A stretch of 64,000 nucleotides of DNA from assembly GCA_018696395.1 (NCBI GenBank), contig JABHQR010000017.1, positions 39,094 to 103,093 of the forward strand. The letters are read 5' to 3'. Origin of the DNA: an archaeon (lineage in GTDB: Archaea > Nanobdellota > Nanobdellia > Woesearchaeales > GW2011-AR9). Under the pieces are notes generated by a model, which was not told the DNA's origin, ran no database searches, and saw nothing but the letters and a program-made list of their open reading frames with translations. A program made the translations under genes and the position numbers. This document shows positions 1-64,000 of the stretch, one piece after another; the first letter of the stretch is position 1; every line of letters begins with the position of its first letter.

Positions 1-2
1 TT

Positions 3-134
3 ATGGGTATGACTGAAGAAGAATTTATGAAAATTGCGTTAAGTCATGTTGTAAGTCCTCATGTGCATGACCATAGTAAAGTTCAACCAAGTAAGAAACT
101 TTGGGACCAAGATAAGTGGGATAAAACAAAGTAA
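3..134 (+). CDS. C-terminal end (partial, runs off window start) of probable N-acetyl sugar amidotransferase (PseA/WbuX-like)
   Basis: Frame 3 reads MGMTEEEFMKIALSHVVSPH...DKTK then TAA at 132-134. It resembles the G(I/M)TEEEF tail of this family and sits directly before a hisH/hisF-like pair in a glycan locus. Confidence 0.5.
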   Translation: MGMTEEEFMKIALSHVVSPHVHDHSKVQPSKKLWDQDKWDKTK

Positions 135-158
135 TCAATTTATTTTTTTGTTTGTATC

Positions 159-806
159 ATGATAATTGTTATAAATTATGGGATGGGAAATGTGCGTTCA
201 GTAGCCAAAGCTATTGAAAGTTTAGGTGAAGAAGTAATTGTCTCTGAAAATCCTAATGACTTGCGTAAAGCTGATAGGATTGTACTTCCAGGTGTTGGTT
301 CTTTTGGTAAAGGAATATGTAATTTGAAGGATAAAGGTTTTTTAGAAGTATTAAAAGAAGAAGTATTAATTAAAAAAAAACCATTTTTAGGTATCTGTCT
401 TGGGATGCAGTTATTGGCAAAAAATAGTACTGAAAATGGATTTCATGAGGGGTTGGGCTGGGTTCCTTTTGAAGTAAGAAAATTTGAATTTACTAACTTT
501 GCAGGTAGTATGAAATTTAATATTCTAAAAGTTCCACATATGGGCTGGAATGATATCTCTTTTAATGAAAATTGTGTGTTATTTAAAAGAACTAATAAAA
601 AAGCTTGTTTTTATTTTGTTCATAGTTATTATTTGAATATAAGTGAAAACAATAAAGAATTTATTGTTGCTACTTGTGATTATGGATTACCTTTTGTAGC
701 AGCAATCCAAAAAGATAATATTTTTGCAACTCAATTTCATCCTGAAAAGAGCCAGAGGGATGGTTTGAATATATTAAGTAACTTTATAGATTATCAATAT
801 CAATAA
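159..806 (+). CDS. hisH: Glutamine amidotransferase subunit, HisH-like (glycan-locus WbuY type)
   Basis: NYGMGN, LPGVG, GICLGMQ (catalytic Cys), VPHMGWN, YFVHSY and QFHPEKS motifs. Confidence 0.9.
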   Translation: MIIVINYGMGNVRSVAKAIESLGEEVIVSENPNDLRKADRIVLPGVGSFGKGICNLKDKGFLEVLKEEVLIKKKPFLGICLGMQLLAKNSTENGFHEGLGWVPFEVRKFEFTNFAGSMKFNILKVPHMGWNDISFNENCVLFKRTNKKACFYFVHSYYLNISENNKEFIVATCDYGLPFVAAIQKDNIFATQFHPEKSQRDGLNILSNFIDYQYQ

Positions 807-820
807 ACTAAATTATAATT

Positions 821-1597
821 GTGATTTTTACAATAAAGATGGTAAAAAAAAGAATAATTCCCATAATCTTACTCAAAGAAGGTCGTTGTGTAAAAGGTGT
901 TAATTTTAAGGATTTTAGGGATGTGGGGAATCCAACAACTGTAGCTAGGGTTTATGATGCTCAAAAAGCTGACGAGTTAGTGTTTTTGGACATTATGGCA
1001 AATCATGAAGACAGAAGCACTTTATTTGAGGTAGTTAGAAAAACTGCAGATGAATGTTTTATGCCGTTGTGTGTTGGTGGAGGTGTAAAATCAATTAGTG
1101 ATATTAGGGTGCTTTTAAAAAATGGGGCAGATAAAGTTTCTATAAATACTGCAGCTGTAGAAAATCCCACTTTGGTTGAAGAAGCGGTAAAAATATTTGG
1201 TAGTTCTACTATCTTGGTGAGTATTGATGTAAAAAAAACTGAAAAATTTGGTCATGAAGTATTTACCCATTCGGGAACTGTAGCTACAGGTTTAAATGCT
1301 TTAGATTGGGCCAAACAAGTTGAAAGGTTAGGGGCTGGCGAAATTTTAATAACTTCTATTGATCAAGAAGGTACAAGGAATGGATATGATTTAGACCTTG
1401 TTAAAGTTATAGTTAATAATGTTGGTATTCCAGTTATTGCATCGGGAGGAGTTGGTAATTTGAAAGATTTAGAAGATGGTATTAATATAGGTGGTGCATC
1501 TGGAGTGTCATTAGGTAGTATTTTACATTTTACTGATCAAAATGTAATCAAAGCAAGAAATTATTTTAAAACTGTTGGTATTAATGTTAGGATGTAA
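821..1597 (+). CDS. hisF: HisF-like cyclase/ammonia-tunnel subunit (glycan-locus WbuZ type)
   Basis: RIIP...VKG, DELVFLDI, VGGGV, ADKVSINTAA, GAGEILITSID and ASGGVG motifs. Likely start is the ATG at 839. Confidence 0.88.
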   Translation: MIFTIKMVKKRIIPIILLKEGRCVKGVNFKDFRDVGNPTTVARVYDAQKADELVFLDIMANHEDRSTLFEVVRKTADECFMPLCVGGGVKSISDIRVLLKNGADKVSINTAAVENPTLVEEAVKIFGSSTILVSIDVKKTEKFGHEVFTHSGTVATGLNALDWAKQVERLGAGEILITSIDQEGTRNGYDLDLVKVIVNNVGIPVIASGGVGNLKDLEDGINIGGASGVSLGSILHFTDQNVIKARNYFKTVGINVRM

Positions 1598-1676
1598 ATT
1601 TCTTTAAAAAGTGTGTTTATATGATATAATAACTCATAAAATTTATAAGCTAAATTTGTGAATAAATCATATTAAC

Positions 1677-4600
1677 ATGAATAATTATAATCTGTTGAGC
1701 AATCAAAAATTAATGGATGATGGGAATTTGATCTATCTTAGAAATTTAACTGATTTAGATGTTACAGAAGAATATTGTAAATGGTTGAATGATCCTGAAG
1801 TTAATTTATACCTTGAAACTAGAAAAGTTACAATTGAAGAGTTAATTAAGTATGTTAATGATAAAAATAATAATTTAAACTGTTTATTTTTAGGAATATA
1901 TTGTAAAAGTAATGATAAACATATTGGTAATATTAAATTAGAACCAATTGATTTTGTGAATAAGACTGCAACGTTAGGCATATTAATTGGCAATAAGGAT
2001 TATTGGGGCAAAGGAATAGCTACTGAAGCTACAAAATTAATCTCCGATTATGCTTTTAACAAATTAGGTTTAATTGAAGTGAACCTAGGTGTAATTTCAG
2101 AAAATAAAGCTGCAATAAGAGTTTATGAAAAAGTAGGGTTTAAAGTATTTGATATTAAAAAGAATCATATTATTCATAATAATCAAAATTATGACCAAGT
2201 TATGATGAAAATCAATCCAAAAAATGAAAAAATAACTGCAATAATCCAAGCAAGAATGGGGGCTAGTCGATTACCAAATAAAGTGCTTTTACCATTAGTG
2301 GGAAAACCAGTGCTTTGGCATATTGTTAATAGGCTTAAACAGTGTAAAAACATTGATAAGATTGTTATTGCAACTTCAAATAATGAAAAAGATCAGGCAA
2401 TAGAAGATTTTGCTAAGGGTGAATCTATATTATTTACTCGTGGTGATGAAATGGATTTAGTAAGTCGTTTTCACCATACTTGTTTAGAACATAATATTAA
2501 TACATTCGTTCGTGTCACTGCTGATTGTCCTTTTATTGATCCAGAATTAGTTGATAATATGATTGATTACTATCTTAAAAATAAAAATCAATATGATCTA
2601 TTAAGTAATGTTCATCCTGCAACATATCCTGACGGGCTTGATTTAGAAATTATCCCTTTTGAGGCTTTAAAAAAAATGTTTTTAGAAGTTAAAGATTCTT
2701 TTTATAGGGAGTGTTTTACAACTTATTTATTTACTAAATCAGAGTATAAATCTTTAAATTATCCAAATAAATCAGATCAATCTAAAATGAGGTGGACTTT
2801 AGACACTCCTGAAGATTATGAATTTTTTAAGAAGGTATATGGGGGATTATATAAAAATAATAATATCTCTATTTCTAATCTTATTAATCATGAAGATAAT
2901 AATCTTAACAATAGTGGTATTAACAATAATGTTTTTTTAAAGAAAGATATTGAAAATTTTCTTTACAAAAACCCAGAAATAGAAATGATCAATAATAGGT
3001 ATACTAGAAATTATTCAGACCAAGGAAGATTGAAACAAAAAAAAATGGAAGAACAAGAATATAAGAACATATTAATTGTTGGTTGTGGTAATATCGGTTA
3101 TAAACATTTGAAAAATATCAATTCATTTTTCAAAGGTAAAATCTCAGTTTGTGATAATAATGAAAAAATGATTAATGAAGTTAGAACTATTTTTCCACAA
3201 GTAATGTGTTATCAAAATTTAGATGTTGCATTAGAAAAAGAAAAGCCAACACATACTATCATTGCTACACCAAATCATTTACATATATCTTTTGCTATGA
3301 AAGCTTTGCAACATACAAAAAATATTTTTATTGAAAAACCTTTATCACATAATTTAGAAGGTGTTAAGGAATTTTTAGAAGCAGCAAGGAAAAGAAATGT
3401 TAAGGTGATTGCTGGTTTTAATTTAAGGTTCCACCCATTTGTTATAAAACTTAAAGAAGTTATTGATAATAAACAATTAGGTGAAATATATTCAGTAAAT
3501 GTGAATTTTGGTTCTTATCTACCAGATCGTCATCCAGGAAGAGATTATCGAGAAGACTATGTTACAAAAAGATCTTTAGGAGGGGGTGCAATACTTGACG
3601 TGATTCATGAAATAGATTATTTATCTTGGATATTTGGGTTACCACAAAAAGTTTTTGCTTTTGCTGAAAAAAGAAGTAATTTAGAAATGGAAACTGAAGA
3701 TTCTGCAGACATTCTTTTAAGATTAAATCAAAAGAGTGTTATTAATTTCCATTTAGATTTCTTAAGAAGACCCTATACTAGGATTGTAGAAGTTATTGGG
3801 GAAAAAGGAACATTAATAATGGATTTTGCTAAAAATGGTGATTTTGAGTTGGGTGAATTTAAAATATTTAATCCAGTGAAAAAAGAATGGGAAAAAACGA
3901 ATCATAATTTTAATCACGATCAGACTTATCTTTTAGAATTATCTCAATTTGTTAATTTTGATCAAAGTGAAGATAAAATATCTTGTAGGGGGGGATTTGC
4001 AGAAAAAGTTTTGAATGTTGCTTTAGCTGTAAAAGAGTCTGCTAAATGCGGTAAAATAATTAAAATTGAAGAAAACCAAAATGACTTCAATAAAACTAGT
4101 AATTACTATAATAATATTAAAATAGATTCTAATTGTGATGATAATATAAATAAAAATGGAAATTTATTACAAATAAAAGAAACAAGTAAGTTAAAAATCA
4201 ATAAATCTAAAGAACTTTTTGAAGAAGCACAAAAGTTAATTCCTGGGCAATCTCAAACATTAAGTAAAGGATACACCCAATTTGTTCAGGGAGTATCACC
4301 TATATTTGTTCAAAAGGGTAAAGGGAGTCATGTTTTTGATCCTGATGGAAATGAATTTATTGATTATATTCTTGCTCTTGGCCCTATAACTTTAGGTTAT
4401 AACTATCCTAAAACAAATTTTGCGATAATTAAACAACTGGGTGAAGGTATAACTTTTTCTTTACCTCATCCCTTAGAAGTAGAATTAGCTAAGGATATTG
4501 TTGAAACCATTCCTTGTGCTGAAATGGTTCGTTTTGGAAAAAATGGGACTGATGTAACTAGTGCAGCAGTCAAAATTGCTCGAGCTTATACTAAAAAGGA

Positions 4601-5477
4601 AAAGATTGCTTATTGTGGTTATCATGGTGGGAGTGCTGATTGGTTTGGCATAACAACTGCATTGAATAAAGGTGTTCCAAAATGTATGGGTGATTTAATA
4701 ATTGGTTTTGAATATAATAATATAAAGTCTTTAGAAAATATTTTTGCTGAACATCAAGGAGAAATTGCTACAGTTATCATGGAACCAGTTGTGTTTGAAG
4801 AGCCAAAAGATGATTTTTTACAAAAAGTGAAAGATTTAGCTCATAAACATGGTGCAGTATTAATATTTGATGAAATGGTAACTGGTTTTCGAGTATCTTT
4901 AGGTGGAGCTCAAGAATATTATAATGTGACCCCTGATTTAGCAACATTTGGTAAGGGTGTGGCGAATGGAATGCCTTTATCAATCCTATGTGGAAAAAAG
5001 GAGATTATGGAAGAATGTGAAAATGTTTTCTTTTCAATGTCTTTTGGTGGGGAAGTATGTTCATTAGCAGCTGCTAAAACTACAATTCAGGAGTTTAAAG
5101 AAAAAAATGTTATTGCCCATTGTTGGAAACAAGGGAAAAAAATAAAAGAAAAATATAACCAATTATCTAAGCAATATGGTCTTTATTCATTCACTAAATG
5201 TATCGGTTTAGATGTTCATAATAAGTTTGAGTTTAATGATAAAGATGGGGATGAATGGTATGATTTAAAAAGTTTATTTATTCAAGAGACTGCTAAAATG
5301 GGTATTTTATGCAGCACTGTTAATAATTTTTGTTTATCACATTCTGATGAAGATATAAATAAAACATTAAATGCATTTGAAATAATTTTTAAAATAATGA
5401 AAGATGGAATAGGGAATAATAACATTAAAGAATTATTAGAAGGGATACCAGTTAGTCCCGTATTTAGGAAAACTTAA
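1677..5477 (+). CDS. Four-domain fusion: GNAT acetyltransferase + SpsF/PseF-like cytidylyltransferase + Gfo/Idh/MocA oxidoreductase + class III (GSA-type) PLP aminotransferase
   Basis: GNAT: HIGNIKL...GKGIATEA. SpsF: IIQARMGASRLPNKVL, RVTADCPFIDP, RWTLDTPED. Oxidoreductase: LIVGCGNIG, IEKP, GFNLRF, GGGAILD. Aminotransferase: RFGKNGTD, LIFDEMVTGFR, TFGKGVANG. Confidence 0.88.
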   Translation: MNNYNLLSNQKLMDDGNLIYLRNLTDLDVTEEYCKWLNDPEVNLYLETRKVTIEELIKYVNDKNNNLNCLFLGIYCKSNDKHIGNIKLEPIDFVNKTATLGILIGNKDYWGKGIATEATKLISDYAFNKLGLIEVNLGVISENKAAIRVYEKVGFKVFDIKKNHIIHNNQNYDQVMMKINPKNEKITAIIQARMGASRLPNKVLLPLVGKPVLWHIVNRLKQCKNIDKIVIATSNNEKDQAIEDFAKGESILFTRGDEMDLVSRFHHTCLEHNINTFVRVTADCPFIDPELVDNMIDYYLKNKNQYDLLSNVHPATYPDGLDLEIIPFEALKKMFLEVKDSFYRECFTTYLFTKSEYKSLNYPNKSDQSKMRWTLDTPEDYEFFKKVYGGLYKNNNISISNLINHEDNNLNNSGINNNVFLKKDIENFLYKNPEIEMINNRYTRNYSDQGRLKQKKMEEQEYKNILIVGCGNIGYKHLKNINSFFKGKISVCDNNEKMINEVRTIFPQVMCYQNLDVALEKEKPTHTIIATPNHLHISFAMKALQHTKNIFIEKPLSHNLEGVKEFLEAARKRNVKVIAGFNLRFHPFVIKLKEVIDNKQLGEIYSVNVNFGSYLPDRHPGRDYREDYVTKRSLGGGAILDVIHEIDYLSWIFGLPQKVFAFAEKRSNLEMETEDSADILLRLNQKSVINFHLDFLRRPYTRIVEVIGEKGTLIMDFAKNGDFELGEFKIFNPVKKEWEKTNHNFNHDQTYLLELSQFVNFDQSEDKISCRGGFAEKVLNVALAVKESAKCGKIIKIEENQNDFNKTSNYYNNIKIDSNCDDNINKNGNLLQIKETSKLKINKSKELFEEAQKLIPGQSQTLSKGYTQFVQGVSPIFVQKGKGSHVFDPDGNEFIDYILALGPITLGYNYPKTNFAIIKQLGEGITFSLPHPLEVELAKDIVETIPCAEMVRFGKNGTDVTSAAVKIARAYTKKEKIAYCGYHGGSADWFGITTALNKGVPKCMGDLIIGFEYNNIKSLENIFAEHQGEIATVIMEPVVFEEPKDDFLQKVKDLAHKHGAVLIFDEMVTGFRVSLGGAQEYYNVTPDLATFGKGVANGMPLSILCGKKEIMEECENVFFSMSFGGEVCSLAAAKTTIQEFKEKNVIAHCWKQGKKIKEKYNQLSKQYGLYSFTKCIGLDVHNKFEFNDKDGDEWYDLKSLFIQETAKMGILCSTVNNFCLSHSDEDINKTLNAFEIIFKIMKDGIGNNNIKELLEGIPVSPVFRKT

Positions 5478-5483
5478 ACAAAT

Positions 5484-6056
5484 TTGAATGGAGGAATCAA
5501 AATGGGCAAAGAGTTTTTTATTTTTGAGAAGGTATATTTAAGGGGAATAAGAAAAGAAGATTTCACTGAAGGATTATTCTTTTGGGCAAATAATCAAGAC
5601 GTAACATGTTATATGGTTACTGGTTTAAAACCTAGCATTAAAGAGAATATGGAAAAACTTTATTTTGATACTATTAATAATGATAAAGAGATTGTTTTTG
5701 CCATTGTTGATAAAAATAATGATGAAGCGATTGGTTTGGTTGGTCTTTATCAAATAAACCACCAATTAAGATCAGCGGAATTTAGGATTATTATAGGGGA
5801 AAAAAGTTTTTGGGGAAAAGGAATTGGGACTGAATGTACAAAAAAAATAATTAATTATGCTTTTGAAAATATAAATCTTAACAAAATTTGGTTAGGTGTA
5901 AATCATGAAAATATTGGTGCAATAAGATCTTATGAAAAAGCAGGTTTTGTCAATGAAGGAAGATTGAGGCAAGAAATATATCGAAACAATAAGTATTATG
6001 ATGCCATTAGGATGAGTTTTCTTAAAGAAGAGTGGATTAATAAAAATGAAATTTAA
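5484..6056 (+). CDS. GNAT (RimJ/RimL-like) acetyltransferase
   Basis: IGLVGL, FWGKGIGTE, AIRSYEKAGF..EGRLR motifs. A GGAGG SD precedes the ATG at 5502. Confidence 0.85.
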   Translation: MNGGIKMGKEFFIFEKVYLRGIRKEDFTEGLFFWANNQDVTCYMVTGLKPSIKENMEKLYFDTINNDKEIVFAIVDKNNDEAIGLVGLYQINHQLRSAEFRIIIGEKSFWGKGIGTECTKKIINYAFENINLNKIWLGVNHENIGAIRSYEKAGFVNEGRLRQEIYRNNKYYDAIRMSFLKEEWINKNEI

Positions 6057-7077
6057 AGCAGCAGTTATAGGTTGTGGGAGGATTGGATGTGGTTTTGATG
6101 AAGATCCTAAAAGAAAACAGGTATCTACTCATGCAGGGGCTTATTTTTTCAATTCAAATATTGATTTAGTTGCTCTTAGTGATGTTAATGAAGATTTTTT
6201 GAAAAAGTATTCTCAGAGATTTAGTGTCCCTAATACTTATACAAATTATAAGGATATGTTAGAAATAGAAAAACCAGACATTATTTCTATTTGTACTTGG
6301 AATGAAACCCATCATGAAATTGTAAAAGTTGCAGTTGAAAATGGGGTAAAAGCAATATTTTGTGAGAAACCGATTTCAAATTCATTAGATAATGCTAAAG
6401 GGATGATTAATTTTTGTCAAGAAAGGGGAGTTATTTTAATGATTGATCATCAAAGAAGGTTTGATTATACTCATCAAAATATTAAAAATTTTATTAAAGA
6501 AGGAAAATTAGGTAGAATACAGCAAGCAAGTTTTTATTATACTGCTGGCATTGCTAATACTGGTTCACATATGTTTGATTTATTGAGATTTTTTTTTGGA
6601 GATGTTGGATGGATACAAGCTCATAAATCTAATAATTTTTCTCCAAATGAAAAAGATCCTAATTTTGATGGATTAATAAAATTTAAGAATGGGGTCCTTT
6701 GTACCATTCAAGCATGTGATGTCAAAAATTATTTGATATTTGATTTAGATATATTCGGAACCAAAGGGAAAATCAGTCTTTCTAAAGCAGGATTCAAAGT
6801 AGAATATAATGAAATAATAGAAAGTGATCTGTTCTCAGGATATAAAGAATTATCTCAAACTAATTGCCCCATAAAAGAAAAATCACGTGATTTTATGGTG
6901 GATGCAGTAAAGCATTTAGTTGATTGTATCATAAATAAACAAAAGCCAATTTGTTCTGGTGAAGATGGTTTAGCATCCTTAGAATTAATTTGTGCTTTTA
7001 AAGAATCTGCTGAACAAAAAGGTAAAATGATTAGTTTACCTCTTGAGCAATCTCAAATTGAAATTAATTCAAAATAA
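6046..7077 (+). CDS. Gfo/Idh/MocA family NAD-dependent oxidoreductase
   Basis: AVIGCGRIG Rossmann motif, FCEKP, DHQRRF and GSHMFD. Confidence 0.88.
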   Translation: MKFKAAVIGCGRIGCGFDEDPKRKQVSTHAGAYFFNSNIDLVALSDVNEDFLKKYSQRFSVPNTYTNYKDMLEIEKPDIISICTWNETHHEIVKVAVENGVKAIFCEKPISNSLDNAKGMINFCQERGVILMIDHQRRFDYTHQNIKNFIKEGKLGRIQQASFYYTAGIANTGSHMFDLLRFFFGDVGWIQAHKSNNFSPNEKDPNFDGLIKFKNGVLCTIQACDVKNYLIFDLDIFGTKGKISLSKAGFKVEYNEIIESDLFSGYKELSQTNCPIKEKSRDFMVDAVKHLVDCIINKQKPICSGEDGLASLELICAFKESAEQKGKMISLPLEQSQIEINSK

Positions 7078-7111
7078 TAAATTAAAAAATTAAAGATAAA
7101 TGTGAAAATAG

Positions 7112-8389
7112 GTGAAAAAAATGGAAAAATTAGCATTATTAAATGGAATAGCATTAAGACAAAAACCATTCCCAAAACATCCTATGATTGGGATTGAAGA
7201 AAAAAAAGCAGTATTGGAAGTCCTAGAAAGTGGAAAACTATCTACTTTTATTGCTGCACCAGGAAAACATTTTTTAGGTGGTGAAAAAATAAGAGAATTT
7301 GAAAGAATTGTAGCTGAATATCATAATGTGGAATATGCTGTTGCATTTAATTCTGCAACAGCTGCGCTTCATGCTGCGGTTGTTGCTTGTGGTGTCCAAC
7401 CAGGTGAAGAGGTTATTACTACACCTTATACTTTTACTTCTACTGCTACATGTGCACTAATGGCAAATGCAATTCCGGTTTTTGCAGATATATGTGATGA
7501 TGATTATAATATTGATCCAGAAGACATCCTTAAGAAAATCTCTCCTCTTAGTAAAGTGATTATTCCGGTGCACTTGTTTGGGAACTCTGCAAAAATGAAT
7601 CAGATAATCAAGATTGCAAAAGAGAATAATCTTAAAGTGATTGAAGATTGTGCCCAATCCCCAGGTGCTTTATATCAAGGAAGAAAAGTTGGGACAATTG
7701 GTGATTGTGGAATATTATCTTTTACTGAAAATAAAAATATTACTAGTGGTGAGGGGGGAATGTTAATAACTGATAATGAGGAAATTGCACATATTTCTCG
7801 TTTGGTAAGGAATCATGGGGAAGCTATAATCGCTGGCCAGCCAAGAAGTTACAATTCTTCTATCTTAGGGTGGAACTATCGTATGACTGAAGTTGATGCT
7901 GCTATTGGGATTGAACAATTTAAAAAATTAGATTATTTTAATACAGAAAGAATTAAACTTTCAGAATATCTTACCAATAAAATTAATGAAATTCCTGGAT
8001 TAAAAATTCTTCCTTTAGCAGAAAGAAATAAATCTGTATATTATGTGTTGCCAATTGAGTATGATGAAGAGTTAATTGGAATCAAGCGTGATTTATTTGT
8101 TAAAGCATTAGTTGCAGAAGGTATCTCTTTTGGTGCAGGATATGCTAAACCCTTGTATTATAGTCCAATTTATCATGAAAATAAACCTTTTATTTATAAC
8201 TATTATACAGGTAATGCTAATTATGCTCCTGGGAGTTGCCCTATTGCCGAAGAAAAACATTTTAAAAAATTAATAATAACAATTTTGTGTAGGCCCCCAG
8301 CAGATTTTGAAGATATGAATGACATAATTAAGGCAATTAAGAAAGTAATTGAACACAAAGAAGAACTAAACAGGAATGTTAATAACTAA
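7112..8389 (+). CDS. DegT/DnrJ/EryC1/StrS sugar aminotransferase
   Basis: NSATAALH, TTPYTFTSTA, IEDCAQS, SFTENKNITSGEGG (PLP Lys) and GWNYRM. Confidence 0.9.
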   Translation: MKKMEKLALLNGIALRQKPFPKHPMIGIEEKKAVLEVLESGKLSTFIAAPGKHFLGGEKIREFERIVAEYHNVEYAVAFNSATAALHAAVVACGVQPGEEVITTPYTFTSTATCALMANAIPVFADICDDDYNIDPEDILKKISPLSKVIIPVHLFGNSAKMNQIIKIAKENNLKVIEDCAQSPGALYQGRKVGTIGDCGILSFTENKNITSGEGGMLITDNEEIAHISRLVRNHGEAIIAGQPRSYNSSILGWNYRMTEVDAAIGIEQFKKLDYFNTERIKLSEYLTNKINEIPGLKILPLAERNKSVYYVLPIEYDEELIGIKRDLFVKALVAEGISFGAGYAKPLYYSPIYHENKPFIYNYYTGNANYAPGSCPIAEEKHFKKLIITILCRPPADFEDMNDIIKAIKKVIEHKEELNRNVNN

Positions 8390-8391
8390 AA

Positions 8392-9471
8392 TTGAATATG
8401 AAAAAAACAATTAATGTAGGAAATAAAATTATTGGCGAAGGGAACCCTTGTTTTGTAATTGCCGAAGCTGGAGCTAATTGGAAAATAAGTCCAGATAATG
8501 AAATAAATTACAAACACGCTTTAAAATTGATAGATATTGCTGCTGAATCAGGTGCGGATATTGTTAAATTCCAAATCTTTTCAGCAGATAAAATCTATGT
8601 TAAAGATGCAGGATGTGCTAATTATTTGGGTGATGAAAAAAGTATTTATGAAATTATTAAAGATATAGAATTGCCCTATGAATGGATTCCTAACTTGAAA
8701 AAATATTGTGATCAAAAAGAGATCATGTTTTTTGCAAGTCCATTTGATATTGAAGCAGTAGATATTTTAGAGAAAGTTGGTGTGGAATCATATAAAATTG
8801 CTTCATATTCTATTACTGATTTTCCTCTACTAAAACACGTTGCTAATAAAAATAAACCTATCTTTATGTCTACAGGTGCATCTACTCTTGAAGAAGTTGA
8901 AAGAGCTTTTAATTATATTAAAAAATGTGGGAATGATCAACTTATTTTATTACAATGTACTGCAAAATATCCTGCCCCAATGACTTCAATAAATCTTAGG
9001 ACAATTGATACTTTGAAGAGCAAGTTTGGTTGTTTAATTGGATTGTCTGACCATTCAAGAGATCCAATAATAGCGCCAGTTGGAGCAGTTGCATTAGGTG
9101 CAAAAGTTATTGAGAAACATTATACTACTGATAATAATCATGCTGGTCCAGATCATAAGTTTGCAGTATTACCTTTAGAATTAAAAAAAATGGTTGATTC
9201 AATTAGGAAAATGGAAGATGCATTAGGTTCTAATCATAAAATTGTTATTGAAGAAGAAGAAGAACTGAGAAATTTTGCTAGGCATTTTATCTATTCTATT
9301 AAATCAATAAAAAAAGGAGAACTATTCACCTCTGAAAATATTGATACATTAAGATGTGGTAAAAAAGAAAAAGGTTTAGATCCTATTTTTTATGATAATA
9401 TTGTTGGTAAAAGGGCATCGTGTGACATACTTCCTCAAACGCCCATAAATGAAACAGTTGTGGAGAATTAA
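8392..9471 (+). CDS. neuB: Nonulosonic acid synthase (NeuB/PseI/LegI family) with SAF tail
   Basis: IAEAGAN, VKFQ, ASPFD, YKIAS, STG, LLQCTAKYP, GLSDHS and IEKHYT. Confidence 0.92.
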   Translation: MNMKKTINVGNKIIGEGNPCFVIAEAGANWKISPDNEINYKHALKLIDIAAESGADIVKFQIFSADKIYVKDAGCANYLGDEKSIYEIIKDIELPYEWIPNLKKYCDQKEIMFFASPFDIEAVDILEKVGVESYKIASYSITDFPLLKHVANKNKPIFMSTGASTLEEVERAFNYIKKCGNDQLILLQCTAKYPAPMTSINLRTIDTLKSKFGCLIGLSDHSRDPIIAPVGAVALGAKVIEKHYTTDNNHAGPDHKFAVLPLELKKMVDSIRKMEDALGSNHKIVIEEEEELRNFARHFIYSIKSIKKGELFTSENIDTLRCGKKEKGLDPIFYDNIVGKRASCDILPQTPINETVVEN

Positions 9472-9505
9472 TTCTCTTCACTTTAAATTAAGTATTTTAA
9501 ATTAG

Positions 9506-10069
9506 TTGATAATTAAAAACATAATAATCAGCAAGGATTTTTTAATGGAAAATAAAATATATCTCCGGTTTGTTGAAGATGAAGATTTTGATGATCTTTT
9601 AAATTGGCGTAATGATGAATCTACTAGGAAAAGTGCTTTTAATACTCATTTAGTCTCTGAAGAAGAACATTCTAAATGGTTTAATGATGTTATTAACAAT
9701 CCTTTAAAAAACCAGTTTATTATTATGGATCAAAATCAAAATAAAATTGGTCAAATACGTTTTGATAGGGATTCTAATAATATGTATAATTGTCTTGAAA
9801 ATAGAAATACTTCTCCTGGGATCAATTTAAGTCCAGAATATGCTGAAATTGATATAACAATTTCTCCCGATTTTAGAAATAAAGGGTTTGGATTTAAATC
9901 ACTTAACAAATCTTGCTCTTTATATTTAAAAAATTTTAATGTAGAATTTATTGTTGCAAAAATAAAGAACAATAACCTTGCGTCTTTAAAAGCATTTGAA
10001 AAAAGTGGGTTTAAAAATTTTTTAGAATTTCCAGATTATGTTGAATTAAGATTGTACAAAGAAAAATGA
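9506..10069 (+). CDS. GNAT acetyltransferase (PseH-like)
   Basis: LLNWRND..TR, EEH.KWF, IGQIRFD and SLKAFEKSGF. Confidence 0.8.
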   Translation: MIIKNIIISKDFLMENKIYLRFVEDEDFDDLLNWRNDESTRKSAFNTHLVSEEEHSKWFNDVINNPLKNQFIIMDQNQNKIGQIRFDRDSNNMYNCLENRNTSPGINLSPEYAEIDITISPDFRNKGFGFKSLNKSCSLYLKNFNVEFIVAKIKNNNLASLKAFEKSGFKNFLEFPDYVELRLYKEK

Positions 10070-11076
10070 AAATATTTATTCTAACAGAAGGAGGAAGTAA
10101 GATTGGGGCTGGGCATGTCACTCGATGTTTATCATTATATCAAGCATTTTTAGAGTTATCTTATGATATAAAGATTATTGTTAATGGTGACGAAGGAATT
10201 AAAAAAACTTTAGGCAATACAAATTATTTGATCTGTGACTGGTTGAATAACCCAAATTTAATATTTAATCTAATTGAAAAGGAGGATATAATTATAATTG
10301 ACTCTTATCTTGCACCTCTTCAATTTTATAATAAAATTTCGTCTAATCTTTTCTCAATTTATATTGATGATTATCGAAGGTTAGATTATCCTAATGGAAT
10401 AGTGATAAATGGTATAATCAAGAGTAATCATTTTAATTATCCAACTGATAAATGTAAGATTAATCTTATTGGTAATAAATATATCTTGTTAAGGAAAGAT
10501 TTTTGGAATCCTCCTAAAAGAGAAATTAAAGAAAATATTACTGAAATTATGGTCACTTTTGGTAATGAGGATTTAAGAAACTTAACTCCTATTATTATGA
10601 AACAATTAAATAAAATCAACTCAAATTTCATAAAAAATATAATTGTTGGTAGTGGTTTTCAATCTGAATGTATCAAATTGATTGAAAAATTAAAAGATAA
10701 TAATACTAATCTATTTTATTCTATTGATGGAAAAAGGATGGCAGAAATAATGGGTTCTTCAGATTTTGCAATCTCTGCAGCAGGTCAAACTCTTAATGAA
10801 TTAGCTTGTTTTGGGGTTCCAACTTTTGCAATTACAATAATTGATAACCAAATAGATAATGCTAATTCCTTTGAGAGCATGGGTTGTTTAGCTGGTTTAA
10901 CCAATTATAAAAATCCAAATTTAGCTAAAAATTTGAAAGTAACATTAGAAAAATTTAAATCTAAGGGATCAAGAAAGGGTTTAAGTGAATTATTAACTAA
11001 ATTTATTGATGGGCAAGGCGCAAGGAATGTTGCAAAAGAAGTATTAAATTATTATAATTCATTACAAAAAAGATAA
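10066..11076 (+). CDS. pseG: PseG-like nucleotide-sugar hydrolase / GT-B fold
   Basis: IGAGHVTRCLSL, IIDSY, IDD, VTFG..D, AISAAGQT and DNQ motifs. Confidence 0.8.
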   Translation: MKIFILTEGGSKIGAGHVTRCLSLYQAFLELSYDIKIIVNGDEGIKKTLGNTNYLICDWLNNPNLIFNLIEKEDIIIIDSYLAPLQFYNKISSNLFSIYIDDYRRLDYPNGIVINGIIKSNHFNYPTDKCKINLIGNKYILLRKDFWNPPKREIKENITEIMVTFGNEDLRNLTPIIMKQLNKINSNFIKNIIVGSGFQSECIKLIEKLKDNNTNLFYSIDGKRMAEIMGSSDFAISAAGQTLNELACFGVPTFAITIIDNQIDNANSFESMGCLAGLTNYKNPNLAKNLKVTLEKFKSKGSRKGLSELLTKFIDGQGARNVAKEVLNYYNSLQKR

Positions 11077-11108
11077 ATAATCAAAATAATCTTAGATGAA
11101 TAAAAAAA

Positions 11109-11795
11109 ATGAATAAAAAAATGAAAATATTAATTGTGGCTGCTCACCCTGATGATGAAATATTAGGGTGTGGTGCAACAGCAGCTAGGTTTATTGAAGA
11201 GGGGAATGAAGTCTACACATTAATTCTTGGAGAGGGGGTTACTTCTCGAGATGTCAATAGGGATATTCATAAAAGAAAGAGTGAATTAATTTCATTAAAA
11301 AAAGAAATTGAAAGTGCAAATGGTATTATTGGTGTTAAGGAATTTTTTTTATATGATTTTCCAGATAATAGGTTTGATTCAGTTCCTCTTTTAGATATTG
11401 TTAAAGTAATTGAGGGAGTTAAAGATAAAATAAAACCCAACATCATTTTCACTCATTTTGAAAATGATCTTAATATTGATCACCAAATTACATATAAGGC
11501 AGTAATTACTGCAACAAGGCCGATTGGTAAAGATTGTGTAAATGAGATATATTCTTTTGAAGTCCCATCGTCAACAGAATGGAACTTTCCAAATAAGTTT
11601 TCACCTGATGTTTTTTTTGATGTTTCTGAAACCATACAAAAGAAAATTTCTGCAATGGCAGAGTATAACTCGGAGTTAAAAGATTTTCCACACCCTCGGT
11701 CATTGGAAGGGATAAAATTAATTGCAAGATATAGGGGATTAAATGTGGGTAAAAAGTTTGTTGAATCTTTTAAATGCGTTAGGAAAATATGTTGA
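11109..11795 (+). CDS. PIG-L/LmbE family deacetylase
   Basis: AAHPDDEILG, DNRFD, DLNIDHQ and HPRS motifs. Confidence 0.88.
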   Translation: MNKKMKILIVAAHPDDEILGCGATAARFIEEGNEVYTLILGEGVTSRDVNRDIHKRKSELISLKKEIESANGIIGVKEFFLYDFPDNRFDSVPLLDIVKVIEGVKDKIKPNIIFTHFENDLNIDHQITYKAVITATRPIGKDCVNEIYSFEVPSSTEWNFPNKFSPDVFFDVSETIQKKISAMAEYNSELKDFPHPRSLEGIKLIARYRGLNVGKKFVESFKCVRKIC

Positions 11796-11928
11796 TTCTT
11801 AGAATTAAGTATTAGACTTCCACAATCCTTTTAAATAATTAACTAAAATTTAATCATATATTACATAGTGTTTTTAATATAACTAATTATAAGATCAAAA
11901 CATTTAATTTTAAATTGGGGGTTATAAA

Positions 11929-13527
11929 ATGAATGGTGCTGAATTACTTGTTAAGACATTAGAAGATAATAAAGTAAATTATATCTTTGGAGTTCCAGGA
12001 GATATACAGGGAGAATATTTGTTATTTAAAGCATTAGACCAATCTAACATTAATTTTGTTTATGCTGGTAATGAACAATCTGGAGTTATGATGGCAGATG
12101 GTTTTGCAAGAGTAAAAGGTGATATTGGGGTTTGTTTTTCAACATTAGGTCCTGGTGCAACAAATTTAGTAACTGGTCTTGCTAATGCTATGCAAGATAA
12201 TGTGCCTATTCTTGCTTTAAGTGGGCAGTTACCTTATTCAAAACAGTTTATATTCTCTCATCAATATGTTGATACAGTTCGGCTTTTTGATAGTCGGGAT
12301 TTAACTATGAGTGCTTCACAAGTTGGAAGTGCACAATCAATGCATAGGGATGTCAATCGGGCCATAGTGGAAGCATTAAGTGGCCCTAGGGGTCCGGTGC
12401 ATGTGACAATCCCTTCTGATGTTCTGACAGATAATGCTGAAAGTTATCCTGAAGTTACAATTAATGAAGAAGTAATTTATAGAGATGATGTTCAAATTAG
12501 TCGGTTGGAAGGTTTATTAAAAGAAAATAATTCTGCTGTTGCAATTGTCGGTCCAGGTGTTGCTAGGGCTGGAGCATCATCAGAATTAATTCAGTTTTTA
12601 GAAAGAACTAATATTCCAGCATACACTACTTTTCATGGTAAGGGAACTATGCCTAATAATCATGCTCTTAATATAGGTGTATTAAGTAGGCATTCAAAAG
12701 TTGCTAAAAAAGTTTTAAACGAGAAAGATATTATTCTTACTATTGGATATGGTCCAGAAGAAGGAGTTACACCAGAAATGTGGCAAGAAGCAAAACATGT
12801 AGTTCATATAAATGCTTCTGAACCGAGGGGTGTTCATATTTATAACCCTAAATTAGAAGTTATTGGTGATTTGAGAAATGTATTATCTAAAATTGGGGCT
12901 GATAATCAATTAAGAATGACTAATCAAAAATTAGATGAGATGAGGTTGGTTGTAGAGATGCCGGATAATATTGATGAAATGTTTCCTTACCACCCAGTAC
13001 AAGTTGTAAGGATATTAAATGAAACTTTAAATAGTGATTCTCTTGTTTTTTCAGATGTTGGTTTACATAAACAGGCATTAGGTCTTTACTGTGATAAGCA
13101 AACTTATTTTTCTAACGGCCTTTCAGCAATGGGTTATGCAATTCCTGCGGCAGTGGGTGCTTGTTTTGCTGCACCAAATAAACAAGTTGTTGCAGTAACT
13201 GGTGATGGTGGATTTCAGATGGGGAATGATAGATCTTTGCTTACAGCAAAAGAATATGGCCATTCTCCAATCATTATTGTTATGAATGATGGTGCTTTAG
13301 GTATGGTTGAATCAAGACAATTAACTGCACTTGGAACAACACATTATGCTAGATTTAAAGAAAATCCTAATTTTAAAAGAATAGCGGAAGCATATGGGTG
13401 TAAAGGTTATAGGATTGAAGAATCGGGACAGTTAGAAAGTGTTTTAAAAGATTCATTAAATCATGATAAACCTGTTGTGATTGATGTACCAATTCAAGCT
13501 TATCATAATGTTAAAATGATGAAATAA
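11929..13527 (+). CDS. Thiamine-diphosphate enzyme, acetolactate synthase-like family
   Basis: YIFGVPG, NEQSGVMMADG, TLGPGATN, AMGYAIP and GDGGF...N TPP motif. Confidence 0.85.
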   Translation: MNGAELLVKTLEDNKVNYIFGVPGDIQGEYLLFKALDQSNINFVYAGNEQSGVMMADGFARVKGDIGVCFSTLGPGATNLVTGLANAMQDNVPILALSGQLPYSKQFIFSHQYVDTVRLFDSRDLTMSASQVGSAQSMHRDVNRAIVEALSGPRGPVHVTIPSDVLTDNAESYPEVTINEEVIYRDDVQISRLEGLLKENNSAVAIVGPGVARAGASSELIQFLERTNIPAYTTFHGKGTMPNNHALNIGVLSRHSKVAKKVLNEKDIILTIGYGPEEGVTPEMWQEAKHVVHINASEPRGVHIYNPKLEVIGDLRNVLSKIGADNQLRMTNQKLDEMRLVVEMPDNIDEMFPYHPVQVVRILNETLNSDSLVFSDVGLHKQALGLYCDKQTYFSNGLSAMGYAIPAAVGACFAAPNKQVVAVTGDGGFQMGNDRSLLTAKEYGHSPIIIVMNDGALGMVESRQLTALGTTHYARFKENPNFKRIAEAYGCKGYRIEESGQLESVLKDSLNHDKPVVIDVPIQAYHNVKMMK

Positions 13528-13562
13528 TTTAAAGGAATTAATAAAATAGAACAAAAAGAAAA

Positions 13563-14657
13563 ATGAAAGATATAACTGTGTTATTAACCTCTTGTAATGG
13601 ATTAGTTAGTCCTAGTCAAATTGATTGTTTACGAAAAGTAAAAGAACGAAAAATAAAAATCATAGGTACTGACGCTTCAGATTTAGGTGTTGGTTCAAGG
13701 TTAGTTGATCAGTTTTTCAAAGTTCCAAAAGGAGATTCGGAAGATTATGTTATCTCAATGTTTAAAATATGTGAAGAAAGTAATGTTGATATTTTAATTC
13801 CTGCGGCAGATGAAGAATTTTTAGCATTGGGGAAAGAAAAGAGTAAATTTAAACAAATCGGAACTGAAATTGTTACTAATGATTATGATATTTCTATTAA
13901 ATCAAGTGATAAAGGTTTGTTTCTAAATTTTTTAAAAGAAAAAGGATTGCCTTGCGCTAATTATTTTATCCCTAAGAGTTTAGAAGAATTTGAGAAAGCA
14001 TGTTTTGATTTGGGTTATCCTCAATTTCCAGTTGTTATGAAACCTTGTTTAGGTCGAGGAAATAGGGGTATGAGGATTATAAAAAGTGGGATTAATAAAA
14101 GGGATTTACTTTTAAAAGAGAAAGCAGGTAGTCCTTATGCAACATTAGAAGATATTAAGGAATCTTTAGTTAATGGTGATGAAAATGAAAACAAATTTCC
14201 TTCTATTGTATTGATGGAGTATCTTCCTGGCGAAGAGTATAGTGTTGATGTTTTAGTCAAGGAGGGGAAACCTTTAATCATAATTCCAAAATTAAGGTTA
14301 ATGCCGGTTCCAGGTTTATCAGTTGTTGGTCAAGTAGATATGAATGAATTAGTTATCAAAAAAGTCACTGAAATATGTGAGGCATTTAATTTAAGTTATA
14401 ATGTTAATATCCAGTTTAAATATTCAAAAGAAGAAAAATTATTTCCTTACGAAGTAAATACTCGTATTGCTGCAAGTATTGCTGCTTGTAAAGCTGCTGG
14501 TGCAAATTTAATTTATTATGGTGTGAAATTAGCTTTAAATGAAGAAATTCCACCTACAAAAATTAGAAATGGTATGAAGATGATTCGATATTATAAAGAA
14601 TTTTATGAATATTCGGATGATTTGGATGAACAAAATGATAAAAGCATTAGTTTTTGA
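13563..14657 (+). CDS. ATP-grasp domain protein
   Basis: DKG.F, VMKP..GRGNRG, MEYLPGEEYSVD, NIQF and EVNTR. Confidence 0.85.
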   Translation: MKDITVLLTSCNGLVSPSQIDCLRKVKERKIKIIGTDASDLGVGSRLVDQFFKVPKGDSEDYVISMFKICEESNVDILIPAADEEFLALGKEKSKFKQIGTEIVTNDYDISIKSSDKGLFLNFLKEKGLPCANYFIPKSLEEFEKACFDLGYPQFPVVMKPCLGRGNRGMRIIKSGINKRDLLLKEKAGSPYATLEDIKESLVNGDENENKFPSIVLMEYLPGEEYSVDVLVKEGKPLIIIPKLRLMPVPGLSVVGQVDMNELVIKKVTEICEAFNLSYNVNIQFKYSKEEKLFPYEVNTRIAASIAACKAAGANLIYYGVKLALNEEIPPTKIRNGMKMIRYYKEFYEYSDDLDEQNDKSISF

Positions 14658-15312
14658 TTTAGATGATACTTTATATGACAATACTAATTATTGGTTAGGT
14701 GCATTTAAAGATATTAGTTTTTATTTAGAAAAAGAGTATGGTGTTGAAAAAAATGAGACTTATAGCATTCTTTTTAAAATATTTAATGAAAATAAAAGTA
14801 TGTATTCTCATCTATTTGATGATCTTATAACTGAATTAAATATAACTCCCCCTTCTAAAGATAATTTAATAAAAGAAATGGTGAAGATATTTCATTCACA
14901 TAAACCTGAACTGGAACTTTATGATGATACTTTATTAACCCTTAATGAATTAAAGAAAGAGTATAAATTAGGTATAATTACTAACGGAAAATATCCTACC
15001 CAAATGAACAAAATTAGATTGTTGGGTTTAGAAAAATATTTTGAGGTCATAATTTGTCCTGAATATATTAATAGAAAACCAAAGTCTCAATCTTATTTTG
15101 AGATGTTGGGTAAATTAGGTTTTTCAAATAAAGAAGTTATTTATGTTGGTGATAATCCTTTAGTTGATTTTATTGGCGCAAAAGAAGCAGGATTAATTAC
15201 AATTAGGATCATGAAAGGCCCATTCAAAGATATGGTTGTTTCATCAGAATTAGATGCAGAATTTAAAATTAACAATTTAAAAGAGATTATTATTTTATTA
15301 AAAAGCGTCTAA
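14605..15312 (+). CDS. HAD-IA family hydrolase
   Basis: FDLDDTLY, IITNG, KPK and YVGDNP..D motifs. True start is probably 14626 or 14635. Confidence 0.88.
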   Translation: MNIRMIWMNKMIKALVFDLDDTLYDNTNYWLGAFKDISFYLEKEYGVEKNETYSILFKIFNENKSMYSHLFDDLITELNITPPSKDNLIKEMVKIFHSHKPELELYDDTLLTLNELKKEYKLGIITNGKYPTQMNKIRLLGLEKYFEVIICPEYINRKPKSQSYFEMLGKLGFSNKEVIYVGDNPLVDFIGAKEAGLITIRIMKGPFKDMVVSSELDAEFKINNLKEIIILLKSV

Positions 15313-15331
15313 ATTACATTAAAACACATTT

Positions 15332-16816
15332 TTATTTCACTTTATTTTTAAATAAAAAATTTAGAATCAATTCTTTAAATTCTTTAAAATTAATAAACTT
15401 TGTTTTGTATATATAAACATAATAAATTAATATATACAACAAAGAAAATGATAATTTAATTATGATATTTTCAGGAACAAAATAATAGCTTGATGCGATT
15501 AAAAATAAACTAATTAATACTAGCCAAATATATTTGCTTAATTTAACTTTAAAACTTATAATTCTTTTAAGGTAAATTTGAGATACAAAATATAAAATTA
15601 AATAACTTGTTACTGTTGATAAGGCTGCACCACTAGTTCCTAAAATAGGAATTAAAATAATGTTAAATATTAAATTAAATAATGCAACCGATAGAATTAT
15701 TTTTGAAACTAATTTTGGTTTTCCAAATGCAGATAAGCTTTGGAAGTTTATGGAACTAAATATATTAAATAGTACAGATGATAATAATATTATCAATGTC
15801 ATTTTTGCAGGGAAATAATCTTTTCCAAAAACTAAATTTAATATCTCTCCACTAAAAATGATTGATATTGTAATAATTGGTAATAATATTGCGATGAGGT
15901 AATGGTAAATATATTTCAAATAGATATTAATTTGATTAAAATCTTTTTTGTGCCATAATTCTGTAAATAAAGGAAATAACACAATTGTTATGGCAGTTGT
16001 AAGCACAGTAAATGCTGTGGCAATTGGCATCGCAGATTGATATAACCCCACTCCTTGCATAGAAGATAACTTTGTTAATACTAATGTGTCTGTTTGTATT
16101 ATTAATCTTGAACCTATAGCAATAAGAATAACTGGGATCCCATAAGAGAATAGATGGCATGTAGTTTTTTTAATGTTGTTAAATTTATATCTATAAATTG
16201 GGAATATCCTTTGCGAAATTGGCAGGAATATTAAGAACAATATAAATGAGGTCAATACATATGCCCAGAATGGAGAATAAATCCCAAAGTCTAGTATAAT
16301 TAAGAAAAATGTTATTAGGAAATATAATGCACTTTGTAAAGGAGCATAAAATGAATAATGTTTCATTTTTTGGAATCCTAATAAAATTGAAATATTGATC
16401 ACATTAAAAACGTTAAATAATAAATAAATTGAAAAAAATCTTAAAATATAAGAAGAACCTTCATAATTGAAATAGTTGATTTCTAAAAAATTACTAAATA
16501 TGAAAATTAAAATAATGAAAATTACACTTGTAATAGTTTGGAATAATAAAGTTGTTAAGATAACTGATTTAATTTCATTATAATTTTTTATAACATTATA
16601 TTTAACTATATAATATGTTGATGCTGTATCTAAACCTAAATATAAGAAAAATAAGAAAAAAGTAATAAATGTCCATATAGAATAAAATAACCCATATTCT
16701 TCAACTGAAAAAGTTCTAGTTAATAATATTCTAAAAGCATAACTAAATATAAAAGCAATCACTGAGCCAATCATGATATATATTCCATCACTTACAACTT
16801 TCTTAGTATCTGTCAA
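15332..16816 (-). CDS. Wzx-like flippase / polysaccharide exporter
   Basis: About 12-14 hydrophobic segments, with EYGLFY, GLYQSA and G.SGAALST patterns of the MOP family. Confidence 0.85.
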   Translation of the reverse strand: MTDTKKVVSDGIYIMIGSVIAFIFSYAFRILLTRTFSVEEYGLFYSIWTFITFFLFFLYLGLDTASTYYIVKYNVIKNYNEIKSVILTTLLFQTITSVIFIILIFIFSNFLEINYFNYEGSSYILRFFSIYLLFNVFNVINISILLGFQKMKHYSFYAPLQSALYFLITFFLIILDFGIYSPFWAYVLTSFILFLIFLPISQRIFPIYRYKFNNIKKTTCHLFSYGIPVILIAIGSRLIIQTDTLVLTKLSSMQGVGLYQSAMPIATAFTVLTTAITIVLFPLFTELWHKKDFNQINIYLKYIYHYLIAILLPIITISIIFSGEILNLVFGKDYFPAKMTLIILLSSVLFNIFSSINFQSLSAFGKPKLVSKIILSVALFNLIFNIILIPILGTSGAALSTVTSYLILYFVSQIYLKRIISFKVKLSKYIWLVLISLFLIASSYYFVPENIIIKLSFSLLYILIYYVYIYKTKFINFKEFKELILNFLFKNKVK

Positions 16817-16829
16817 TTTATGTTCCTAA

Positions 16830-17525
16830 TTACTTATTAAATTTGTATTGGTATATCTCTTTCAAAAATCCATTAATTAATTTACAATTAATATTAACAT
16901 TAGAATTTCCTTTTTGCCTAGTAACATACTTTATTGGCATTTGAAAAGTTTTTAATTTTAATTTTTTTAATTCAGATAATAATTCTACATCAATAAACCA
17001 GCCATTAGAATGAAGTTTAATTTTATCATAATGTTCTTTCTTGAACAATTTAAATGTGAAATTAACATCTTTAATTCCATACAAATTAAAGAGAATCTTG
17101 GTTAATAAATTATATCCTTTTGAGAAAAACCAACGAGCAAAATTTTCTCTATTACCAGTTCTAAATCCTAGCACTAAATCATTATTTTCTAATAAGTTAA
17201 TGGCTTTTTGATAATAAGAAAGGTCACAAGGTAAGTCTGAATCACTGTAAGTTAATATTTCATATCTTGCAGAATCTAAACCTAATCTTACTCCTGAACC
17301 ATAGCCATTTTTATTTCCTTCATGAATTACTTTTACTTGTTCAAATTTATCTTCTAATTCATCACATATCTTTTTACTTTGATCTGTAGAACCAGATTCA
17401 ATCAGTATTATTTCGAAATCAATATTTAATGATAAAAATTGTTGTTGTAATTTGTTAACAAGCTCTTCAATAGTCTCTTCTTCGTTATAAATTGGTACAA
17501 TTATTGAAATCCCTTTATTTACCAT
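16830..17525 (-). CDS. Glycosyltransferase family 2 (DPM-synthase-like)
   Basis: SIIVPIYNEE, ESGSTD, GYGSG, DSD and WFID.E. Confidence 0.88.
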   Translation of the reverse strand: MVNKGISIIVPIYNEEETIEELVNKLQQQFLSLNIDFEIILIESGSTDQSKKICDELEDKFEQVKVIHEGNKNGYGSGVRLGLDSARYEILTYSDSDLPCDLSYYQKAINLLENNDLVLGFRTGNRENFARWFFSKGYNLLTKILFNLYGIKDVNFTFKLFKKEHYDKIKLHSNGWFIDVELLSELKKLKLKTFQMPIKYVTRQKGNSNVNINCKLINGFLKEIYQYKFNK

Positions 17526-18408
17526 AGTTTAATATTATGCTTATACCTTCTTTCAAATTAAATTGATTTGGCAATGTTTTAATTTCTTCTTCTGTATCCA
17601 ATTTATCAATGTTTAAACAATTATGGTTTGGGTTATTTTTTGAAATTATTTTTAAATTTTGATTTAATTCTTTTTGGATGATTAATGCAACTTCTTTTAC
17701 TTTGGTACTTACTCCGCTTCCTAAATTATAAGTTGAATTTTCTTTAAAATTAAATAAATAGATAAGATACCTGACTAAATCATCAATAAATATAAAATCT
17801 CTAGATGAGTCACAATTTTGAACTGTTAATTCATTAATTTCTAACCTTTTGGCATTCTTAATCCTAGAAATTAAATCAGGAATTAACCTTCCTTCTTTTT
17901 GAGTTGGACCATATACATTAGAAATTCTAAAAATCAAGTGTTTTATGTTAGGATTTTTATTTGAATAAGTTTTTATTAAATCTTCACCTGCAACTTTTGA
18001 ACAAGTGTAAAATGTAAGGGGATTTAACTTGTCTGTTTCTTTGAATTTTTTATCTTTTTCAAAACCATAAACTCCTGCAGAACTAGAATAAATTATTTTA
18101 ATTTTGTTGTTAGTATAATTAATTAGTTCAAGTAAATGTGAAGTTAGTTTAATATCGTCTAAATAGGATTGAACTGTATTAGAATTATTTGTAGCAGTAG
18201 CAAAATGGAATATGTGAGTAAAATTAATGATGTCTTCTTTTTTTAAGTCAATGATATCTTTGTTCAATAATTTTATGCCTGGTATTTTAAAGTCAATTTT
18301 GTTTCTACTTAAGACTGTAACATTATATCTTTTTTTTGCTAATCCTTGAGCTAACTGCCATCCTATAAATCCAGTTCCACCTGTAATTAAAATATCTTTA
18401 ACTTCCAT
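17515..18408 (-). CDS. NAD-dependent epimerase/dehydratase (extended SDR)
   Basis: ITGGTGFIG, SSAGVYG, YTCSK (YxxxK), NVYGP and RDFIFIDD. Confidence 0.85.
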   Translation of the reverse strand: MEVKDILITGGTGFIGWQLAQGLAKKRYNVTVLSRNKIDFKIPGIKLLNKDIIDLKKEDIINFTHIFHFATATNNSNTVQSYLDDIKLTSHLLELINYTNNKIKIIYSSSAGVYGFEKDKKFKETDKLNPLTFYTCSKVAGEDLIKTYSNKNPNIKHLIFRISNVYGPTQKEGRLIPDLISRIKNAKRLEINELTVQNCDSSRDFIFIDDLVRYLIYLFNFKENSTYNLGSGVSTKVKEVALIIQKELNQNLKIISKNNPNHNCLNIDKLDTEEEIKTLPNQFNLKEGISIILNYGK

Positions 18409-18420
18409 TTTAAAATAAAT

Positions 18421-19125
18421 TTAAAGAATTATTTTTCCTTCTTCAAAATCGTTCTTAGCTCTTTCGTAATCTTTAATTTGACCCATATCTAACCAATATT
18501 CTTCATTAAGATATTTGTATAATTTAATGTTGGGATCAATTATCAATTCTTGAAGTAAGTCGGTCATTAACATATGTTGATTTTCTGGTATGAAATCTAT
18601 GACTGAAGGATTGATGATATAAACTCCAGCATTTATTTCTTTAGTTAATTTAGGTTTTTCTTCAATCTTATGAATTTCGTTATTCTCATTACTGTAAACT
18701 ACCCCATAATCCATGGGTAAGTCAATTTTTTTTGTAACTAAGCTAAAATCAGATTTATTTTTAATGTGAAAATCCATGAGTTCTCTAAAGTTTAAATTTG
18801 TTAATACGTCTCCATTAATTACTAAGAAAGGTTCATTAAGGTGTTTATCTAACAATTTTAAAGGACCCGCAGTACCTAATGGGTTTTCTTCTCTGGAATA
18901 AATTATTTTCACACCATATTTTGAACCATCTCCTAAATATGACTCAAAAAGGTTAGATTTGTAGTATGTTGTAAGAAAAATTTCATCAAAACCATGGTCT
19001 CTTAATTTTGAGATTACAATCTCTAAGACTGAATGTTCACCTAAGGGAAGCAATGGTTTTGGTAAAACATGTGTGAACGGTTTAAGTCGTGTTCCAAGAC
19101 CGCCTGCCATAATTACTGCTTTCAT
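18421..19125 (-). CDS. Sugar-phosphate nucleotidyltransferase (PtmE/LegX-like)
   Basis: MAGGLGTRLKP, PKPL, PLGTAG, NGDV, EEKP and WLDMG. Confidence 0.88.
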   Translation of the reverse strand: MKAVIMAGGLGTRLKPFTHVLPKPLLPLGEHSVLEIVISKLRDHGFDEIFLTTYYKSNLFESYLGDGSKYGVKIIYSREENPLGTAGPLKLLDKHLNEPFLVINGDVLTNLNFRELMDFHIKNKSDFSLVTKKIDLPMDYGVVYSNENNEIHKIEEKPKLTKEINAGVYIINPSVIDFIPENQHMLMTDLLQELIIDPNIKLYKYLNEEYWLDMGQIKDYERAKNDFEEGKIIL

Positions 19126-20177
19126 TTGTGATATTCCTCGACTCTTAAATCTTGTAGTTTTGTTTTAAAGTAATTTATAGTTAATTTTAAACCCTCATCA
19201 AAAGAATGATTAGGTTTCCAATTAAGTTCAGTTTCTGCAAGAGTATTATCTCCCCATAATCTTAATACTTCACTATTCTTTGGACGAATCCTTTTTTGAT
19301 CAATAATTACTTTTAAGTTTGGATTAACCTGTTGTATTACTTTATTAGCTATTTCTTTAATAGAAATCTCAAAATTTGAAGATATATTAAAGACTTTACC
19401 TAAATTATTTTCAGTTTCCATAGCTTTAATAAATCCTTGAACAGTATCTTTAACATAAGTATAATCTCTAGTTGTATCAACATTACCTAATTTGATGTCA
19501 TTACCTTTAAGGGCTTGAGTAATTATAGTCGGAATTACTGCTCTCATTGATTGTCTATCTCCAAAACAATTAAATGGTCTTACTGTGACAACAGGAAGAT
19601 TGTAAGATAAATAAAATGATTCTGCAATTTTATCTGCTCCGATTTTACTTGCAGAATAGGGTGATTGTCCAACTAAAGGATGAGATTCGTTAATTGGAAT
19701 ATATTGTGCGCTACCATAAACTTCACTAGTTGAAGTGTGAACCATTTTTTTAATTCCCGATTCTTTTGCTGCATGAAGAACATTTAAAGTTCCAATCACA
19801 TTTGTTTGTACAGTATGTCTTGGACTTTGGTATGAATAAGGGATAGAAATTATTGCACCTAAATGAAACAAATATTCGCAACCTTGCATTGCTGATTTTA
19901 ATGTTTCAGCATCAGAAAGATTACCAAAAATTAGTTTTACTTTTGAAAGTGTTTCTTTATCTAATTCAGTCAATAATCCAATGTGACTTTCAGAATTATA
20001 TTCTATAAAACAAGTAACTTCACATTCTTTATGTATTAACTCTTCTACTAAGTGGCTACCTATAAAACCACTGCCCCCTGTAACAAATATTTTGGATTTG
20101 TGTATATCCATATTAAACTGTTTTTTACAATAATTTAAATAACTTGTGGTTTTAAAATTCAATATAAAAATGATCAT
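19122..20177 (-). CDS. NDP-sugar 4,6-dehydratase (LegB-like)
   Basis: VTGGSGFIGSHL, GAIISIPYSY, TSTSEVYG, QSPYSASK and RPFNCFG. Likely start is the ATG at 20111. Confidence 0.85.
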   Translation of the reverse strand: MIIFILNFKTTSYLNYCKKQFNMDIHKSKIFVTGGSGFIGSHLVEELIHKECEVTCFIEYNSESHIGLLTELDKETLSKVKLIFGNLSDAETLKSAMQGCEYLFHLGAIISIPYSYQSPRHTVQTNVIGTLNVLHAAKESGIKKMVHTSTSEVYGSAQYIPINESHPLVGQSPYSASKIGADKIAESFYLSYNLPVVTVRPFNCFGDRQSMRAVIPTIITQALKGNDIKLGNVDTTRDYTYVKDTVQGFIKAMETENNLGKVFNISSNFEISIKEIANKVIQQVNPNLKVIIDQKRIRPKNSEVLRLWGDNTLAETELNWKPNHSFDEGLKLTINYFKTKLQDLRVEEYHK

Positions 20178-20198
20178 ATTTCTAAAGTAAAATTCTGA

Positions 20199-20603
20199 TT
20201 ACTTGTATATGAAATGTTTGTAAATCAGATAATTCCAGCAAATTATTGAAAATAGTACTAACCCTCTTGAAATCAAATAATTAATTCCCATGTTTGATGT
20301 TAATAAATACATTAAAGTAAGTGTTACAACAAAGTTAAAAGCCACTAATGCAGAATATTTAATAAACTGGGTTTTTGTATCATCTTTCTTTTTAAAAGTC
20401 CAATACTTGTTTAAGTAAAAATTAGTTATAAAACCAGATAGGTATGAAAATGTAACTGAATAGATGTAAAACATGCCAAAATAATTTGTTAATATGAATA
20501 ATACTAAATAATCCACACCCATGCTCAATAATCCACTATTAATATATTTAGTAAAGTAAGGAATATTTTTTCTAATGGTATGTTTGATTTTTGAGACATT
20601 CAT
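20199..20603 (-). CDS. GtrA family membrane protein
   Basis: Four hydrophobic segments with the NFYLNKYWTF motif. Confidence 0.85.
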   Translation of the reverse strand: MNVSKIKHTIRKNIPYFTKYINSGLLSMGVDYLVLFILTNYFGMFYIYSVTFSYLSGFITNFYLNKYWTFKKKDDTKTQFIKYSALVAFNFVVTLTLMYLLTSNMGINYLISRGLVLFSIICWNYLIYKHFIYK

Positions 20604-20707
20604 TTTTAAGTATTTATTTTAATAATTTATATATACAATTCATGTATTATTAAATTATCGTTTGGTGTACCAATAAGCATTTAAATATTAAGTTATTTTA
20701 AAAGTTT

Positions 20708-22357
20708 ATGGGAATGAAAAAAGGTCAATATTTAAGATATGTTCCTTTAATTATTTTAATATCTCTAATCTTTTTTGTAATAAATCCTTCTTTTTTCCAA
20801 AATAGTTTGGATTCTTCTACTCCAAATAGTTTTTTAGCATCAGATGCTTATGCTCATTTAGCTTATATTGATGATGTGATTGAGAACGGTAATTATAATC
20901 ATGAATCTCAATTTTATGTTGGATTTACTGGAGATGAATTCTCTCCAAGAGAACCACCTTTAATGTTATTTTATGTTGCATTTATTTCTAATTTATTTGG
21001 TATAGAATCACATGTTGCAGCATTATTTGGATTACTTCTTGGAATTGTTCTATCAATTAGTATAATATATGTAATATTAAACAAATTTAATTGGATTTTA
21101 GCAGTTTTATTCTTGCCTGTAACTTTGTTCCTATTTACTAATCCTTTTGTAGCTGGTATTACTTGGGGTTTTTGGAAAGCTTATTTTATGTATTTTATTT
21201 TAGTAGTCGGTTTTTTATTTTTTCTAACTAAACTAACTAAAGAAAGGGCAATATTACTTGTCTTAATATTATCAAGTTTGATTCTAGCTTCTCCAGCATT
21301 ATTAATGTTTTTCTTATTGTTGTTTACTTTTAAACTTATTTTAGAATGGTCAGAATTAAAAAGAAATATTATCACTTTATTAATAACTGGAATTACTTCA
21401 CTTATAATTACTTCACATTATTTTTTAAATTATTATGTCGCTAGAACTTCTGGAAGTTCTGAATCAAAATTATTGAGTACATTAGGTTTTGCAGAAGGAT
21501 ATCATCTGTATGGGGCTAATCCTTATGCTAGTAATTTTGGAATCTTTTGGTATGTGGCTTTAGTTGGATTTATGTTAGCTTTATTTTATCTAATTCAAAA
21601 TTGGAAAAACAGAGGATCTTATAAGTATAAGACTTTCTTTTTATTCACTTCATTTTTTATTATATTCTTGCTCCCTCTCATTGGTCTTACCCGGATCAAT
21701 CAATTTAGGTTAGTTTGGCCTTTATTTATAGCATTTTTTATAGGTCTAACTGGTTACTTTATAATTATTTTTTTAACTAAGAAAATTGTTAAACTAAACA
21801 AAAGTATCATTACTCTGTTTGCTTTTGCAATATTAATTTTATTAATGTTTAATATTTTGGAATTCTCAGACAATAACATGTCAATTACAAGTCCAGAATA
21901 TTGGGACAATTTAATGTATTTACATGATGATACTCCCTTTGATTCTAATGTTTTAATAATTGATCCAAGTTTAACTCAGAACAGTATTGTTTTGTCAGCT
22001 AATAGAAGAATGCACTATTATGATTTCTCTCATTTTTCACAAGCACAAGAAGAACAAGTTGGTTTGGAAGAAATTAATTCTCATTATTATTGTGCTATCC
22101 CTGAGAAAAGTAGAGATGGATTAACTATATACACCAATGAAGATGAGATAGAATATTGTGAGAGAAGGAGGGATTCAGGGGCAGAGATTTGTAGTTATGA
22201 TTATATTTTAATAAATAAACAATATTATGATCAGGAACATTATATTTTATTAAGTAATTTTATAAATACTCAAATTTCAGAAGATTTTGAAATGGTCAAT
22301 TATGGGGACCAAATAATTTTGCTAAAGAACATTAATATTTGTGAAGAAGAGATGTAA
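20708..22357 (+). CDS. Polytopic membrane protein, possible GT-C fold glycosyltransferase
   Basis: Many TM segments, an N-terminal loop with SDAYAH and EPPL, and a soluble C-terminal domain. Located in a glycan locus. Confidence 0.5.
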   Translation: MGMKKGQYLRYVPLIILISLIFFVINPSFFQNSLDSSTPNSFLASDAYAHLAYIDDVIENGNYNHESQFYVGFTGDEFSPREPPLMLFYVAFISNLFGIESHVAALFGLLLGIVLSISIIYVILNKFNWILAVLFLPVTLFLFTNPFVAGITWGFWKAYFMYFILVVGFLFFLTKLTKERAILLVLILSSLILASPALLMFFLLLFTFKLILEWSELKRNIITLLITGITSLIITSHYFLNYYVARTSGSSESKLLSTLGFAEGYHLYGANPYASNFGIFWYVALVGFMLALFYLIQNWKNRGSYKYKTFFLFTSFFIIFLLPLIGLTRINQFRLVWPLFIAFFIGLTGYFIIIFLTKKIVKLNKSIITLFAFAILILLMFNILEFSDNNMSITSPEYWDNLMYLHDDTPFDSNVLIIDPSLTQNSIVLSANRRMHYYDFSHFSQAQEEQVGLEEINSHYYCAIPEKSRDGLTIYTNEDEIEYCERRRDSGAEICSYDYILINKQYYDQEHYILLSNFINTQISEDFEMVNYGDQIILLKNINICEEEM

Positions 22358-22372
22358 ATTCATCAATTAATA

Positions 22373-22798
22373 ATGATGATACTAATAAAAATGAAACCTA
22401 AATTTGATATTAAGAAAAAAGAATTATTATATTTTGTCTATTTTTTAATTGGGACTTTAATCTTATTAGAAGTCTTTTTTTATAAAAGTGGTTTTTTAAG
22501 AATTTTAATAATTTCTCTTAAACTTTCTTTTTTAATTCACTTACCCGGTTATTTGATAGCATTAAAAATATTTAAAGAAGAATTTGATTTAATTGGAATT
22601 TTGTTTATTGGTCTTGCATTAGGTTTAATTGTAATAACCTTTTTTTACTATGGGTTTTCTTTGTTTGGTTTTAATATAACTGGTTTTACTTATATTGTTC
22701 CAATAATGGTGGCCCTAATTGGGATAATTATTAATCTAAAAAAGTCAAATGAAAAAGAATTAAAAAAAGTTAATGAAATAAAAATTGAAAATAAATAA
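22373..22798 (+). CDS. Small membrane protein of unknown function
   Basis: Four hydrophobic segments, downstream of and co-directional with the 549-aa membrane gene. Confidence 0.6.
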   Translation: MMILIKMKPKFDIKKKELLYFVYFLIGTLILLEVFFYKSGFLRILIISLKLSFLIHLPGYLIALKIFKEEFDLIGILFIGLALGLIVITFFYYGFSLFGFNITGFTYIVPIMVALIGIIINLKKSNEKELKKVNEIKIENK

Positions 22799-22815
22799 TT
22801 ATATTAATATTTTTT

Positions 22816-23709
22816 TTAATTTTTAATAACTTTTTCTTTTGGAATCCAACCTAACAATCTTTTTGCTTTTTTAGAACTTGCAGTTAATGTTGCTGGATCA
22901 CCTTCTCTTTTGGAACTAAATTCATAAGGGATATTATATTTTTTTACAAATTCTAACACTGAAGTTCCTTTTCCTGTTCCTAAATTAATAATATCTGAAG
23001 AATTCAAATTAAGGGCTAAGGTATGTGCATGAACTAAATCTTTAATGTCAATATAATCTCTTACACAAGTCCCATCAGGGGTTTCATAATCATTGCCAAA
23101 TATTAATAATTTTTCTCTCTTTCCAGATAATACCTCGTAAATTATTGGTTCAATATTCTGCGCATCTGGATCACGATAGTTTAATCCAGCATCTCCCATC
23201 ACATTAAAGTATCTTAAACAAATTCCTACAATCCCTTTTTGTTTAGAATACCAGTCAATAATCCTTTCACATTCTAACTTAGTAAATCCATAATAATTGA
23301 TTGGATTCAATGGGTGTGACTCGTCAATTGGTGTGTATTGTGGTTCTCCATAAACTGCTGCAGAACTGGAAAAAATTATTTTTTTAACATTAAATTGAAC
23401 CATATTATCTAATAAATTAATCATGGAAGTAATATTTTGAGAATATTTTTCTAAATTAATCATGGATTCTCCTGCTGCTTTATATCCAGCAAAATGCATT
23501 ATTGCATCAAATTTATGCTTTGAAAAAACATTTTTTAGAAATTCTAGATTTATTAAGTCACCCTCATAAAATTTGGCTTTATCATCAACTAATTCTTTTT
23601 TCCCTTTAGATAAATTATCAATAACAATAACTTCATGTCCTTCTTGAATTATTTTTTTTACTGCAGCACTGCCAATATATCCTGCTCCACCTGTAACTAA
23701 AATGTTCAT
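22816..23709 (-). CDS. galE: UDP-glucose 4-epimerase
   Basis: VTGGAGYIGS, HFAG.KA.GES, SSSAAVYG, YGFTK, LRYFN and DGTCVRDYI. C-terminus is somewhat short. Confidence 0.88.
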   Translation of the reverse strand: MNILVTGGAGYIGSAAVKKIIQEGHEVIVIDNLSKGKKELVDDKAKFYEGDLINLEFLKNVFSKHKFDAIMHFAGYKAAGESMINLEKYSQNITSMINLLDNMVQFNVKKIIFSSSAAVYGEPQYTPIDESHPLNPINYYGFTKLECERIIDWYSKQKGIVGICLRYFNVMGDAGLNYRDPDAQNIEPIIYEVLSGKREKLLIFGNDYETPDGTCVRDYIDIKDLVHAHTLALNLNSSDIINLGTGKGTSVLEFVKKYNIPYEFSSKREGDPATLTASSKKAKRLLGWIPKEKVIKN

Positions 23710-23747
23710 TTTAATATCCCTCTAGTTTAGATTATTTGTGTGTTTAT

Positions 23748-24509
23748 TCATTGACTTTTATAGAATACACCTATTGCTAATCTGTCATTTTTATTTTCTT
23801 CAATTTCAAACGCTTTTTGTAATGCTAAAATTTTATTACTTGAATCATGAAAATTATCTTCTAATCTGTAAACTCTTTCATTATAATATTTTATATCATG
23901 TCCAAAGCTAGGACAATATTGTAAAATATCGATAAATGCAAATCCTTCAAACTGAATTGCTTTCTTAATTAGGCCAGTTAAATGATTAATATCTCCAGCA
24001 TATCCTCTAGCAACAAATTTAGCTCCAGAAGAAATTGCTAGTGCGATTGGATTAAGTGGTGATTCTTTAGCACCCAATGGGCTGGATTTACTAACTTTAC
24101 CTTGTTTAGATGTTGGTGAATATTGGCCGGTGGTTAAACCAAAAACTGAATTATTATGAACTAAGTAAGTTATGTTGACATTTCTTCTACAAGCATGGAT
24201 AAAATGATTTCCACCTTCTCCATATCCATCCCCATCTCCACCATAAGCAATAACTGTTAATTTTTTGTTAGCTAATTTTGTGCCTTGGGCAACAGGTAAG
24301 GATCTCCCATGCAATCCTACAAATCCGTAAGATTTTATCCAGTATGGTAATTTAGCAAAACAACCAACTCCTGAGACTAAAACTGAATCTTTTGGTTTAA
24401 TATTTAATTCTGAAATTGATTTTTTTGTGGCAAGGGAAATAGCAAAATTTCCACAGCCAGGGCACCAACTTGGTTTTTCATTTTTGTTGAATGATTGTAA
24501 TTCTACCAT
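23748..24509 (-). CDS. korB: 2-oxoacid:ferredoxin oxidoreductase beta subunit
   Basis: WCPGCGN, SGVGC, HGR, GGDGDG, GLTTGQ and CPS motifs. Substrate not determinable. Confidence 0.9.
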   Translation of the reverse strand: MVELQSFNKNEKPSWCPGCGNFAISLATKKSISELNIKPKDSVLVSGVGCFAKLPYWIKSYGFVGLHGRSLPVAQGTKLANKKLTVIAYGGDGDGYGEGGNHFIHACRRNVNITYLVHNNSVFGLTTGQYSPTSKQGKVSKSSPLGAKESPLNPIALAISSGAKFVARGYAGDINHLTGLIKKAIQFEGFAFIDILQYCPSFGHDIKYYNERVYRLEDNFHDSSNKILALQKAFEIEENKNDRLAIGVFYKSQ

Positions 24510-24510
24510 T

Positions 24511-26280
24511 TTAATTAATCCTCTTAATTAATTCATCATAAACGTTATCAACTGTGAATGTTTTTCCATCAAAACGTAATATCTTATCTTTGATATCAAT
24601 ACAAGTTTCTTTTTTAATAAGTTGATTTAATTGAGATGATTGATTATTTTCTATTAAAACAAGCTTATTTGATGAATTTAGAATTTTAGTTATTTCTTCT
24701 ATTTTAAAAGGAAACATGTTTTTAACCATCAACACATTAATTTTTTTGTTTTGTTCTGAATCTGTTTTATTATTTATGTTTTCAACAGCTTCTAAGATTG
24801 CACCTTTATTTGAACCCCAACTTACAACAGTTAAATCTGCATTTTCAGGTCCAATTAATTTTGGTTTATCTAGTTCTTCAAGGATTTGTTTTAATTTTTT
24901 TTCTCTTCTTTCTATACCTTCTAATCTGCATTTAGGATTTTCAGTAATACAACCAGTTTCATCGTGGTCATCTCCAGTACATGTGAATATGCCATTTTCA
25001 TTCCCAGGTATTGATCTTAAATAAGAATCAGAATTGAATTTATATCTTTTAAAAAGATTATTCTTATTTAATTGATTTTGTTTAATTTCTGTTTCATTTA
25101 TAATTCCTCTTTTAATTGAAAGTTCTTCTTTTAAGAAATTATAATCCTTCTCTGAAAATTTGATGCTTTTTATACTTTCAGCAAGATGTTTATCAATTAA
25201 TATTATTACTGGTAATTGATACTTTTCTGCTAGATGAAATGCTCTTTTAGTTTCTAAATATGCTTCTTTGATGCATCCTGGCGCAATAATGATTCTTGGG
25301 AAATCTCCATGTCCGGCATTAAGTACAAAATTTAAATCACCTTGTTCTGTTTTTGTTGGGGAACCTGTTGCTGGTCCAGGCCTTTGACCTTCAATTATTA
25401 CTAATGGAATTTCAGCCATTCCTGCTAAACTAATTGATTCAGTCATTAAAGCAAATCCCCCACCTGAACTAGCGGTCATTGATCTTGCCCCTGCAAAAGA
25501 TGCACCTAACGCAAAATTAATTGCAGCAATTTCATCTTCTGGTTGGATCACTGTTAAATTATCATTTTTTGTAGCTTCTCTAGATAATGAATGAAGAATC
25601 CCTGTAACCGGCGTCATTGGGTATTGGCAATGAAAAGTTAAGCCAGAATCAATAGCTGCCTTAGCAATGATTTCATTTCCATTAAAAAGTTTAATTAATT
25701 GTTTTTCTTCTTTAATTTCAGGAAGTTTAATTTCAGTTAAAACATTGAAATTATTATAAGATAATTCTGCTGCTTTAATTAATGCTGATTTAATCTCTGG
25801 TTTGTTTTTGAATTTATTTTCTAAGATTTCTATCAGTTCAGAAAGTGGGATATTAAATAGTTTAATTATTGACCCAATATATATTATATTATTAAGATTT
25901 TTTCCTTTTATTTCATTTTCTATTTCTTTTACATTAATTGGTATGTAGTTCACATTTTGTTTTGGTATAATATCATCAATATTAATGGAACTGTCGTAAA
26001 GTACAATCCCTTTTTCATTAACTTGTTGATGGTGTTTAATTATAGATTCTTTATTAATTGCAACAAGAATGTTAATTTTATTGACATCGGCAGAAACTTG
26101 TTGATTAGAAATTCTAATATTGTGAAAATTATGGCCGCTTTTTATTTGTGACATATACTCTTTACTTGAGAATATGGAATAACCTTTTTGAATAACAAGT
26201 TCCGAAATAATCTTAGCCACTGTAGCAATTCCTTGTCCTGCTTCTCCCCCAACTCTAATATTTATACTTTCCATTATCAA
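24511..26280 (-). CDS. korA: 2-oxoacid:ferredoxin oxidoreductase alpha subunit (gamma-alpha fusion)
   Basis: GGEAGQG, GNE, YPMTP, EDEIAA, SGGGFALM, QRPGPATG and TEQGD. Confidence 0.9.
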   Translation of the reverse strand: MIMESINIRVGGEAGQGIATVAKIISELVIQKGYSIFSSKEYMSQIKSGHNFHNIRISNQQVSADVNKINILVAINKESIIKHHQQVNEKGIVLYDSSINIDDIIPKQNVNYIPINVKEIENEIKGKNLNNIIYIGSIIKLFNIPLSELIEILENKFKNKPEIKSALIKAAELSYNNFNVLTEIKLPEIKEEKQLIKLFNGNEIIAKAAIDSGLTFHCQYPMTPVTGILHSLSREATKNDNLTVIQPEDEIAAINFALGASFAGARSMTASSGGGFALMTESISLAGMAEIPLVIIEGQRPGPATGSPTKTEQGDLNFVLNAGHGDFPRIIIAPGCIKEAYLETKRAFHLAEKYQLPVIILIDKHLAESIKSIKFSEKDYNFLKEELSIKRGIINETEIKQNQLNKNNLFKRYKFNSDSYLRSIPGNENGIFTCTGDDHDETGCITENPKCRLEGIERREKKLKQILEELDKPKLIGPENADLTVVSWGSNKGAILEAVENINNKTDSEQNKKINVLMVKNMFPFKIEEITKILNSSNKLVLIENNQSSQLNQLIKKETCIDIKDKILRFDGKTFTVDNVYDELIKRIN

Positions 26281-26351
26281 GTATACTTAGAAATTTACTT
26301 AAAAAGGTTGTGGAAGATGAGTTCAAGTGACCTCTTAATAATTTAATTGGT

Positions 26352-27101
26352 TTAATCAATCAATTTATTTTTATTATCAAAATATTTTTCAGCTTCTTTT
26401 AATTGGCTCATATTACCTATGTCAAACCAAGTTCCTTCTAAAGTTAAAGCGTGAACTTCTTTTTTTTCTGAGAGATATTTAATGAAATCTCCTGCTCTAT
26501 CTGCAAATTTATTATCTAATGCCTCTTGTAACATTTCCAAATCTTCTTTTTTTAACATATAAACTAATGTTGCTGCTAATGTGGATTTTGGATTTTCAGG
26601 TTTCTCTATAAATTCAATTATCTTGTTATTTTTATTAACACTAACTATCCCTAACTGCTTGGCAAGTTTGAAACATTTTATATCATTAAGTAATATACTG
26701 GATGTTTGTTTTTGTTGAAAATAATTGATTATATTTTTGAGATTATCTTCGAATAAGTTGTCTCCCCCAATAATTAATAAGTTCTCTTGAATGTTATGTT
26801 TTTTTACAACAAAGTTGATATCGCCGATAGCTCCTAATCTATCTTCATTTGATAAAGTTCCATCATTAACAATAGTTATTTTTTTTGATGAAGTTAAGTT
26901 ATTATTCAATTTAACGAAATGAGAATAAAATTTGTTGTTAGTTACAATAAAAATTTCATTTAGTTCAGAAATATTTTCGAGTTTTTCGACAATATGTTCA
27001 ACAATTGTCTTTCCACCAACTTTTAACAAAGGTTTTGGATGGTTTAAAGTTAATGGATATAATCTAGTGGCATACCCTGCAGCTAGAATTAATGCTTTCA
27101 T
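26352..27101 (-). CDS. Sugar-phosphate nucleotidyltransferase
   Basis: LILAAGYATRLYPLT, PKPLL, GGDN, EKP and WFDIG. Confidence 0.88.
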   Translation of the reverse strand: MKALILAAGYATRLYPLTLNHPKPLLKVGGKTIVEHIVEKLENISELNEIFIVTNNKFYSHFVKLNNNLTSSKKITIVNDGTLSNEDRLGAIGDINFVVKKHNIQENLLIIGGDNLFEDNLKNIINYFQQKQTSSILLNDIKCFKLAKQLGIVSVNKNNKIIEFIEKPENPKSTLAATLVYMLKKEDLEMLQEALDNKFADRAGDFIKYLSEKKEVHALTLEGTWFDIGNMSQLKEAEKYFDNKNKLID

Positions 27102-27212
27102 CTTAAGGGAAAGAATTTATTTTTTACTTTTAAGTGTTATGAAATATTGTTATTGGATTAGAATTTAGTTTGTCTTGTTGATGTGCAATTTTAGCAAATA
27201 TATTCAAAATAT

Positions 27213-27228
27213 CCGAAACATTTAAATA
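27213..27228 (+). promoter_or_regulatory. BRE + TATA box of the AOR/NAD cluster
   Basis: CCGAAA (27213-18) followed by TTTAAATA (27221-28), in canonical archaeal arrangement. Confidence 0.65.
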
Positions 27229-27230
27229 TA

Positions 27231-27247
27231 AGTGTTACTTGTACACT
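27231..27247. promoter_or_regulatory. Putative NrtR operator 1
   Basis: Perfect inverted repeat AGTGT-TACTTGT-ACACT with a GT-N7-AC core, 2 bp downstream of the TATA box. Confidence 0.7.
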
Positions 27248-27317
27248 AACGTAAGGTGATAAAAACAAAGTGTTTAATTGATCTTTTCCACGAGAAGATT
27301 TTTTTAATCTCACACTT

Positions 27318-27334
27318 AGTGTAAAAATGACAAA
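27318..27334. promoter_or_regulatory. Putative NrtR operator 2
   Basis: AGTGT-AAAAATG-ACAAA has the same spacing as operator 1. It lies in the leader before the likely AOR start at 27357. Confidence 0.55.
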
Positions 27335-29168
27335 AACAAACCAAGAAGGCTTGAAAATGAAAAGAAAACAAATATCTAAAGAATTAAACATTAATTTAAA
27401 TTTAGAACAAGTGAATCTTAAGTTAAGGGAAGAATATAATCTTGAAGAAATAATTGGGGGATTTGGTCGAGCAGTACATAAATTAAATGACCACATTGAT
27501 TACAATCCTGGTCTAACTGATGCTTATGATCCTAATAATTTGATCTGTTTTGATATCGGTTTTTTGACTGGATCAAAAGTAATGACTTCTAAAAGAACTT
27601 ATGTAAGTAGTTTAAGTCCATTGAAAACTAGTAATGCTGGAACTAATGGAATTTATTATTCAACTGCAAGTGGGGGTTTTGGATCTGCATTAAGGGATTG
27701 TGATTTAGATGCAATAAACATTATTGGGAAATGTCAAAATCCTTCTTATTTAGTAATTGATTATTCAAGTGGAAAGTTAGAAACAAGTTTTCAAGATGCA
27801 GGAGATCTTATGGGAAATACAACTGACCAAAAGATATCTTCTCTTTCTGAAAAGTATGACAATGCTTCTTTTTTAGTAATCGGGCTTGCAGGTGAAAATT
27901 TGGTAAGGTGTGCTAACATTGCTTTTAGCACTTCTGATCAATTGAGAAAAGGAACTAACCATATGAGATTTGCTGGTCGAGGAGGAATGGGGGCAGTAAT
28001 GGGTTCAAAGAATTTAGTTGCTATTGTAGTTAAAGGTGAACGAGAAGTAAGTAGGACACATTACAAATCTCAAAGTCTGGGTAATGATGTTAAAGAAATT
28101 AACAGAGAAATTGCTAGGGGTGAAGGAACTAGGAAATATCGGGAACTTGGTACTTTTTTTTCTAACATTGAAAGTTTAGAATATTTAAGTGCAGGAATTC
28201 ATCAAAATTTTAGTCAAGGTAATGATGTTAATACCAGGAATTTGTTTAGAGATTACTTAATACAAGATGGAATTGAAATTAAAGACAAAGGATGTCTTGG
28301 ATGTGGGATTAAATGTTGGAAAGAATTGTTTAAGGAAGGAAAAGTTTTAGGGAAATTAGATTATGAAAATGGTTCTTTGCTTGGGCCAAATTTAGGGATT
28401 AATGATGTGGAACAAATTCAACAATTAATAAATTTAACAGATGGTTATGGAATGGACGCTATGTCAACTGGTGTTTGTTTAGGTTATGAAATGGAAATTC
28501 AAGGGAAGTTTGGCAATTTTGAATTTGCTAAACAGATGATTGAGAAAATTGCATCTGGCGAACATGGTTTGAAAGAAGGTGTGAAAAGATATTCTGAATC
28601 AATAGGTCAAACTGAAAATGCAATGCATGTTAAAGGTGTTGAACTTGCGGCATATTTAGGGCAAGTAAATCCAGGATATGCTTTTGCAATTGCTGGTCCT
28701 CATACTTCTATGATGACTTATAATTCTTCTTGGAAACTAACTGCAAATAATTCAGTGGAGGAGTGGTCAGAAAATATAATTGATGGTGTTATACCAATTA
28801 TTTATGATATGAACGGGTTGTGTAAATTTTCAAAAGTAAGTTTAGGTGATGTTAGTAAACAATTAAATTTGCTTACTGGTGTTGAAACTTCATCTGATGA
28901 ATTGAAAAATTGTGCTAGGAAAGTAGCATTATTAGCAAGAAATATTGATTATAAATTGGGTTTCAATGAAAGTGACGACATTTTACCTGAAAGATGTTAT
29001 CAAGATTTAGAAATAAACGAACTTGGTGAACATTTCAATACTAAAGAATTTTTTGAAAGACTGAAACATTCAGTTTACAATTCTTATCATACTCTTGCAG
29101 GGGAATTTGGAATTAATTTAGTTAATGTAAATTATATGTTTGGATCAAAATTGATGGAGGTTGCTTAA
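27327..29168 (+). CDS. aor: Aldehyde:ferredoxin oxidoreductase family (W/Mo-pterin, 4Fe-4S)
   Basis: SPL...S..GG.FG, IGLAGEN, AGRGGMGAVMGSKNL, CLGCGIKC, GMDAMSTG, HVKG.E and GLCKF. Likely start is the ATG at 27357. Confidence 0.85.
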   Translation: MTKTNQEGLKMKRKQISKELNINLNLEQVNLKLREEYNLEEIIGGFGRAVHKLNDHIDYNPGLTDAYDPNNLICFDIGFLTGSKVMTSKRTYVSSLSPLKTSNAGTNGIYYSTASGGFGSALRDCDLDAINIIGKCQNPSYLVIDYSSGKLETSFQDAGDLMGNTTDQKISSLSEKYDNASFLVIGLAGENLVRCANIAFSTSDQLRKGTNHMRFAGRGGMGAVMGSKNLVAIVVKGEREVSRTHYKSQSLGNDVKEINREIARGEGTRKYRELGTFFSNIESLEYLSAGIHQNFSQGNDVNTRNLFRDYLIQDGIEIKDKGCLGCGIKCWKELFKEGKVLGKLDYENGSLLGPNLGINDVEQIQQLINLTDGYGMDAMSTGVCLGYEMEIQGKFGNFEFAKQMIEKIASGEHGLKEGVKRYSESIGQTENAMHVKGVELAAYLGQVNPGYAFAIAGPHTSMMTYNSSWKLTANNSVEEWSENIIDGVIPIIYDMNGLCKFSKVSLGDVSKQLNLLTGVETSSDELKNCARKVALLARNIDYKLGFNESDDILPERCYQDLEINELGEHFNTKEFFERLKHSVYNSYHTLAGEFGINLVNVNYMFGSKLMEVA

Positions 29169-30681
29169 AATGATTAATGAAGAAAATATCGGATCTGATA
29201 TAAGGAAACCAAATATGTTAGAATTTACTAAAGATTTAGCTTTAGCAGTTGCAGATTTTTATGAGTATTCTATGGCAGAAGCTAATATCCTTGAAGATAT
29301 TGTTGGTAAAGATACAGTATTTGATATGGTAGTTAGAAGGATGCCAACAAATAAAGTTGTTGGAAGATTTGAAAGAGATGGTGTTAAGTATGATGAATTA
29401 GAACAAAGAAAATATTTAATCAATGCTGGTTTAGAACAAGTTGCAGCATATTTTTTAGAAGCTAGGGGAACTGAAAAATTAAGAAATTATATGCAAGAAG
29501 TTCAAGGTGTTGAAAATACTACATTTTTAGATTGGGTAGAAAATATTTCTTTTCAAGGTGATGTTTATGCTATGCCAGAAGGTACTATATTCTTTGCGCA
29601 AGAACATCAATTAAGAGTTCATGAAAAATTTGAAGAAGCACAAGTGTTTGAAAGTTTATTACTTAATACAATCAATCCTCAAACTAATGTGGCAAGTACT
29701 GCAAATGATATTGCTCAAGTAGCTAATAAAATTTTACTTGAGGGGGGAAGTAGGAGAGCAACAAGTCCTCAAAGTTCGGTATTTAATTCTCGTGCAGCAA
29801 GAATTGGTGGTTTTACTGCAAGTTCTAATGTTGCATATGGGATGTTTTATCATGAAAAAGTGGGTGGTACGCATGGTCATTCTTATGTGATGTTACATCC
29901 AGATGAATACTCTTCATTTAAAGCTCAATCTGAATTATTTGGGAATAAAGTTTGTTTCTTATTAGATACTTACAATGTTGAAGAAGCTTTTGAAATATCA
30001 TTGAAAATTGTTGAAGAGGAAAATTTTGATAGTTTTGCATTTAGGATTGATAGTGGCGATTTATTACAACAAGCTAAATGGATTCATGATAAATTGCAAG
30101 AAAAAGGTTATGCTAGAGAAAGTTATGTTTTGGTAGCTTCAGATGATTTAACTGCGGGTAAGATTGATGTCTTGGAAAAAGAAAGAGCAGACATTGATAA
30201 ATATTTAGTTGGAACTTATGTTGTTAATCCACCTAAACCAGTACCAGGTGTTTTCAAATTAGCTGCTTACAAAAATGATAATAATAATCAAGAAGTAAGT
30301 AGTGATGAAGAAAATAATGGTTGGATTCTGAAAGGAAAGTTATCTGAAGAATTTAGTAAAGCCACATTACCTGGAATTAAACAAGTTTATCGTGTTGTTG
30401 GAGAAGATGGTTTTTACAAGAAGGATATCATTGCGTTTGAAGGGGAAGATTTAAGTGAATATTTAGATGAAAATGATACTGTTGAAGAATTACTTGTTTC
30501 AATAATTAAAGGAGGAAAACAAGTTTATAATTTTCCAACTATTAATGGAATTTCTCAACGAAGAGAAGAACAACTTTCTAGGTTTAATAATATAGGAGAT
30601 TATGAAATTTTAATCTCCTCGTTAGTGTTAAAAACACAACAACAAATCATGGAGGAACATGGTTTTTATCGGAGGAATTGA
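29161..30681 (+). CDS. pncB: Nicotinate phosphoribosyltransferase
   Basis: DFYEYSM, EGGSRR, SSNV..G, GGTHGHSYV (phospho-His region), LLDTY, RIDSGD and VGTY. Likely start is 29170. Confidence 0.85.
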   Translation: MLKMINEENIGSDIRKPNMLEFTKDLALAVADFYEYSMAEANILEDIVGKDTVFDMVVRRMPTNKVVGRFERDGVKYDELEQRKYLINAGLEQVAAYFLEARGTEKLRNYMQEVQGVENTTFLDWVENISFQGDVYAMPEGTIFFAQEHQLRVHEKFEEAQVFESLLLNTINPQTNVASTANDIAQVANKILLEGGSRRATSPQSSVFNSRAARIGGFTASSNVAYGMFYHEKVGGTHGHSYVMLHPDEYSSFKAQSELFGNKVCFLLDTYNVEEAFEISLKIVEEENFDSFAFRIDSGDLLQQAKWIHDKLQEKGYARESYVLVASDDLTAGKIDVLEKERADIDKYLVGTYVVNPPKPVPGVFKLAAYKNDNNNQEVSSDEENNGWILKGKLSEEFSKATLPGIKQVYRVVGEDGFYKKDIIAFEGEDLSEYLDENDTVEELLVSIIKGGKQVYNFPTINGISQRREEQLSRFNNIGDYEILISSLVLKTQQQIMEEHGFYRRN

Positions 30682-30683
30682 GA

Positions 30684-30818
30684 ATGAAAAATGTTGAGAA
30701 TGAAATTGTGAAAAAGTCAGTTTTGGTTTGTGAAAGTTTGGGAAAGATTAGTGGCAGTTATGGTGTTACTGAATTTTTTGTATTTTCAGATGGAATTGGT
30801 TTTGGAGACAGTTGGTGA
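30684..30818 (+). CDS. 44-aa small ORF of unknown function (not in ORF track)
   Basis: GGAGG at 30671-75 precedes the ATG. It reads MKNVENEIVKKSVLVCESLGKISGSYGVTEFFVFSDGIGFGDSW and fills the pncB-pncA gap. Confidence 0.5.
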   Translation: MKNVENEIVKKSVLVCESLGKISGSYGVTEFFVFSDGIGFGDSW

Positions 30819-31661
30819 TTGGAAAATAGGGGGATAAAGAAAATGAGAATATTTTACGATACCGATACACAAGTAGATTTTATGTCTGAAAATGGAGCTT
30901 TGTATGTCCCAGGGGCAGAAGAAATCAGGCTTTCTTTAAAAAAATTAACTCAGTATGCTAGAAATAATAACATTCCGATAATTGGTTCAGTGGACAGACA
31001 TTTTGGAACTGAGAAATACAAAGAAAAAGAATTAGAATTACAAAGGTGGGGTGGTCTTTTTCCTGATCATTGTATGGACGATACTGCAGGATTTGAAAAG
31101 ATATCTGAAACTTCTATAAGTCCTCTTTATTTTGATGTGCATGGTTCTTCACATCGTACTGATGACCTATACATCCCTTGTCTTAGGGAAGAAAATATCT
31201 CTTTTTCTAAATATATGATGAGGTATGAGTCAATAATCAGTCCGGACAAAATTGATTCTTTTTATCAAAATTTTACCACTGAAAAAAGAATCTCTTGGTG
31301 GCATTCAATATTATCTGGTATAAATCTTGAAAATATCACTTCAGCTTTAAATGAATTAAAACAAGAAAAATCAAAGGGTATTTATTTTGAAAAACAGTCT
31401 TATGATATTTTTTCTAATTCTCATTTAGATATTTTTCTTCATGAAGCAAAGGTTTCTGAAGCGATTGTTTATGGTGTGGCAACCGATTATTGTGTTAAGG
31501 CAGTAGTGTTAGGTATGCAAAAAAGAGAAATTCAAACTTATGTTGTTGAAGATGCAATCCAAGGTATTACTGAAGAATCTTCTGTGGCAGCAATTGAAGA
31601 AATGAAACTATCTGGGGCTAAAATTGTTTCTCTTGAACAAGTTCTGGGAGGTAAATTCTAG
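30819..31661 (+). CDS. pncA: Nicotinamidase/pyrazinamidase (isochorismatase family) with large insertion
   Basis: DTQVDF..GALYVPGA, D.H, FPDHC, FEK and GVATDYCV (catalytic Cys). Likely start is the ATG at 30843. Confidence 0.85.
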   Translation: MENRGIKKMRIFYDTDTQVDFMSENGALYVPGAEEIRLSLKKLTQYARNNNIPIIGSVDRHFGTEKYKEKELELQRWGGLFPDHCMDDTAGFEKISETSISPLYFDVHGSSHRTDDLYIPCLREENISFSKYMMRYESIISPDKIDSFYQNFTTEKRISWWHSILSGINLENITSALNELKQEKSKGIYFEKQSYDIFSNSHLDIFLHEAKVSEAIVYGVATDYCVKAVVLGMQKREIQTYVVEDAIQGITEESSVAAIEEMKLSGAKIVSLEQVLGGKF

Positions 31662-31678
31662 TTTGGAGGATAAATAAA

Positions 31679-32584
31679 ATGGCGGAAAGAAAAATAAAAT
31701 TGGCGAAAATGAACCCGGATTTAGTTAATAAGGAAATTGGAGATTTTGTTCTTGAAGATGTAACAAATAGAAAAGCAACTGGTTGTGTGATCGGTTTATC
31801 AGGTGGTGTTGATTCAACTGCTACTGCAGCAATTATCAAAAGTGCATTTGATAGATATAATCTGTTTAGTAATGGTCAGTCACTTGAATTAGTTGGTTAC
31901 ATATTACCTTCAAAAATTAATCATTACAAGGATACTGAAGATGGTGTTGATATTGCTAAACAGTTAGGTATTAGGTATGAAGTTCATAGTATTGAAGGGA
32001 TTGTTGAAGCACATAAGTTAACTAATCCTGAAGCTTTTGAATTTAATTATCATAAAGGGAATATGGTCTCAAGAATTAGGGCAAATATTCTCTCTACTAA
32101 ATCTGCAACTGAAAGAAAAATTTTAGCTGGTACTGGTAATCGTGACGAAGATTTTGGAATCGGTTATTACACTTTGTTTGGTGATGGGGCGGTACACTTA
32201 AGTCCAATAGGTAATTTACCAAAAAGGTTAGTTAGAGAAATAGCAGATTACCATGGTTTTTCTGATATTGCTAAAAAAATTCCTAGTGCTGGTCTTGAAC
32301 CAGGACAAACGGATTTTGGTGATTTGGGGTACAGTTATGATTTTGTGGAATTAGTAAGTGAAGGATTAATGCAGGGTTTTGAAAAAAAGGAACTTTATGG
32401 TCACAAACAAATAATTGGTCTTTCTCAAAAGGACATTGTTCAATATGCAAATTTGTATGGTTCTCCTAAATTAAGTAATTCTAAAGATATGATTGATGAC
32501 ATTTTGAGAAGGCATAACATTGCAATTGACAAAGCTAACTTAATTCATCCAAGGGCAGCACCTGTAACTTTGATTTACGAATGA
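31679..32584 (+). CDS. nadE: NH3-dependent NAD+ synthetase
   Basis: GLSGGVDS, GNMVSRIR, GTGNRDE, GYYTLFGDG, PSAGL and QTD. There is no nitrilase domain. Confidence 0.92.
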   Translation: MAERKIKLAKMNPDLVNKEIGDFVLEDVTNRKATGCVIGLSGGVDSTATAAIIKSAFDRYNLFSNGQSLELVGYILPSKINHYKDTEDGVDIAKQLGIRYEVHSIEGIVEAHKLTNPEAFEFNYHKGNMVSRIRANILSTKSATERKILAGTGNRDEDFGIGYYTLFGDGAVHLSPIGNLPKRLVREIADYHGFSDIAKKIPSAGLEPGQTDFGDLGYSYDFVELVSEGLMQGFEKKELYGHKQIIGLSQKDIVQYANLYGSPKLSNSKDMIDDILRRHNIAIDKANLIHPRAAPVTLIYE

Positions 32585-32607
32585 AATAATAATCTTAACT
32601 AAAATAA

Positions 32608-33105
32608 ATGAGGGTAAAAAAAATGAGTGAACAAAATAATGAAAGGCCGCAGAAAGTTTACAATGCAACCGATATGATTATTGAGTATTGTTCTAATAAT
32701 AAAGAGGGAATAGTGTTAATTGAACGAAAAAATCCACCTTTTGGTTATGCTTTACCTGGGGGCTTTTTAGAGAAACATCTTAGTTTAGGTGATAATGCAA
32801 GGAAAGAAACCAAAGAAGAGACTAATTTAGAATTTATTGTTGGAAATGAAGAGAAACCTTTCTTAGTTAAAGGTCAGCCAGATAGAGATCCGAGAGTTAG
32901 AGTTTTAAGTTTTGTTTATGTCGGTAAAGGTTATGGTGAATTGAGGGCAGGAGATGATGCTGCTAATGCACATCATGTCTCTTATGGTCAATTGAATGGG
33001 ATGTTAGGTAAAAGATTATTTGCATTTGATCATGAAGAAATTATTGTTCAATATCTTGAAAATGTTGGAAAATTGTACGATCTAAAAAAGGGTGAAATGA
33101 AATGA
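32608..33105 (+). CDS. Nudix hydrolase, ADP-ribose pyrophosphatase-like
   Basis: LIERKNPPFGYALPGG, ARKETKEETNL, PDRDPR, AGDDA and AFDH. Confidence 0.82.
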   Translation: MRVKKMSEQNNERPQKVYNATDMIIEYCSNNKEGIVLIERKNPPFGYALPGGFLEKHLSLGDNARKETKEETNLEFIVGNEEKPFLVKGQPDRDPRVRVLSFVYVGKGYGELRAGDDAANAHHVSYGQLNGMLGKRLFAFDHEEIIVQYLENVGKLYDLKKGEMK

Positions 33106-33860
33106 AAGATAATACTACCTTTTTCCCAGAAAGTTCACTTAAAAAAATTTTGGAAAATGATAAAGGGGGCTCTAGTAAAGTTGATAAAGATATATCTAGT
33201 AACAAAAAAAGATACTCCCGATTAGGTGTTATTGGACGTTTTCGTCCATTACATATTGGGGGGGCAATGATGTTAGAAACATTATGTCAACAATCAGGGT
33301 ATGTAATCATTGGAGTTGGCAGTGCTAACAAGTATAATATTCGTAACCCTTTTACTGCAGAAGAGTCTGTTAATATGATTGACAAATACTTATCTTCTCA
33401 AGGATATGATAATTATGAAATATTTACTATTAATGATTATGCTCATATTCCTGAATTTAGTGATGGGCAGAAATGGAAAAATGAAGTTAAGCAACATTTA
33501 GGTAAAATTGACGCTTTTATTACAGGAAATCCTTATTCTAAAAATTTGTTAGGGGCTGATTATAAAATAGTTCATCCTGGAGAATTAATCCCCCCTGAAA
33601 AATGGGTTTGGTTAAGGGGTACAATGGCTAGAGTTGAAATGGCTAAAAATTCTGATTTATGGGAAAAAATGGTCCCACAAGTTGTTGTTGAATATCTGTT
33701 AGAAAATAAACTAGTTGATAGATTTCAAAGGGAGTTCGGTTTACAAACTTTATCTTGTTTGGTTGAAGAAAGTAGTGGTGACTTGAGTCAGTCTTTAGGG
33801 GCTGGTTATGTTCAAAGAGAAAATTTGGAACAAGAGTATAAACATACTTTGGAAAAATAA
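33102..33860 (+). CDS. nadM: NadM-like NMN/NaMN adenylyltransferase (HxGH motif altered to HIGG)
   Basis: GRFRPLHIGG, IGVGSA, NPFTAEE, GNP and GT..R...W...VP matching archaeal NadM. Confidence 0.75.
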   Translation: MKDNTTFFPESSLKKILENDKGGSSKVDKDISSNKKRYSRLGVIGRFRPLHIGGAMMLETLCQQSGYVIIGVGSANKYNIRNPFTAEESVNMIDKYLSSQGYDNYEIFTINDYAHIPEFSDGQKWKNEVKQHLGKIDAFITGNPYSKNLLGADYKIVHPGELIPPEKWVWLRGTMARVEMAKNSDLWEKMVPQVVVEYLLENKLVDRFQREFGLQTLSCLVEESSGDLSQSLGAGYVQRENLEQEYKHTLEK

Positions 33861-33887
33861 ATCTTAAGAAAGTGAGGTAATAAAAAA

Positions 33888-34664
33888 ATGGTTCGTTTAG
33901 GGAGTTATGAAATCATTCGTCAGATTGGTGAAGGTGGATTTGGTAGGACTTATGAGGGTAGGCATGTCCTTAACAATAATATTAAAGCTTGTCTTAAACA
34001 GAACATTAACATTACTGATGAAGATGCAAAATTATTAATGCGGGAAGCAGAACTATTAACTAAAATTAGTCATTATTCTTTCCCAGCATTTAGAGATCTC
34101 TATCGTGTTGATGATGGGAGTATTGTACTTGCCATGGACTTTGCTGAAGGAAGAACTCTTGATAAAATTGTTGAAAAGCATAAAGGATTACACCCCGAAG
34201 AAGTTGCTTGGATTGCACAAAGGTCATTACAGGGATTATATTATTTGCACCATAAAGGGGTGATTCATGGTGATGTTAAACCACCTAATATGATGATTCA
34301 ACCTTGGGAACATAATGTTGTATTAGTTGATTTTGGTTTGTCAAGTATCAAACCTAAAAGTGATTCAAAAGCCGTAGGATACACTGAAGTTTTTGCTGCA
34401 CCTGAACTTCTTTCTGGGAAACCACCTTTGCCAGAATCTGATTTATATTCTTTAGGTTTAACTATGATATATGCTTGGGGTGGTGATCCAGTTGCTAAAA
34501 TTCATCCTCCTTATGTCCACAAATCTTTACAAAATTTTGTCAATGGTTTAGTACGATATAATGTTGCTGATAGGACTAATTGGGATAAGGAAGATTTAGT
34601 TAAAAAATTGTCAGATGCTAGATTAGAAGCGTTTGGTAGAAGGAGGTCAATAAAAAGTAAATGA
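33888..34664 (+). CDS. Hanks-type Ser/Thr protein kinase (catalytic domain only)
   Basis: IGEGGFG, CLK, E, IHGDVKPPN, DFG, APE and SDLYSLG. Confidence 0.92.
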   Translation: MVRLGSYEIIRQIGEGGFGRTYEGRHVLNNNIKACLKQNINITDEDAKLLMREAELLTKISHYSFPAFRDLYRVDDGSIVLAMDFAEGRTLDKIVEKHKGLHPEEVAWIAQRSLQGLYYLHHKGVIHGDVKPPNMMIQPWEHNVVLVDFGLSSIKPKSDSKAVGYTEVFAAPELLSGKPPLPESDLYSLGLTMIYAWGGDPVAKIHPPYVHKSLQNFVNGLVRYNVADRTNWDKEDLVKKLSDARLEAFGRRRSIKSK

Positions 34665-34766
34665 TTTGTTGGTTGTTGATTTTTAATTATTTGTTAAGTT
34701 AATAATTGAAAATATTAATTGAGATCTCGTATGAGTTAGCGAGAGCTATATGTAAATCAAATATAA

Positions 34767-35777
34767 ATGGGGGTACATAAAATGTACAGTTGGGGAGATG
34801 ATACAAGTACTTGGAAAAAACCAGGTTCTTATAACTATGGTTCGGCTAAAGCACCTTACCTTGATGACTTAAAAAAGGAGGCTGCAGATAAAGGGCCTCG
34901 AACATATGTTGGAACAAAAAAACCTAATTTGGATTTAGTTAATCCTAAAGGTAAAAAACTTTATTCTGAAAGTGAGAATCCAATAATTTTAGCAGTAGAT
35001 GGAACGGGTTCAATGCAATCTTGGCCAGGAGAAATATTTGATAGGTTACCTTTGTTTTACCAAACACTTTCAAAATATAAACCAGAAATTGAACTTAGTT
35101 TTTCAGTGATTGGTGATGCCATCTCTGATGATTGGCCATTGCAAATTTCTGCTTTTGGTAAAGGTGTGGAACTTGACGATTATCTGAAAGCGTTACATCC
35201 TGAAGGAAGAGGTGGTCCTGGAATTAGAGAAAGTTATGAATTATTTAGTTACTTTATTCATGAACATTGTAAAACTCCTAATGCAGTTTCACCTTTCTTG
35301 TTTATAATGGGCGATGAGAAATTTTACAAGAATGTTGATCCAAGCCAAGTAGAACAATTAATTGGGGATAAATTACAAGGTCCATTAGATTCTGCTAAGA
35401 CCATTCAAGAATTAACTCAACGTTATGATGTTTACTTGTTAAGGAAAAGTTATAGCCATGGTCTTGATAAAGAAATTGAAGGGCAATGGAAAGAAGTTCT
35501 TGGAGCACAGAAAGTAATTCCAATCTATGATCCAGAAAGAGTAGTTGATGTTGCTATGGGCCTTGTAGCAAAGAAGTGGGGTTATTTTGGAGATTTTGAA
35601 AACAATTTGGGTGCTAGGCAAGACTCAGTTGGAAAAGAATCTGTTATGATGTCTTTGAAAGCTGCACCTGGTGTTGATTTTGATAATTTAGAATCTACAA
35701 TGGTGGGAAGTTCAATTGTTGGTGATGCACCAAGTATGAAAAGTAAAAACTTAGCATCAATGGTAAGTAAACCTTAA
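34767..35777 (+). CDS. vWA-domain protein (MIDAS)
   Basis: AVDGTGSM (DxTxS MIDAS-like), IGDA..D.WPLQ, EGRGG...ESYEL and MGDE. Likely start is 34782. Confidence 0.7.
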   Translation: MGVHKMYSWGDDTSTWKKPGSYNYGSAKAPYLDDLKKEAADKGPRTYVGTKKPNLDLVNPKGKKLYSESENPIILAVDGTGSMQSWPGEIFDRLPLFYQTLSKYKPEIELSFSVIGDAISDDWPLQISAFGKGVELDDYLKALHPEGRGGPGIRESYELFSYFIHEHCKTPNAVSPFLFIMGDEKFYKNVDPSQVEQLIGDKLQGPLDSAKTIQELTQRYDVYLLRKSYSHGLDKEIEGQWKEVLGAQKVIPIYDPERVVDVAMGLVAKKWGYFGDFENNLGARQDSVGKESVMMSLKAAPGVDFDNLESTMVGSSIVGDAPSMKSKNLASMVSKP

Positions 35778-35833
35778 TTTTTTGTTTTGAAATTTGATTG
35801 AAATAAATAGAAAATAAATAGGAGGAAAATAAA

Positions 35834-36724
35834 ATGGGATTAAGCACTTCCGGAATGGATAAAGCGTATAAAACTAGTGGGGAAATTTTTGAACAGGTTA
35901 GTAAATTATACAAACCTGGTTTGGCTGAACAGTTAGGGGAAATTGAACCTGGTGAGGTTGTAGTAGTTCAAGGAACTTATGATCATGTAGAAAAATTGTT
36001 AGATACAATTAAAGTTCCTTATACTTCAATCACCAGTTCTGAAATATCAACACATAATGGTGGGAGAGTTATGTTTGTTAATTGTGCGTCATACAATTCT
36101 GTTGATGGCAAAACCAAAAATGCAATACATAATTATGTTGATGAAGGAGGAAGGTTGATCAGTACAGATTGGGCAGTTGGTTTGGTTGAAAAAGTTTTTC
36201 CAGGTAAGGTACAGAAAACTGCTAAAACAGGTGACGATGTTGTAGAAATTCAATGTTGTAGTGATTTAGGTAGAAAATTTGTTGGAATGAATTATGCACA
36301 ATGTAGGCCTAAATGGTGGCTGGAAGGAAGTAGTGACATTTATTCTATTGGTGAAGGTGTTACTGCTATAATCACTAGTTCTGAAATGGAAGAAAAGTAT
36401 GGTCAACCTTATGTTGCAGTTGGTTTTAAGGAAGGTAAAGGTGAAGTTATACATTTTATTAGCCACCTTGAATTGCAAAGAACTCATCTTAGAACTGAAG
36501 AAGACAAAGAAGGACTTGATACTTTTCTGGAAAAAATGAAAATTGAAAAAACTCCTGAAATGGATGATATGAAAGTTGCAGAATTAGAAGCTGCGTACAG
36601 TACCCTAAACACAGTTGCTTACTTGTGTTTAAGGTCTCCTGTGTTAGGTGGAGATATGAAAAGTGTGACTTTCAATTCGACAGCTGGGCCTGTTGGTGGA
36701 GCAGTGAGCAAAAAACTAGTCTGA
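35834..36724 (+). CDS. Uncharacterized protein, possible class I glutamine-amidotransferase-like fold
   Basis: VMFVNC, YVDEGGRLISTDWA and GKGEVIHFISHLE resemble GATase1-like topology. GGAGG SD upstream. Confidence 0.45.
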   Translation: MGLSTSGMDKAYKTSGEIFEQVSKLYKPGLAEQLGEIEPGEVVVVQGTYDHVEKLLDTIKVPYTSITSSEISTHNGGRVMFVNCASYNSVDGKTKNAIHNYVDEGGRLISTDWAVGLVEKVFPGKVQKTAKTGDDVVEIQCCSDLGRKFVGMNYAQCRPKWWLEGSSDIYSIGEGVTAIITSSEMEEKYGQPYVAVGFKEGKGEVIHFISHLELQRTHLRTEEDKEGLDTFLEKMKIEKTPEMDDMKVAELEAAYSTLNTVAYLCLRSPVLGGDMKSVTFNSTAGPVGGAVSKKLV

Positions 36725-36759
36725 ACATGCTAATATAAAAATAAATTGGATAAATAAAA

Positions 36760-37659
36760 ATGGTAAAAGCAATTGTAACAATTCCTCCTTATGCACCTTT
36801 TATTGAAGAAGTTGTAAATCATCCCATTGTAAGTGGGCTTAGGTTGAATACAGTTATGCCAACGAAAGGTAGTTTGGAGGAATTGTTAAAACAATTGCAA
36901 GATAAGGCTAATGGGAAAGATCTTTGGATTGATTTAAAGTATCGGCAGTTACGTGTAAAAAATTATGGTATTCCACCTTTTACCGAAATTGAATTAACTC
37001 ATAATATTGACGTGGATACTCCTGTGACTGCTTATTTTAGTGATGGGAAAGAACGTGCAAAGATTTTGGAAGTTGATGGTAATAGATTAATCATGCAAGA
37101 TGGGCCTAAACGAATGGTTGGTCCTGGTGAATCTATTAACATTGTTCATCCATCGCTTAATGTGGAAGGACATTTTACCAAAACTGACTTAAAATACATT
37201 GAAGCTGCTGAAAAAGTTGGGTTAAAAACATATATGTTATCTTTTGTGGAAAGTGTTGATGATGTGACTAGATTAAAAGAGAAAGTTTCAGATGCAATTA
37301 TTGTTGCTAAGATTGAATCTCAGAAAGGCATGGGTTATGTTCGTAATGTGTGGAAGGATGAATCTCGGTTAATGGCAGCAAGAGGTGATTTGTTTGTTGA
37401 ACTTGAAATGCCGCATTATGTAACAAAAGCAGTGGAAGAAATTGTTATGAAAGATAATAACGCAATTGTAGCTTCAAGAATCTTTCCATCTTTATCTTAT
37501 AGTTTGGAGCCTAGTTGTAATGATATCGGTGATGTTGATAACCTGATTAGGATGGGGTATCAGAATTTCATGTTAGGCGATGATATCTGTATGAAGAGGG
37601 ATTCAGTGATAAGTGGTCTTAACTTGCTGAAAGCGATAGCAGATAATTATTACAAGTGA
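36760..37659 (+). CDS. Divergent pyruvate-kinase-like protein (A+B domains only)
   Basis: RLN, DLK..QLR, LSFV, IVAKIES and MAARGDL.VE match the PK barrel. The C-domain is absent. Confidence 0.7.
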   Translation: MVKAIVTIPPYAPFIEEVVNHPIVSGLRLNTVMPTKGSLEELLKQLQDKANGKDLWIDLKYRQLRVKNYGIPPFTEIELTHNIDVDTPVTAYFSDGKERAKILEVDGNRLIMQDGPKRMVGPGESINIVHPSLNVEGHFTKTDLKYIEAAEKVGLKTYMLSFVESVDDVTRLKEKVSDAIIVAKIESQKGMGYVRNVWKDESRLMAARGDLFVELEMPHYVTKAVEEIVMKDNNAIVASRIFPSLSYSLEPSCNDIGDVDNLIRMGYQNFMLGDDICMKRDSVISGLNLLKAIADNYYK

Positions 37660-37781
37660 TTCATTTTTTATTTTTTTAATATTATTGTTTGCAATGATTA
37701 TAATTAAGGGTAGAAAATCAATTATAAGTTGAGCAACTAAAGAAAAAAAGTGATGGTGTTTAACAAGGAGGAGAAACTAAA

Positions 37782-38726
37782 ATGGGATTAGAAAATTTAG
37801 TTTTTGTACCAAGTAAAAGTAGGTATGAATTGGAACTTGAAGAAAAAGGATCAGATCATTTTGTTAAAAAGAGTTTTTCTTCTGAAGAGATTTATAATAA
37901 AATTGTAATAAGTCATCATAAACAGAAAGCTAATCTCTCTCGTGTTGTTAATTTGTTTGGTAGTGATGCTGTTGTTGATAGGTCTAAATTAAATAATGAT
38001 TTAGTAAGGGGTAAAGACTTGTTTATATTTTTAGGAGGAGATAATCATTTTACTTATTGTGCACAAAAAGTTTTATCTTATTTACAAAGAAATCCTCAAG
38101 AAAGGAAATATGTTGCAGGTGTGGTTCTTGATCCTGATAAAAGTACTGGAGCACTATTATCTTTTAGAGTTAATGAATTTTTAGAAGGTGTTACTTCTGA
38201 ACTAGCAAGTGGTTTTGGTGAAAATAAAGGTTTTGAAAATTATTCTGTTGAACAATGGACTACTTTGGAAGGTTCAGTTAAGTATAATAGTAGTGTCAGA
38301 AAATTATTGGTTCCAGCTATTGATGAATATTTTGTTGGAGAATCTGCTAGAATGCAAATGTCAAGAAATGTTGTTTATTTAGATGGTAAAGAAATATTTC
38401 CAGACAAATCTTCTGGTTTGTTGGTTGCAACAGGTTCAGGTTCAAATCAAGGGTCGTGGTATAATAATGTTTACGAAATGATTTTTAATGAAAGTGGAGA
38501 ATTTCCTAAAGGGTCTGAATCTGCTAAAATGATTTTAACTGAACATCGATCAAGAAGTGTTGCTAATCTTTACAAAGGTCAAATCTTGGAAATTCATTCT
38601 TATAATGATGATTATGGGATTATCTCTGCAGATTGTCATAAAGAACATACAACTACATTTCCAATGGGCGCTAAAGCAGAAATTAAAGTTAGTGATTTAA
38701 AGTTAAGGGTGTTGGTTGGTTTTTGA
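37782..38726 (+). CDS. nadK: NAD kinase family protein, NADK2-like
   Basis: LGGDN, GV..DP..S.G.L, AIDEYFVGE and KSSGLLVATGSGS..W. Confidence 0.72.
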   Translation: MGLENLVFVPSKSRYELELEEKGSDHFVKKSFSSEEIYNKIVISHHKQKANLSRVVNLFGSDAVVDRSKLNNDLVRGKDLFIFLGGDNHFTYCAQKVLSYLQRNPQERKYVAGVVLDPDKSTGALLSFRVNEFLEGVTSELASGFGENKGFENYSVEQWTTLEGSVKYNSSVRKLLVPAIDEYFVGESARMQMSRNVVYLDGKEIFPDKSSGLLVATGSGSNQGSWYNNVYEMIFNESGEFPKGSESAKMILTEHRSRSVANLYKGQILEIHSYNDDYGIISADCHKEHTTTFPMGAKAEIKVSDLKLRVLVGF

Positions 38727-38740
38727 AAGAAAATGTTTAG

Positions 38741-39052
38741 TTAAGTAGCGCCTAACCTTTTAGCCCAATATTCTTCAGTTTTTCTTTCATTATATCTGCA
38801 ACTTAAATCTCTGAATGTTTCATAACTGTCAATTGTTTGGAATAATTTTTCATAATCTTCTTTAGTAAGGTGTTCGTGGAATGCTGATGAGAAACATATG
38901 GAAAAGTTATGACCTAAGTAGTGCATATTGTATAATATTTTACCTGGTTTTGTTATTTCACTAAGATAATTTCTAATTTGTAACTTTCCTTCTGGAAGAG
39001 ATTTCTCTTTCATTAATTTTCCCTGAACTAAATCTTCAATTGATTTTGTCAT
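38741..39052 (-). CDS. Hypothetical protein (103 aa)
   Basis: ORF track entry. The ATG at 39052 lies about 24 nt after a TTTATAAA box on the minus strand. Confidence 0.55.
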   Translation of the reverse strand: MTKSIEDLVQGKLMKEKSLPEGKLQIRNYLSEITKPGKILYNMHYLGHNFSICFSSAFHEHLTKEDYEKLFQTIDSYETFRDLSCRYNERKTEEYWAKRLGAT

Positions 39053-39115
39053 GGAAGTTTTAAACACTGGATTATTTATAAATATTTATGACTAAGATAT
39101 TTTAAGTAAAAAAAT

Positions 39116-39802
39116 TTAGAAATCTGGTTTCCATTCACTTTTGTCGTTTCTTTGACGTGTGAATGAGTACAATGCTGCGGGTCGATGAGGACCTTTTTTC
39201 TTTTTATGTAAATCTTTAAGTATGTGTAATTCAGAAATTTTTTTTCTAAAGTTACGTTTGTCTAATTCTGTACCTAAAATAACTTCATAAGCTCTTTGAA
39301 GTTCTGTAAGTGTAAATTCTTTTGACATTAATTGAAATGCAAAGTCACTCTCTTGAACTTTTTTACGTAATCTGTGGATAGAATATTCAATAATTCTTTT
39401 GTGATCGAAAGCAATTTCTGGTAAATTGTAAACTGAATGCCAAGTGAATAAGTTACCCTCCTGAAAATCAATTTTGTTGGAATCAATAAGCCCATAATAT
39501 ACGATTGTAACTGTTCTTATTCTGGTATCTCTTTTCAAATTTTGTCCAAAAGTATAAAGTTGTTCTAAGAAAACTTCTCCAGGATTAATTTTACCTTTTA
39601 ATTTCAATGCTATTCTAGCCGTATCTTCAATTTTTTCATTATAACGTACAAATCTTCCAGGTAAAGCATATTTTCCTAAGTAAGGGTTATCTTCTCTTTT
39701 AATCAAACCAACTTTAATATCATCATTCTTAATTGTAAATAGAATTACGTCTACTGCTAATCCTGGTTTATTATACTTGTCAAGGTCATCTTTTGAAGTC
39801 AT
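39116..39802 (-). CDS. nrtR: NrtR-family ADP-ribose-sensing transcriptional repressor (degenerate Nudix + winged HTH)
   Basis: AVDVILF, ALPG.FV, LEQLYTFG...RD.R, AFDH, FTL.ELQ..YE.ILG..LDKRNFRKK and RPA.LY. The Nudix Glu residues are lost (ARIALKLKG). Confidence 0.9.
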   Translation of the reverse strand: MTSKDDLDKYNKPGLAVDVILFTIKNDDIKVGLIKREDNPYLGKYALPGRFVRYNEKIEDTARIALKLKGKINPGEVFLEQLYTFGQNLKRDTRIRTVTIVYYGLIDSNKIDFQEGNLFTWHSVYNLPEIAFDHKRIIEYSIHRLRKKVQESDFAFQLMSKEFTLTELQRAYEVILGTELDKRNFRKKISELHILKDLHKKKKGPHRPAALYSFTRQRNDKSEWKPDF

Positions 39803-39836
39803 AGTGTTAAACTAACAATATTTTAAATTATATAAA
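39801..39836 (-). promoter_or_regulatory. nrtR promoter with putative autoregulatory operator 3
   Basis: ATAGTGT-TAAACTA-ACAATAT (39801-21) abuts the start codon. A minus-strand TTTATATA box lies at 39829-36, about 27 nt upstream of the ATG. Confidence 0.68.
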
Positions 39837-39859
39837 AGTTACTGGGAAAAATGTTATTT

Positions 39860-40675
39860 TTACATATAATGGGCTCCTATCGCTAAAGAAAATTCTCCAT
39901 TATTTGGGAAGTATGTTTTCTTGTTTAACATAGCGGAATAGTTTTCTAAAGATTCTTTCAATGAAGGGAAGTTAGTTACTGGTGAACCAATATAAACTAT
40001 GTTATTGGTCCATTTGAATAATTTTGAAGAGTGTGATAATAAGGCAAGATCTTTGACAGTAGTTGAACTGATAATATCAATTGAGGTTGCTAGGACATCT
40101 TCTTTTGAAGAATCTTTATTAGCTTTAGCAAAATGGCTAATGACGTATTCTCCCATGATTGTTCCTTCTAAATTTGGTAATCTCTCTTTCACATAAATGT
40201 TAAGGGGTTTTCCTTTAGTTGCCATTTCTGACATCTCTTGATAATTATCAATTCCTAAATGTTTTCCAATTCCCTCTAAAAATCCTCCACTCAATGAATT
40301 TCCAAGGGGTACAGGGATTGTAAAACCATGGGACCTTAATGAGTAAGAAGTTCCTGTACCAATAGATACAAGAATAAAGTTTGTTAGGTCTTCTCCATTA
40401 TACTGCATTAATTTTTTTAAACCTGCAACTTGTATTTTTTTCTCTTGAATTATTAAATCTTTTTTTTGTATATTTATTTCAAAATCTTTGAAATATTTTT
40501 CATAATTATTGGAATAACCAACTCCCACAATATTAACTTTTGTAATTCTATCATTGTTTAGTTCTTTAACAATCTCTTCTAAGTTGGTATTTGCAGTTGA
40601 AGAAAATTTAAATTTTTCATTATTTCTCCAAGCTGCTTTTACAAGTGATGTTCCAAAATCAATCCCAGCTATCAT
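39860..40675 (-). CDS. coaW: Type II pantothenate kinase-like (ASKHA fold)
   Basis: GIDFGTSLVK, LVSIGTGTS, G.S.SGGF..G, A..G..L, ISHFAK, KEDV and GEFSLAIGA. Confidence 0.72.
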   Translation of the reverse strand: MIAGIDFGTSLVKAAWRNNEKFKFSSTANTNLEEIVKELNNDRITKVNIVGVGYSNNYEKYFKDFEINIQKKDLIIQEKKIQVAGLKKLMQYNGEDLTNFILVSIGTGTSYSLRSHGFTIPVPLGNSLSGGFLEGIGKHLGIDNYQEMSEMATKGKPLNIYVKERLPNLEGTIMGEYVISHFAKANKDSSKEDVLATSIDIISSTTVKDLALLSHSSKLFKWTNNIVYIGSPVTNFPSLKESLENYSAMLNKKTYFPNNGEFSLAIGAHYM

Positions 40676-40789
40676 AGGATTAATTAAAGTAATTTTGTAG
40701 ATAATGTTTATCTTTAAAGTTTATAGGAAAGAATGATTTCTTTAAACAAATAATTGTAACCAATTAAGTTATGTCGTTAGAGAAAAAAA

Positions 40790-40905
40790 GGTGGACAGCT
40801 TACTGCCGTTCCCATATAAAATACGGTACAGGACAATACGTAAGCGCCTTTAACATCTGTGTTCGAAAAGGGAACAGGTGAACCACGCCACTCTGGCCGT
40901 CCGAA
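40790..40905 (-). rRNA. rrf: 5S rRNA (solitary)
   Basis: Minus strand GGACGGCCAGAGTGG...CACCTGTTCCCTTTTCGAACACAGATGTTAA...GGGAAC...GCTGTCC. Helix I GGACGGC/GCTGTCC closes it, with a TTTATAAA box upstream and a T-tract downstream. Confidence 0.9.
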
Positions 40906-40947
40906 CTTACCAAGAACAAGGCTTATTTATAAATATTTTGGTTATGA

Positions 40948-41403
40948 TTAAGTATTGTTAATATCCCAACCGTTTTCACTATAATATTTGTTGTTTTTTA
41001 TATGAACTAAAACCTCTTTAATATAAAGAATAATATTCTTTGGTAAATTATCTAAATCAAACCAACTTAAATCATCACATTTGTGTGGTTCCATGTTAGT
41101 AATTTTACCTTCCCAACTTCTAGTAATAAAAAAAGCGTCAATTCTTTCTTCATTATTAACATGAGATTTTCTATGCATCATGTGTACTAGTTCTAAATTT
41201 TCAGTTTGAAGTTCAATACCTGCTTCTTCTTTAGTTTCTCTGATAATTGCTTGAGTAAAAGTTTCACCTTCATCAACATGTCCAGCAATTAAACTGTACA
41301 TCCCATCACAATAACCACTGTTTTGTCGTCTAAGAAGCATTACTTTATTTTCTTTAAATAAAACGAGATAAGAAGCTGGTATTATTTTATGTCTTTCTGC
41401 CAT
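40948..41403 (-). CDS. Nudix hydrolase (MutT-like)
   Basis: Intact Nudix box GHVDEGETFTQAIIRETKEEAG, plus NMEPHKC..L.WF. Confidence 0.88.
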   Translation of the reverse strand: MAERHKIIPASYLVLFKENKVMLLRRQNSGYCDGMYSLIAGHVDEGETFTQAIIRETKEEAGIELQTENLELVHMMHRKSHVNNEERIDAFFITRSWEGKITNMEPHKCDDLSWFDLDNLPKNIILYIKEVLVHIKNNKYYSENGWDINNT

Positions 41404-41451
41404 AAAATAAATTATTTTGAAGTTTTATTTAATATTTTGTGTTTGGAATTT

Positions 41452-42447
41452 TTAAGATAAACCCTCGTAAAATCCTTTGACAATTTGATATGATTTTAAC
41501 ATGTGATCATTGTTGATTTTTATATTTTCACCTATTATCTTATTTTTTCTTTTAGAATCTTGTTCTAACAATTGAATTAAAAGAACTTCTTCATTTTTTA
41601 AATATTTCCTTAACAAAGCAATATGGTATCTTTCGGTTCCAAAAAACTCTTTTCTTTTCTTTAGGTAATATATCTCAACAGAAATCTCTTTTTTATCACC
41701 AATATAACCTCGAATGAATTTAGATACAGTATCATTGAATAATTGATGTAATCTGTCCATATGCCTTATTCCTTCAGAAACTACTTTTTGAGGATCCTTA
41801 CTTCTTTCTTTTTTCAATTTTTTTGCTAAACTTATTGTTTCAAATTTGTTTTTAGCATAAATTTGGTTAAATATTTTTATATATTCAATGATTTGTTTTT
41901 CTTGTGTTGCAATGGGTGGATATCTATAAAATGACCCATGTCTTTTAGTTAACTTTTTTGTAATTTTTTCACTAAATTTTGTTTCTTTTCTAATTATTGA
42001 AGAAACATCAGAAAGTTGTTTAATTAATTTAGATATATTCTCCTTAGATTGATTAACTTTTTCAGGAATGTAAGATTTATTTGTGATTAGTCCATTAGTA
42101 ATCTTTTTCATTAAGGTCATTTTTTCATCAAAAGAATTTATGAAATTAGAAAATTGTTCATTAGTTTCTTGATCTAAATGTGTTGATTTTTTTAAATCTT
42201 CATTAAACTTTAATATTAAATCAATGTAAAGGTTAGTTTTATTATAAACTCCTTTTACATCTTTCTTAAATGATGCGTAATATTGGTTTTTTAACCTATT
42301 CTCTTCTTCTACTTGTTTAAGAAATTGTTTGTGTCTTTTTTCTTCTTCAGCAATTTCTTCAGGGGTTCTTCTACTTAATCCCTCTGTTAAACCTTTTTTT
42401 GTTGATTGGTATGCTTTTCCTGCTAAGATTAATTTTACGAATCCCAT
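41452..42447 (-). CDS. Hypothetical Lys-rich, largely helical protein
   Basis: 331-aa ORF with no recognisable motif. Confidence 0.6.
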   Translation of the reverse strand: MGFVKLILAGKAYQSTKKGLTEGLSRRTPEEIAEEEKRHKQFLKQVEEENRLKNQYYASFKKDVKGVYNKTNLYIDLILKFNEDLKKSTHLDQETNEQFSNFINSFDEKMTLMKKITNGLITNKSYIPEKVNQSKENISKLIKQLSDVSSIIRKETKFSEKITKKLTKRHGSFYRYPPIATQEKQIIEYIKIFNQIYAKNKFETISLAKKLKKERSKDPQKVVSEGIRHMDRLHQLFNDTVSKFIRGYIGDKKEISVEIYYLKKRKEFFGTERYHIALLRKYLKNEEVLLIQLLEQDSKRKNKIIGENIKINNDHMLKSYQIVKGFYEGLS

Positions 42448-42786
42448 GAATGTTAAGGGAATATTTTAACTCTTATAAACTTTATTCTTAAAAAAAATCA
42501 TTTCTTGCATTCTATAAAATATAGTATAACCAATCTTATTGTAAATTTTTCAACTTTTTCCAAATCAAGTTAAAATTTCCTTTCTTTCCCTTTTTCCATG
42601 CTTTTTTTCTTAATCATTATTCCATAAAGGTTATAAATGATTAGCCCTGTTAGAATGGTATAAAACAAAATCTATCTAACCTCCGAAATCACCTCTTTTC
42701 AAAGCCAAAATGGCTTTTTTTTTACTTTTTTAAAATAATCTGTAAATTTAATTAAATAAAACTTAAAAAAGAGAGGCACAATAAAC

Positions 42787-43485
42787 ATGATTGATACTGC
42801 AATAATTCTAGCTGGCGGTTTAGGAACAAGGTTAAGGCCTTTAACGGAAGAAATACCAAAACCTTTACTTCCAATTAAAGGTAAACCAATGATTGAACAT
42901 TCTATTTTACATATGAAAAAACATGGTGTTAAAAATTTTGTACTTTCAATAGGGTATAAAGCAGATAAAATTCAACAATACTTTGGCGATGGTTCTAAAT
43001 TTGGTGTTAACATTTCATATTCCATTGAGGAAAAACCATTAGGTACAGGGGGGGCTGTTAAACAAGCTGTAACATGTTTAGATAAACCTTTTATTCTTGC
43101 TTGGGGGGATAATTTGATGGACATTAATTATGCTAAACTTTTTGATACTCACAAATTAAATGGGACTAAAATAACTATGGCGTTAACTCCACGAGAAGAT
43201 GTTGAACATTTTGGTGTTGCAAAATTAGAAAAGAACAAAATTGCTTTCTTTGTAGAGAAACCTAAACGAAGAGATGCACCTTCAAATTTAATAAATGCAG
43301 GGGCGTTCGTGATCGAACCAGAAGTATTAGATTATTTGCCGCAAGGAAAATCTTCGATTGAAAGAGATCTTTTTGAACGAATGGCATGTTTCGGACAAAT
43401 TTCTGCGTACAAACATGAAGGACAATGGTTTCCAACAGATACTTTAGAAAAGTATCAACATGCAGAAGAAAATTTTAAAATTTAA
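42787..43485 (+). CDS. Sugar-phosphate nucleotidyltransferase (mannose-1-P guanylyltransferase-like)
   Basis: ILAGGLGTRLRPLT, PKPLL, PLGTGGA, EKP and INAG. Adjacent to a phosphomutase. Confidence 0.88.
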   Translation: MIDTAIILAGGLGTRLRPLTEEIPKPLLPIKGKPMIEHSILHMKKHGVKNFVLSIGYKADKIQQYFGDGSKFGVNISYSIEEKPLGTGGAVKQAVTCLDKPFILAWGDNLMDINYAKLFDTHKLNGTKITMALTPREDVEHFGVAKLEKNKIAFFVEKPKRRDAPSNLINAGAFVIEPEVLDYLPQGKSSIERDLFERMACFGQISAYKHEGQWFPTDTLEKYQHAEENFKI

Positions 43486-43541
43486 CAACATTATCTTGAA
43501 AATTATTTTTCTATTTTTATTAAACACGAGGTGTAAATTAA

Positions 43542-44945
43542 ATGATAAATCCTAACATTTTCAAAGCTTATGATATACGTGGCAGATGGGGTCAAGATTG
43601 GGATGAAGATTCAGCATATTTGATTGGAAAAGCTATTGGGTTTCATTTTAAACCAAAATTTGTAGCTATTGGTAAAGATATGCGAAATTCAAGTAATATT
43701 ATTTTTCAAAAATTAGCTCAATCATTAATTGAGCAAGGAATTAATATTTATGATTTGGGTTTGTGTGGTACTGAATTAACTTATTTTGCTAGTTCTTTTG
43801 TTCCGGAAGTTGATTTAGCAATAATGGTTACTGCATCGCATAATCCTGGTGAAGATAATGGTATGAAAATCACTTTGAAAGGATCAGTTTCAATTGGGTT
43901 AGATTCTGGTTTGGATAAAATTAGGGATTTAGTTATTAATGGGATGGATGAAATAAGTAATGTTACTGAGAACGGTGAAATTACCAATGTTAATTTATGG
44001 GGACAGTATCATAAACATGTAATTCATTTGGCAGGACTTACTGATGTAAAAAATGTTAAAAGTAAAATTAAACCAATTAAATTAGTTATTGATGCAGGTA
44101 ATGGTATTGGTGGTTATGTTTTTGACCAAGTGATTAATGATTATTTACAAAATAATAATTTTGAAATTGTCAAGATGTATTGGGGTCCTGATGGGACTTT
44201 TCCGAATCATTTAGCTGATCCTCTTAAAGAAGAAAACGTTGAAGATTTAAAAAAAAGGGTTATTGAAGAAAATGCAGATCTAGGAATTGCTTTAGATGGT
44301 GATTCTGATAGGGTATTTTTTATAGATAGAAAAGGAAGATATTTACATGGGTATTATTTTGCTGCTATGATGACTGATTATGTTTTAAATAATGCGGTGT
44401 TTGCTAATTATGAAACTATTGTGCACGATCCAAGATATTATTTAGCTACTGTTAATGCTGTTAAAAATCATCATGCTAAACATGTTATGTCAAAAGTAGG
44501 TCATACATTAATCAAAGCAGAAATGAGAAAACAAAATTCTATTTTCTCAGCTGAATGTAGTGGTCATATTTTTTACAGAGAAAATAATTTTGCTGAAAGT
44601 TCAATCTTAACAATTCTTATGATGTTAAAATTTGTTACTAAGAAAGACCTAGTAAAAATAATTGATCATTATTCTGATAAGTTTCCTTTAAGTGGGGAGT
44701 TTAATTTTGTAGTTGATGGTGTTGATGAAGTTTTAGATGTTGTTAAGGGGAAGTATGGTCATTGTGAAATCAAAGAATTTGATGGTGTGGAAGTTTTAGG
44801 TGACGGTTGGAGAGCAAGTATCAGGAATTCTAACACTCAACCTGTATTAAGACTTAATGTTGAAGCAAGTAGTCGGGATCTAATGAATGTAAAATTTGAA
44901 GAAATGAAAAGTTTGATTTTACAATATGGGGAGCTAAAGTTATAA
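43542..44945 (+). CDS. manB: Phosphomannomutase/phosphoglucomutase
   Basis: FKAYDIRG, TASHNP (phospho-Ser), DGDSDR, AECSGH and RNSNTQP.LRLNVE. Confidence 0.92.
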   Translation: MINPNIFKAYDIRGRWGQDWDEDSAYLIGKAIGFHFKPKFVAIGKDMRNSSNIIFQKLAQSLIEQGINIYDLGLCGTELTYFASSFVPEVDLAIMVTASHNPGEDNGMKITLKGSVSIGLDSGLDKIRDLVINGMDEISNVTENGEITNVNLWGQYHKHVIHLAGLTDVKNVKSKIKPIKLVIDAGNGIGGYVFDQVINDYLQNNNFEIVKMYWGPDGTFPNHLADPLKEENVEDLKKRVIEENADLGIALDGDSDRVFFIDRKGRYLHGYYFAAMMTDYVLNNAVFANYETIVHDPRYYLATVNAVKNHHAKHVMSKVGHTLIKAEMRKQNSIFSAECSGHIFYRENNFAESSILTILMMLKFVTKKDLVKIIDHYSDKFPLSGEFNFVVDGVDEVLDVVKGKYGHCEIKEFDGVEVLGDGWRASIRNSNTQPVLRLNVEASSRDLMNVKFEEMKSLILQYGELKL

Positions 44946-44973
44946 GATAATTTTAAAAATAAGTGAAGGTTAA

Positions 44974-45873
44974 GTGTTAATTATGTTATCTGAACAACAA
45001 ATTGAAAATCATATCAAAGCAGGAAAAATTGCTTCTGAAGCGTTACAGTATGGTAAAAGTTTAATCAAATCAGGGACTAAAGTTATTGATGTTCTTGATG
45101 CAGTTGAGAATAAAATAATTGAACTTGGTGGCGAAATGGCGTTTCCTGCACAAATTTCTTTAGATCAGTTTGCAGCACATAGTTGTTCTGACTTAATTGA
45201 TGAAACTGTGTTAGCTAAACAAGTTGTTAAATTAGATGTTGGTGTGCATATTGAAGGTCAAATAGCGGATAATGCTCTTACTGTAGATTTAAGTGGTAAG
45301 TATGAAGATTTAGTTAAAGCAAGTAGGGATGCTTTGAACAATGCTTTGAAAATTGTTAAAGCGGGTGTTGAATTAAGGGAAATTGGTAAGGTTATTGAAG
45401 ATACTATTAAATCGTATGGTTTTGAACCTGTGAGAAATCTTAGTGGTCATGGTCTTGGTTTATACCAAATACATACTAATCCTTCAATCCCTAATTTTGA
45501 TAATGGTAGTAATGTTAAATTGAAAGAAGGTGATGTAATTGCAATAGAACCTTTTGCTAGTACTGGTGCAGGGATGGTTAAGGATGAAGGTGAAGCCACA
45601 ATATTCACATTGAAGTCTCATGCAGCTGTACGTGACCCCATTACTAGGAAAGTACAGGATGAAATTAAAAAATTTAAAGGATTACCTTTTGCTAAACGTT
45701 GGTTAGAGAAAAAGTGTGGCACTAAAAGAACTGAATTTGCGTTACGAAGATTAGCAATGACTGGTAATTTAATCATTCATAAACCTTTAAGGGATGTTAG
45801 TGGTGGTGTTGTAAGTCAAGCAGAGCATTCTGTTATTATAGGGAAAGAAGTAGTTGTGTTTACTAGGTATTAA
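44974..45873 (+). CDS. map: Methionine aminopeptidase type II
   Basis: AFP, AAH, KLDVGVHIEG.IAD.A, NLSGHG...IH, AIEPF and Q.EH. Likely start is 44983. Confidence 0.93.
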   Translation: MLIMLSEQQIENHIKAGKIASEALQYGKSLIKSGTKVIDVLDAVENKIIELGGEMAFPAQISLDQFAAHSCSDLIDETVLAKQVVKLDVGVHIEGQIADNALTVDLSGKYEDLVKASRDALNNALKIVKAGVELREIGKVIEDTIKSYGFEPVRNLSGHGLGLYQIHTNPSIPNFDNGSNVKLKEGDVIAIEPFASTGAGMVKDEGEATIFTLKSHAAVRDPITRKVQDEIKKFKGLPFAKRWLEKKCGTKRTEFALRRLAMTGNLIIHKPLRDVSGGVVSQAEHSVIIGKEVVVFTRY

Positions 45874-45882
45874 GTTATTTTA

Positions 45883-46062
45883 TTAATTCTTTTTTTTTAA
45901 CCAAGGTAACACAAAATAAACACAAATTGCACCAAAGATAATCACACCCCAAAACACAATCCAATGGGTTAAGTTAAAAGAAAAAAGAACTAAGTTAATG
46001 ATCATTACAGATACTAACATATATCCAATAAATTTCATTTTTTGTTCTTTATTTAAATTCAT
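45883..46062 (-). CDS. 59-aa two-TM membrane protein (not in ORF track)
   Basis: MNLNKEQKMKFIGYMLVSVMIINLVLFSFNLTHWIVFWGVIIFGAICVYFVLPWLKKKN, directly downstream of hisS. Confidence 0.7.
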   Translation of the reverse strand: MNLNKEQKMKFIGYMLVSVMIINLVLFSFNLTHWIVFWGVIIFGAICVYFVLPWLKKKN

Positions 46063-46083
46063 TTTTATTTATTTGTTAGCTTA

Positions 46084-47352
46084 TTATTTTATCTTTTTCA
46101 CAACTTCTTTAACACTGATCTCAAACTGATCTCCACTTTTCATGTCACGTAGTAAAACTTTTTCTTCATCCAATTCACGTTTACCAACTATGATCACGTA
46201 AGGGATACCTAAACTGTTAGCATATTTTAAATTTTTACTAATGTTACGGTCTAACAAATCAACAGCAGCATTTATGTTTTGAGATCTCAATTCTTGAACA
46301 ATACCTAAAGATTCATCTAATGTTTTGATTGGGATGACGTAAACTTTAGTTAAAGATTTTTGTGAGAATTCTTCTTTCTTTTTCAAACATTCAATTATTG
46401 GAACTATTCCAAACGAAACCCCTACTGCTGGAACAATAGAATTTTTTCCTAAAAAACTTCCAATCATATTGTCCCATCTTCCACCAGCAGCTAAAGAAGA
46501 TTTTAAACTTCCATCTTTAACAAAAACTTCATAGACTGGACCAGTATAATATGCTAATCCTCTGGCAAGAGACACATCAAAAACAATAGAATAAACATTC
46601 ATTTTGTCTAAATAACCAAACACTTCTTCCAATTCAGAAATCCCTTTTAGGGTTTCTTCTGAAGTGACTTTCTTTTTCAATTCAGATAAACTTATTCCTG
46701 GTTTAACTAACTTAAACAACTTTTCTGAACTTTTTATTTTTCTTTCTTTGAATTCAGCAATAACACCCTCTTGTCCTATTTTATCTAGTTTGTCAATTGC
46801 AATAATGGCTTCTTCTTTTTTTTTAATTCCACATTCATCAAGAATTCCATTCAAAATTCTTCTGTTGTTAAGTTTAATCTTTACATCTAAACCAATTTTT
46901 TTGAAAGCACTGTCCGCAGCACTTAATATCTCTGCTTCAGCTAGCATTGAACTAGTTCCAATAGTATCGATATCACATTGTAAGAATTGTCTGACTCTTC
47001 CGGTTCTAATTGGTCCATCTCTAAAAACTGAACCCATTTCATATCTTTTGAATGGCATTGGTAATTGCGGATTCATCCCCACAAACCTAGCTAAAGGGAC
47101 AGTTAAATCAAATCTAAGCCCTAAGTTACGTTTACCTTGATCTTTAAGTTTGAAAGTTTCTTTCAATGCATCGGAAGCTTCACCTGCTGTAAATTTTGCT
47201 GATAAAGTTTCTAATCTTTCAATGATCGGTGTTTCTAATGGTGAAAAACCATATTGTTCAAATGTTTCTTTCAAATCTTGAACTATTTTATTTTGAATAA
47301 TTTTTTCTTCAGGAATAATGTCTTGTATCCCTTTTGCAGTTTGTAATTTCAT
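46084..47352 (-). CDS. hisS: Histidine--tRNA ligase
   Basis: AKG.QD, ETP..E, LRFDLTVPLAR, FRDGP...GR.RQF.QCD.D, RGLAYYTG, GGRWD and AVGVSFG. Confidence 0.95.
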   Translation of the reverse strand: MKLQTAKGIQDIIPEEKIIQNKIVQDLKETFEQYGFSPLETPIIERLETLSAKFTAGEASDALKETFKLKDQGKRNLGLRFDLTVPLARFVGMNPQLPMPFKRYEMGSVFRDGPIRTGRVRQFLQCDIDTIGTSSMLAEAEILSAADSAFKKIGLDVKIKLNNRRILNGILDECGIKKKEEAIIAIDKLDKIGQEGVIAEFKERKIKSSEKLFKLVKPGISLSELKKKVTSEETLKGISELEEVFGYLDKMNVYSIVFDVSLARGLAYYTGPVYEVFVKDGSLKSSLAAGGRWDNMIGSFLGKNSIVPAVGVSFGIVPIIECLKKKEEFSQKSLTKVYVIPIKTLDESLGIVQELRSQNINAAVDLLDRNISKNLKYANSLGIPYVIIVGKRELDEEKVLLRDMKSGDQFEISVKEVVKKIK

Positions 47353-48122
47353 CTTGATATGTCCTCTTGGTTATCATTAATAGTTTTTGATATATAAGTT
47401 TTGCTAGCCTCAAATAAACTTTCTCTAACACATGCTTGTGCTAAGATCTTAGTTGTATCTAACAATTCTAATTCAGTATCATCTTTTTGTAAAATTAAAG
47501 GTAGGTCAGTGCACCCTAATATGATCGCTTCTGCGCCTTTATTTTGTAGGTCTAAACTGATCTCAATTAATTTTACTTTATCACTTAATGTTTTTTTACC
47601 ACTTAAAATTTTCATAATCACTGATGTTATTTCTGTTTGTTGTTTTTTATTAGGATAAATTATTTCAACATTTAATAATTTACTCTCTGTGTTATAAACT
47701 TTGGATCTAATAGTATTCTCTGTAGATAATAATCCTACTTTTTTGTAACATCTCTTTTTAGCTTCAAGAATTGTTTCTTTTTGGATACTTAATATCTCAA
47801 TGTTTAAAACTTCTCTTATTTTTGGCAAATATTTTTGAACAGTATTGCAAGCTACCACCATGAAATTAGCTCCAGCAGATTCAATTTTTTTAGCACCCTC
47901 TTGAAGTAGTTTTATCAAAATTTCTTCATTAAATTGATTTTCAACTACATCTGGGATAGGTGAGCTGTAAATAAAAAAAGGAGGAAAATCCTTGTCGTAT
48001 TTAGCGTTAAATTTTTTCTGAAATATTTTGACAATTTCCAGATATAAACTAGCAGTTGCTTCTGGTCCCATCCCTCCTAATATCCCTACTGTTTTGAATT
48101 TATTATTGTATTTATCTTCCAT
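47349..48122 (-). CDS. Aspartate/glutamate racemase family protein
   Basis: GILGGMGP.AT, ACNT and ILGCTDLP (both catalytic Cys). Overlaps hisS by ATGA. Confidence 0.88.
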   Translation of the reverse strand: MEDKYNNKFKTVGILGGMGPEATASLYLEIVKIFQKKFNAKYDKDFPPFFIYSSPIPDVVENQFNEEILIKLLQEGAKKIESAGANFMVVACNTVQKYLPKIREVLNIEILSIQKETILEAKKRCYKKVGLLSTENTIRSKVYNTESKLLNVEIIYPNKKQQTEITSVIMKILSGKKTLSDKVKLIEISLDLQNKGAEAIILGCTDLPLILQKDDTELELLDTTKILAQACVRESLFEASKTYISKTINDNQEDISR

Positions 48123-49032
48123 TTTTCTTTCCTCTAATTTGTTCTTTTTTTCCTTCTAATTGTTTAGATATTCTTCTAAGAAATCCTGTTAATGTTTCAA
48201 TTTTGCCATCATCATATCTTCCTTTGAATGGTTCACAAATAGAATCTAAATACTCTGCTAATTCAGGATTAAACTTTAACACTTTTTTTATTGTCCGATA
48301 AGTGCTTTTACTTCCTAATGGTCTACCCTCTTTAATTCCTAGATAAACTGGTCTGTCAATTCCTGGTGTGATTTTACACCTTAATGTAGAATATCCTAGT
48401 TCTAGCTGTTCAAACATTTCTTCAATAGCAATGTCAAAGAATTGTTCTGAAATTGGACCAAACTTAGTTTTAATTCCTTTTGTTTCTTCAAGGTAAATTG
48501 CTTCAGCAATCTCTAGTGGCAAGTAAAGTCTAGTTGCAGGATTTGGGGTTCTGTTAAAATAAATTTTTCTAACTAAATTTGGGTTGTCTTTTTCTAAGAA
48601 TTTTATGAAATCTAATGATTTTTCTAACGCTTCAGTATATCTCTCATCTTTTCTGAATACATCCCAGGAATTTAAGTAACTGACATCAATGTTCAGAATT
48701 TCAATAAATTTTCTAAAATACTGTTCTCTTAATTGACAATTTGTTCTGTATTTTCCAATTTCTGTTTTTGGGGATATTATGTTTGGACTTCTTTCTTGTT
48801 CTTTAATTAAACATTCAATTACTTGTTTACCAGAGGGATCTTTGCTTAGGATAGAATAAGTCTCTCTAGGTGCGAATCTATTAATTTTGTTAACAATGGA
48901 ATAACAACTTGCATCCCAAATTAAAACTTCTTCTGTTCCTAGTTTTAAGAATTTATTGAACCAAGAAAAATAGTCCAACATTTCTAATCTTTCTCCATTA
49001 CAATAAAGTTGTGGGTTATATCCAAAACCCAT
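48112..49032 (-). CDS. Hypothetical protein, possibly CDPS/class I aaRS-like Rossmann fold
   Basis: Order of motifs GFGYN / ERL...W..F / VLIWD / S..V...Y / LYLPLEIAE parallels cyclodipeptide synthases. The catalytic Ser is not seen. Confidence 0.35.
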   Translation of the reverse strand: MGFGYNPQLYCNGERLEMLDYFSWFNKFLKLGTEEVLIWDASCYSIVNKINRFAPRETYSILSKDPSGKQVIECLIKEQERSPNIISPKTEIGKYRTNCQLREQYFRKFIEILNIDVSYLNSWDVFRKDERYTEALEKSLDFIKFLEKDNPNLVRKIYFNRTPNPATRLYLPLEIAEAIYLEETKGIKTKFGPISEQFFDIAIEEMFEQLELGYSTLRCKITPGIDRPVYLGIKEGRPLGSKSTYRTIKKVLKFNPELAEYLDSICEPFKGRYDDGKIETLTGFLRRISKQLEGKKEQIRGKKNGR

Positions 49033-49093
49033 AAATATCTTTTTTGGGAAAGATTCTTCACAGTATTTATTTCTAGTAAAATCTAAGTTAAGA

Positions 49094-57418: not shown

Positions 57419-57501
57419 CAATACTAATTTGTGGTTGAATTCATTGAATTCATACTGTTATAATAAAGACAATTAAGAAAAAAGAAAAGGTAAAAATCAA
57501 A

Positions 57502-60075
57502 ATGGAGCAAAGTATTCACAAAAAGATTAATTACATTTCATTTGCAGTTTTATCTCCAAAAAATATTTTGGACACTTCTGCTGCTAAGGTTGTAACACCA
57601 GAACTTTATGATCGGGAAGGTTATCCTGTAGATGGTGGGTTAATGGATATTAGGTTAGGAGTAATTGATCCTGGGCTAAGATGTAAAACTTGTGGTGGTC
57701 AATTAAAAGAATGTTTAGGTCATTTTGGACACATTGAATTAGCAAGACCTGTGATTCACATCTCTTTTGTTAAACAAATTTATGATCTGTTAAGGTCATG
57801 TTGTAATTCTTGCGGTAGGGTTTTAATTCCTGAAGAAGACATTAAGAAAACAATAAAATTTCTTGTAACTGTCGGTGAAGAAAGGGGTTTAGATGCTCAA
57901 CGTAGAGAAGTTAGAAAACTAGTTGCAAAATATAAAAATAAAGGGAAATGTCCTCATTGTAGTGCTAAACAGAAAAAAATTAAAATTGAAAAACCTTACA
58001 CTTTTTATGAAGATGAAAATAAATTAAGTCCAATTGAGGTTAGAGCAAGGTTAGAAAAACTTAATGATGATGATTTACCGTTGTTTGGTTTTAATATTGA
58101 AACTATGAGACCTGAATGGTTAATAGGTACCATATTACCAATTCCACCTGTAACTATGCGGCCAAGTATTACTTTACAATCCGGTGAAAGAAGTGAAGAT
58201 GACTTAACTCATAAGTTAGGTGATGTAGTTAGGATTAACCAGCGATTGTTTGAGAATATTAATGCTGGTGCACCAGAGATTATTATTGAAGATTTATGGG
58301 ACTTGTTACAATATCATGTTACAACTTATTTCCATAATAGTGTGTCACAATTACCACCTGCAAGGCACCGTGGTGGACAAATTCTTAAAACTTTAACTGG
58401 TAGGATTAAAAGTAAAGAAGGCCGTATTAGGCATAACTTAGCTGGTAAAAGGACAGATTTTTCTGCACGTACAGTTATCAGTCCAGATCCATTAATTAGT
58501 CTTAACGAAGTTGGCGTTCCTTTAAAGATTGCCATGCATCTTACTGTTCCTGAAAGAGTAACTGAATGGAATAAAGAATATCTGTTAAGGTTTGTAAAAA
58601 ATGGACCTAAAAAATATCCTGGTGCAAATTATATTATTAAACCAGATGGAAGAAGAAAAACTATCACTGAAGAAACAATGGACGAAATCTTAGAAGAATT
58701 AGATGTTGGTTATGTTGTAGAAAGGCAGTTAGTTAATGGTGACATTGCGCTGTTTAACAGGCAACCTTCACTTCATAGGATGAGTATGATGGCTCATAAA
58801 GTTAAAGTTCTTCCTGGAAAAACATTAAGGTTAAACCCTTCAGTATGTCACCCTTATAACGCAGACTTTGATGGTGATGAGATGAACTTGCATCTTCCTC
58901 AAACAGAAGAAGCTAGAGCAGAAGCTGAAGTATTAATGTTAGTACAAACTCAATTAATTAGTCCTAGGGATGGATTAAGTGTAGTGGGTTGTATTCATGA
59001 TTCCATTACAGGTAACTATCTGTTAACTAAAGAATTAGTTTTAAGTAGGGAAGAAACAATAGATCTACTTTATACTTGTGGTTTAGATGATTTTTCAGAA
59101 TTGCCTAAACAAGATAAATTTGATGGTAAAGAAGTATTTTCTATGTTAATTCCATCGGACTTTACTTTTTATGGTAAAGATAAAAGTGGTAATGATGTTG
59201 AAATAGTTAATGGGATTTTAAAGAAAGGTTTTATGGATAAAGCTAACCTTGGTCAAGAAAGTGGTTTAATGTTAAGGAATATTTATGCTGATTATGGTCC
59301 GAAATTTACTGCAACATTTTTAGAAAGAGTTTCAAAATTAGGGATTAATGTCTTGTTAAGAAGAGGATTTTCAATAGGTATTGGGGATTTAGATTTATTA
59401 GAAGATATTGATGTTCAGATTAAAGAAATCATAACTGAATCTATAGATAAGGCTAACAAGTTAATTGAAAAATATTACAAAGGTGAACTTGAAGCTTTAC
59501 CTGGAAGGTCAGTTTCTGAAACCTTAGAATTAAGAATTTTAGAAGTACTAAACAAAGCTAGAAATAAAAGTGGAGATTTAGCAATTCGACAAGTTCGTGA
59601 AAATGCTGCTTTAGTAATGGCTAGAAGTGGGGCCCGGGGTAATGTTCTTAATATTGCACAGATGAGTGCTATTGTTGGTCAGCAAGCATTTAGAGGTAAA
59701 AGAATTGAGAAAGGGTTTAAAGGAAGAACTATGTCATATTTTAGTAAAGGTGATTTGAAACCTGAAGCAAGAGGGTTTGTAAAAAACAGTTTTAAAAGTG
59801 GATTAAATCCTTCAGAATTTTTCTTTGGTGCAATGACTGGTCGAGATGCATTAATGGATACTGCGTTAAGAACACCTAAGTCTGGTTATTTGTATAGGAG
59901 ATTGTCTAATGCAATGCAAGATCTTAAAGTAGAATATGATGGAACTGTAAGAGATTCAGCTTCTAGGATTGTGCAATTTAGTTATGGTGAAGATGGTCTT
60001 GACGTATCTAAAACTAAGAATGGTGAAGTTGATGTAAAGGGTATAATCAAGGTTGTAATGGGGGATAAAAAATGA
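57502..60075 (+). CDS. rpoA1: RNA polymerase subunit A' (Rpo1N)
   Basis: [33 protein letters not shown] and catalytic [11 protein letters not shown]. Confidence 0.97.
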
Positions 60076-61217
60076 AAGCTGCATTAAAAGAAGTATATGA
60101 TCAGTATTCAGATAAATTGCCTGAATCAATCTTAAATGATATTAAAGAGAACTTACCAGAATCTGCAACTAAAGCTAAGATCAAAGAAGTATTTGAAAAA
60201 ATTTACAATTCATATGATGACAGTAAAGTTAATCCAGGTGAATGTGTTGGTTTAGTTAGTGCAGAAAGTATAGGGGAACCTGGTACTCAGATGACTTTGA
60301 ACACTTTCCACTTAGCTGGGGTAGCAGAGGTTCAAGTTACAACTGGTCTTCCAAGAATTATTGAAATTTTTGATGCAAGGAAAAATATCAAAACCCCTAC
60401 TATGGAAATTTTCTTGAAAAAACCTTACAATACTATTGATCGAATTAAAGATGTTGCGGTACAAATTAAAGAAACTATGCTTGGGGAATTAATTGAAGAT
60501 ATTACTATTGATATTTTAGAACAAGAACTGAAAATTAGTTTAAATGAAGGAATGTTAACCAACTTTAATTTGGAATTTGATCAAATATTTAAAATAGTTA
60601 AAACTAAAATTAAAGGTTTTAACATTGAAAAGAAAGAAGAGGAAATTGTTTTCAAATCTAAAACTTCCAAATCTGAAGAATTAAAAGGTCTTTATGTTTT
60701 GAAAGAAAAAGTCAAGAAAATTAATATCAGGGGAGTTAAAGGAATTAAACAAGTCATGCCAGTTAAAAGGGATGAAGAATATATAATTTTAACTGCTGGG
60801 ACTAATTTAAAGGAGATTTATAAACTGCCTGAAGTTGATGTTGAAAGGACAACTTCTAACGATATTTTTGAAACTTATGCGGTGTTAGGTATTGAAGGGG
60901 CACGCCAAGTAATAATGGTTGAAGTTTCAAAAGTAATTCAATCTCAAGGTTTGAGTATTGATATGAGACATATTATGATGGTAGCAGATTTAATGTGTTC
61001 ATCTGGTTCAGTAAAAGGTATTACTCGGTTTGGTGTTGTTAGTGATAAATCATCTGTGCTAGCAAGATGTTCGTTTGAAACACCAATTAAACATATGATT
61101 AATGCAGCTTTAGAGGGTGAACAGGATTGGTTAAGGTCAGTAGTAGAAAACGTTATGGTAAATCAGCCTGTACCAATTGGAACTGGTTTGCCTGGTTTAG
61201 TTACAAAAATGAAATGA
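60072..61217 (+). CDS. rpoA2: RNA polymerase subunit A'' (Rpo1C)
   Basis: [33 protein letters not shown]....AD and SFET. Confidence 0.96.
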
Positions 61218-61306
61218 TTAAATATGTTGAAATTTATGTATTGAAAATATTTAAACAATTATTATAATAAATTAAAAGAGAGTTAATATGGGGAATTAGT
61301 TAAAAG

Positions 61307-61591
61307 ATGGCAAAGAAAAAAGAATTGGATTTAAATGTTCAAATCATTAAACAAGCACTTAAAGAAAATAAAGTGTTAATAGGTAATGATGAAGTTGTTA
61401 AAACTTTGAAGTTGAGTGGATTAATTAAAGTTTTTATGGCAAGAAATGTTGCTCCTGCAATTAAAGAAGATTTGGAACATTACTGTAAATTAGCAAATGT
61501 TGAATTAATACAGTTGGGACAGGATAATGAAGAAATTGGACTTATTGTTAAGAAAGGTTATATGGTTTCAGTGTTAGGCTTAAAAGCTTAA
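61307..61591 (+). CDS. rpl30e: 50S ribosomal protein L30e
   Basis: L7Ae/L30e-like, at the conserved position after rpoA''. Confidence 0.8.
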   Translation: MAKKKELDLNVQIIKQALKENKVLIGNDEVVKTLKLSGLIKVFMARNVAPAIKEDLEHYCKLANVELIQLGQDNEEIGLIVKKGYMVSVLGLKA

Positions 61592-61666
61592 CATTGTTAG
61601 ACATTTTAATTTACTTTTCGATTAAGTTTTAAACTTATTTATTTTAAATTTAAAGAGTTTCTAAAA

Positions 61667-62083
61667 ATGGCAAAAAGAGTGAAGGTTGATATGGATTCTT
61701 TTGCATACACACCTATGTTTGAAAGGTTGGCAAAAGTTAAAGTGAGAGCGTGTTTTGATGGAGGGGATATTTTATATGTTGTATTATCTCCTGGTTTTTT
61801 AAGAAAAGCTATTGGGAAAAATGGTGAAACAATCAAAAGGTTCAGTGAAAGAGTTGGGAAGAAAATTAAGTTAGCAGAATATAATCTTGACATTAAAAGG
61901 TTTATTAAAAACATAATTTATCCATTACAAGTGGAAGATATTGAAGTTTTTGATGATCATGTTATCATTAAAGATTCAAGTAAAAAGACGAAAAGTTTAT
62001 TAATAGGTCGCGATGCCAAGAATTTGAAGATGCTGAATGATATTGTCGGTCGCTTTTTCAATAAAGATGTTAAAATTGGGTAG
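61667..62083 (+). CDS. nusA: Archaeal NusA (KH domains)
   Basis: AIGKNG..IK and LIGRDAKNL KH motifs, at the conserved operon position. Confidence 0.88.
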   Translation: MAKRVKVDMDSFAYTPMFERLAKVKVRACFDGGDILYVVLSPGFLRKAIGKNGETIKRFSERVGKKIKLAEYNLDIKRFIKNIIYPLQVEDIEVFDDHVIIKDSSKKTKSLLIGRDAKNLKMLNDIVGRFFNKDVKIG

Positions 62084-62169
62084 GTGGAGTATTCAAAAAT
62101 TTAGCATGAAAATATAAAATAATACTATAAAACATTTAGAAACGAAGGTTTAACTAAAATTTATAAAAG

Positions 62170-62598
62170 GTGTATTACATGGGAAACAAACCAAAAGGAT
62201 TAGGATCAGCAAAAAAATTAGCTCAAAGAAGAAAAACTTTCAAAAAAGCTAGAAGAACATTACTGAAAAAGAAAGTAGATCCATTAGAAGGGTCATCTCA
62301 AGCTAAAGCAATTGTACTTGAAAAACTTCAAATTGAAGCAAAACAGCCAAACTCTGCTATGAGGAAGTGTGCTAGGGTACAACTAGTAAAGAATGGTAAA
62401 CAAGTTACTGCTTTTATGCCCGGTGATGGTGCACAAAAACTTATCAATGAACACGATGAAGTTATTGTAGAATGTATCGGCGGTAAAATGGGTCGTGCGA
62501 AAGGAGATATTCCTGGAGTAAGATGGCAAGTATTAAAAGTTAATGATCAAAGTTTAAATGCCTTATTAAAAGGTAAATTGGAGAAAGCAAGAAGGTAA
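62170..62598 (+). CDS. rps12: 30S ribosomal protein S12 (uS12/S23e)
   Basis: [20 protein letters not shown] and GDIPGVRW. Likely start is the ATG at 62179. Confidence 0.97.
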
Positions 62599-62605
62599 TT
62601 TTAAA

Positions 62606-63205
62606 ATGCAAGAACTTAAATTTTTTAATAGATGGTCAACTGATGGCGTAACTGTTACAGATGCAGGATTACAAAGATACATTAGGATTGAACCAAGAAT
62701 TGCACCAAAAACTGGAGCAAGATATGCTGGTAACAGGTTTCATAAATCTTACACTTCAATTGTGGAAAGATTAGCTACAAAACTTATGGGTTCGGGTCAT
62801 AAAGGTAAAACTCATTTTATGAGTTCTGGCCATAATACTGGTAAGAAGAATCAAGCTTTAAAAGTAGTTGAAGAAGCTTTAGCAATGGCTGAAAAGAAAC
62901 TTAACATGAACCCAATATTAATCTTGGTTAAAGCAGTAGAAAATTCTGCACCTCGTTCTGAAGTAATCGCTGTTGAGTATGGTGGAGCTAGGTATCCTAA
63001 ATCTGTCGATGTAGCGCCTCAAAGAAGAGTTGATTTAGCTTTAAGGTACATGACTCAAAGTGCTTACACTAAATCTTTTAACAAGAAAACTTCTATTATA
63101 AAAGCTCTTTCAGACGAAATCATTGCAGCAGCACAAAGTTCAGTAAGAAGTGGTGCAATTTCTAAGAAGCGTGATTTAGAAAGGCAAGCAGCAAGTAGTA
63201 AGTAG
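62606..63205 (+). CDS. rps7: 30S ribosomal protein S7
   Basis: IVERL, KAVENSAPR, YGGARY...VD.APQRR.DLAL, A.SKK...ER.A.SS. Confidence 0.97.
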   Translation: MQELKFFNRWSTDGVTVTDAGLQRYIRIEPRIAPKTGARYAGNRFHKSYTSIVERLATKLMGSGHKGKTHFMSSGHNTGKKNQALKVVEEALAMAEKKLNMNPILILVKAVENSAPRSEVIAVEYGGARYPKSVDVAPQRRVDLALRYMTQSAYTKSFNKKTSIIKALSDEIIAAAQSSVRSGAISKKRDLERQAASSK

Positions 63206-63335
63206 AGTTTTTATTTTTTTCTTATTCTTAGTTTTTTTTTTAATTAATAGTAACCTTTTTAAGTCTTAAAGTTTTTCTTTAATGTTAGATTAAATATTTT
63301 AGTTAATTTATGCTAGGGTAAAAAGAGGTGAAATA

Positions 63336-63782
63336 ATGGCTAAGGAAAAAGTAAAATTGGATGTTTGTAAGGAAAAAGAATGTAATTATGCTAAGATTAG
63401 TTTAGTGGTTTCTTTAATTGTTGGTATTTTAGCAATTGTAGCTATTTGTATGATGATTTTTGGGAATAATGATTGTTCTGAAGTCACTATGTTATTAGAT
63501 GAAGAGGGAAGTTTAGTTGTTGTTGAAGATTTAGATTTAGGTGATGGTGGTAATTTGGTTGGTAATGCTGGTAGTGATGGGGATCTAATGGGGAGATTAG
63601 TATCTTTAGTTAGCTTAGGGGGTAAGACCAAGACTAGTTTCAAAATTGGTCGAGATGGCCAATATCATGCTACTCAATCTTCGGATGATGATGATGATAG
63701 CGGTGAAGGTGACTCTGACGATGATGGCGACACTGCAGACACTGCAGACACCGATGGGGTTTGTGAAGGTGAATCTTGTTAA
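63336..63782 (+). CDS. Single-TM protein with Asp-rich C-terminal tail
   Basis: GAGGTG SD, one TM segment and the tail SSDDDDDSGEGDSDDDGDTADTADTDG. Confidence 0.65.
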   Translation: MAKEKVKLDVCKEKECNYAKISLVVSLIVGILAIVAICMMIFGNNDCSEVTMLLDEEGSLVVVEDLDLGDGGNLVGNAGSDGDLMGRLVSLVSLGGKTKTSFKIGRDGQYHATQSSDDDDDSGEGDSDDDGDTADTADTDGVCEGESC

Positions 63783-63838
63783 TTTTTTTTCTTTTTTTTC
63801 AATTAATTTTTTAAATAAGTTCTTTTCTTTAACCTAAC

Positions 63839-64000
63839 ATGATAATACTTGGCGTAGAATGTACTGCACATACTTTTGGTGTGGGGATAATTGAAGTTAT
63901 TGGTAAAGGTAAAAATATTGGTGATTGTGGTTGTAAGGTTCTTGCTAATGAAAAAGATAGTTACAGTTCTAAAGATAAAGGGATGATACCTGATGAAATT
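63839..64000 (+). CDS. kae1: Kae1/TsaD tRNA t6A threonylcarbamoyltransferase, 5' part (partial, not in ORF track)
   Basis: Hand translation MIILGVECTAHTFGVGII...VLANEKDSY...GMIPDEI matches the Kae1 N-terminus. Confidence 0.88.
   Translation, partial: MIILGVECTAHTFGVGIIEVIGKGKNIGDCGCKVLANEKDSYSSKDKGMIPDEI

Follow-up and report, generated by a model that had tools for sequence, protein, structure and literature searches.

Triads of a vWA-domain protein, a Ser/Thr kinase and a PP2C phosphatase (TerY-P type) are known. Conflict systems containing vWA domains have been described by the Aravind group (PMC7159879) in a text that mentions neither pyruvate kinase nor NMNAT. Predicted anti-ADP-ribosylation systems centred on ADP-ribosylglycohydrolase (ARG) combine Nudix-HTH (NrtR-like) regulators, a vWA “chaperone”, ARG and ARPP (Iyer et al. 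2022, PMC9503650).

In bacteria, NrtR regulates pncA-pncB-nadE(-nadD) operons (Rodionov et al. 2008, PMC2330246). The regulator includes a Nudix-like and a winged-helix domain. Its operator is a 21-bp palindrome, with GT-N7-AC as the core, that lies 5' of the operon and of nrtR; ADP-ribose releases the regulator from DNA. Phages remake NAD from its breakdown products by the pathways NARP1 (Adps and Namat), NARP2 (NampT and Nmnat) and NARP3 (PnuC and a NadR-like protein) (PMC13464706). NadR itself is an NMNAT domain fused to a riboside kinase domain (PMC9503650; PMC13464706).

Gene content of the cluster

We analyzed a 64-kb stretch of DNA (hereafter the window) from a Woesearchaeota-type DPANN archaeon. 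Between 27.3 and 38.7 kb, 11 genuine genes lie on the + strand, spaced by -8 to 137 nt (AOR and PncB overlap by 8 nt, Nudix and NadM-like by 4 nt), in the following order:

27327..29168, +, AOR, aldehyde:ferredoxin oxidoreductase (AFOR_N PF02730 1.5e-44; AFOR_C PF01314 2.8e-43)
29161..30681, +, PncB/NaPRT, nicotinate phosphoribosyltransferase (NAPRTase_N, NAPRTase_C; NCBIfam NaPRT 1.7e-84, with a score below the equivalog cut-offs)
30678..30818, +, 46-aa ORF, probably not a gene
30819..31661, +, PncA, nicotinamidase with a large insertion (isochorismatase 1.3e-24; PRK11609 2.2e-16)
31679..32584, +, NadE, NH3-type NAD synthetase (NAD_synthase PF02540 4.2e-45; TIGR00552)
32608..33105, +, Nudix hydrolase, ADP-ribose pyrophosphatase type (Nudix fold; PF00293 3.3e-09)
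33102..33860, +, NadM-like NMN/NaMN adenylyltransferase (archaeal NMNAT 1f9a 6.6e-14)
33888..34664, +, Hanks-type Ser/Thr kinase, kinase domain alone, non-RD (HGD) (Pkinase 4.3e-36)
34782..35777, +, vWA-domain protein (no Pfam match; MIDAS intact, DGTGSM)
35834..36724, +, GATase1-like pseudo-amidotransferase (no Pfam match)
36760..37659, +, PK-like protein, a mini pyruvate kinase (PK barrel PF00224 4.4e-13; PK structures down to 2e-11)
37782..38726, +, NADK-like protein, an NADK2-like NAD kinase homologue of the GGDN[HSF]F subfamily (no Pfam match)

A sequence-only reading of the window had listed 12 co-directional genes, and all of them hold except a 44-aa ORF, our 46-aa ORF. This ORF shares the reading frame of pncA, which follows immediately, and tblastn against 89 related loci gave no match below E = 3.9. 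The start of AOR is probably the ATG at 27357 and that of PncA likely the ATG at 30843.

The same reading had taken the cluster for an NAD-rescue system. We do not follow it here: a PncA-PncB-NadM-NadE set controlled by NrtR is what bacteria ordinarily use for salvage. The Preiss-Handler enzymes, the domains of the regulator and the operator type are all shared with bacterial NrtR operons (PMC2330246). The locus differs from them in its archaeal (DPANN) host, in NadM replacing NadD and in the added kinase, vWA, GATase-like, mini-PK and NADK2-like genes and, here, AOR. With phage NARP1-3 it has in common the rebuilding of NAD from breakdown products, an NMNAT-type adenylyltransferase with a Nudix enzyme, and phage-borne homologues of a part of the cluster. 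Unlike them, it contains no Adps/Namat, NampT or PnuC/NadR and uses the deamidated PncA/PncB/NadE route, and the kinase-vWA-PK module that it shares with phages belongs to no NARP.

For comparison we used genomes holding the vWA family (323 at the species level), among which homologues of vWA, kinase and PK-like lie beside NAD genes in 62 DPANN and 21 bacterial loci. Genes for NaPRT, NadE and Nudix occur in 28, 47 and 45 of the 62 DPANN loci, respectively, and AOR lies within the cluster in only two other ones. The isochorismatase match of PncA is restricted to residues 178-274, and its catalytic D, K and C and the DxH metal site are readable in the sequence. NadE has no glutaminase domain and scores 139.5 bits with TIGR00552 (cut-off 63.65). 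The best NCBIfam matches of the Nudix protein, at about 1e-6, are to the Nudix half of NadM-Nudix.

Three enzymes had been said to carry altered catalytic motifs, which is correct for NadM-like (HIGG), NADK-like (GGDN) and GATase-like (no Cys) but not for PK-like. NadM-like reaches 86 bits with NF002243 against a cut-off of 127, and HIGG replaces HxGH in it. DPANN copies read HxG[GAST] and bacterial ones HLGH; since the second His is missing, the DPANN proteins may be weak enzymes or regulators. An alignment of 12 sequences of the NADK-like subfamily matches human NADK2 over the full length (4.7e-25), with GGDN in place of GGDG as a conserved trait. At the same position a canonical GGDGT NADK is commoner among the relatives (25/62 loci). 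The GATase-like protein, found in 23/62 DPANN loci (about one third), has an AF2 pLDDT of 85 and glutamine amidotransferases as top PDB matches; its nucleophile elbow is T111-D112-W113. A single distant homologue carries a fused FHA (phosphothreonine-binding) domain.

Predicted NrtR sites and transcription units

The regulator and the predicted signals are as follows:

27229..27249, no strand, predicted NrtR operator 1, TAAGTGTTACTTGTACACTAA, about 100 nt 5' of AOR, GT-N7-AC core kept
27316..27336, no strand, predicted NrtR operator 2, a weaker half-palindrome that spans the AOR ORF's first ATG
30622..30642, no strand, predicted internal NrtR operator, within the 3' end of pncB and 5' of pncA
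34733..34749, no strand, conserved 17-nt palindromic element, GAGTTAGCGAGAGCTAT, immediately 5' of the vWA ribosome-binding site
37664..37677, +, T6 and T7 runs directly 3' of the PK-like stop codon, read from the sequence
39116..39802, -, NrtR-family regulator, degenerate Nudix and winged helix (NrtR_WHD PF21906 1.7e-25)

NrtR is present in 35/62 DPANN loci, where it may stand at one end of the cluster or the other; in the window its gene is convergent with the operon and not divergent, which is a further difference from the bacterial operons. A 21-bp palindrome with the GT-N7-AC core recurs as 87 operator-like sites in the DPANN loci, 5' of NaPRT, NrtR, PncA, NadA, NadM and NADK and, in two loci, of vWA. 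The three best PWM matches of the whole window are operator 1 (15.6), the internal operator (14.5) and operator 2 (13.6), all within the range of shuffled sequences (maximum 16.7), so it is their position and the sites in relatives that support them. Operator 1 is found in the same variant in three further loci (L007, L027 and L031), the tandem of operators 1 and 2 repeats a two-site pattern found 5' of NaPRT in relatives, and operator-like sites lie 59-148 nt 5' of PncA in relatives. Operator 2 is inside a 48-nt direct repeat, D6, whose second copy is the internal operator. A weak operator-like site is at 39801 (score 10.0). Thus the suggested NrtR control is supported by the recurrence of the palindrome 5' of DPANN NAD genes and by the location of the top three matches 5' of AOR and pncA. 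The cluster would then be induced by ADP-ribose.

The 17-nt element, whose TAGC...AGCT core is invariant, occurs in 30/61 DPANN loci, and no useful covariation supports a hairpin. In two loci (L024 and L041) an NrtR-type site takes its position. The T6 and T7 runs would form an archaeal-type terminator signal, and a T-run is also present 3' of the kinase gene. Together with the element 5' of vWA, these runs suggest that vWA-GATase-like-PK-like and NADK-like are each transcribed as a separate unit and that the module does not simply share a transcript with the salvage genes. The single fused operon that had been envisaged is disfavoured. The region is best explained as a composite operon of an NAD salvage part and an autonomous mobile module.

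The module in cells and viruses

All expected motifs are readable in the kinase (GxGxxG, the beta-3 Lys, HGD...N, DFG and APE). The AF2 model of the vWA protein has a pLDDT of 87, every top PDB match is a vWA domain (probability 1.0), and D78, T80 and S82 of the MIDAS motif D-x-T-x-S are invariant. Its C-terminal tail is disordered, basic and Ser/Thr-rich (...SMKSKNL...); the GATase-like protein has a tail of the same kind (KSxKL type). DPANN vWA proteins, which come with the kinase, close their tail with a basic S/T...[KR]xL motif, and those of phages, which come with a J-domain kinase, do so in a similar way. Bacterial vWA proteins, with no adjacent kinase, have a zinc ribbon or no tail.

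The PK-like protein consists of an A-domain barrel and a short B domain. As in canonical pyruvate kinase, the A domain is a TIM barrel, B forms a short lid, and the catalytic Arg, Asn, Asp, Lys, Glu and Asp motifs are retained; RLN, DLKxRQLR, KIES and ARGDL show no variation among DPANN, bacteria and phages. In contrast to the canonical enzyme, it has about 300 aa and no C-terminal allosteric/tetramerisation domain, and forms a separate family of about 116 clusters (E<1e-30) with its own motifs, e.g., GD[DE]xC, and 67 bits against canonical family cut-offs of 306-432. Because all catalytic motifs are kept, it is truncated and not degenerate. The term “degenerate metabolic kinases” thus fails for PK-like; in NADK-like, the altered GGDN is a conserved subfamily trait.

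Kinase, PK-like and NadM are each present in 57/62 DPANN loci, and the order NadM-kinase-vWA-PK is conserved in 57. There is one module per fetched locus, and synteny extends over at least 60 DPANN species. The 21 bacterial loci (Chloroflexota, Myxococcota, Planctomycetota, Acidobacteriota) are of the kinase-less form NadM-vWA-PK(-NadE): NadM is found in all of them and PK-like in 16, with five lacking it. In 78 of the 83 cellular loci NadM adjoins vWA directly or with the kinase alone between them. Linkage of the module to NAD genes is far from chance, and the predicted co-occurrence across taxa is confirmed. The NadM-vWA-PK-NadE operon of three annotated bacterial contigs has gaps of -4 to 125 nt, mostly up to 12 nt, and is flanked by recR/dnaX, ribosomal-protein and recG genes. 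Across phyla and domains the module proteins share 45-66% identity. This identity and the housekeeping setting look like homeostasis and not like a fast-evolving conflict system.

ARG is near the module in 20/62 DPANN loci. In Chondromyces apiculatus it adjoins the operon with an ARPP-1 gene nearby, and at the C. crocatus locus ARPP-1 is the only one of the two. The loci resemble ARG-centred systems (PMC9503650) in this respect, and also in their NrtR-like regulator and their vWA protein. They differ in that the window has no ARG, ARPP, rhodanese-phosphatase or nuclease and the NadM-vWA-PK core is not described in that work. Compared with TerY-P triads and vWA conflict systems, the likeness is a MIDAS-bearing vWA protein adjoining a Hanks-type kinase, with phospho-switch logic proposed. 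The differences are the absence of a PP2C phosphatase and a MoxR ATPase here, a third partner that is a mini pyruvate kinase or PurA-like, and the tight tie to NAD biosynthesis genes.

The vWA family is also present in 219 GenBank phage records, and the kinase-vWA-PK triad is found in huge phages. On 45 viral contigs a [J-domain kinase]-vWA pair is followed by PK-like (13) or PurA-like (32) genes. Against J-domain kinases from huge phages, the window kinase reaches 47% identity (E 5e-83). The J domain is recognized by Pfam PF00226 in the kinase of one viral locus (L090) and, in the majority of viral kinases, by an HPD motif; the DPANN kinase (258 aa) lacks it. In L090, Nudix, ARG and NadE-like genes are found 5 kb from the triad. 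ARG is beside the module in four phage triad loci, and no NadM was found within 8 kb of the module in the phage loci.

Cultured mycobacteriophages of Bixzunavirus have the form with kinase, vWA and PurA-like genes; phage I3 encodes kinase gp270, vWA gp271 and PurA-like gp273. Its vWA protein is homologous to ours (about 33% identity, MIDAS kept) and lies directly 3' of the protein kinase, as in DPANN. Unlike in the window, the third enzyme is adenylosuccinate-synthetase-like instead of PK-like, and NAD genes are not adjacent. This trio and phrog_2971 are annotated throughout as hypothetical or of unknown function. The supposed link to phage biology is therefore real, in the form of viral kinase-vWA modules and not of the proposed analogue of NAD reconstitution.

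Possible functions of the module

We tentatively prefer, with a probability of about 0.4, an ordinary NrtR-controlled NAD salvage pathway joined by a mobile, undescribed vWA/mini-PK module that is coupled to the NadM and NadE steps and switched by the kinase. PncA and PncB would convert nicotinamide to nicotinate mononucleotide, the NadM-type adenylyltransferase and NH3-dependent NadE would finish NAD, the Nudix enzyme would cleave ADP-ribose, and the NADK2-like kinase would produce NADP. The core of the mobile module would be the MIDAS-bearing vWA protein and a PK that has lost the allosteric C domain and kept the catalytic site. In cells this pair stands with nadM on one side and nadE or NADK on the other, and in DPANN and huge phages the Hanks-type kinase precedes it. 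The vWA protein may be a Mg2+-dependent adaptor joining the PEP-using mini-PK to the ATP-consuming final steps of NAD synthesis. The pair would thereby couple a phosphoryl donor, and hence adenine-nucleotide supply, to NAD rebuilding, or gate this supply. The kinase would phosphorylate the basic Ser/Thr-rich tail of the adaptor and thereby switch the latter; kinase presence and tail type vary together, which we count as support. Complex formation, the phosphoryl acceptor and the kinase target are what we infer here. The invariant PK and MIDAS motifs, the fusion of one PK-like family member to a PP-loop ATPase and the FHA fusion of a GATase-like homologue also speak for this reading. ATP supply to NadM/NadE cannot be a universal role, since the phage module lacks NadM and PurA-like replaces PK-like in 32/45 contigs. 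The second His missing from DPANN NadM-like proteins, the five bacterial loci that lack PK-like, the operator scores inside the shuffled range and the signs of separate transcription count against it as well.

The sequence-only reading saw a conflict or stress response: an NADase or ADP-ribosyltransferase frees ADP-ribose, NrtR is derepressed, NAD(P) is rebuilt and kinase-vWA signals, as a cellular counterpart of phage NAD reconstitution. The operators 5' of the cluster and the release of bacterial NrtR by ADP-ribose (PMC2330246) agree with it, as do the recurrent ARG genes in DPANN, C. apiculatus and phage triad loci, the huge-phage triads with the neighbourhood in L090, and the existence of predicted systems with Nudix-type regulators and vWA chaperones (PMC9503650). 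Annotation of the cluster, however, gave no NADase, effector, ADP-ribosyltransferase or phosphatase, and PADLOC returned only generic kinase matches. Strong conservation, DPANN synteny and the setting of the three bacterial contigs are the opposite of patchy, fast-evolving defence islands, and the NrtR-controlled PncA-PncB-NadE set is normal bacterial housekeeping. We consider this explanation rather unlikely; it would include the sensing of NAD breakdown and, as a consequence, signalling by phosphorylation, and would give the cluster a putative defence role. It is also unlikely, somewhat more so, that PK-like acts in the NAD pathway as a new small-molecule kinase, with vWA as an assembly or regulatory subunit, making NadM-vWA-PK-NadE a complete short pathway. 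Candidate activities would be a PEP-dependent nicotinamide/nicotinate riboside kinase, a PEP-dependent NAD/NaAD kinase or a PRPP-making ribose-bisphosphate kinase. The operon order in three contigs (two phyla and one further assembly), the intact catalytic site in a family clearly distinct from canonical PK, a family member fused to a PP-loop ATPase (NadE superfamily) and the analogy to NadR argue for it. Against it, NADK is usually already present in DPANN loci, no PnuC-type transporter is among the labelled or Pfam-annotated neighbours, and phage PK-like occurs without NadM and is replaceable by a PurA-like enzyme.

Finally, kinase-vWA(-PK) might be a general regulatory cassette controlling an adjacent nucleotide-metabolic enzyme, NadM in cells and PurA-like or PK-like in phages. 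PK-like would then be a regulated target and not a partner, and the phage cassette would act via host Hsp70 recruited by the kinase J domain. The J domains of viral kinases, the alternating third viral gene and the I3 set are in line with this, and the basic, Leu-terminated vWA tails presumably resemble Hsp70-binding or kinase-docking peptides. Yet bacterial operons are kinase-free and retain vWA and PK-like, DPANN kinases lack the J domain, and vWA and PK-like co-occur much more tightly than a generic cassette predicts, so we regard it as quite improbable.

Under the preferred reading of salvage coupled to a mobile module, the occurrence of the trio of kinase, vWA and shortened pyruvate kinase beside NAD-synthesis genes in many species, and alone in huge phages, probably points to an unknown step, or an unknown point of control, in the upkeep of NAD or adenine nucleotides.

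Genes of the cluster and their folds

Eleven well-supported genes lie on the + strand of the window at 27.3-38.7 kb, with intergenic gaps of -8 to 137 nt. The window is AT-rich (G+C about 30%), and the named relatives of its proteins all come from metagenome-assembled genomes of Woesearchaeota/Nanoarchaeota (DPANN). The genes of the cluster and of its flank are listed here in their order along the window.

AOR, + strand: AFOR_N and AFOR_C domains
PncB/NaPRT, + strand: NaPRT family match
PncA, + strand: isochorismatase fold with a large insertion; Asp, Lys and Cys residues intact
NadE of the NH3 type, + strand: NAD_synthase; TIGR00552 above its cut-off
Nudix protein, + strand: best matched by the ADP-ribose pyrophosphatase part of NadM-Nudix
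NadM-like adenylyltransferase, + strand: matches the archaeal NMNAT 1f9a (6.6e-14)
Hanks-type kinase, + strand: every catalytic motif present; HGD
vWA protein, + strand
GATase-like protein, + strand
PK barrel protein, + strand: PF00224
37782-38726, + strand: NADK-like protein
39116-39802, - strand: NrtR, PF21906 (1.7e-25, residues 155-214), convergent with the cluster
39860-40675, - strand: Fumble/type II pantothenate-kinase-like gene (PF03630, 27.2 bits against a cut-off of 28.5), immediately 5' of NrtR and in the same orientation
40790-40904, - strand: 5S rRNA gene (RF00001, 50 bits, E 4.7e-08), just past NrtR, flanked by the Fumble-like and the second Nudix genes
40948-41403, - strand: second, canonical Nudix gene, further upstream of NrtR than the Fumble-like gene

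The Preiss-Handler families PncA, PncB and NadE are thus present in the cluster with their catalytic residues. The NadM-like protein has HIGG in place of HxGH and scores 86 bits against the NCBIfam cut-off of 127, despite its NMNAT homology. The kinase is of the non-RD kind, since its catalytic motif reads HGD. NrtR has an N-terminal Nudix-like domain, with a Nudix box that reads as degenerate, and a C-terminal winged helix; the Fumble-like gene and NrtR may be co-transcribed. PADLOC matched generic kinase models alone (PD-T4-6 and mad6), and the 5S rRNA gene was the sole match of an Rfam scan of 27.0-42.5 kb.

The sequence-only reading described a cluster of NAD genes with extra genes, and both the gene calls and the fold tests confirm this observation. 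It also counted a short ORF, of 46 aa in our analysis (44 aa originally), as a gene. This ORF has no relative in any related locus searched and stands in frame directly 5' of pncA; therefore we do not count it. The 108-aa ORF at 38741-39067 likewise has no homologues in related loci and was rejected as a conserved member, as was AOR, which was found in only two of the 62 related DPANN loci.

The vWA, GATase-like and NADK-like proteins have no Pfam match, so their earlier fold assignments were tested, and all three held. The AlphaFold2 (AF2) model of the vWA protein, built on 34 homologues, has a pLDDT of 87, and all of its top PDB matches are vWA domains (CMG2, NorD and integrin beta I domains at probability 1.0). 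Its MIDAS metal site, D78-x-T80-x-S82, is invariant in the homologue alignment. The subfamily profile of the NADK-like protein matches human mitochondrial NADK2 over the full length (4.7e-25). The GGDN-type proteins, found here and in 12 related loci, are closer to NADK2 than to the NAD kinases of bacteria or archaea with solved structures (2e-17 or weaker); GGDN[HSF]F replaces GGDGT and is conserved across the GGDN-type sequences aligned.

The GATase-like model (pLDDT 85) resembles class I glutamine amidotransferases, with top PDB matches to 3m3p (7.1e-08), to 2d7j (1.2e-07) and to the GMP synthetase GATase subunit. Because its invariant nucleophile elbow between strand and helix is T111-D112-W113, the protein has no catalytic Cys and departs from the Cys-His-Glu triad. 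We asked whether it could supply the glutaminase that the short NH3-type NadE lacks and rejected this role, as the Cys nucleophile is lacking and there is no anticorrelation with glutaminase-fused NadE (it co-occurs with long, fused NadE in 11 loci and with short NadE in five). One distant homologue is fused at the C terminus to a phosphothreonine-binding FHA domain. The neighbours of distant bacterial homologues are HTH regulators, not NAD genes: they stand in divergent pairs with XRE-type HTH genes (L084:1682-3255, L086:3286-4996 and L085:1079-2137 among the fetched loci), and one adjoins DpdD, PLD and helicase genes.

The PK-like protein is a shortened pyruvate kinase (mini-PK) of 299 aa. 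The Pfam match ends inside the barrel, the C-terminal domain is absent, and the score is 67 bits against pyruvate kinase family cut-offs of 306-432. Nevertheless 74 cellular and 13 phage sequences share the catalytic motifs RLN, DLKxRQLR, KIES and ARGDL. The 321-aa 'pyruvate kinase' of PDB 8IW2 has different motifs. In one member of the family the PK-like domain is joined to a PP-loop ATPase, from the superfamily that includes NadE.

Predicted regulatory sequences

The palindrome TTAGTGTAT-N3-ATACACTAA (TTAGTGTATnnnATACACTAA) has 87 sites in the 62 DPANN loci, where a site with at most three mismatches was regarded as operator-like. The sites are often tandem 5' of NaPRT, lie about 20 nt before the NrtR start, and are also found upstream of PncA, NadA, NadM, NADK, radical-SAM and nucleotidyltransferase-methyltransferase genes; in two loci a site lies 23 nt before vWA. 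As a sequence pattern it agrees with what has been published for NrtR operators, namely a palindrome of 21 bp whose core is GT-N7-AC (PMC2330246). A matrix derived from the DPANN sites has its three best scores in the 64-kb window at 27229, 30622 and 27316, 5' of AOR and pncA, with a weaker match at the NrtR start. Taken singly, the three scores are within the range of shuffled sequences, so the predicted operators are supported by their position and by the relatives. A 48-nt direct repeat (27302-27349 and 30608-30655, 77% identity) holds weaker operator-like sites, and the regulatory sequence 5' of AOR appears to have been duplicated 5' of pncA.

The 117-nt gap before vWA contains a distinct conserved palindromic element of 17 nt (34733-34749), directly 5' of the vWA ribosome-binding site. 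Its consensus is GAGCTAGCGATAGCTCT, with an invariant TAGC...AGCT core, and it is found in 30 of 61 DPANN loci (e.g., L046, L042 and L047). A further complementary stretch, GCGRG...CYCGC, comes after it in L007, L014, L015, L031 and L045. Covariation in support of an RNA hairpin in this element, considered in two registers, is negligible: just four C-to-U changes keep a G·U pair. The element may be a DNA operator or an RNA structure. Because vWA is preceded by an element of its own, and because a T5 run follows the kinase gene and T6 and T7 runs follow the PK-like gene, we infer transcription units apart from that of the salvage genes for vWA-GATase-like-PK and for the NADK-like gene.

Distribution in cellular genomes and phages

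A scan for the vWA family, with one genome per species, found it in 323 genomes. We examined the best 80 loci and three others, namely 62 DPANN and 21 bacterial loci. Many DPANN contigs end early, and the DPANN counts are therefore lower bounds. Out of 62 loci, vWA is encoded in all 62, the NadM-like protein, the kinase and the PK-like protein each in at least 57, NadE in at least 47, Nudix in at least 45, NrtR in at least 35, PncA in at least 34 and NaPRT in at least 28. Less frequent are canonical GGDGT NADK (at least 25), the GATase-like protein (at least 23), ADP-ribosylglycohydrolase, or ARG (at least 20), GGDN-type NADK (at least 13), NadA and a nucleotidyltransferase-methyltransferase fusion (at least 11 each) and a radical-SAM protein (at least nine). 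Gene order hardly varies: NadM-kinase-vWA-(GATase-like)-PK.

The fusion protein has 517 aa and joins a HIGH-type nucleotidyltransferase (GRHH) to a SAM methyltransferase; it is encoded in L053 (12550-14103, - strand), L044, L054 and eight other DPANN NAD clusters, and two NrtR-type operators lie 5' of the gene in L044. The radical-SAM gene lies between NadE and Nudix (e.g., L002:7025-7900, L006 and L033), with NrtR-type sites upstream in L006 and L033.

The bacterial loci belong to Planctomycetota, Myxococcota, Acidobacteriota (Blastocatellia) and metagenome-assembled genomes labelled Clostridia. The NadM-like gene is directly 5' of vWA in 21/21 of them, and PK-like follows in 16/21. A second protein search found 989 bacterial vWA relatives, including those of the cultured Chondromyces crocatus and C. 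apiculatus and of many Anaerolineae. Three gene-called contigs have a tight operon of NadM-like (175-194 aa), vWA (320-336 aa), PK-like (about 300 aa) and glutamine-dependent NadE (482-569 aa) genes. These operons adjoin recR/dnaX, ribosomal-protein, pheS and recG genes, i.e., the surroundings are housekeeping ones and not a defence island. The linkage of vWA and PK-like genes to NAD genes, which had been proposed from this one sequence, is thus found across taxa in 62 DPANN and 21 bacterial loci. Such counts are beyond chance and rule out an accidental juxtaposition.

In C. apiculatus (L081) an ARG gene (5.7e-71) lies directly downstream of the NadM-vWA-PK-NadE operon, and a gene for an ARPP-1 domain protein (PF20208, 9.8e-48) lies about 4 kb upstream, past two sulfatase-related genes. 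C. crocatus has ARPP-1 at the matching position. The ARPP-1/ARG coordinates in Chondromyces are L081:3908-5524 (-) and 13764-14735 (-), and L088:2191-3576 (-).

An IMG/VR scan revealed vWA relatives in 45 viral contigs (L090-L134), many of them 130-485 kb long. The kinase comes first in 40/45 and vWA, whose MIDAS motif is D[VE]TGSM, next in 45/45; the third position is taken by a PK-like gene in 13/45 and by an adenylosuccinate-synthetase-like (PurA-like) gene in 32/45 (PF00709, 5.7e-59). Identity between the window proteins and their phage counterparts reaches 47% for the kinase and is about 35% for vWA and 40% for PK-like. Among the 37 viral kinases scored, 32 have an HPD motif near the N terminus, and the L090 kinase matches the Pfam J domain PF00226; the DPANN kinase (258 aa) has no J domain. 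In L090 Nudix, ARG and NadE-like genes lie 5 kb upstream and genes for EF-G, an R2K ATP-grasp protein and RNase HII downstream, all matching PHROG families. The phage vWA itself is phrog_2971, a family with no assigned function. No viral locus has a NadM-like gene within 8 kb of the module.

GenBank has 219 phage records with the vWA family, about 200 of them Bixzunavirus-type mycobacteriophages (the genes are seen, e.g., at NC_067270.1 151812-154494). Phage I3 encodes the kinase (gp270), vWA (gp271) and a PurA-like protein (gp273). The PK-like gene was found among GenBank phages solely in the 485-kb uncultured phage LR745208.1.

Proposed working, relation to known systems and significance

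The real finding is a conserved, cross-domain, phage-borne vWA/mini-PK module, with or without a kinase, within the final steps of NAD synthesis. The form of the vWA C terminus changes with the presence of the kinase. In DPANN, where the kinase is present, the vWA tail is disordered, basic and Ser/Thr-rich, with a [KR]-x-L motif such as KKSKSL, and the GATase-like protein has a tail of the same basic Ser/Thr-rich type. Phages, which also have the kinase, have a similar vWA tail with KTKRLL or xRL at the very end. In bacteria, with no adjacent kinase, the tail is missing or replaced by a zinc ribbon.

We suggest, with a probability of about 40%, that the module is a vWA adaptor and mini-PK coupled to NadM and NadE and switched by the kinase. 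The vWA protein would be a Mg2+-dependent adaptor for mini-PK and may replace its lost regulatory domain. It would link phosphotransfer from PEP with the NadM and NadE steps, which consume ATP, and the kinase would switch the adaptor through its C-terminal tail. We are far more confident of the anatomy of the cluster than of this overall picture, and far less confident of which molecule accepts the phosphoryl group.

The sequence-only interpretation is supported in part, in a form narrower than an 'NAD-rescue defence system': the bond with NAD genes stands, and it is doubtful that the whole cluster is a conflict-response system. ARG and ARPP neighbours in related loci, the phage homologues of the module and a regulator of a type expected to sense ADP-ribose agree with a response to conflict, but the gene context is housekeeping, the proteins are strongly conserved and no effector was found. 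The four-gene bacterial operon and the PP-loop ATPase fusion would suit a PK-like protein that is a new small-molecule kinase of the NAD pathway, which we consider unlikely. A generic kinase-vWA regulatory cassette would explain the exchange of PK-like for PurA-like genes in phages; bacterial operons without a kinase do not fit it, and we regard it as improbable.

Another proposal, which goes beyond the adaptor reading and seems to us rather improbable, is that kinase-vWA-mini-PK is an unrecognised mobile system that restores adenine nucleotides or NAD, used by phages and domesticated in cells. A phosphotransferase driven by PEP, which a phospho-switchable vWA protein would bind and gate, would rebuild or protect a depleted ATP/NAD pool, with the PurA-like enzyme substituting for mini-PK in many phages. 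Huge phages would deploy the module against nucleotide-depleting defences, their J-domain kinase recruiting host Hsp70, and it would have been domesticated within the nadM-nadE operons of DPANN and of four bacterial phyla. If true, this would be a new class beside the phage NAD reconstitution pathways NARP1-3, containing a new enzyme activity.

The salvage half of the cluster follows the NrtR-regulated Preiss-Handler design of bacteria; here the host is an archaeon and NadM is used. The nrtX and nrtY genes described by Rodionov in 2008 are in other taxa (PMC2330246). The cluster had been likened to phage NAD reconstitution; it is not NARP1, NARP2 or NARP3, as none of their defining enzymes is present in it. 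NARP1 consists of Adps, a PRPP-synthetase-like ADPR pyrophosphokinase, and Namat; none of the 12 cluster proteins came out as PRPP-synthetase-like or NAMPT-like in Pfam or NCBIfam. NARP2 uses NampT/NadV and Nmnat, whereas the phosphoribosyltransferase here is of the NaPRT type and the route is the deamidated one, given PncA and NadE. NARP3 comprises a PnuC transporter and a NadR-like bifunctional enzyme (PMC13464706), and the cluster has neither. The vWA-kinase-PP2C triads have a similar vWA protein and kinase, but no PP2C or other phosphatase domain was found in the cluster or among its conserved neighbours. Gene content overlaps with that of the ARG-centred anti-ADP-ribosylation systems (Iyer et al. 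2022, PMC9503650), yet the ARG core is lacking, with no ARG homologue anywhere in the 64-kb window, in contrast to 20 of the 62 related DPANN loci. The NadM-vWA-PK core is absent from that description. A literature search found no account of a NadM-vWA-PK or kinase-vWA-PK module; its coverage was incomplete, and an earlier description may exist elsewhere.

To our knowledge, NAD salvage is commonly regarded as completely mapped. In this case two or three uncharacterised proteins with invariant active-site and metal-site residues lie between nadM and nadE/NADK in two domains of life (83 loci examined, 323 vWA-encoding species genomes). Huge phages carry them together as one unit, and about 200 sequenced, genetically tractable mycobacteriophages have a related pair of kinase and vWA genes. 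C. crocatus, C. apiculatus and the Bixzunavirus phages on M. smegmatis are cultured entry points. The function of the module could reveal a new enzyme activity or control point in NAD/adenine-nucleotide homeostasis, a new phage metabolic takeover or counter-defence, or the way in which genome-reduced DPANN symbionts maintain their cofactor pools.

What the first reader, a model, noticed from the sequence alone, without database searches (positions are those of the whole stretch)
27213..39836. Bacterial-type NrtR operators wired into archaeal TATA promoters (three sites)
Seen: AGTGT-N7-ACACT (27231-47, perfect), AGTGT-N7-ACAAA (27318-34) and ATAGTGT-N7-ACAATAT (39801-21). Site 1 starts 2 bp after TTTAAATA. 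Site 3 lies between the nrtR TATA box and its start codon. Established: NrtR boxes share a GT-N7-AC palindromic core and NrtR is usually autoregulated, described mainly in bacteria. Inference: NrtR represses the archaeal pre-initiation complex at both promoters, which defines the regulon from sequence alone.
Basis: partly seen in the sequence, partly recalled or inferred. Interest (0 to 1): 0.75.

Follow-up and report, generated by a model that had tools for sequence, protein, structure and literature searches.

The report
NrtR NAD regulon in DPANN archaeon
A small uncultivated archaeon (Woesearchaeota-like) carries a regulator of the NrtR type, so far described only in bacteria, whose 21-bp binding sites sit directly against the TATA boxes of its NAD-vitamin salvage operon and of its own gene; the layout is conserved in more than a dozen related archaeal genomes, so it is very probably a real repressor circuit.

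Summary
The window is from a DPANN archaeon (intron-bearing tRNAs, 30% G+C, closest proteins from Woesearchaeota/Nanoarchaeota MAGs). Gene 39116-39802(-) is a full-length NrtR-family protein with a dead Nudix box and the ADP-ribose-contact residues of Shewanella NrtR. The loose pattern (up to 2 mismatches) occurs at background frequency, so S2 and S3 are not convincing alone; comparative evidence is. A PWM trained only on bacterial relatives' sites finds 23 hits in 238 kb of archaeal DNA (about 2 expected), nearly all intergenic and upstream of pncB, pncA, nadE, nadA, a nadB-like gene or nrtR. Strong operators abut a BRE/TTTAWATA promoter (gap 0-4 bp). The nrtR operator is anchored on its ATG (ACACTATG). 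Where a long leader exists, a weaker O2 (TTAGTGTAAAAAnnACAA) precedes the first gene. S1, S3 and S2 are these three classes. Corrections: the AFOR-like gene starts at 27357, not 27327; S2 has no clear TATA; a probable fourth site lies at 30622-30642. Most likely mechanism: ADP-ribose-relieved occlusion of the TATA-to-start spacer. Verdict: supported; a new, archaeal member of a known regulator family, not found in the searched literature.

The parts
27213..27219 (+). BRE-like element CCGAAAC of promoter P1
   Evidence: Directly upstream of the TATA box. The same c(c/g)gaaa(c/t/g) element is conserved in L082, L004, L017, L087 and L089.
27221..27228 (+). TATA box TTTAAATA of promoter P1 (NAD operon)
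   Evidence: TTTAWATA is found 0-4 bp upstream of the strong operator in 15 promoters of related archaea. The same octamer lies about 25 nt upstream of gene 20708.
27229..27249 (+).
   Evidence: Perfect AGTGT-N7-ACACT. It scores 19.4 bits with a PWM from other genomes, above all 100 random sequences. Homologous position in L082, L001 and L031.
27250..27315 (+). Non-conserved leader between O1 and O2 (contains a hairpin plus T7 at ~27281-27306 that is not significant)
   Evidence: Fold z = -0.44; no Rfam match; not conserved in the 4-genome alignment; no conserved small ORF.
27316..27336 (+).
   Evidence: Second-best hit in the window with the O2-class PWM from other genomes (19.4 bits). Same class and position in L082, L001, L031, L087, L037 and L004.
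27345..27349 (+). Shine-Dalgarno-like GAAGG
   Evidence: Relatives have GGAGGTG or AGGAGG at the same place.
27357..29168 (+). Aldehyde:ferredoxin-oxidoreductase-like gene, first gene of the unit (start revised from 27327)
   Evidence: Pfam AFOR_N/AFOR_C 1e-44. The orthologue's N-terminus aligns to ATG 27357. The orthologue in L081 has no operator.
29161..30681 (+). pncB, nicotinate phosphoribosyltransferase
   Evidence: Pfam; NCBIfam 1.7e-84.
30622..30642 (+). Probable fourth operator (O2 class), TTAGTGTTAAAAACACAACAA, inside the 3' end of pncB and 201 nt upstream of pncA
   Evidence: Best O2-class hit in the window: 22.1 bits against a random 95th percentile of 18.6; 12.5 bits with the general PWM. 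It is not homologous to L031's pncA operator.
30843..31661 (+). pncA, nicotinamidase (isochorismatase family)
   Evidence: Start set at ATG 30843 from the sequence.
31679..32584 (+). nadE, NAD synthetase
   Evidence: Pfam NAD_synthase 4e-45.
32608..33105 (+). Nudix hydrolase (ADP-ribose pyrophosphatase-like)
   Evidence: matches the Nudix half of NadM-Nudix fusions.
33102..33860 (+). nadM, archaeal-type NMN adenylyltransferase
   Evidence: NCBIfam PRK01153 2e-24 and TIGR01527 4e-21, both below their cut-offs.
39116..39802 (-). nrtR: degenerate Nudix domain plus NrtR winged-helix domain
39801..39821 (-).
   Evidence: The ATG-anchored ACACTA(T/A) half-site is conserved in the window plus L082, L001, L010, L011, L022, L037 and L084; L031 has the variant ACAGTATG. 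Second-best nrtR-class hit in the window.
39829..39836 (-). TATA box TTTATATA of the nrtR promoter (leaderless mRNA predicted)
   Evidence: The TATA centre is about 30 nt from the ATG.

Best explanation
The window encodes an NrtR-family repressor (39116-39802, minus strand) and its regulon in a DPANN (Woesearchaeota-like) archaeon. An NrtR dimer binds 21-bp palindromes of consensus TTAGTGTAT-N3-ATACACTAA. O1 (27229-27249) abuts the TATA box of the promoter of an AFOR-like/pncB/pncA/nadE/nudix/nadM operon and fills the TATA-to-TSS spacer. O3 (39801-39821) covers the TSS and start codon of the leaderless nrtR mRNA. O2 (27316-27336) is a weaker box just upstream of the first gene's ribosome-binding site. 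Bound NrtR most likely prevents TBP/TFB from recruiting RNA polymerase (O1, O3). O2 adds a roadblock, cooperates with O1, or controls a weak second promoter. ADP-ribose, a breakdown product of NAD, most likely binds the catalytically dead Nudix domain and releases the protein from DNA, so that NAD consumption induces salvage. Shown here: protein family, site positions, their conservation and their association with NAD genes. Inferred: binding, direction of regulation and effector.
For: Protein: NrtR_WHD 1.7e-25. Full-length matches to AraR (5bs6, 7e-34) and Shewanella NrtR (3gz5, 2e-26). NCBIfam ADPR-responsive repressor model 5.5e-41. The Nudix box is degenerate (RIALKL). SoNrtR's ADPR contacts are kept: Arg41, Lys76 and Arg98 correspond to R36, K69 and R94, all invariant in the family alignment.

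Sites: a PWM trained only on bacterial relatives' sites gives 23 hits of at least 12 bits in 238 kb of archaeal DNA against 2.0 in random sequence; 20 of 23 lie outside long ORFs (P = 1e-14).

Targets in relatives are nadA, a nadB-like gene, pncB, pncA, Gln-nadE and nrtR.

Geometry: O1-type boxes lie 0-4 bp from TTTAWATA, with a BRE-like cgaaac, in 15 promoters. nrtR boxes are anchored to the ATG in 9 genomes.

The four-genome alignment conserves only BRE/TATA, O1 and O2.

Bacterial relatives carry the same motif in the -35/-10 spacer of sigma-70-like promoters.

Published NrtR biology: 21-bp palindrome with a GT-N7-AC core and ADPR as anti-repressor (PMC2330246); autorepression (PMC6800001).
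Against: There is no experimental binding or transcript data, and TSS positions are inferred from TATA spacing only. S2 and S3 are not significant window-wide with the general PWM, and the loose pattern is at background. O2 has no clear TATA, and the O1-O2 spacing varies (77-94 bp, and 239 bp in L087), so its mechanism is open. The closest solved structure is the arabinose sensor AraR, and one NrtR relative (NdnR) responds to NAD (PMC4666351), so the effector is not certain. The protein scores below the NCBIfam equivalog cut-off (140.6 against 400 bits). The AFOR-like first gene is not a regulon member elsewhere.
Confidence: 0.8

Rival explanations
1. Only S1 (and perhaps S3) is a real operator. 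S2 and the 30622 site are chance matches favoured by the A-rich composition of leaders in a 30% G+C genome.
For: The loose pattern is at background. S2 ranks 8th, at 10.1 bits, with the general PWM. The O2-class PWM rewards an A-rich spacer, and a random sequence reached 22.2 bits once in 60. The 30622 site lies in coding DNA and is not conserved in L031.
Against: O2-type boxes with an intact TTAGTGT half recur at the same position (11-20 nt before the ATG) in L082, L001, L031, L087, L037 and L004. S2 aligns with the L082 and L031 O2 boxes. TTAGTGT occurs only twice in intergenic DNA of the window, both copies here. The two best O2-class hits both fall in the NAD operon, in operon orientation.
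Confidence: 0.15
2. The boxes are NrtR sites, but O2 marks a second, operator-embedded promoter (its A-rich spacer TAAAAAWA acting as a TATA box), so the operon has two NrtR-controlled promoters rather than one promoter plus a roadblock.
For: The O2 spacer is unusually conserved as an A-tract. The distance from the O2 centre to the ATG is 26-27 nt in L082, L031 and L037, 23 nt in L004, 22 nt in L001 and 31 nt in the window, i.e. near the archaeal TATA-to-TSS distance in about half the cases (coordinates). T-rich TTTTTTAATC or TTTTTATAATC precedes O2 in the window and L082.
Against: SD-like sequences lie between O2 and the ATG and would be unused on a leaderless transcript. The same spacing is explained by the room needed for an SD plus its spacer. 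L001 has no T-rich element. No transcript data exist.
Confidence: 0.2
3. The palindromes are recognised by another regulator, or NrtR acts as an activator in archaea.
For: No binding data exist. Other regulators lie near nrtR in some relatives (a TrmB-family gene in L088).
Against: The motif co-occurs with nrtR in every locus examined and sits on nrtR's own start codon. The same motif accompanies the bacterial homologues. A position between the TATA box and the TSS is that of archaeal repressors; activators bind upstream of the BRE (established knowledge).
Confidence: 0.04

Closest known systems
Bacterial NrtR regulons of Cyanobacteria, Pirellula and Chloroflexi (Rodionov et al. 2008, PMC2330246)
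   Same: Nudix-like domain plus winged-helix regulator. 21-bp palindrome with a GT-N7-AC core. Target genes pncB, pncA, nadE and nadA/B/C. nrtR clustered with its targets. Degenerate Nudix signature. The archaeal protein is 40-50% identical to members from Melainabacteria, Blastocatellia, Chloroflexi, Planctomycetes and CPR, whose own promoters carry the same TTAGTGT-N7-ACACTAA box.
   Different: The host is an archaeon. The operator is placed against a BRE/TATA promoter and over the start of leaderless mRNAs, instead of in a sigma-70 -35/-10 spacer. The target is a TBP/TFB/RNAP pre-initiation complex.
Shewanella oneidensis NrtR (PDB 3GZ5/3GZ6/3GZ8)
   Same: Full-length alignment at 2e-26. ADP-ribose-contacting Arg41, Lys76 and Arg98 are conserved.
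   Different: Different regulon (prs-nadV). Low sequence identity. N-terminal arm residue Tyr10 is not alignable.
Bacteroides thetaiotaomicron AraR (PDB 5BS6, 5DEQ)
   Same: Best-scoring solved relative (7e-34), with the same two-domain fold and the DKRNFRK DNA-binding motif.
   Different: AraR senses L-arabinose and has Phe36, Leu67 and Gly89 filling the nucleotide pocket. The archaeal protein has D38, K69 and R94 there, like SoNrtR. AraR's regulon is pentose use, not NAD.
Archaeal repressors acting at the core promoter (e.g. MDR1, LrpA, Phr, TrmB; from general knowledge)
   Same: A bacterial-type wHTH/HTH protein binding at or just downstream of the TATA box to block RNA polymerase or TBP/TFB recruitment.
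   Different: Unrelated protein families and effectors. None has a Nudix sensor domain or controls NAD metabolism.

Membership tests
[quoted passage not shown] | N-terminal Nudix-like domain fused to a C-terminal NrtR-type winged-helix DNA-binding domain | tested here: met
   Pfam NrtR_WHD 1.7e-25, residues 155-214. Full-length alignments to 5bs6 and 3gz5 covering residues 13-217. NCBIfam NF050029 matches residues 6-218.
[quoted passage not shown] | Nudix signature GX5EX7REUXEEXGU perturbed in most (non-catalytic) members | tested here: met
   G49-x5-N-x7-R-I-A-L-K-L-K-G: the catalytic REUxEE is replaced by RIALKL (alignment; criterion from PMC2330246).
[quoted passage not shown] | Cognate 21-bp palindromic operator with a GT-N7-AC core upstream of target genes | tested here: met
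   S1, S2 and S3. The profile is conserved in about 15 archaeal and several bacterial loci.
[quoted passage not shown] | Chromosomal clustering with, and regulation of, NAD biosynthesis or salvage genes | tested here: met
   The window has pncB-pncA-nadE-nudix-nadM 5-12 kb from nrtR. In relatives nrtR is adjacent to these genes. Operators lie upstream of them. Regulation itself is inferred.
[quoted passage not shown] | Specific DNA binding relieved by ADP-ribose | not testable with these tools
   Indirect only: SoNrtR ADPR contacts R41, K76 and R98 are conserved as R36, K69 and R94. EMSA with and without ADPR is needed.
NCBIfam NF050029 'ADPR responsive transcriptional repressor' (equivalog) | Score at or above the curated cut-off of 400 bits | tested here: not met
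   140.6 bits, E = 5.5e-41. This is a family-level relative, not an equivalog of the curated clade.
AraR (arabinose-responsive NrtR subfamily) | Arabinose pocket residues (Phe36, Leu67, Gly89 filling the nucleotide cleft) and a pentose-utilisation regulon | tested here: not met
   The aligned residues are D38, K69 and R94. The regulon is NAD genes.
Archaeal TATA/BRE promoter | TTTAWATA box with an upstream purine-rich BRE about 26-27 nt before the TSS | tested here: inconclusive
   The sequence elements are present and conserved across genomes at a fixed distance from operators and leaderless ATGs. The TSS was not measured.

The most novel reading that the evidence does not exclude
The NrtR module (regulator, operator and NAD salvage genes) has crossed the bacteria-archaea boundary. 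The unchanged 21-bp operator was re-positioned from the sigma-70 -35/-10 spacer to the TATA-to-TSS spacer. In addition, the conserved O1/O2 pair (77-94 bp apart, with an A-tract O2 spacer) works by DNA looping, by an elongation roadblock or as an operator-embedded second promoter. None of these modes has been shown for NrtR, and they are barely explored in archaea. It would also be the first sequence-defined metabolic regulon for DPANN archaea.
Probability: 0.2. Interest if true: 0.65.

Novelty: new member of a known kind. Interest (0 to 1): 0.5.

Why it matters
DPANN archaea are uncultivated, genome-reduced and mostly symbiotic, and almost nothing is known about how they regulate genes. A conserved, sequence-defined NrtR regulon shows that many Woesearchaeota keep and tightly control NAD salvage (and, in relatives, de novo synthesis), probably by sensing ADP-ribose. 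It provides a set of ready-made, testable promoter-operator pairs for in vitro work with archaeal basal transcription factors. It is also a clean natural example of one operator-regulator pair working in both bacterial and archaeal promoter architectures. The conceptual step is modest, because the regulator family, the motif type and the mode of archaeal repression are all known.

Tried and rejected
(1) A riboswitch, attenuator or terminator in the leader between S1 and S2 (hairpin plus T7 at ~27281-27306). The fold z-score is -0.44, there is no Rfam hit at E up to 5, and the leader is not conserved. Rejected.

(2) A conserved leaderless small ORF or leader peptide after O1. ATGs follow O1 in several loci, but the ORFs differ in length and sequence and are absent from the window and L001. 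Rejected.

(3) The PWM hit at 816-836 (TAATTGTGATTTTTACAATAA). It lies in a 33-bp gap between hisH-like and hisF-like genes of a sugar-modification operon, with no TATA box and no NAD link. Treated as chance.

(4) The AFOR-like gene as a conserved regulon member. The only orthologue found (L081, 44% identity) has a plain TATA promoter without an operator. The first gene after O1/O2 varies between genomes: a radical-SAM-like gene, small ORFs, or pncB itself.

(5) Homology of the 30622 site with L031's pncA operator. They are not homologous. The homologous position (30704-30724) is a decayed remnant.

(6) ATG 27327 as the start codon. Rejected in favour of 27357.

(7) Direction of inter-domain transfer. 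A rough NJ tree shows a large DPANN clade plus other Woesearchaeota sequences interleaved with bacteria. This is not adequate to decide direction.

(8) Huang et al. 2009 (the SoNrtR structure paper) was not available. The residue information was taken from PMC4666351 instead.

Full report
OBSERVATION.
- S1 is a perfect AGTGT-N7-ACACT at 27231-27247. TTTAAATA lies at 27221-27228.
- S2 is AGTGT-N7-ACAAA at 27318-27334.
- S3 is ATAGTGT-N7-ACAATAT at 39801-39821. It lies between a minus-strand TTTATATA (39836..39829) and the ATG of the minus-strand gene 39116-39802.

The statistics are mixed. The 17-mer with up to 2 mismatches is at background, with 20 found against 23.5 expected. Only the perfect copy is rare, with 0.056 expected. 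So S2 and S3 cannot be accepted on pattern matching alone.

ORGANISM AND GENES. Two tRNAs carry introns, there is a stand-alone 5S rRNA, and G+C is about 30%. The closest homologues of the regulator are from Woesearchaeota/Nanoarchaeota MAGs. The window is therefore from a DPANN archaeon.

Gene 39116-39802(-) has the NrtR winged-helix domain (1.7e-25). It aligns over its full length to solved AraR (7e-34) and Shewanella NrtR (2e-26). It matches NCBIfam's ADPR-responsive repressor model (5.5e-41, below the equivalog cut-off).

Its Nudix box is degenerate, with RIALKL in place of REUxEE. It keeps the ADP-ribose contacts of SoNrtR: Arg41, Lys76 and Arg98 correspond to R36, K69 and R94, all invariant in a 28-sequence alignment. 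AraR has Leu and Gly at the last two positions, and Phe where this protein has D38 (SoNrtR Asn43).

Downstream of S1/S2 lie, in order, an AFOR-like gene, pncB, pncA, nadE, a Nudix hydrolase and an archaeal-type NMN adenylyltransferase.

COMPARATIVE TEST. I collected about 15 archaeal loci encoding relatives of this NrtR, plus about 70 bacterial ones.

Upstream of nrtR, 8 of the 9 archaeal loci in the first set carry a box ending on the start codon (xxTTGT/GTGT-N7-ACACTATG), downstream of a TATA-like element. This is the same layout as S3. Several bacterial relatives carry TTAGTGT-N7-ACACTAA next to a TTGACA -35 box.

A PWM trained only on those bacterial sites finds 23 hits of at least 12 bits in 238 kb of archaeal DNA, against 2.0 in random sequence. 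Twenty of the 23 lie outside long ORFs (P = 1e-14). Two of the three 'coding' hits are in fact intergenic, masked only by spurious ORFs.

The genes behind the strong hits are nadA (L004, L011), a nadB-like FAD oxidoreductase (L004, L017), pncB (L001, L010, L089), pncA (L031, L089), Gln-dependent nadE (L031) and nrtR itself. This is a coherent NAD regulon. It resembles the published bacterial NrtR regulons of Cyanobacteria, Pirellula and Chloroflexi (PMC2330246).

ARCHITECTURE. Three classes of site recur.

(i) O1 is a strong, near-perfect palindrome lying 0-4 bp after TTTAWATA, usually preceded by a BRE-like c(c/g)gaaa(c/g). Where the gene follows directly (nadA in L004 and L011, pncB in L010), the 21-bp box exactly fills the TATA-to-ATG spacer, which implies leaderless mRNAs. 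The window's S1 is an O1: CCGAAAC-A-TTTAAATA-TAAGTGT.

(ii) The nrtR box is anchored on the ATG, with a variable gap (0-14 bp) to the TATA box. S3 is one of these.

(iii) O2 (TTAGTGTAAAAAnnACAAT) has an intact left half and a degenerate right half. It lies 11-20 nt before the ATG, with an SD-like sequence in between. It appears when a 65-240 nt leader separates O1 from the first gene (window, L082, L001, L031, L087, L037). S2 is an O2.

A four-genome alignment conserves BRE/TATA, O1 and O2 but not the leader. Class-specific PWMs built only from other genomes rank S2 second in the whole window (19.4 bits; 95th percentile of the random maximum 18.6). They rank S3 second, behind S1. TTAGTGT occurs only twice in the window's 5.3 kb of intergenic DNA, both times in this promoter region.

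CORRECTIONS AND ADDITIONS.
- The AFOR-like gene most likely starts at ATG 27357, not 27327. The orthologue's N-terminus aligns there, and the 27327 ATG is simply part of the O2 spacer.
- S2 has no clear TATA box of its own.
It lies inside the 3' end of pncB, 201 nt upstream of pncA. It is a probable but unproven fourth operator. It is not homologous to L031's pncA operator, whose counterpart in the window (30704-30724) has decayed.
- The AFOR-like gene is not a general regulon member. The first gene behind O1/O2 differs between genomes.

MECHANISM. Shown: the family of the protein, and the positions, conservation and gene associations of the boxes.

Inferred from established NrtR biology (PMC2330246, PMC6800001, PMC4666351) and from the known behaviour of archaeal core-promoter repressors: dimeric NrtR binds O1 and O3 and occludes the TATA-to-TSS segment, so TBP/TFB cannot recruit RNA polymerase, or cannot bind at all at O1, which abuts the TATA box. 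ADP-ribose, produced when NAD is consumed, binds the dead Nudix domain and releases the repressor, which induces salvage and nrtR itself.

O2 may act as a roadblock, may cooperate with O1 (centre-to-centre 87 bp in the window; 85, 77 and 94 bp in L082, L001 and L031; 239 bp in L087), or may control a weak second promoter. These options cannot be separated without transcript data.

KNOWN OR NEW. The family, the motif type, autoregulation and the effector are textbook for bacteria. Bacterial-type regulators on archaeal TATA promoters are the norm. In the searchable literature NrtR is described only in bacteria. No paper links it with DPANN or Woesearchaeota. A 2023 study of Sulfolobus Nudix proteins explicitly found no HTH-fused member (PMC10311068). 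The library is incomplete, so prior mention elsewhere cannot be excluded. I file this as a new (archaeal) member of a known kind.

The same operator is used in the -35/-10 spacer of bacterial relatives and in the TATA-to-TSS spacer here. With the interleaving of archaeal and bacterial sequences in a rough tree, this suggests transfer of the module between domains, but the direction is unresolved.

DEAD ENDS. These were a leader RNA structure, a leader peptide, the 816-836 hit, and AFOR as a conserved target.

Noticed in passing
window 33888-37659 (+); also L004, L011, L082, L087, L089: A Ser/Thr protein kinase, one or two proteins with no family match (34767-35777, 35834-36724) and a pyruvate-kinase-barrel-only protein (36760-37659) follow nadM in the same order in several Woesearchaeota. 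L004 has an O2-type NrtR box 12 nt upstream of the 34767 homologue. Their function and any link to NAD/ADP-ribose metabolism are unknown.
   Followed up: partly
window 37782-38726 (+): This 314-aa protein has no Pfam hit but a very weak NAD-kinase similarity (NCBIfam E = 0.0065, far below cut-off). Its homologues sit directly after nadA (L011) or the nadB-like gene (L017), and L086 has a bona fide NAD kinase in the cluster. It may be a divergent NAD kinase or another NAD-pathway enzyme.
   Followed up: partly
window 27357-29168 (+); L082 10826-11686; L031 10857-11285; L037 8784-9104: The first gene behind the O1/O2 promoter differs between genomes: AFOR-like here, radical-SAM-like in L082, and small unannotated ORFs in L031, L037 and L086. 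The promoter module is conserved while its first cargo gene is swapped.
   Followed up: partly
window 30595-30618 (+): A perfect 8-bp inverted repeat, GGAGATTA-N8-TAATCTCC, lies inside pncB, immediately upstream of the 30622 box and downstream of an AT-rich TTTAATAATATA. It could mark an internal promoter or terminator, or be coincidence.
   Followed up: no
window 30682-30842 (+): An unusually long (161 bp), G/T-rich spacer lies between pncB and pncA. It contains a decayed operator remnant (30704-30724), followed by about 120 bp absent from L031.
   Followed up: partly
window 1677-5477 (+): A 1266-aa single ORF fuses GNAT acetyltransferase, cytidylyltransferase, GFO/IDH/MocA oxidoreductase and class-III aminotransferase domains. 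It looks like a nonulosonic or amino-sugar pathway collapsed into one polypeptide, next to hisH/hisF-like genes.
   Followed up: no
window 40790-40904 (-), 49224-49296, 50495-50567, 50804-50926, 53617-53735: A stand-alone 5S rRNA lies between a type II pantothenate-kinase-like gene and a Nudix gene. There are two copies of tRNA-His(GTG). Two tRNAs of about 120 nt were found only by Rfam and presumably contain introns.
   Followed up: no
L084, L086, L088 and the P0004 locus: A HIT/DcpS_C-family gene is recurrently encoded just upstream of, and divergent from, nrtR in relatives. In the window a pantothenate-kinase-like gene occupies that position instead. HIT proteins act on nucleotide adducts, so a functional link to NAD/ADPR turnover is possible.
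   Followed up: no
L082, L086, L088, L089: Relatives' nrtR clusters also contain ADP-ribosyl-glycohydrolase, PRPP synthetase, an inosine-uridine-type nucleoside hydrolase, NAMPT and DUF1152. This suggests a wider ADP-ribose/NAD recycling module in Woesearchaeota than the window shows.
   Followed up: partly
L064 9539-10660 (+): A Methanosarcinales-labelled MAG encodes a 373-aa NrtR with an N-terminal extension of about 145 aa. A 12.4-bit box lies 3 bp upstream of its ATG. This hints that NrtR occurs outside DPANN, if the binning is correct.
   Followed up: no
P0101: A protein labelled as coming from an Acidobacteriota MAG nests inside the DPANN NrtR clade (59% identity). This is either a mis-binned contig or a recent transfer.
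   Followed up: no
window 27195-27212 (+) and L082 10670-10687: A CAAATATAT(T/G)C element upstream of the BRE is conserved between the window and L082. It may be an additional promoter or regulatory element.
   Followed up: no
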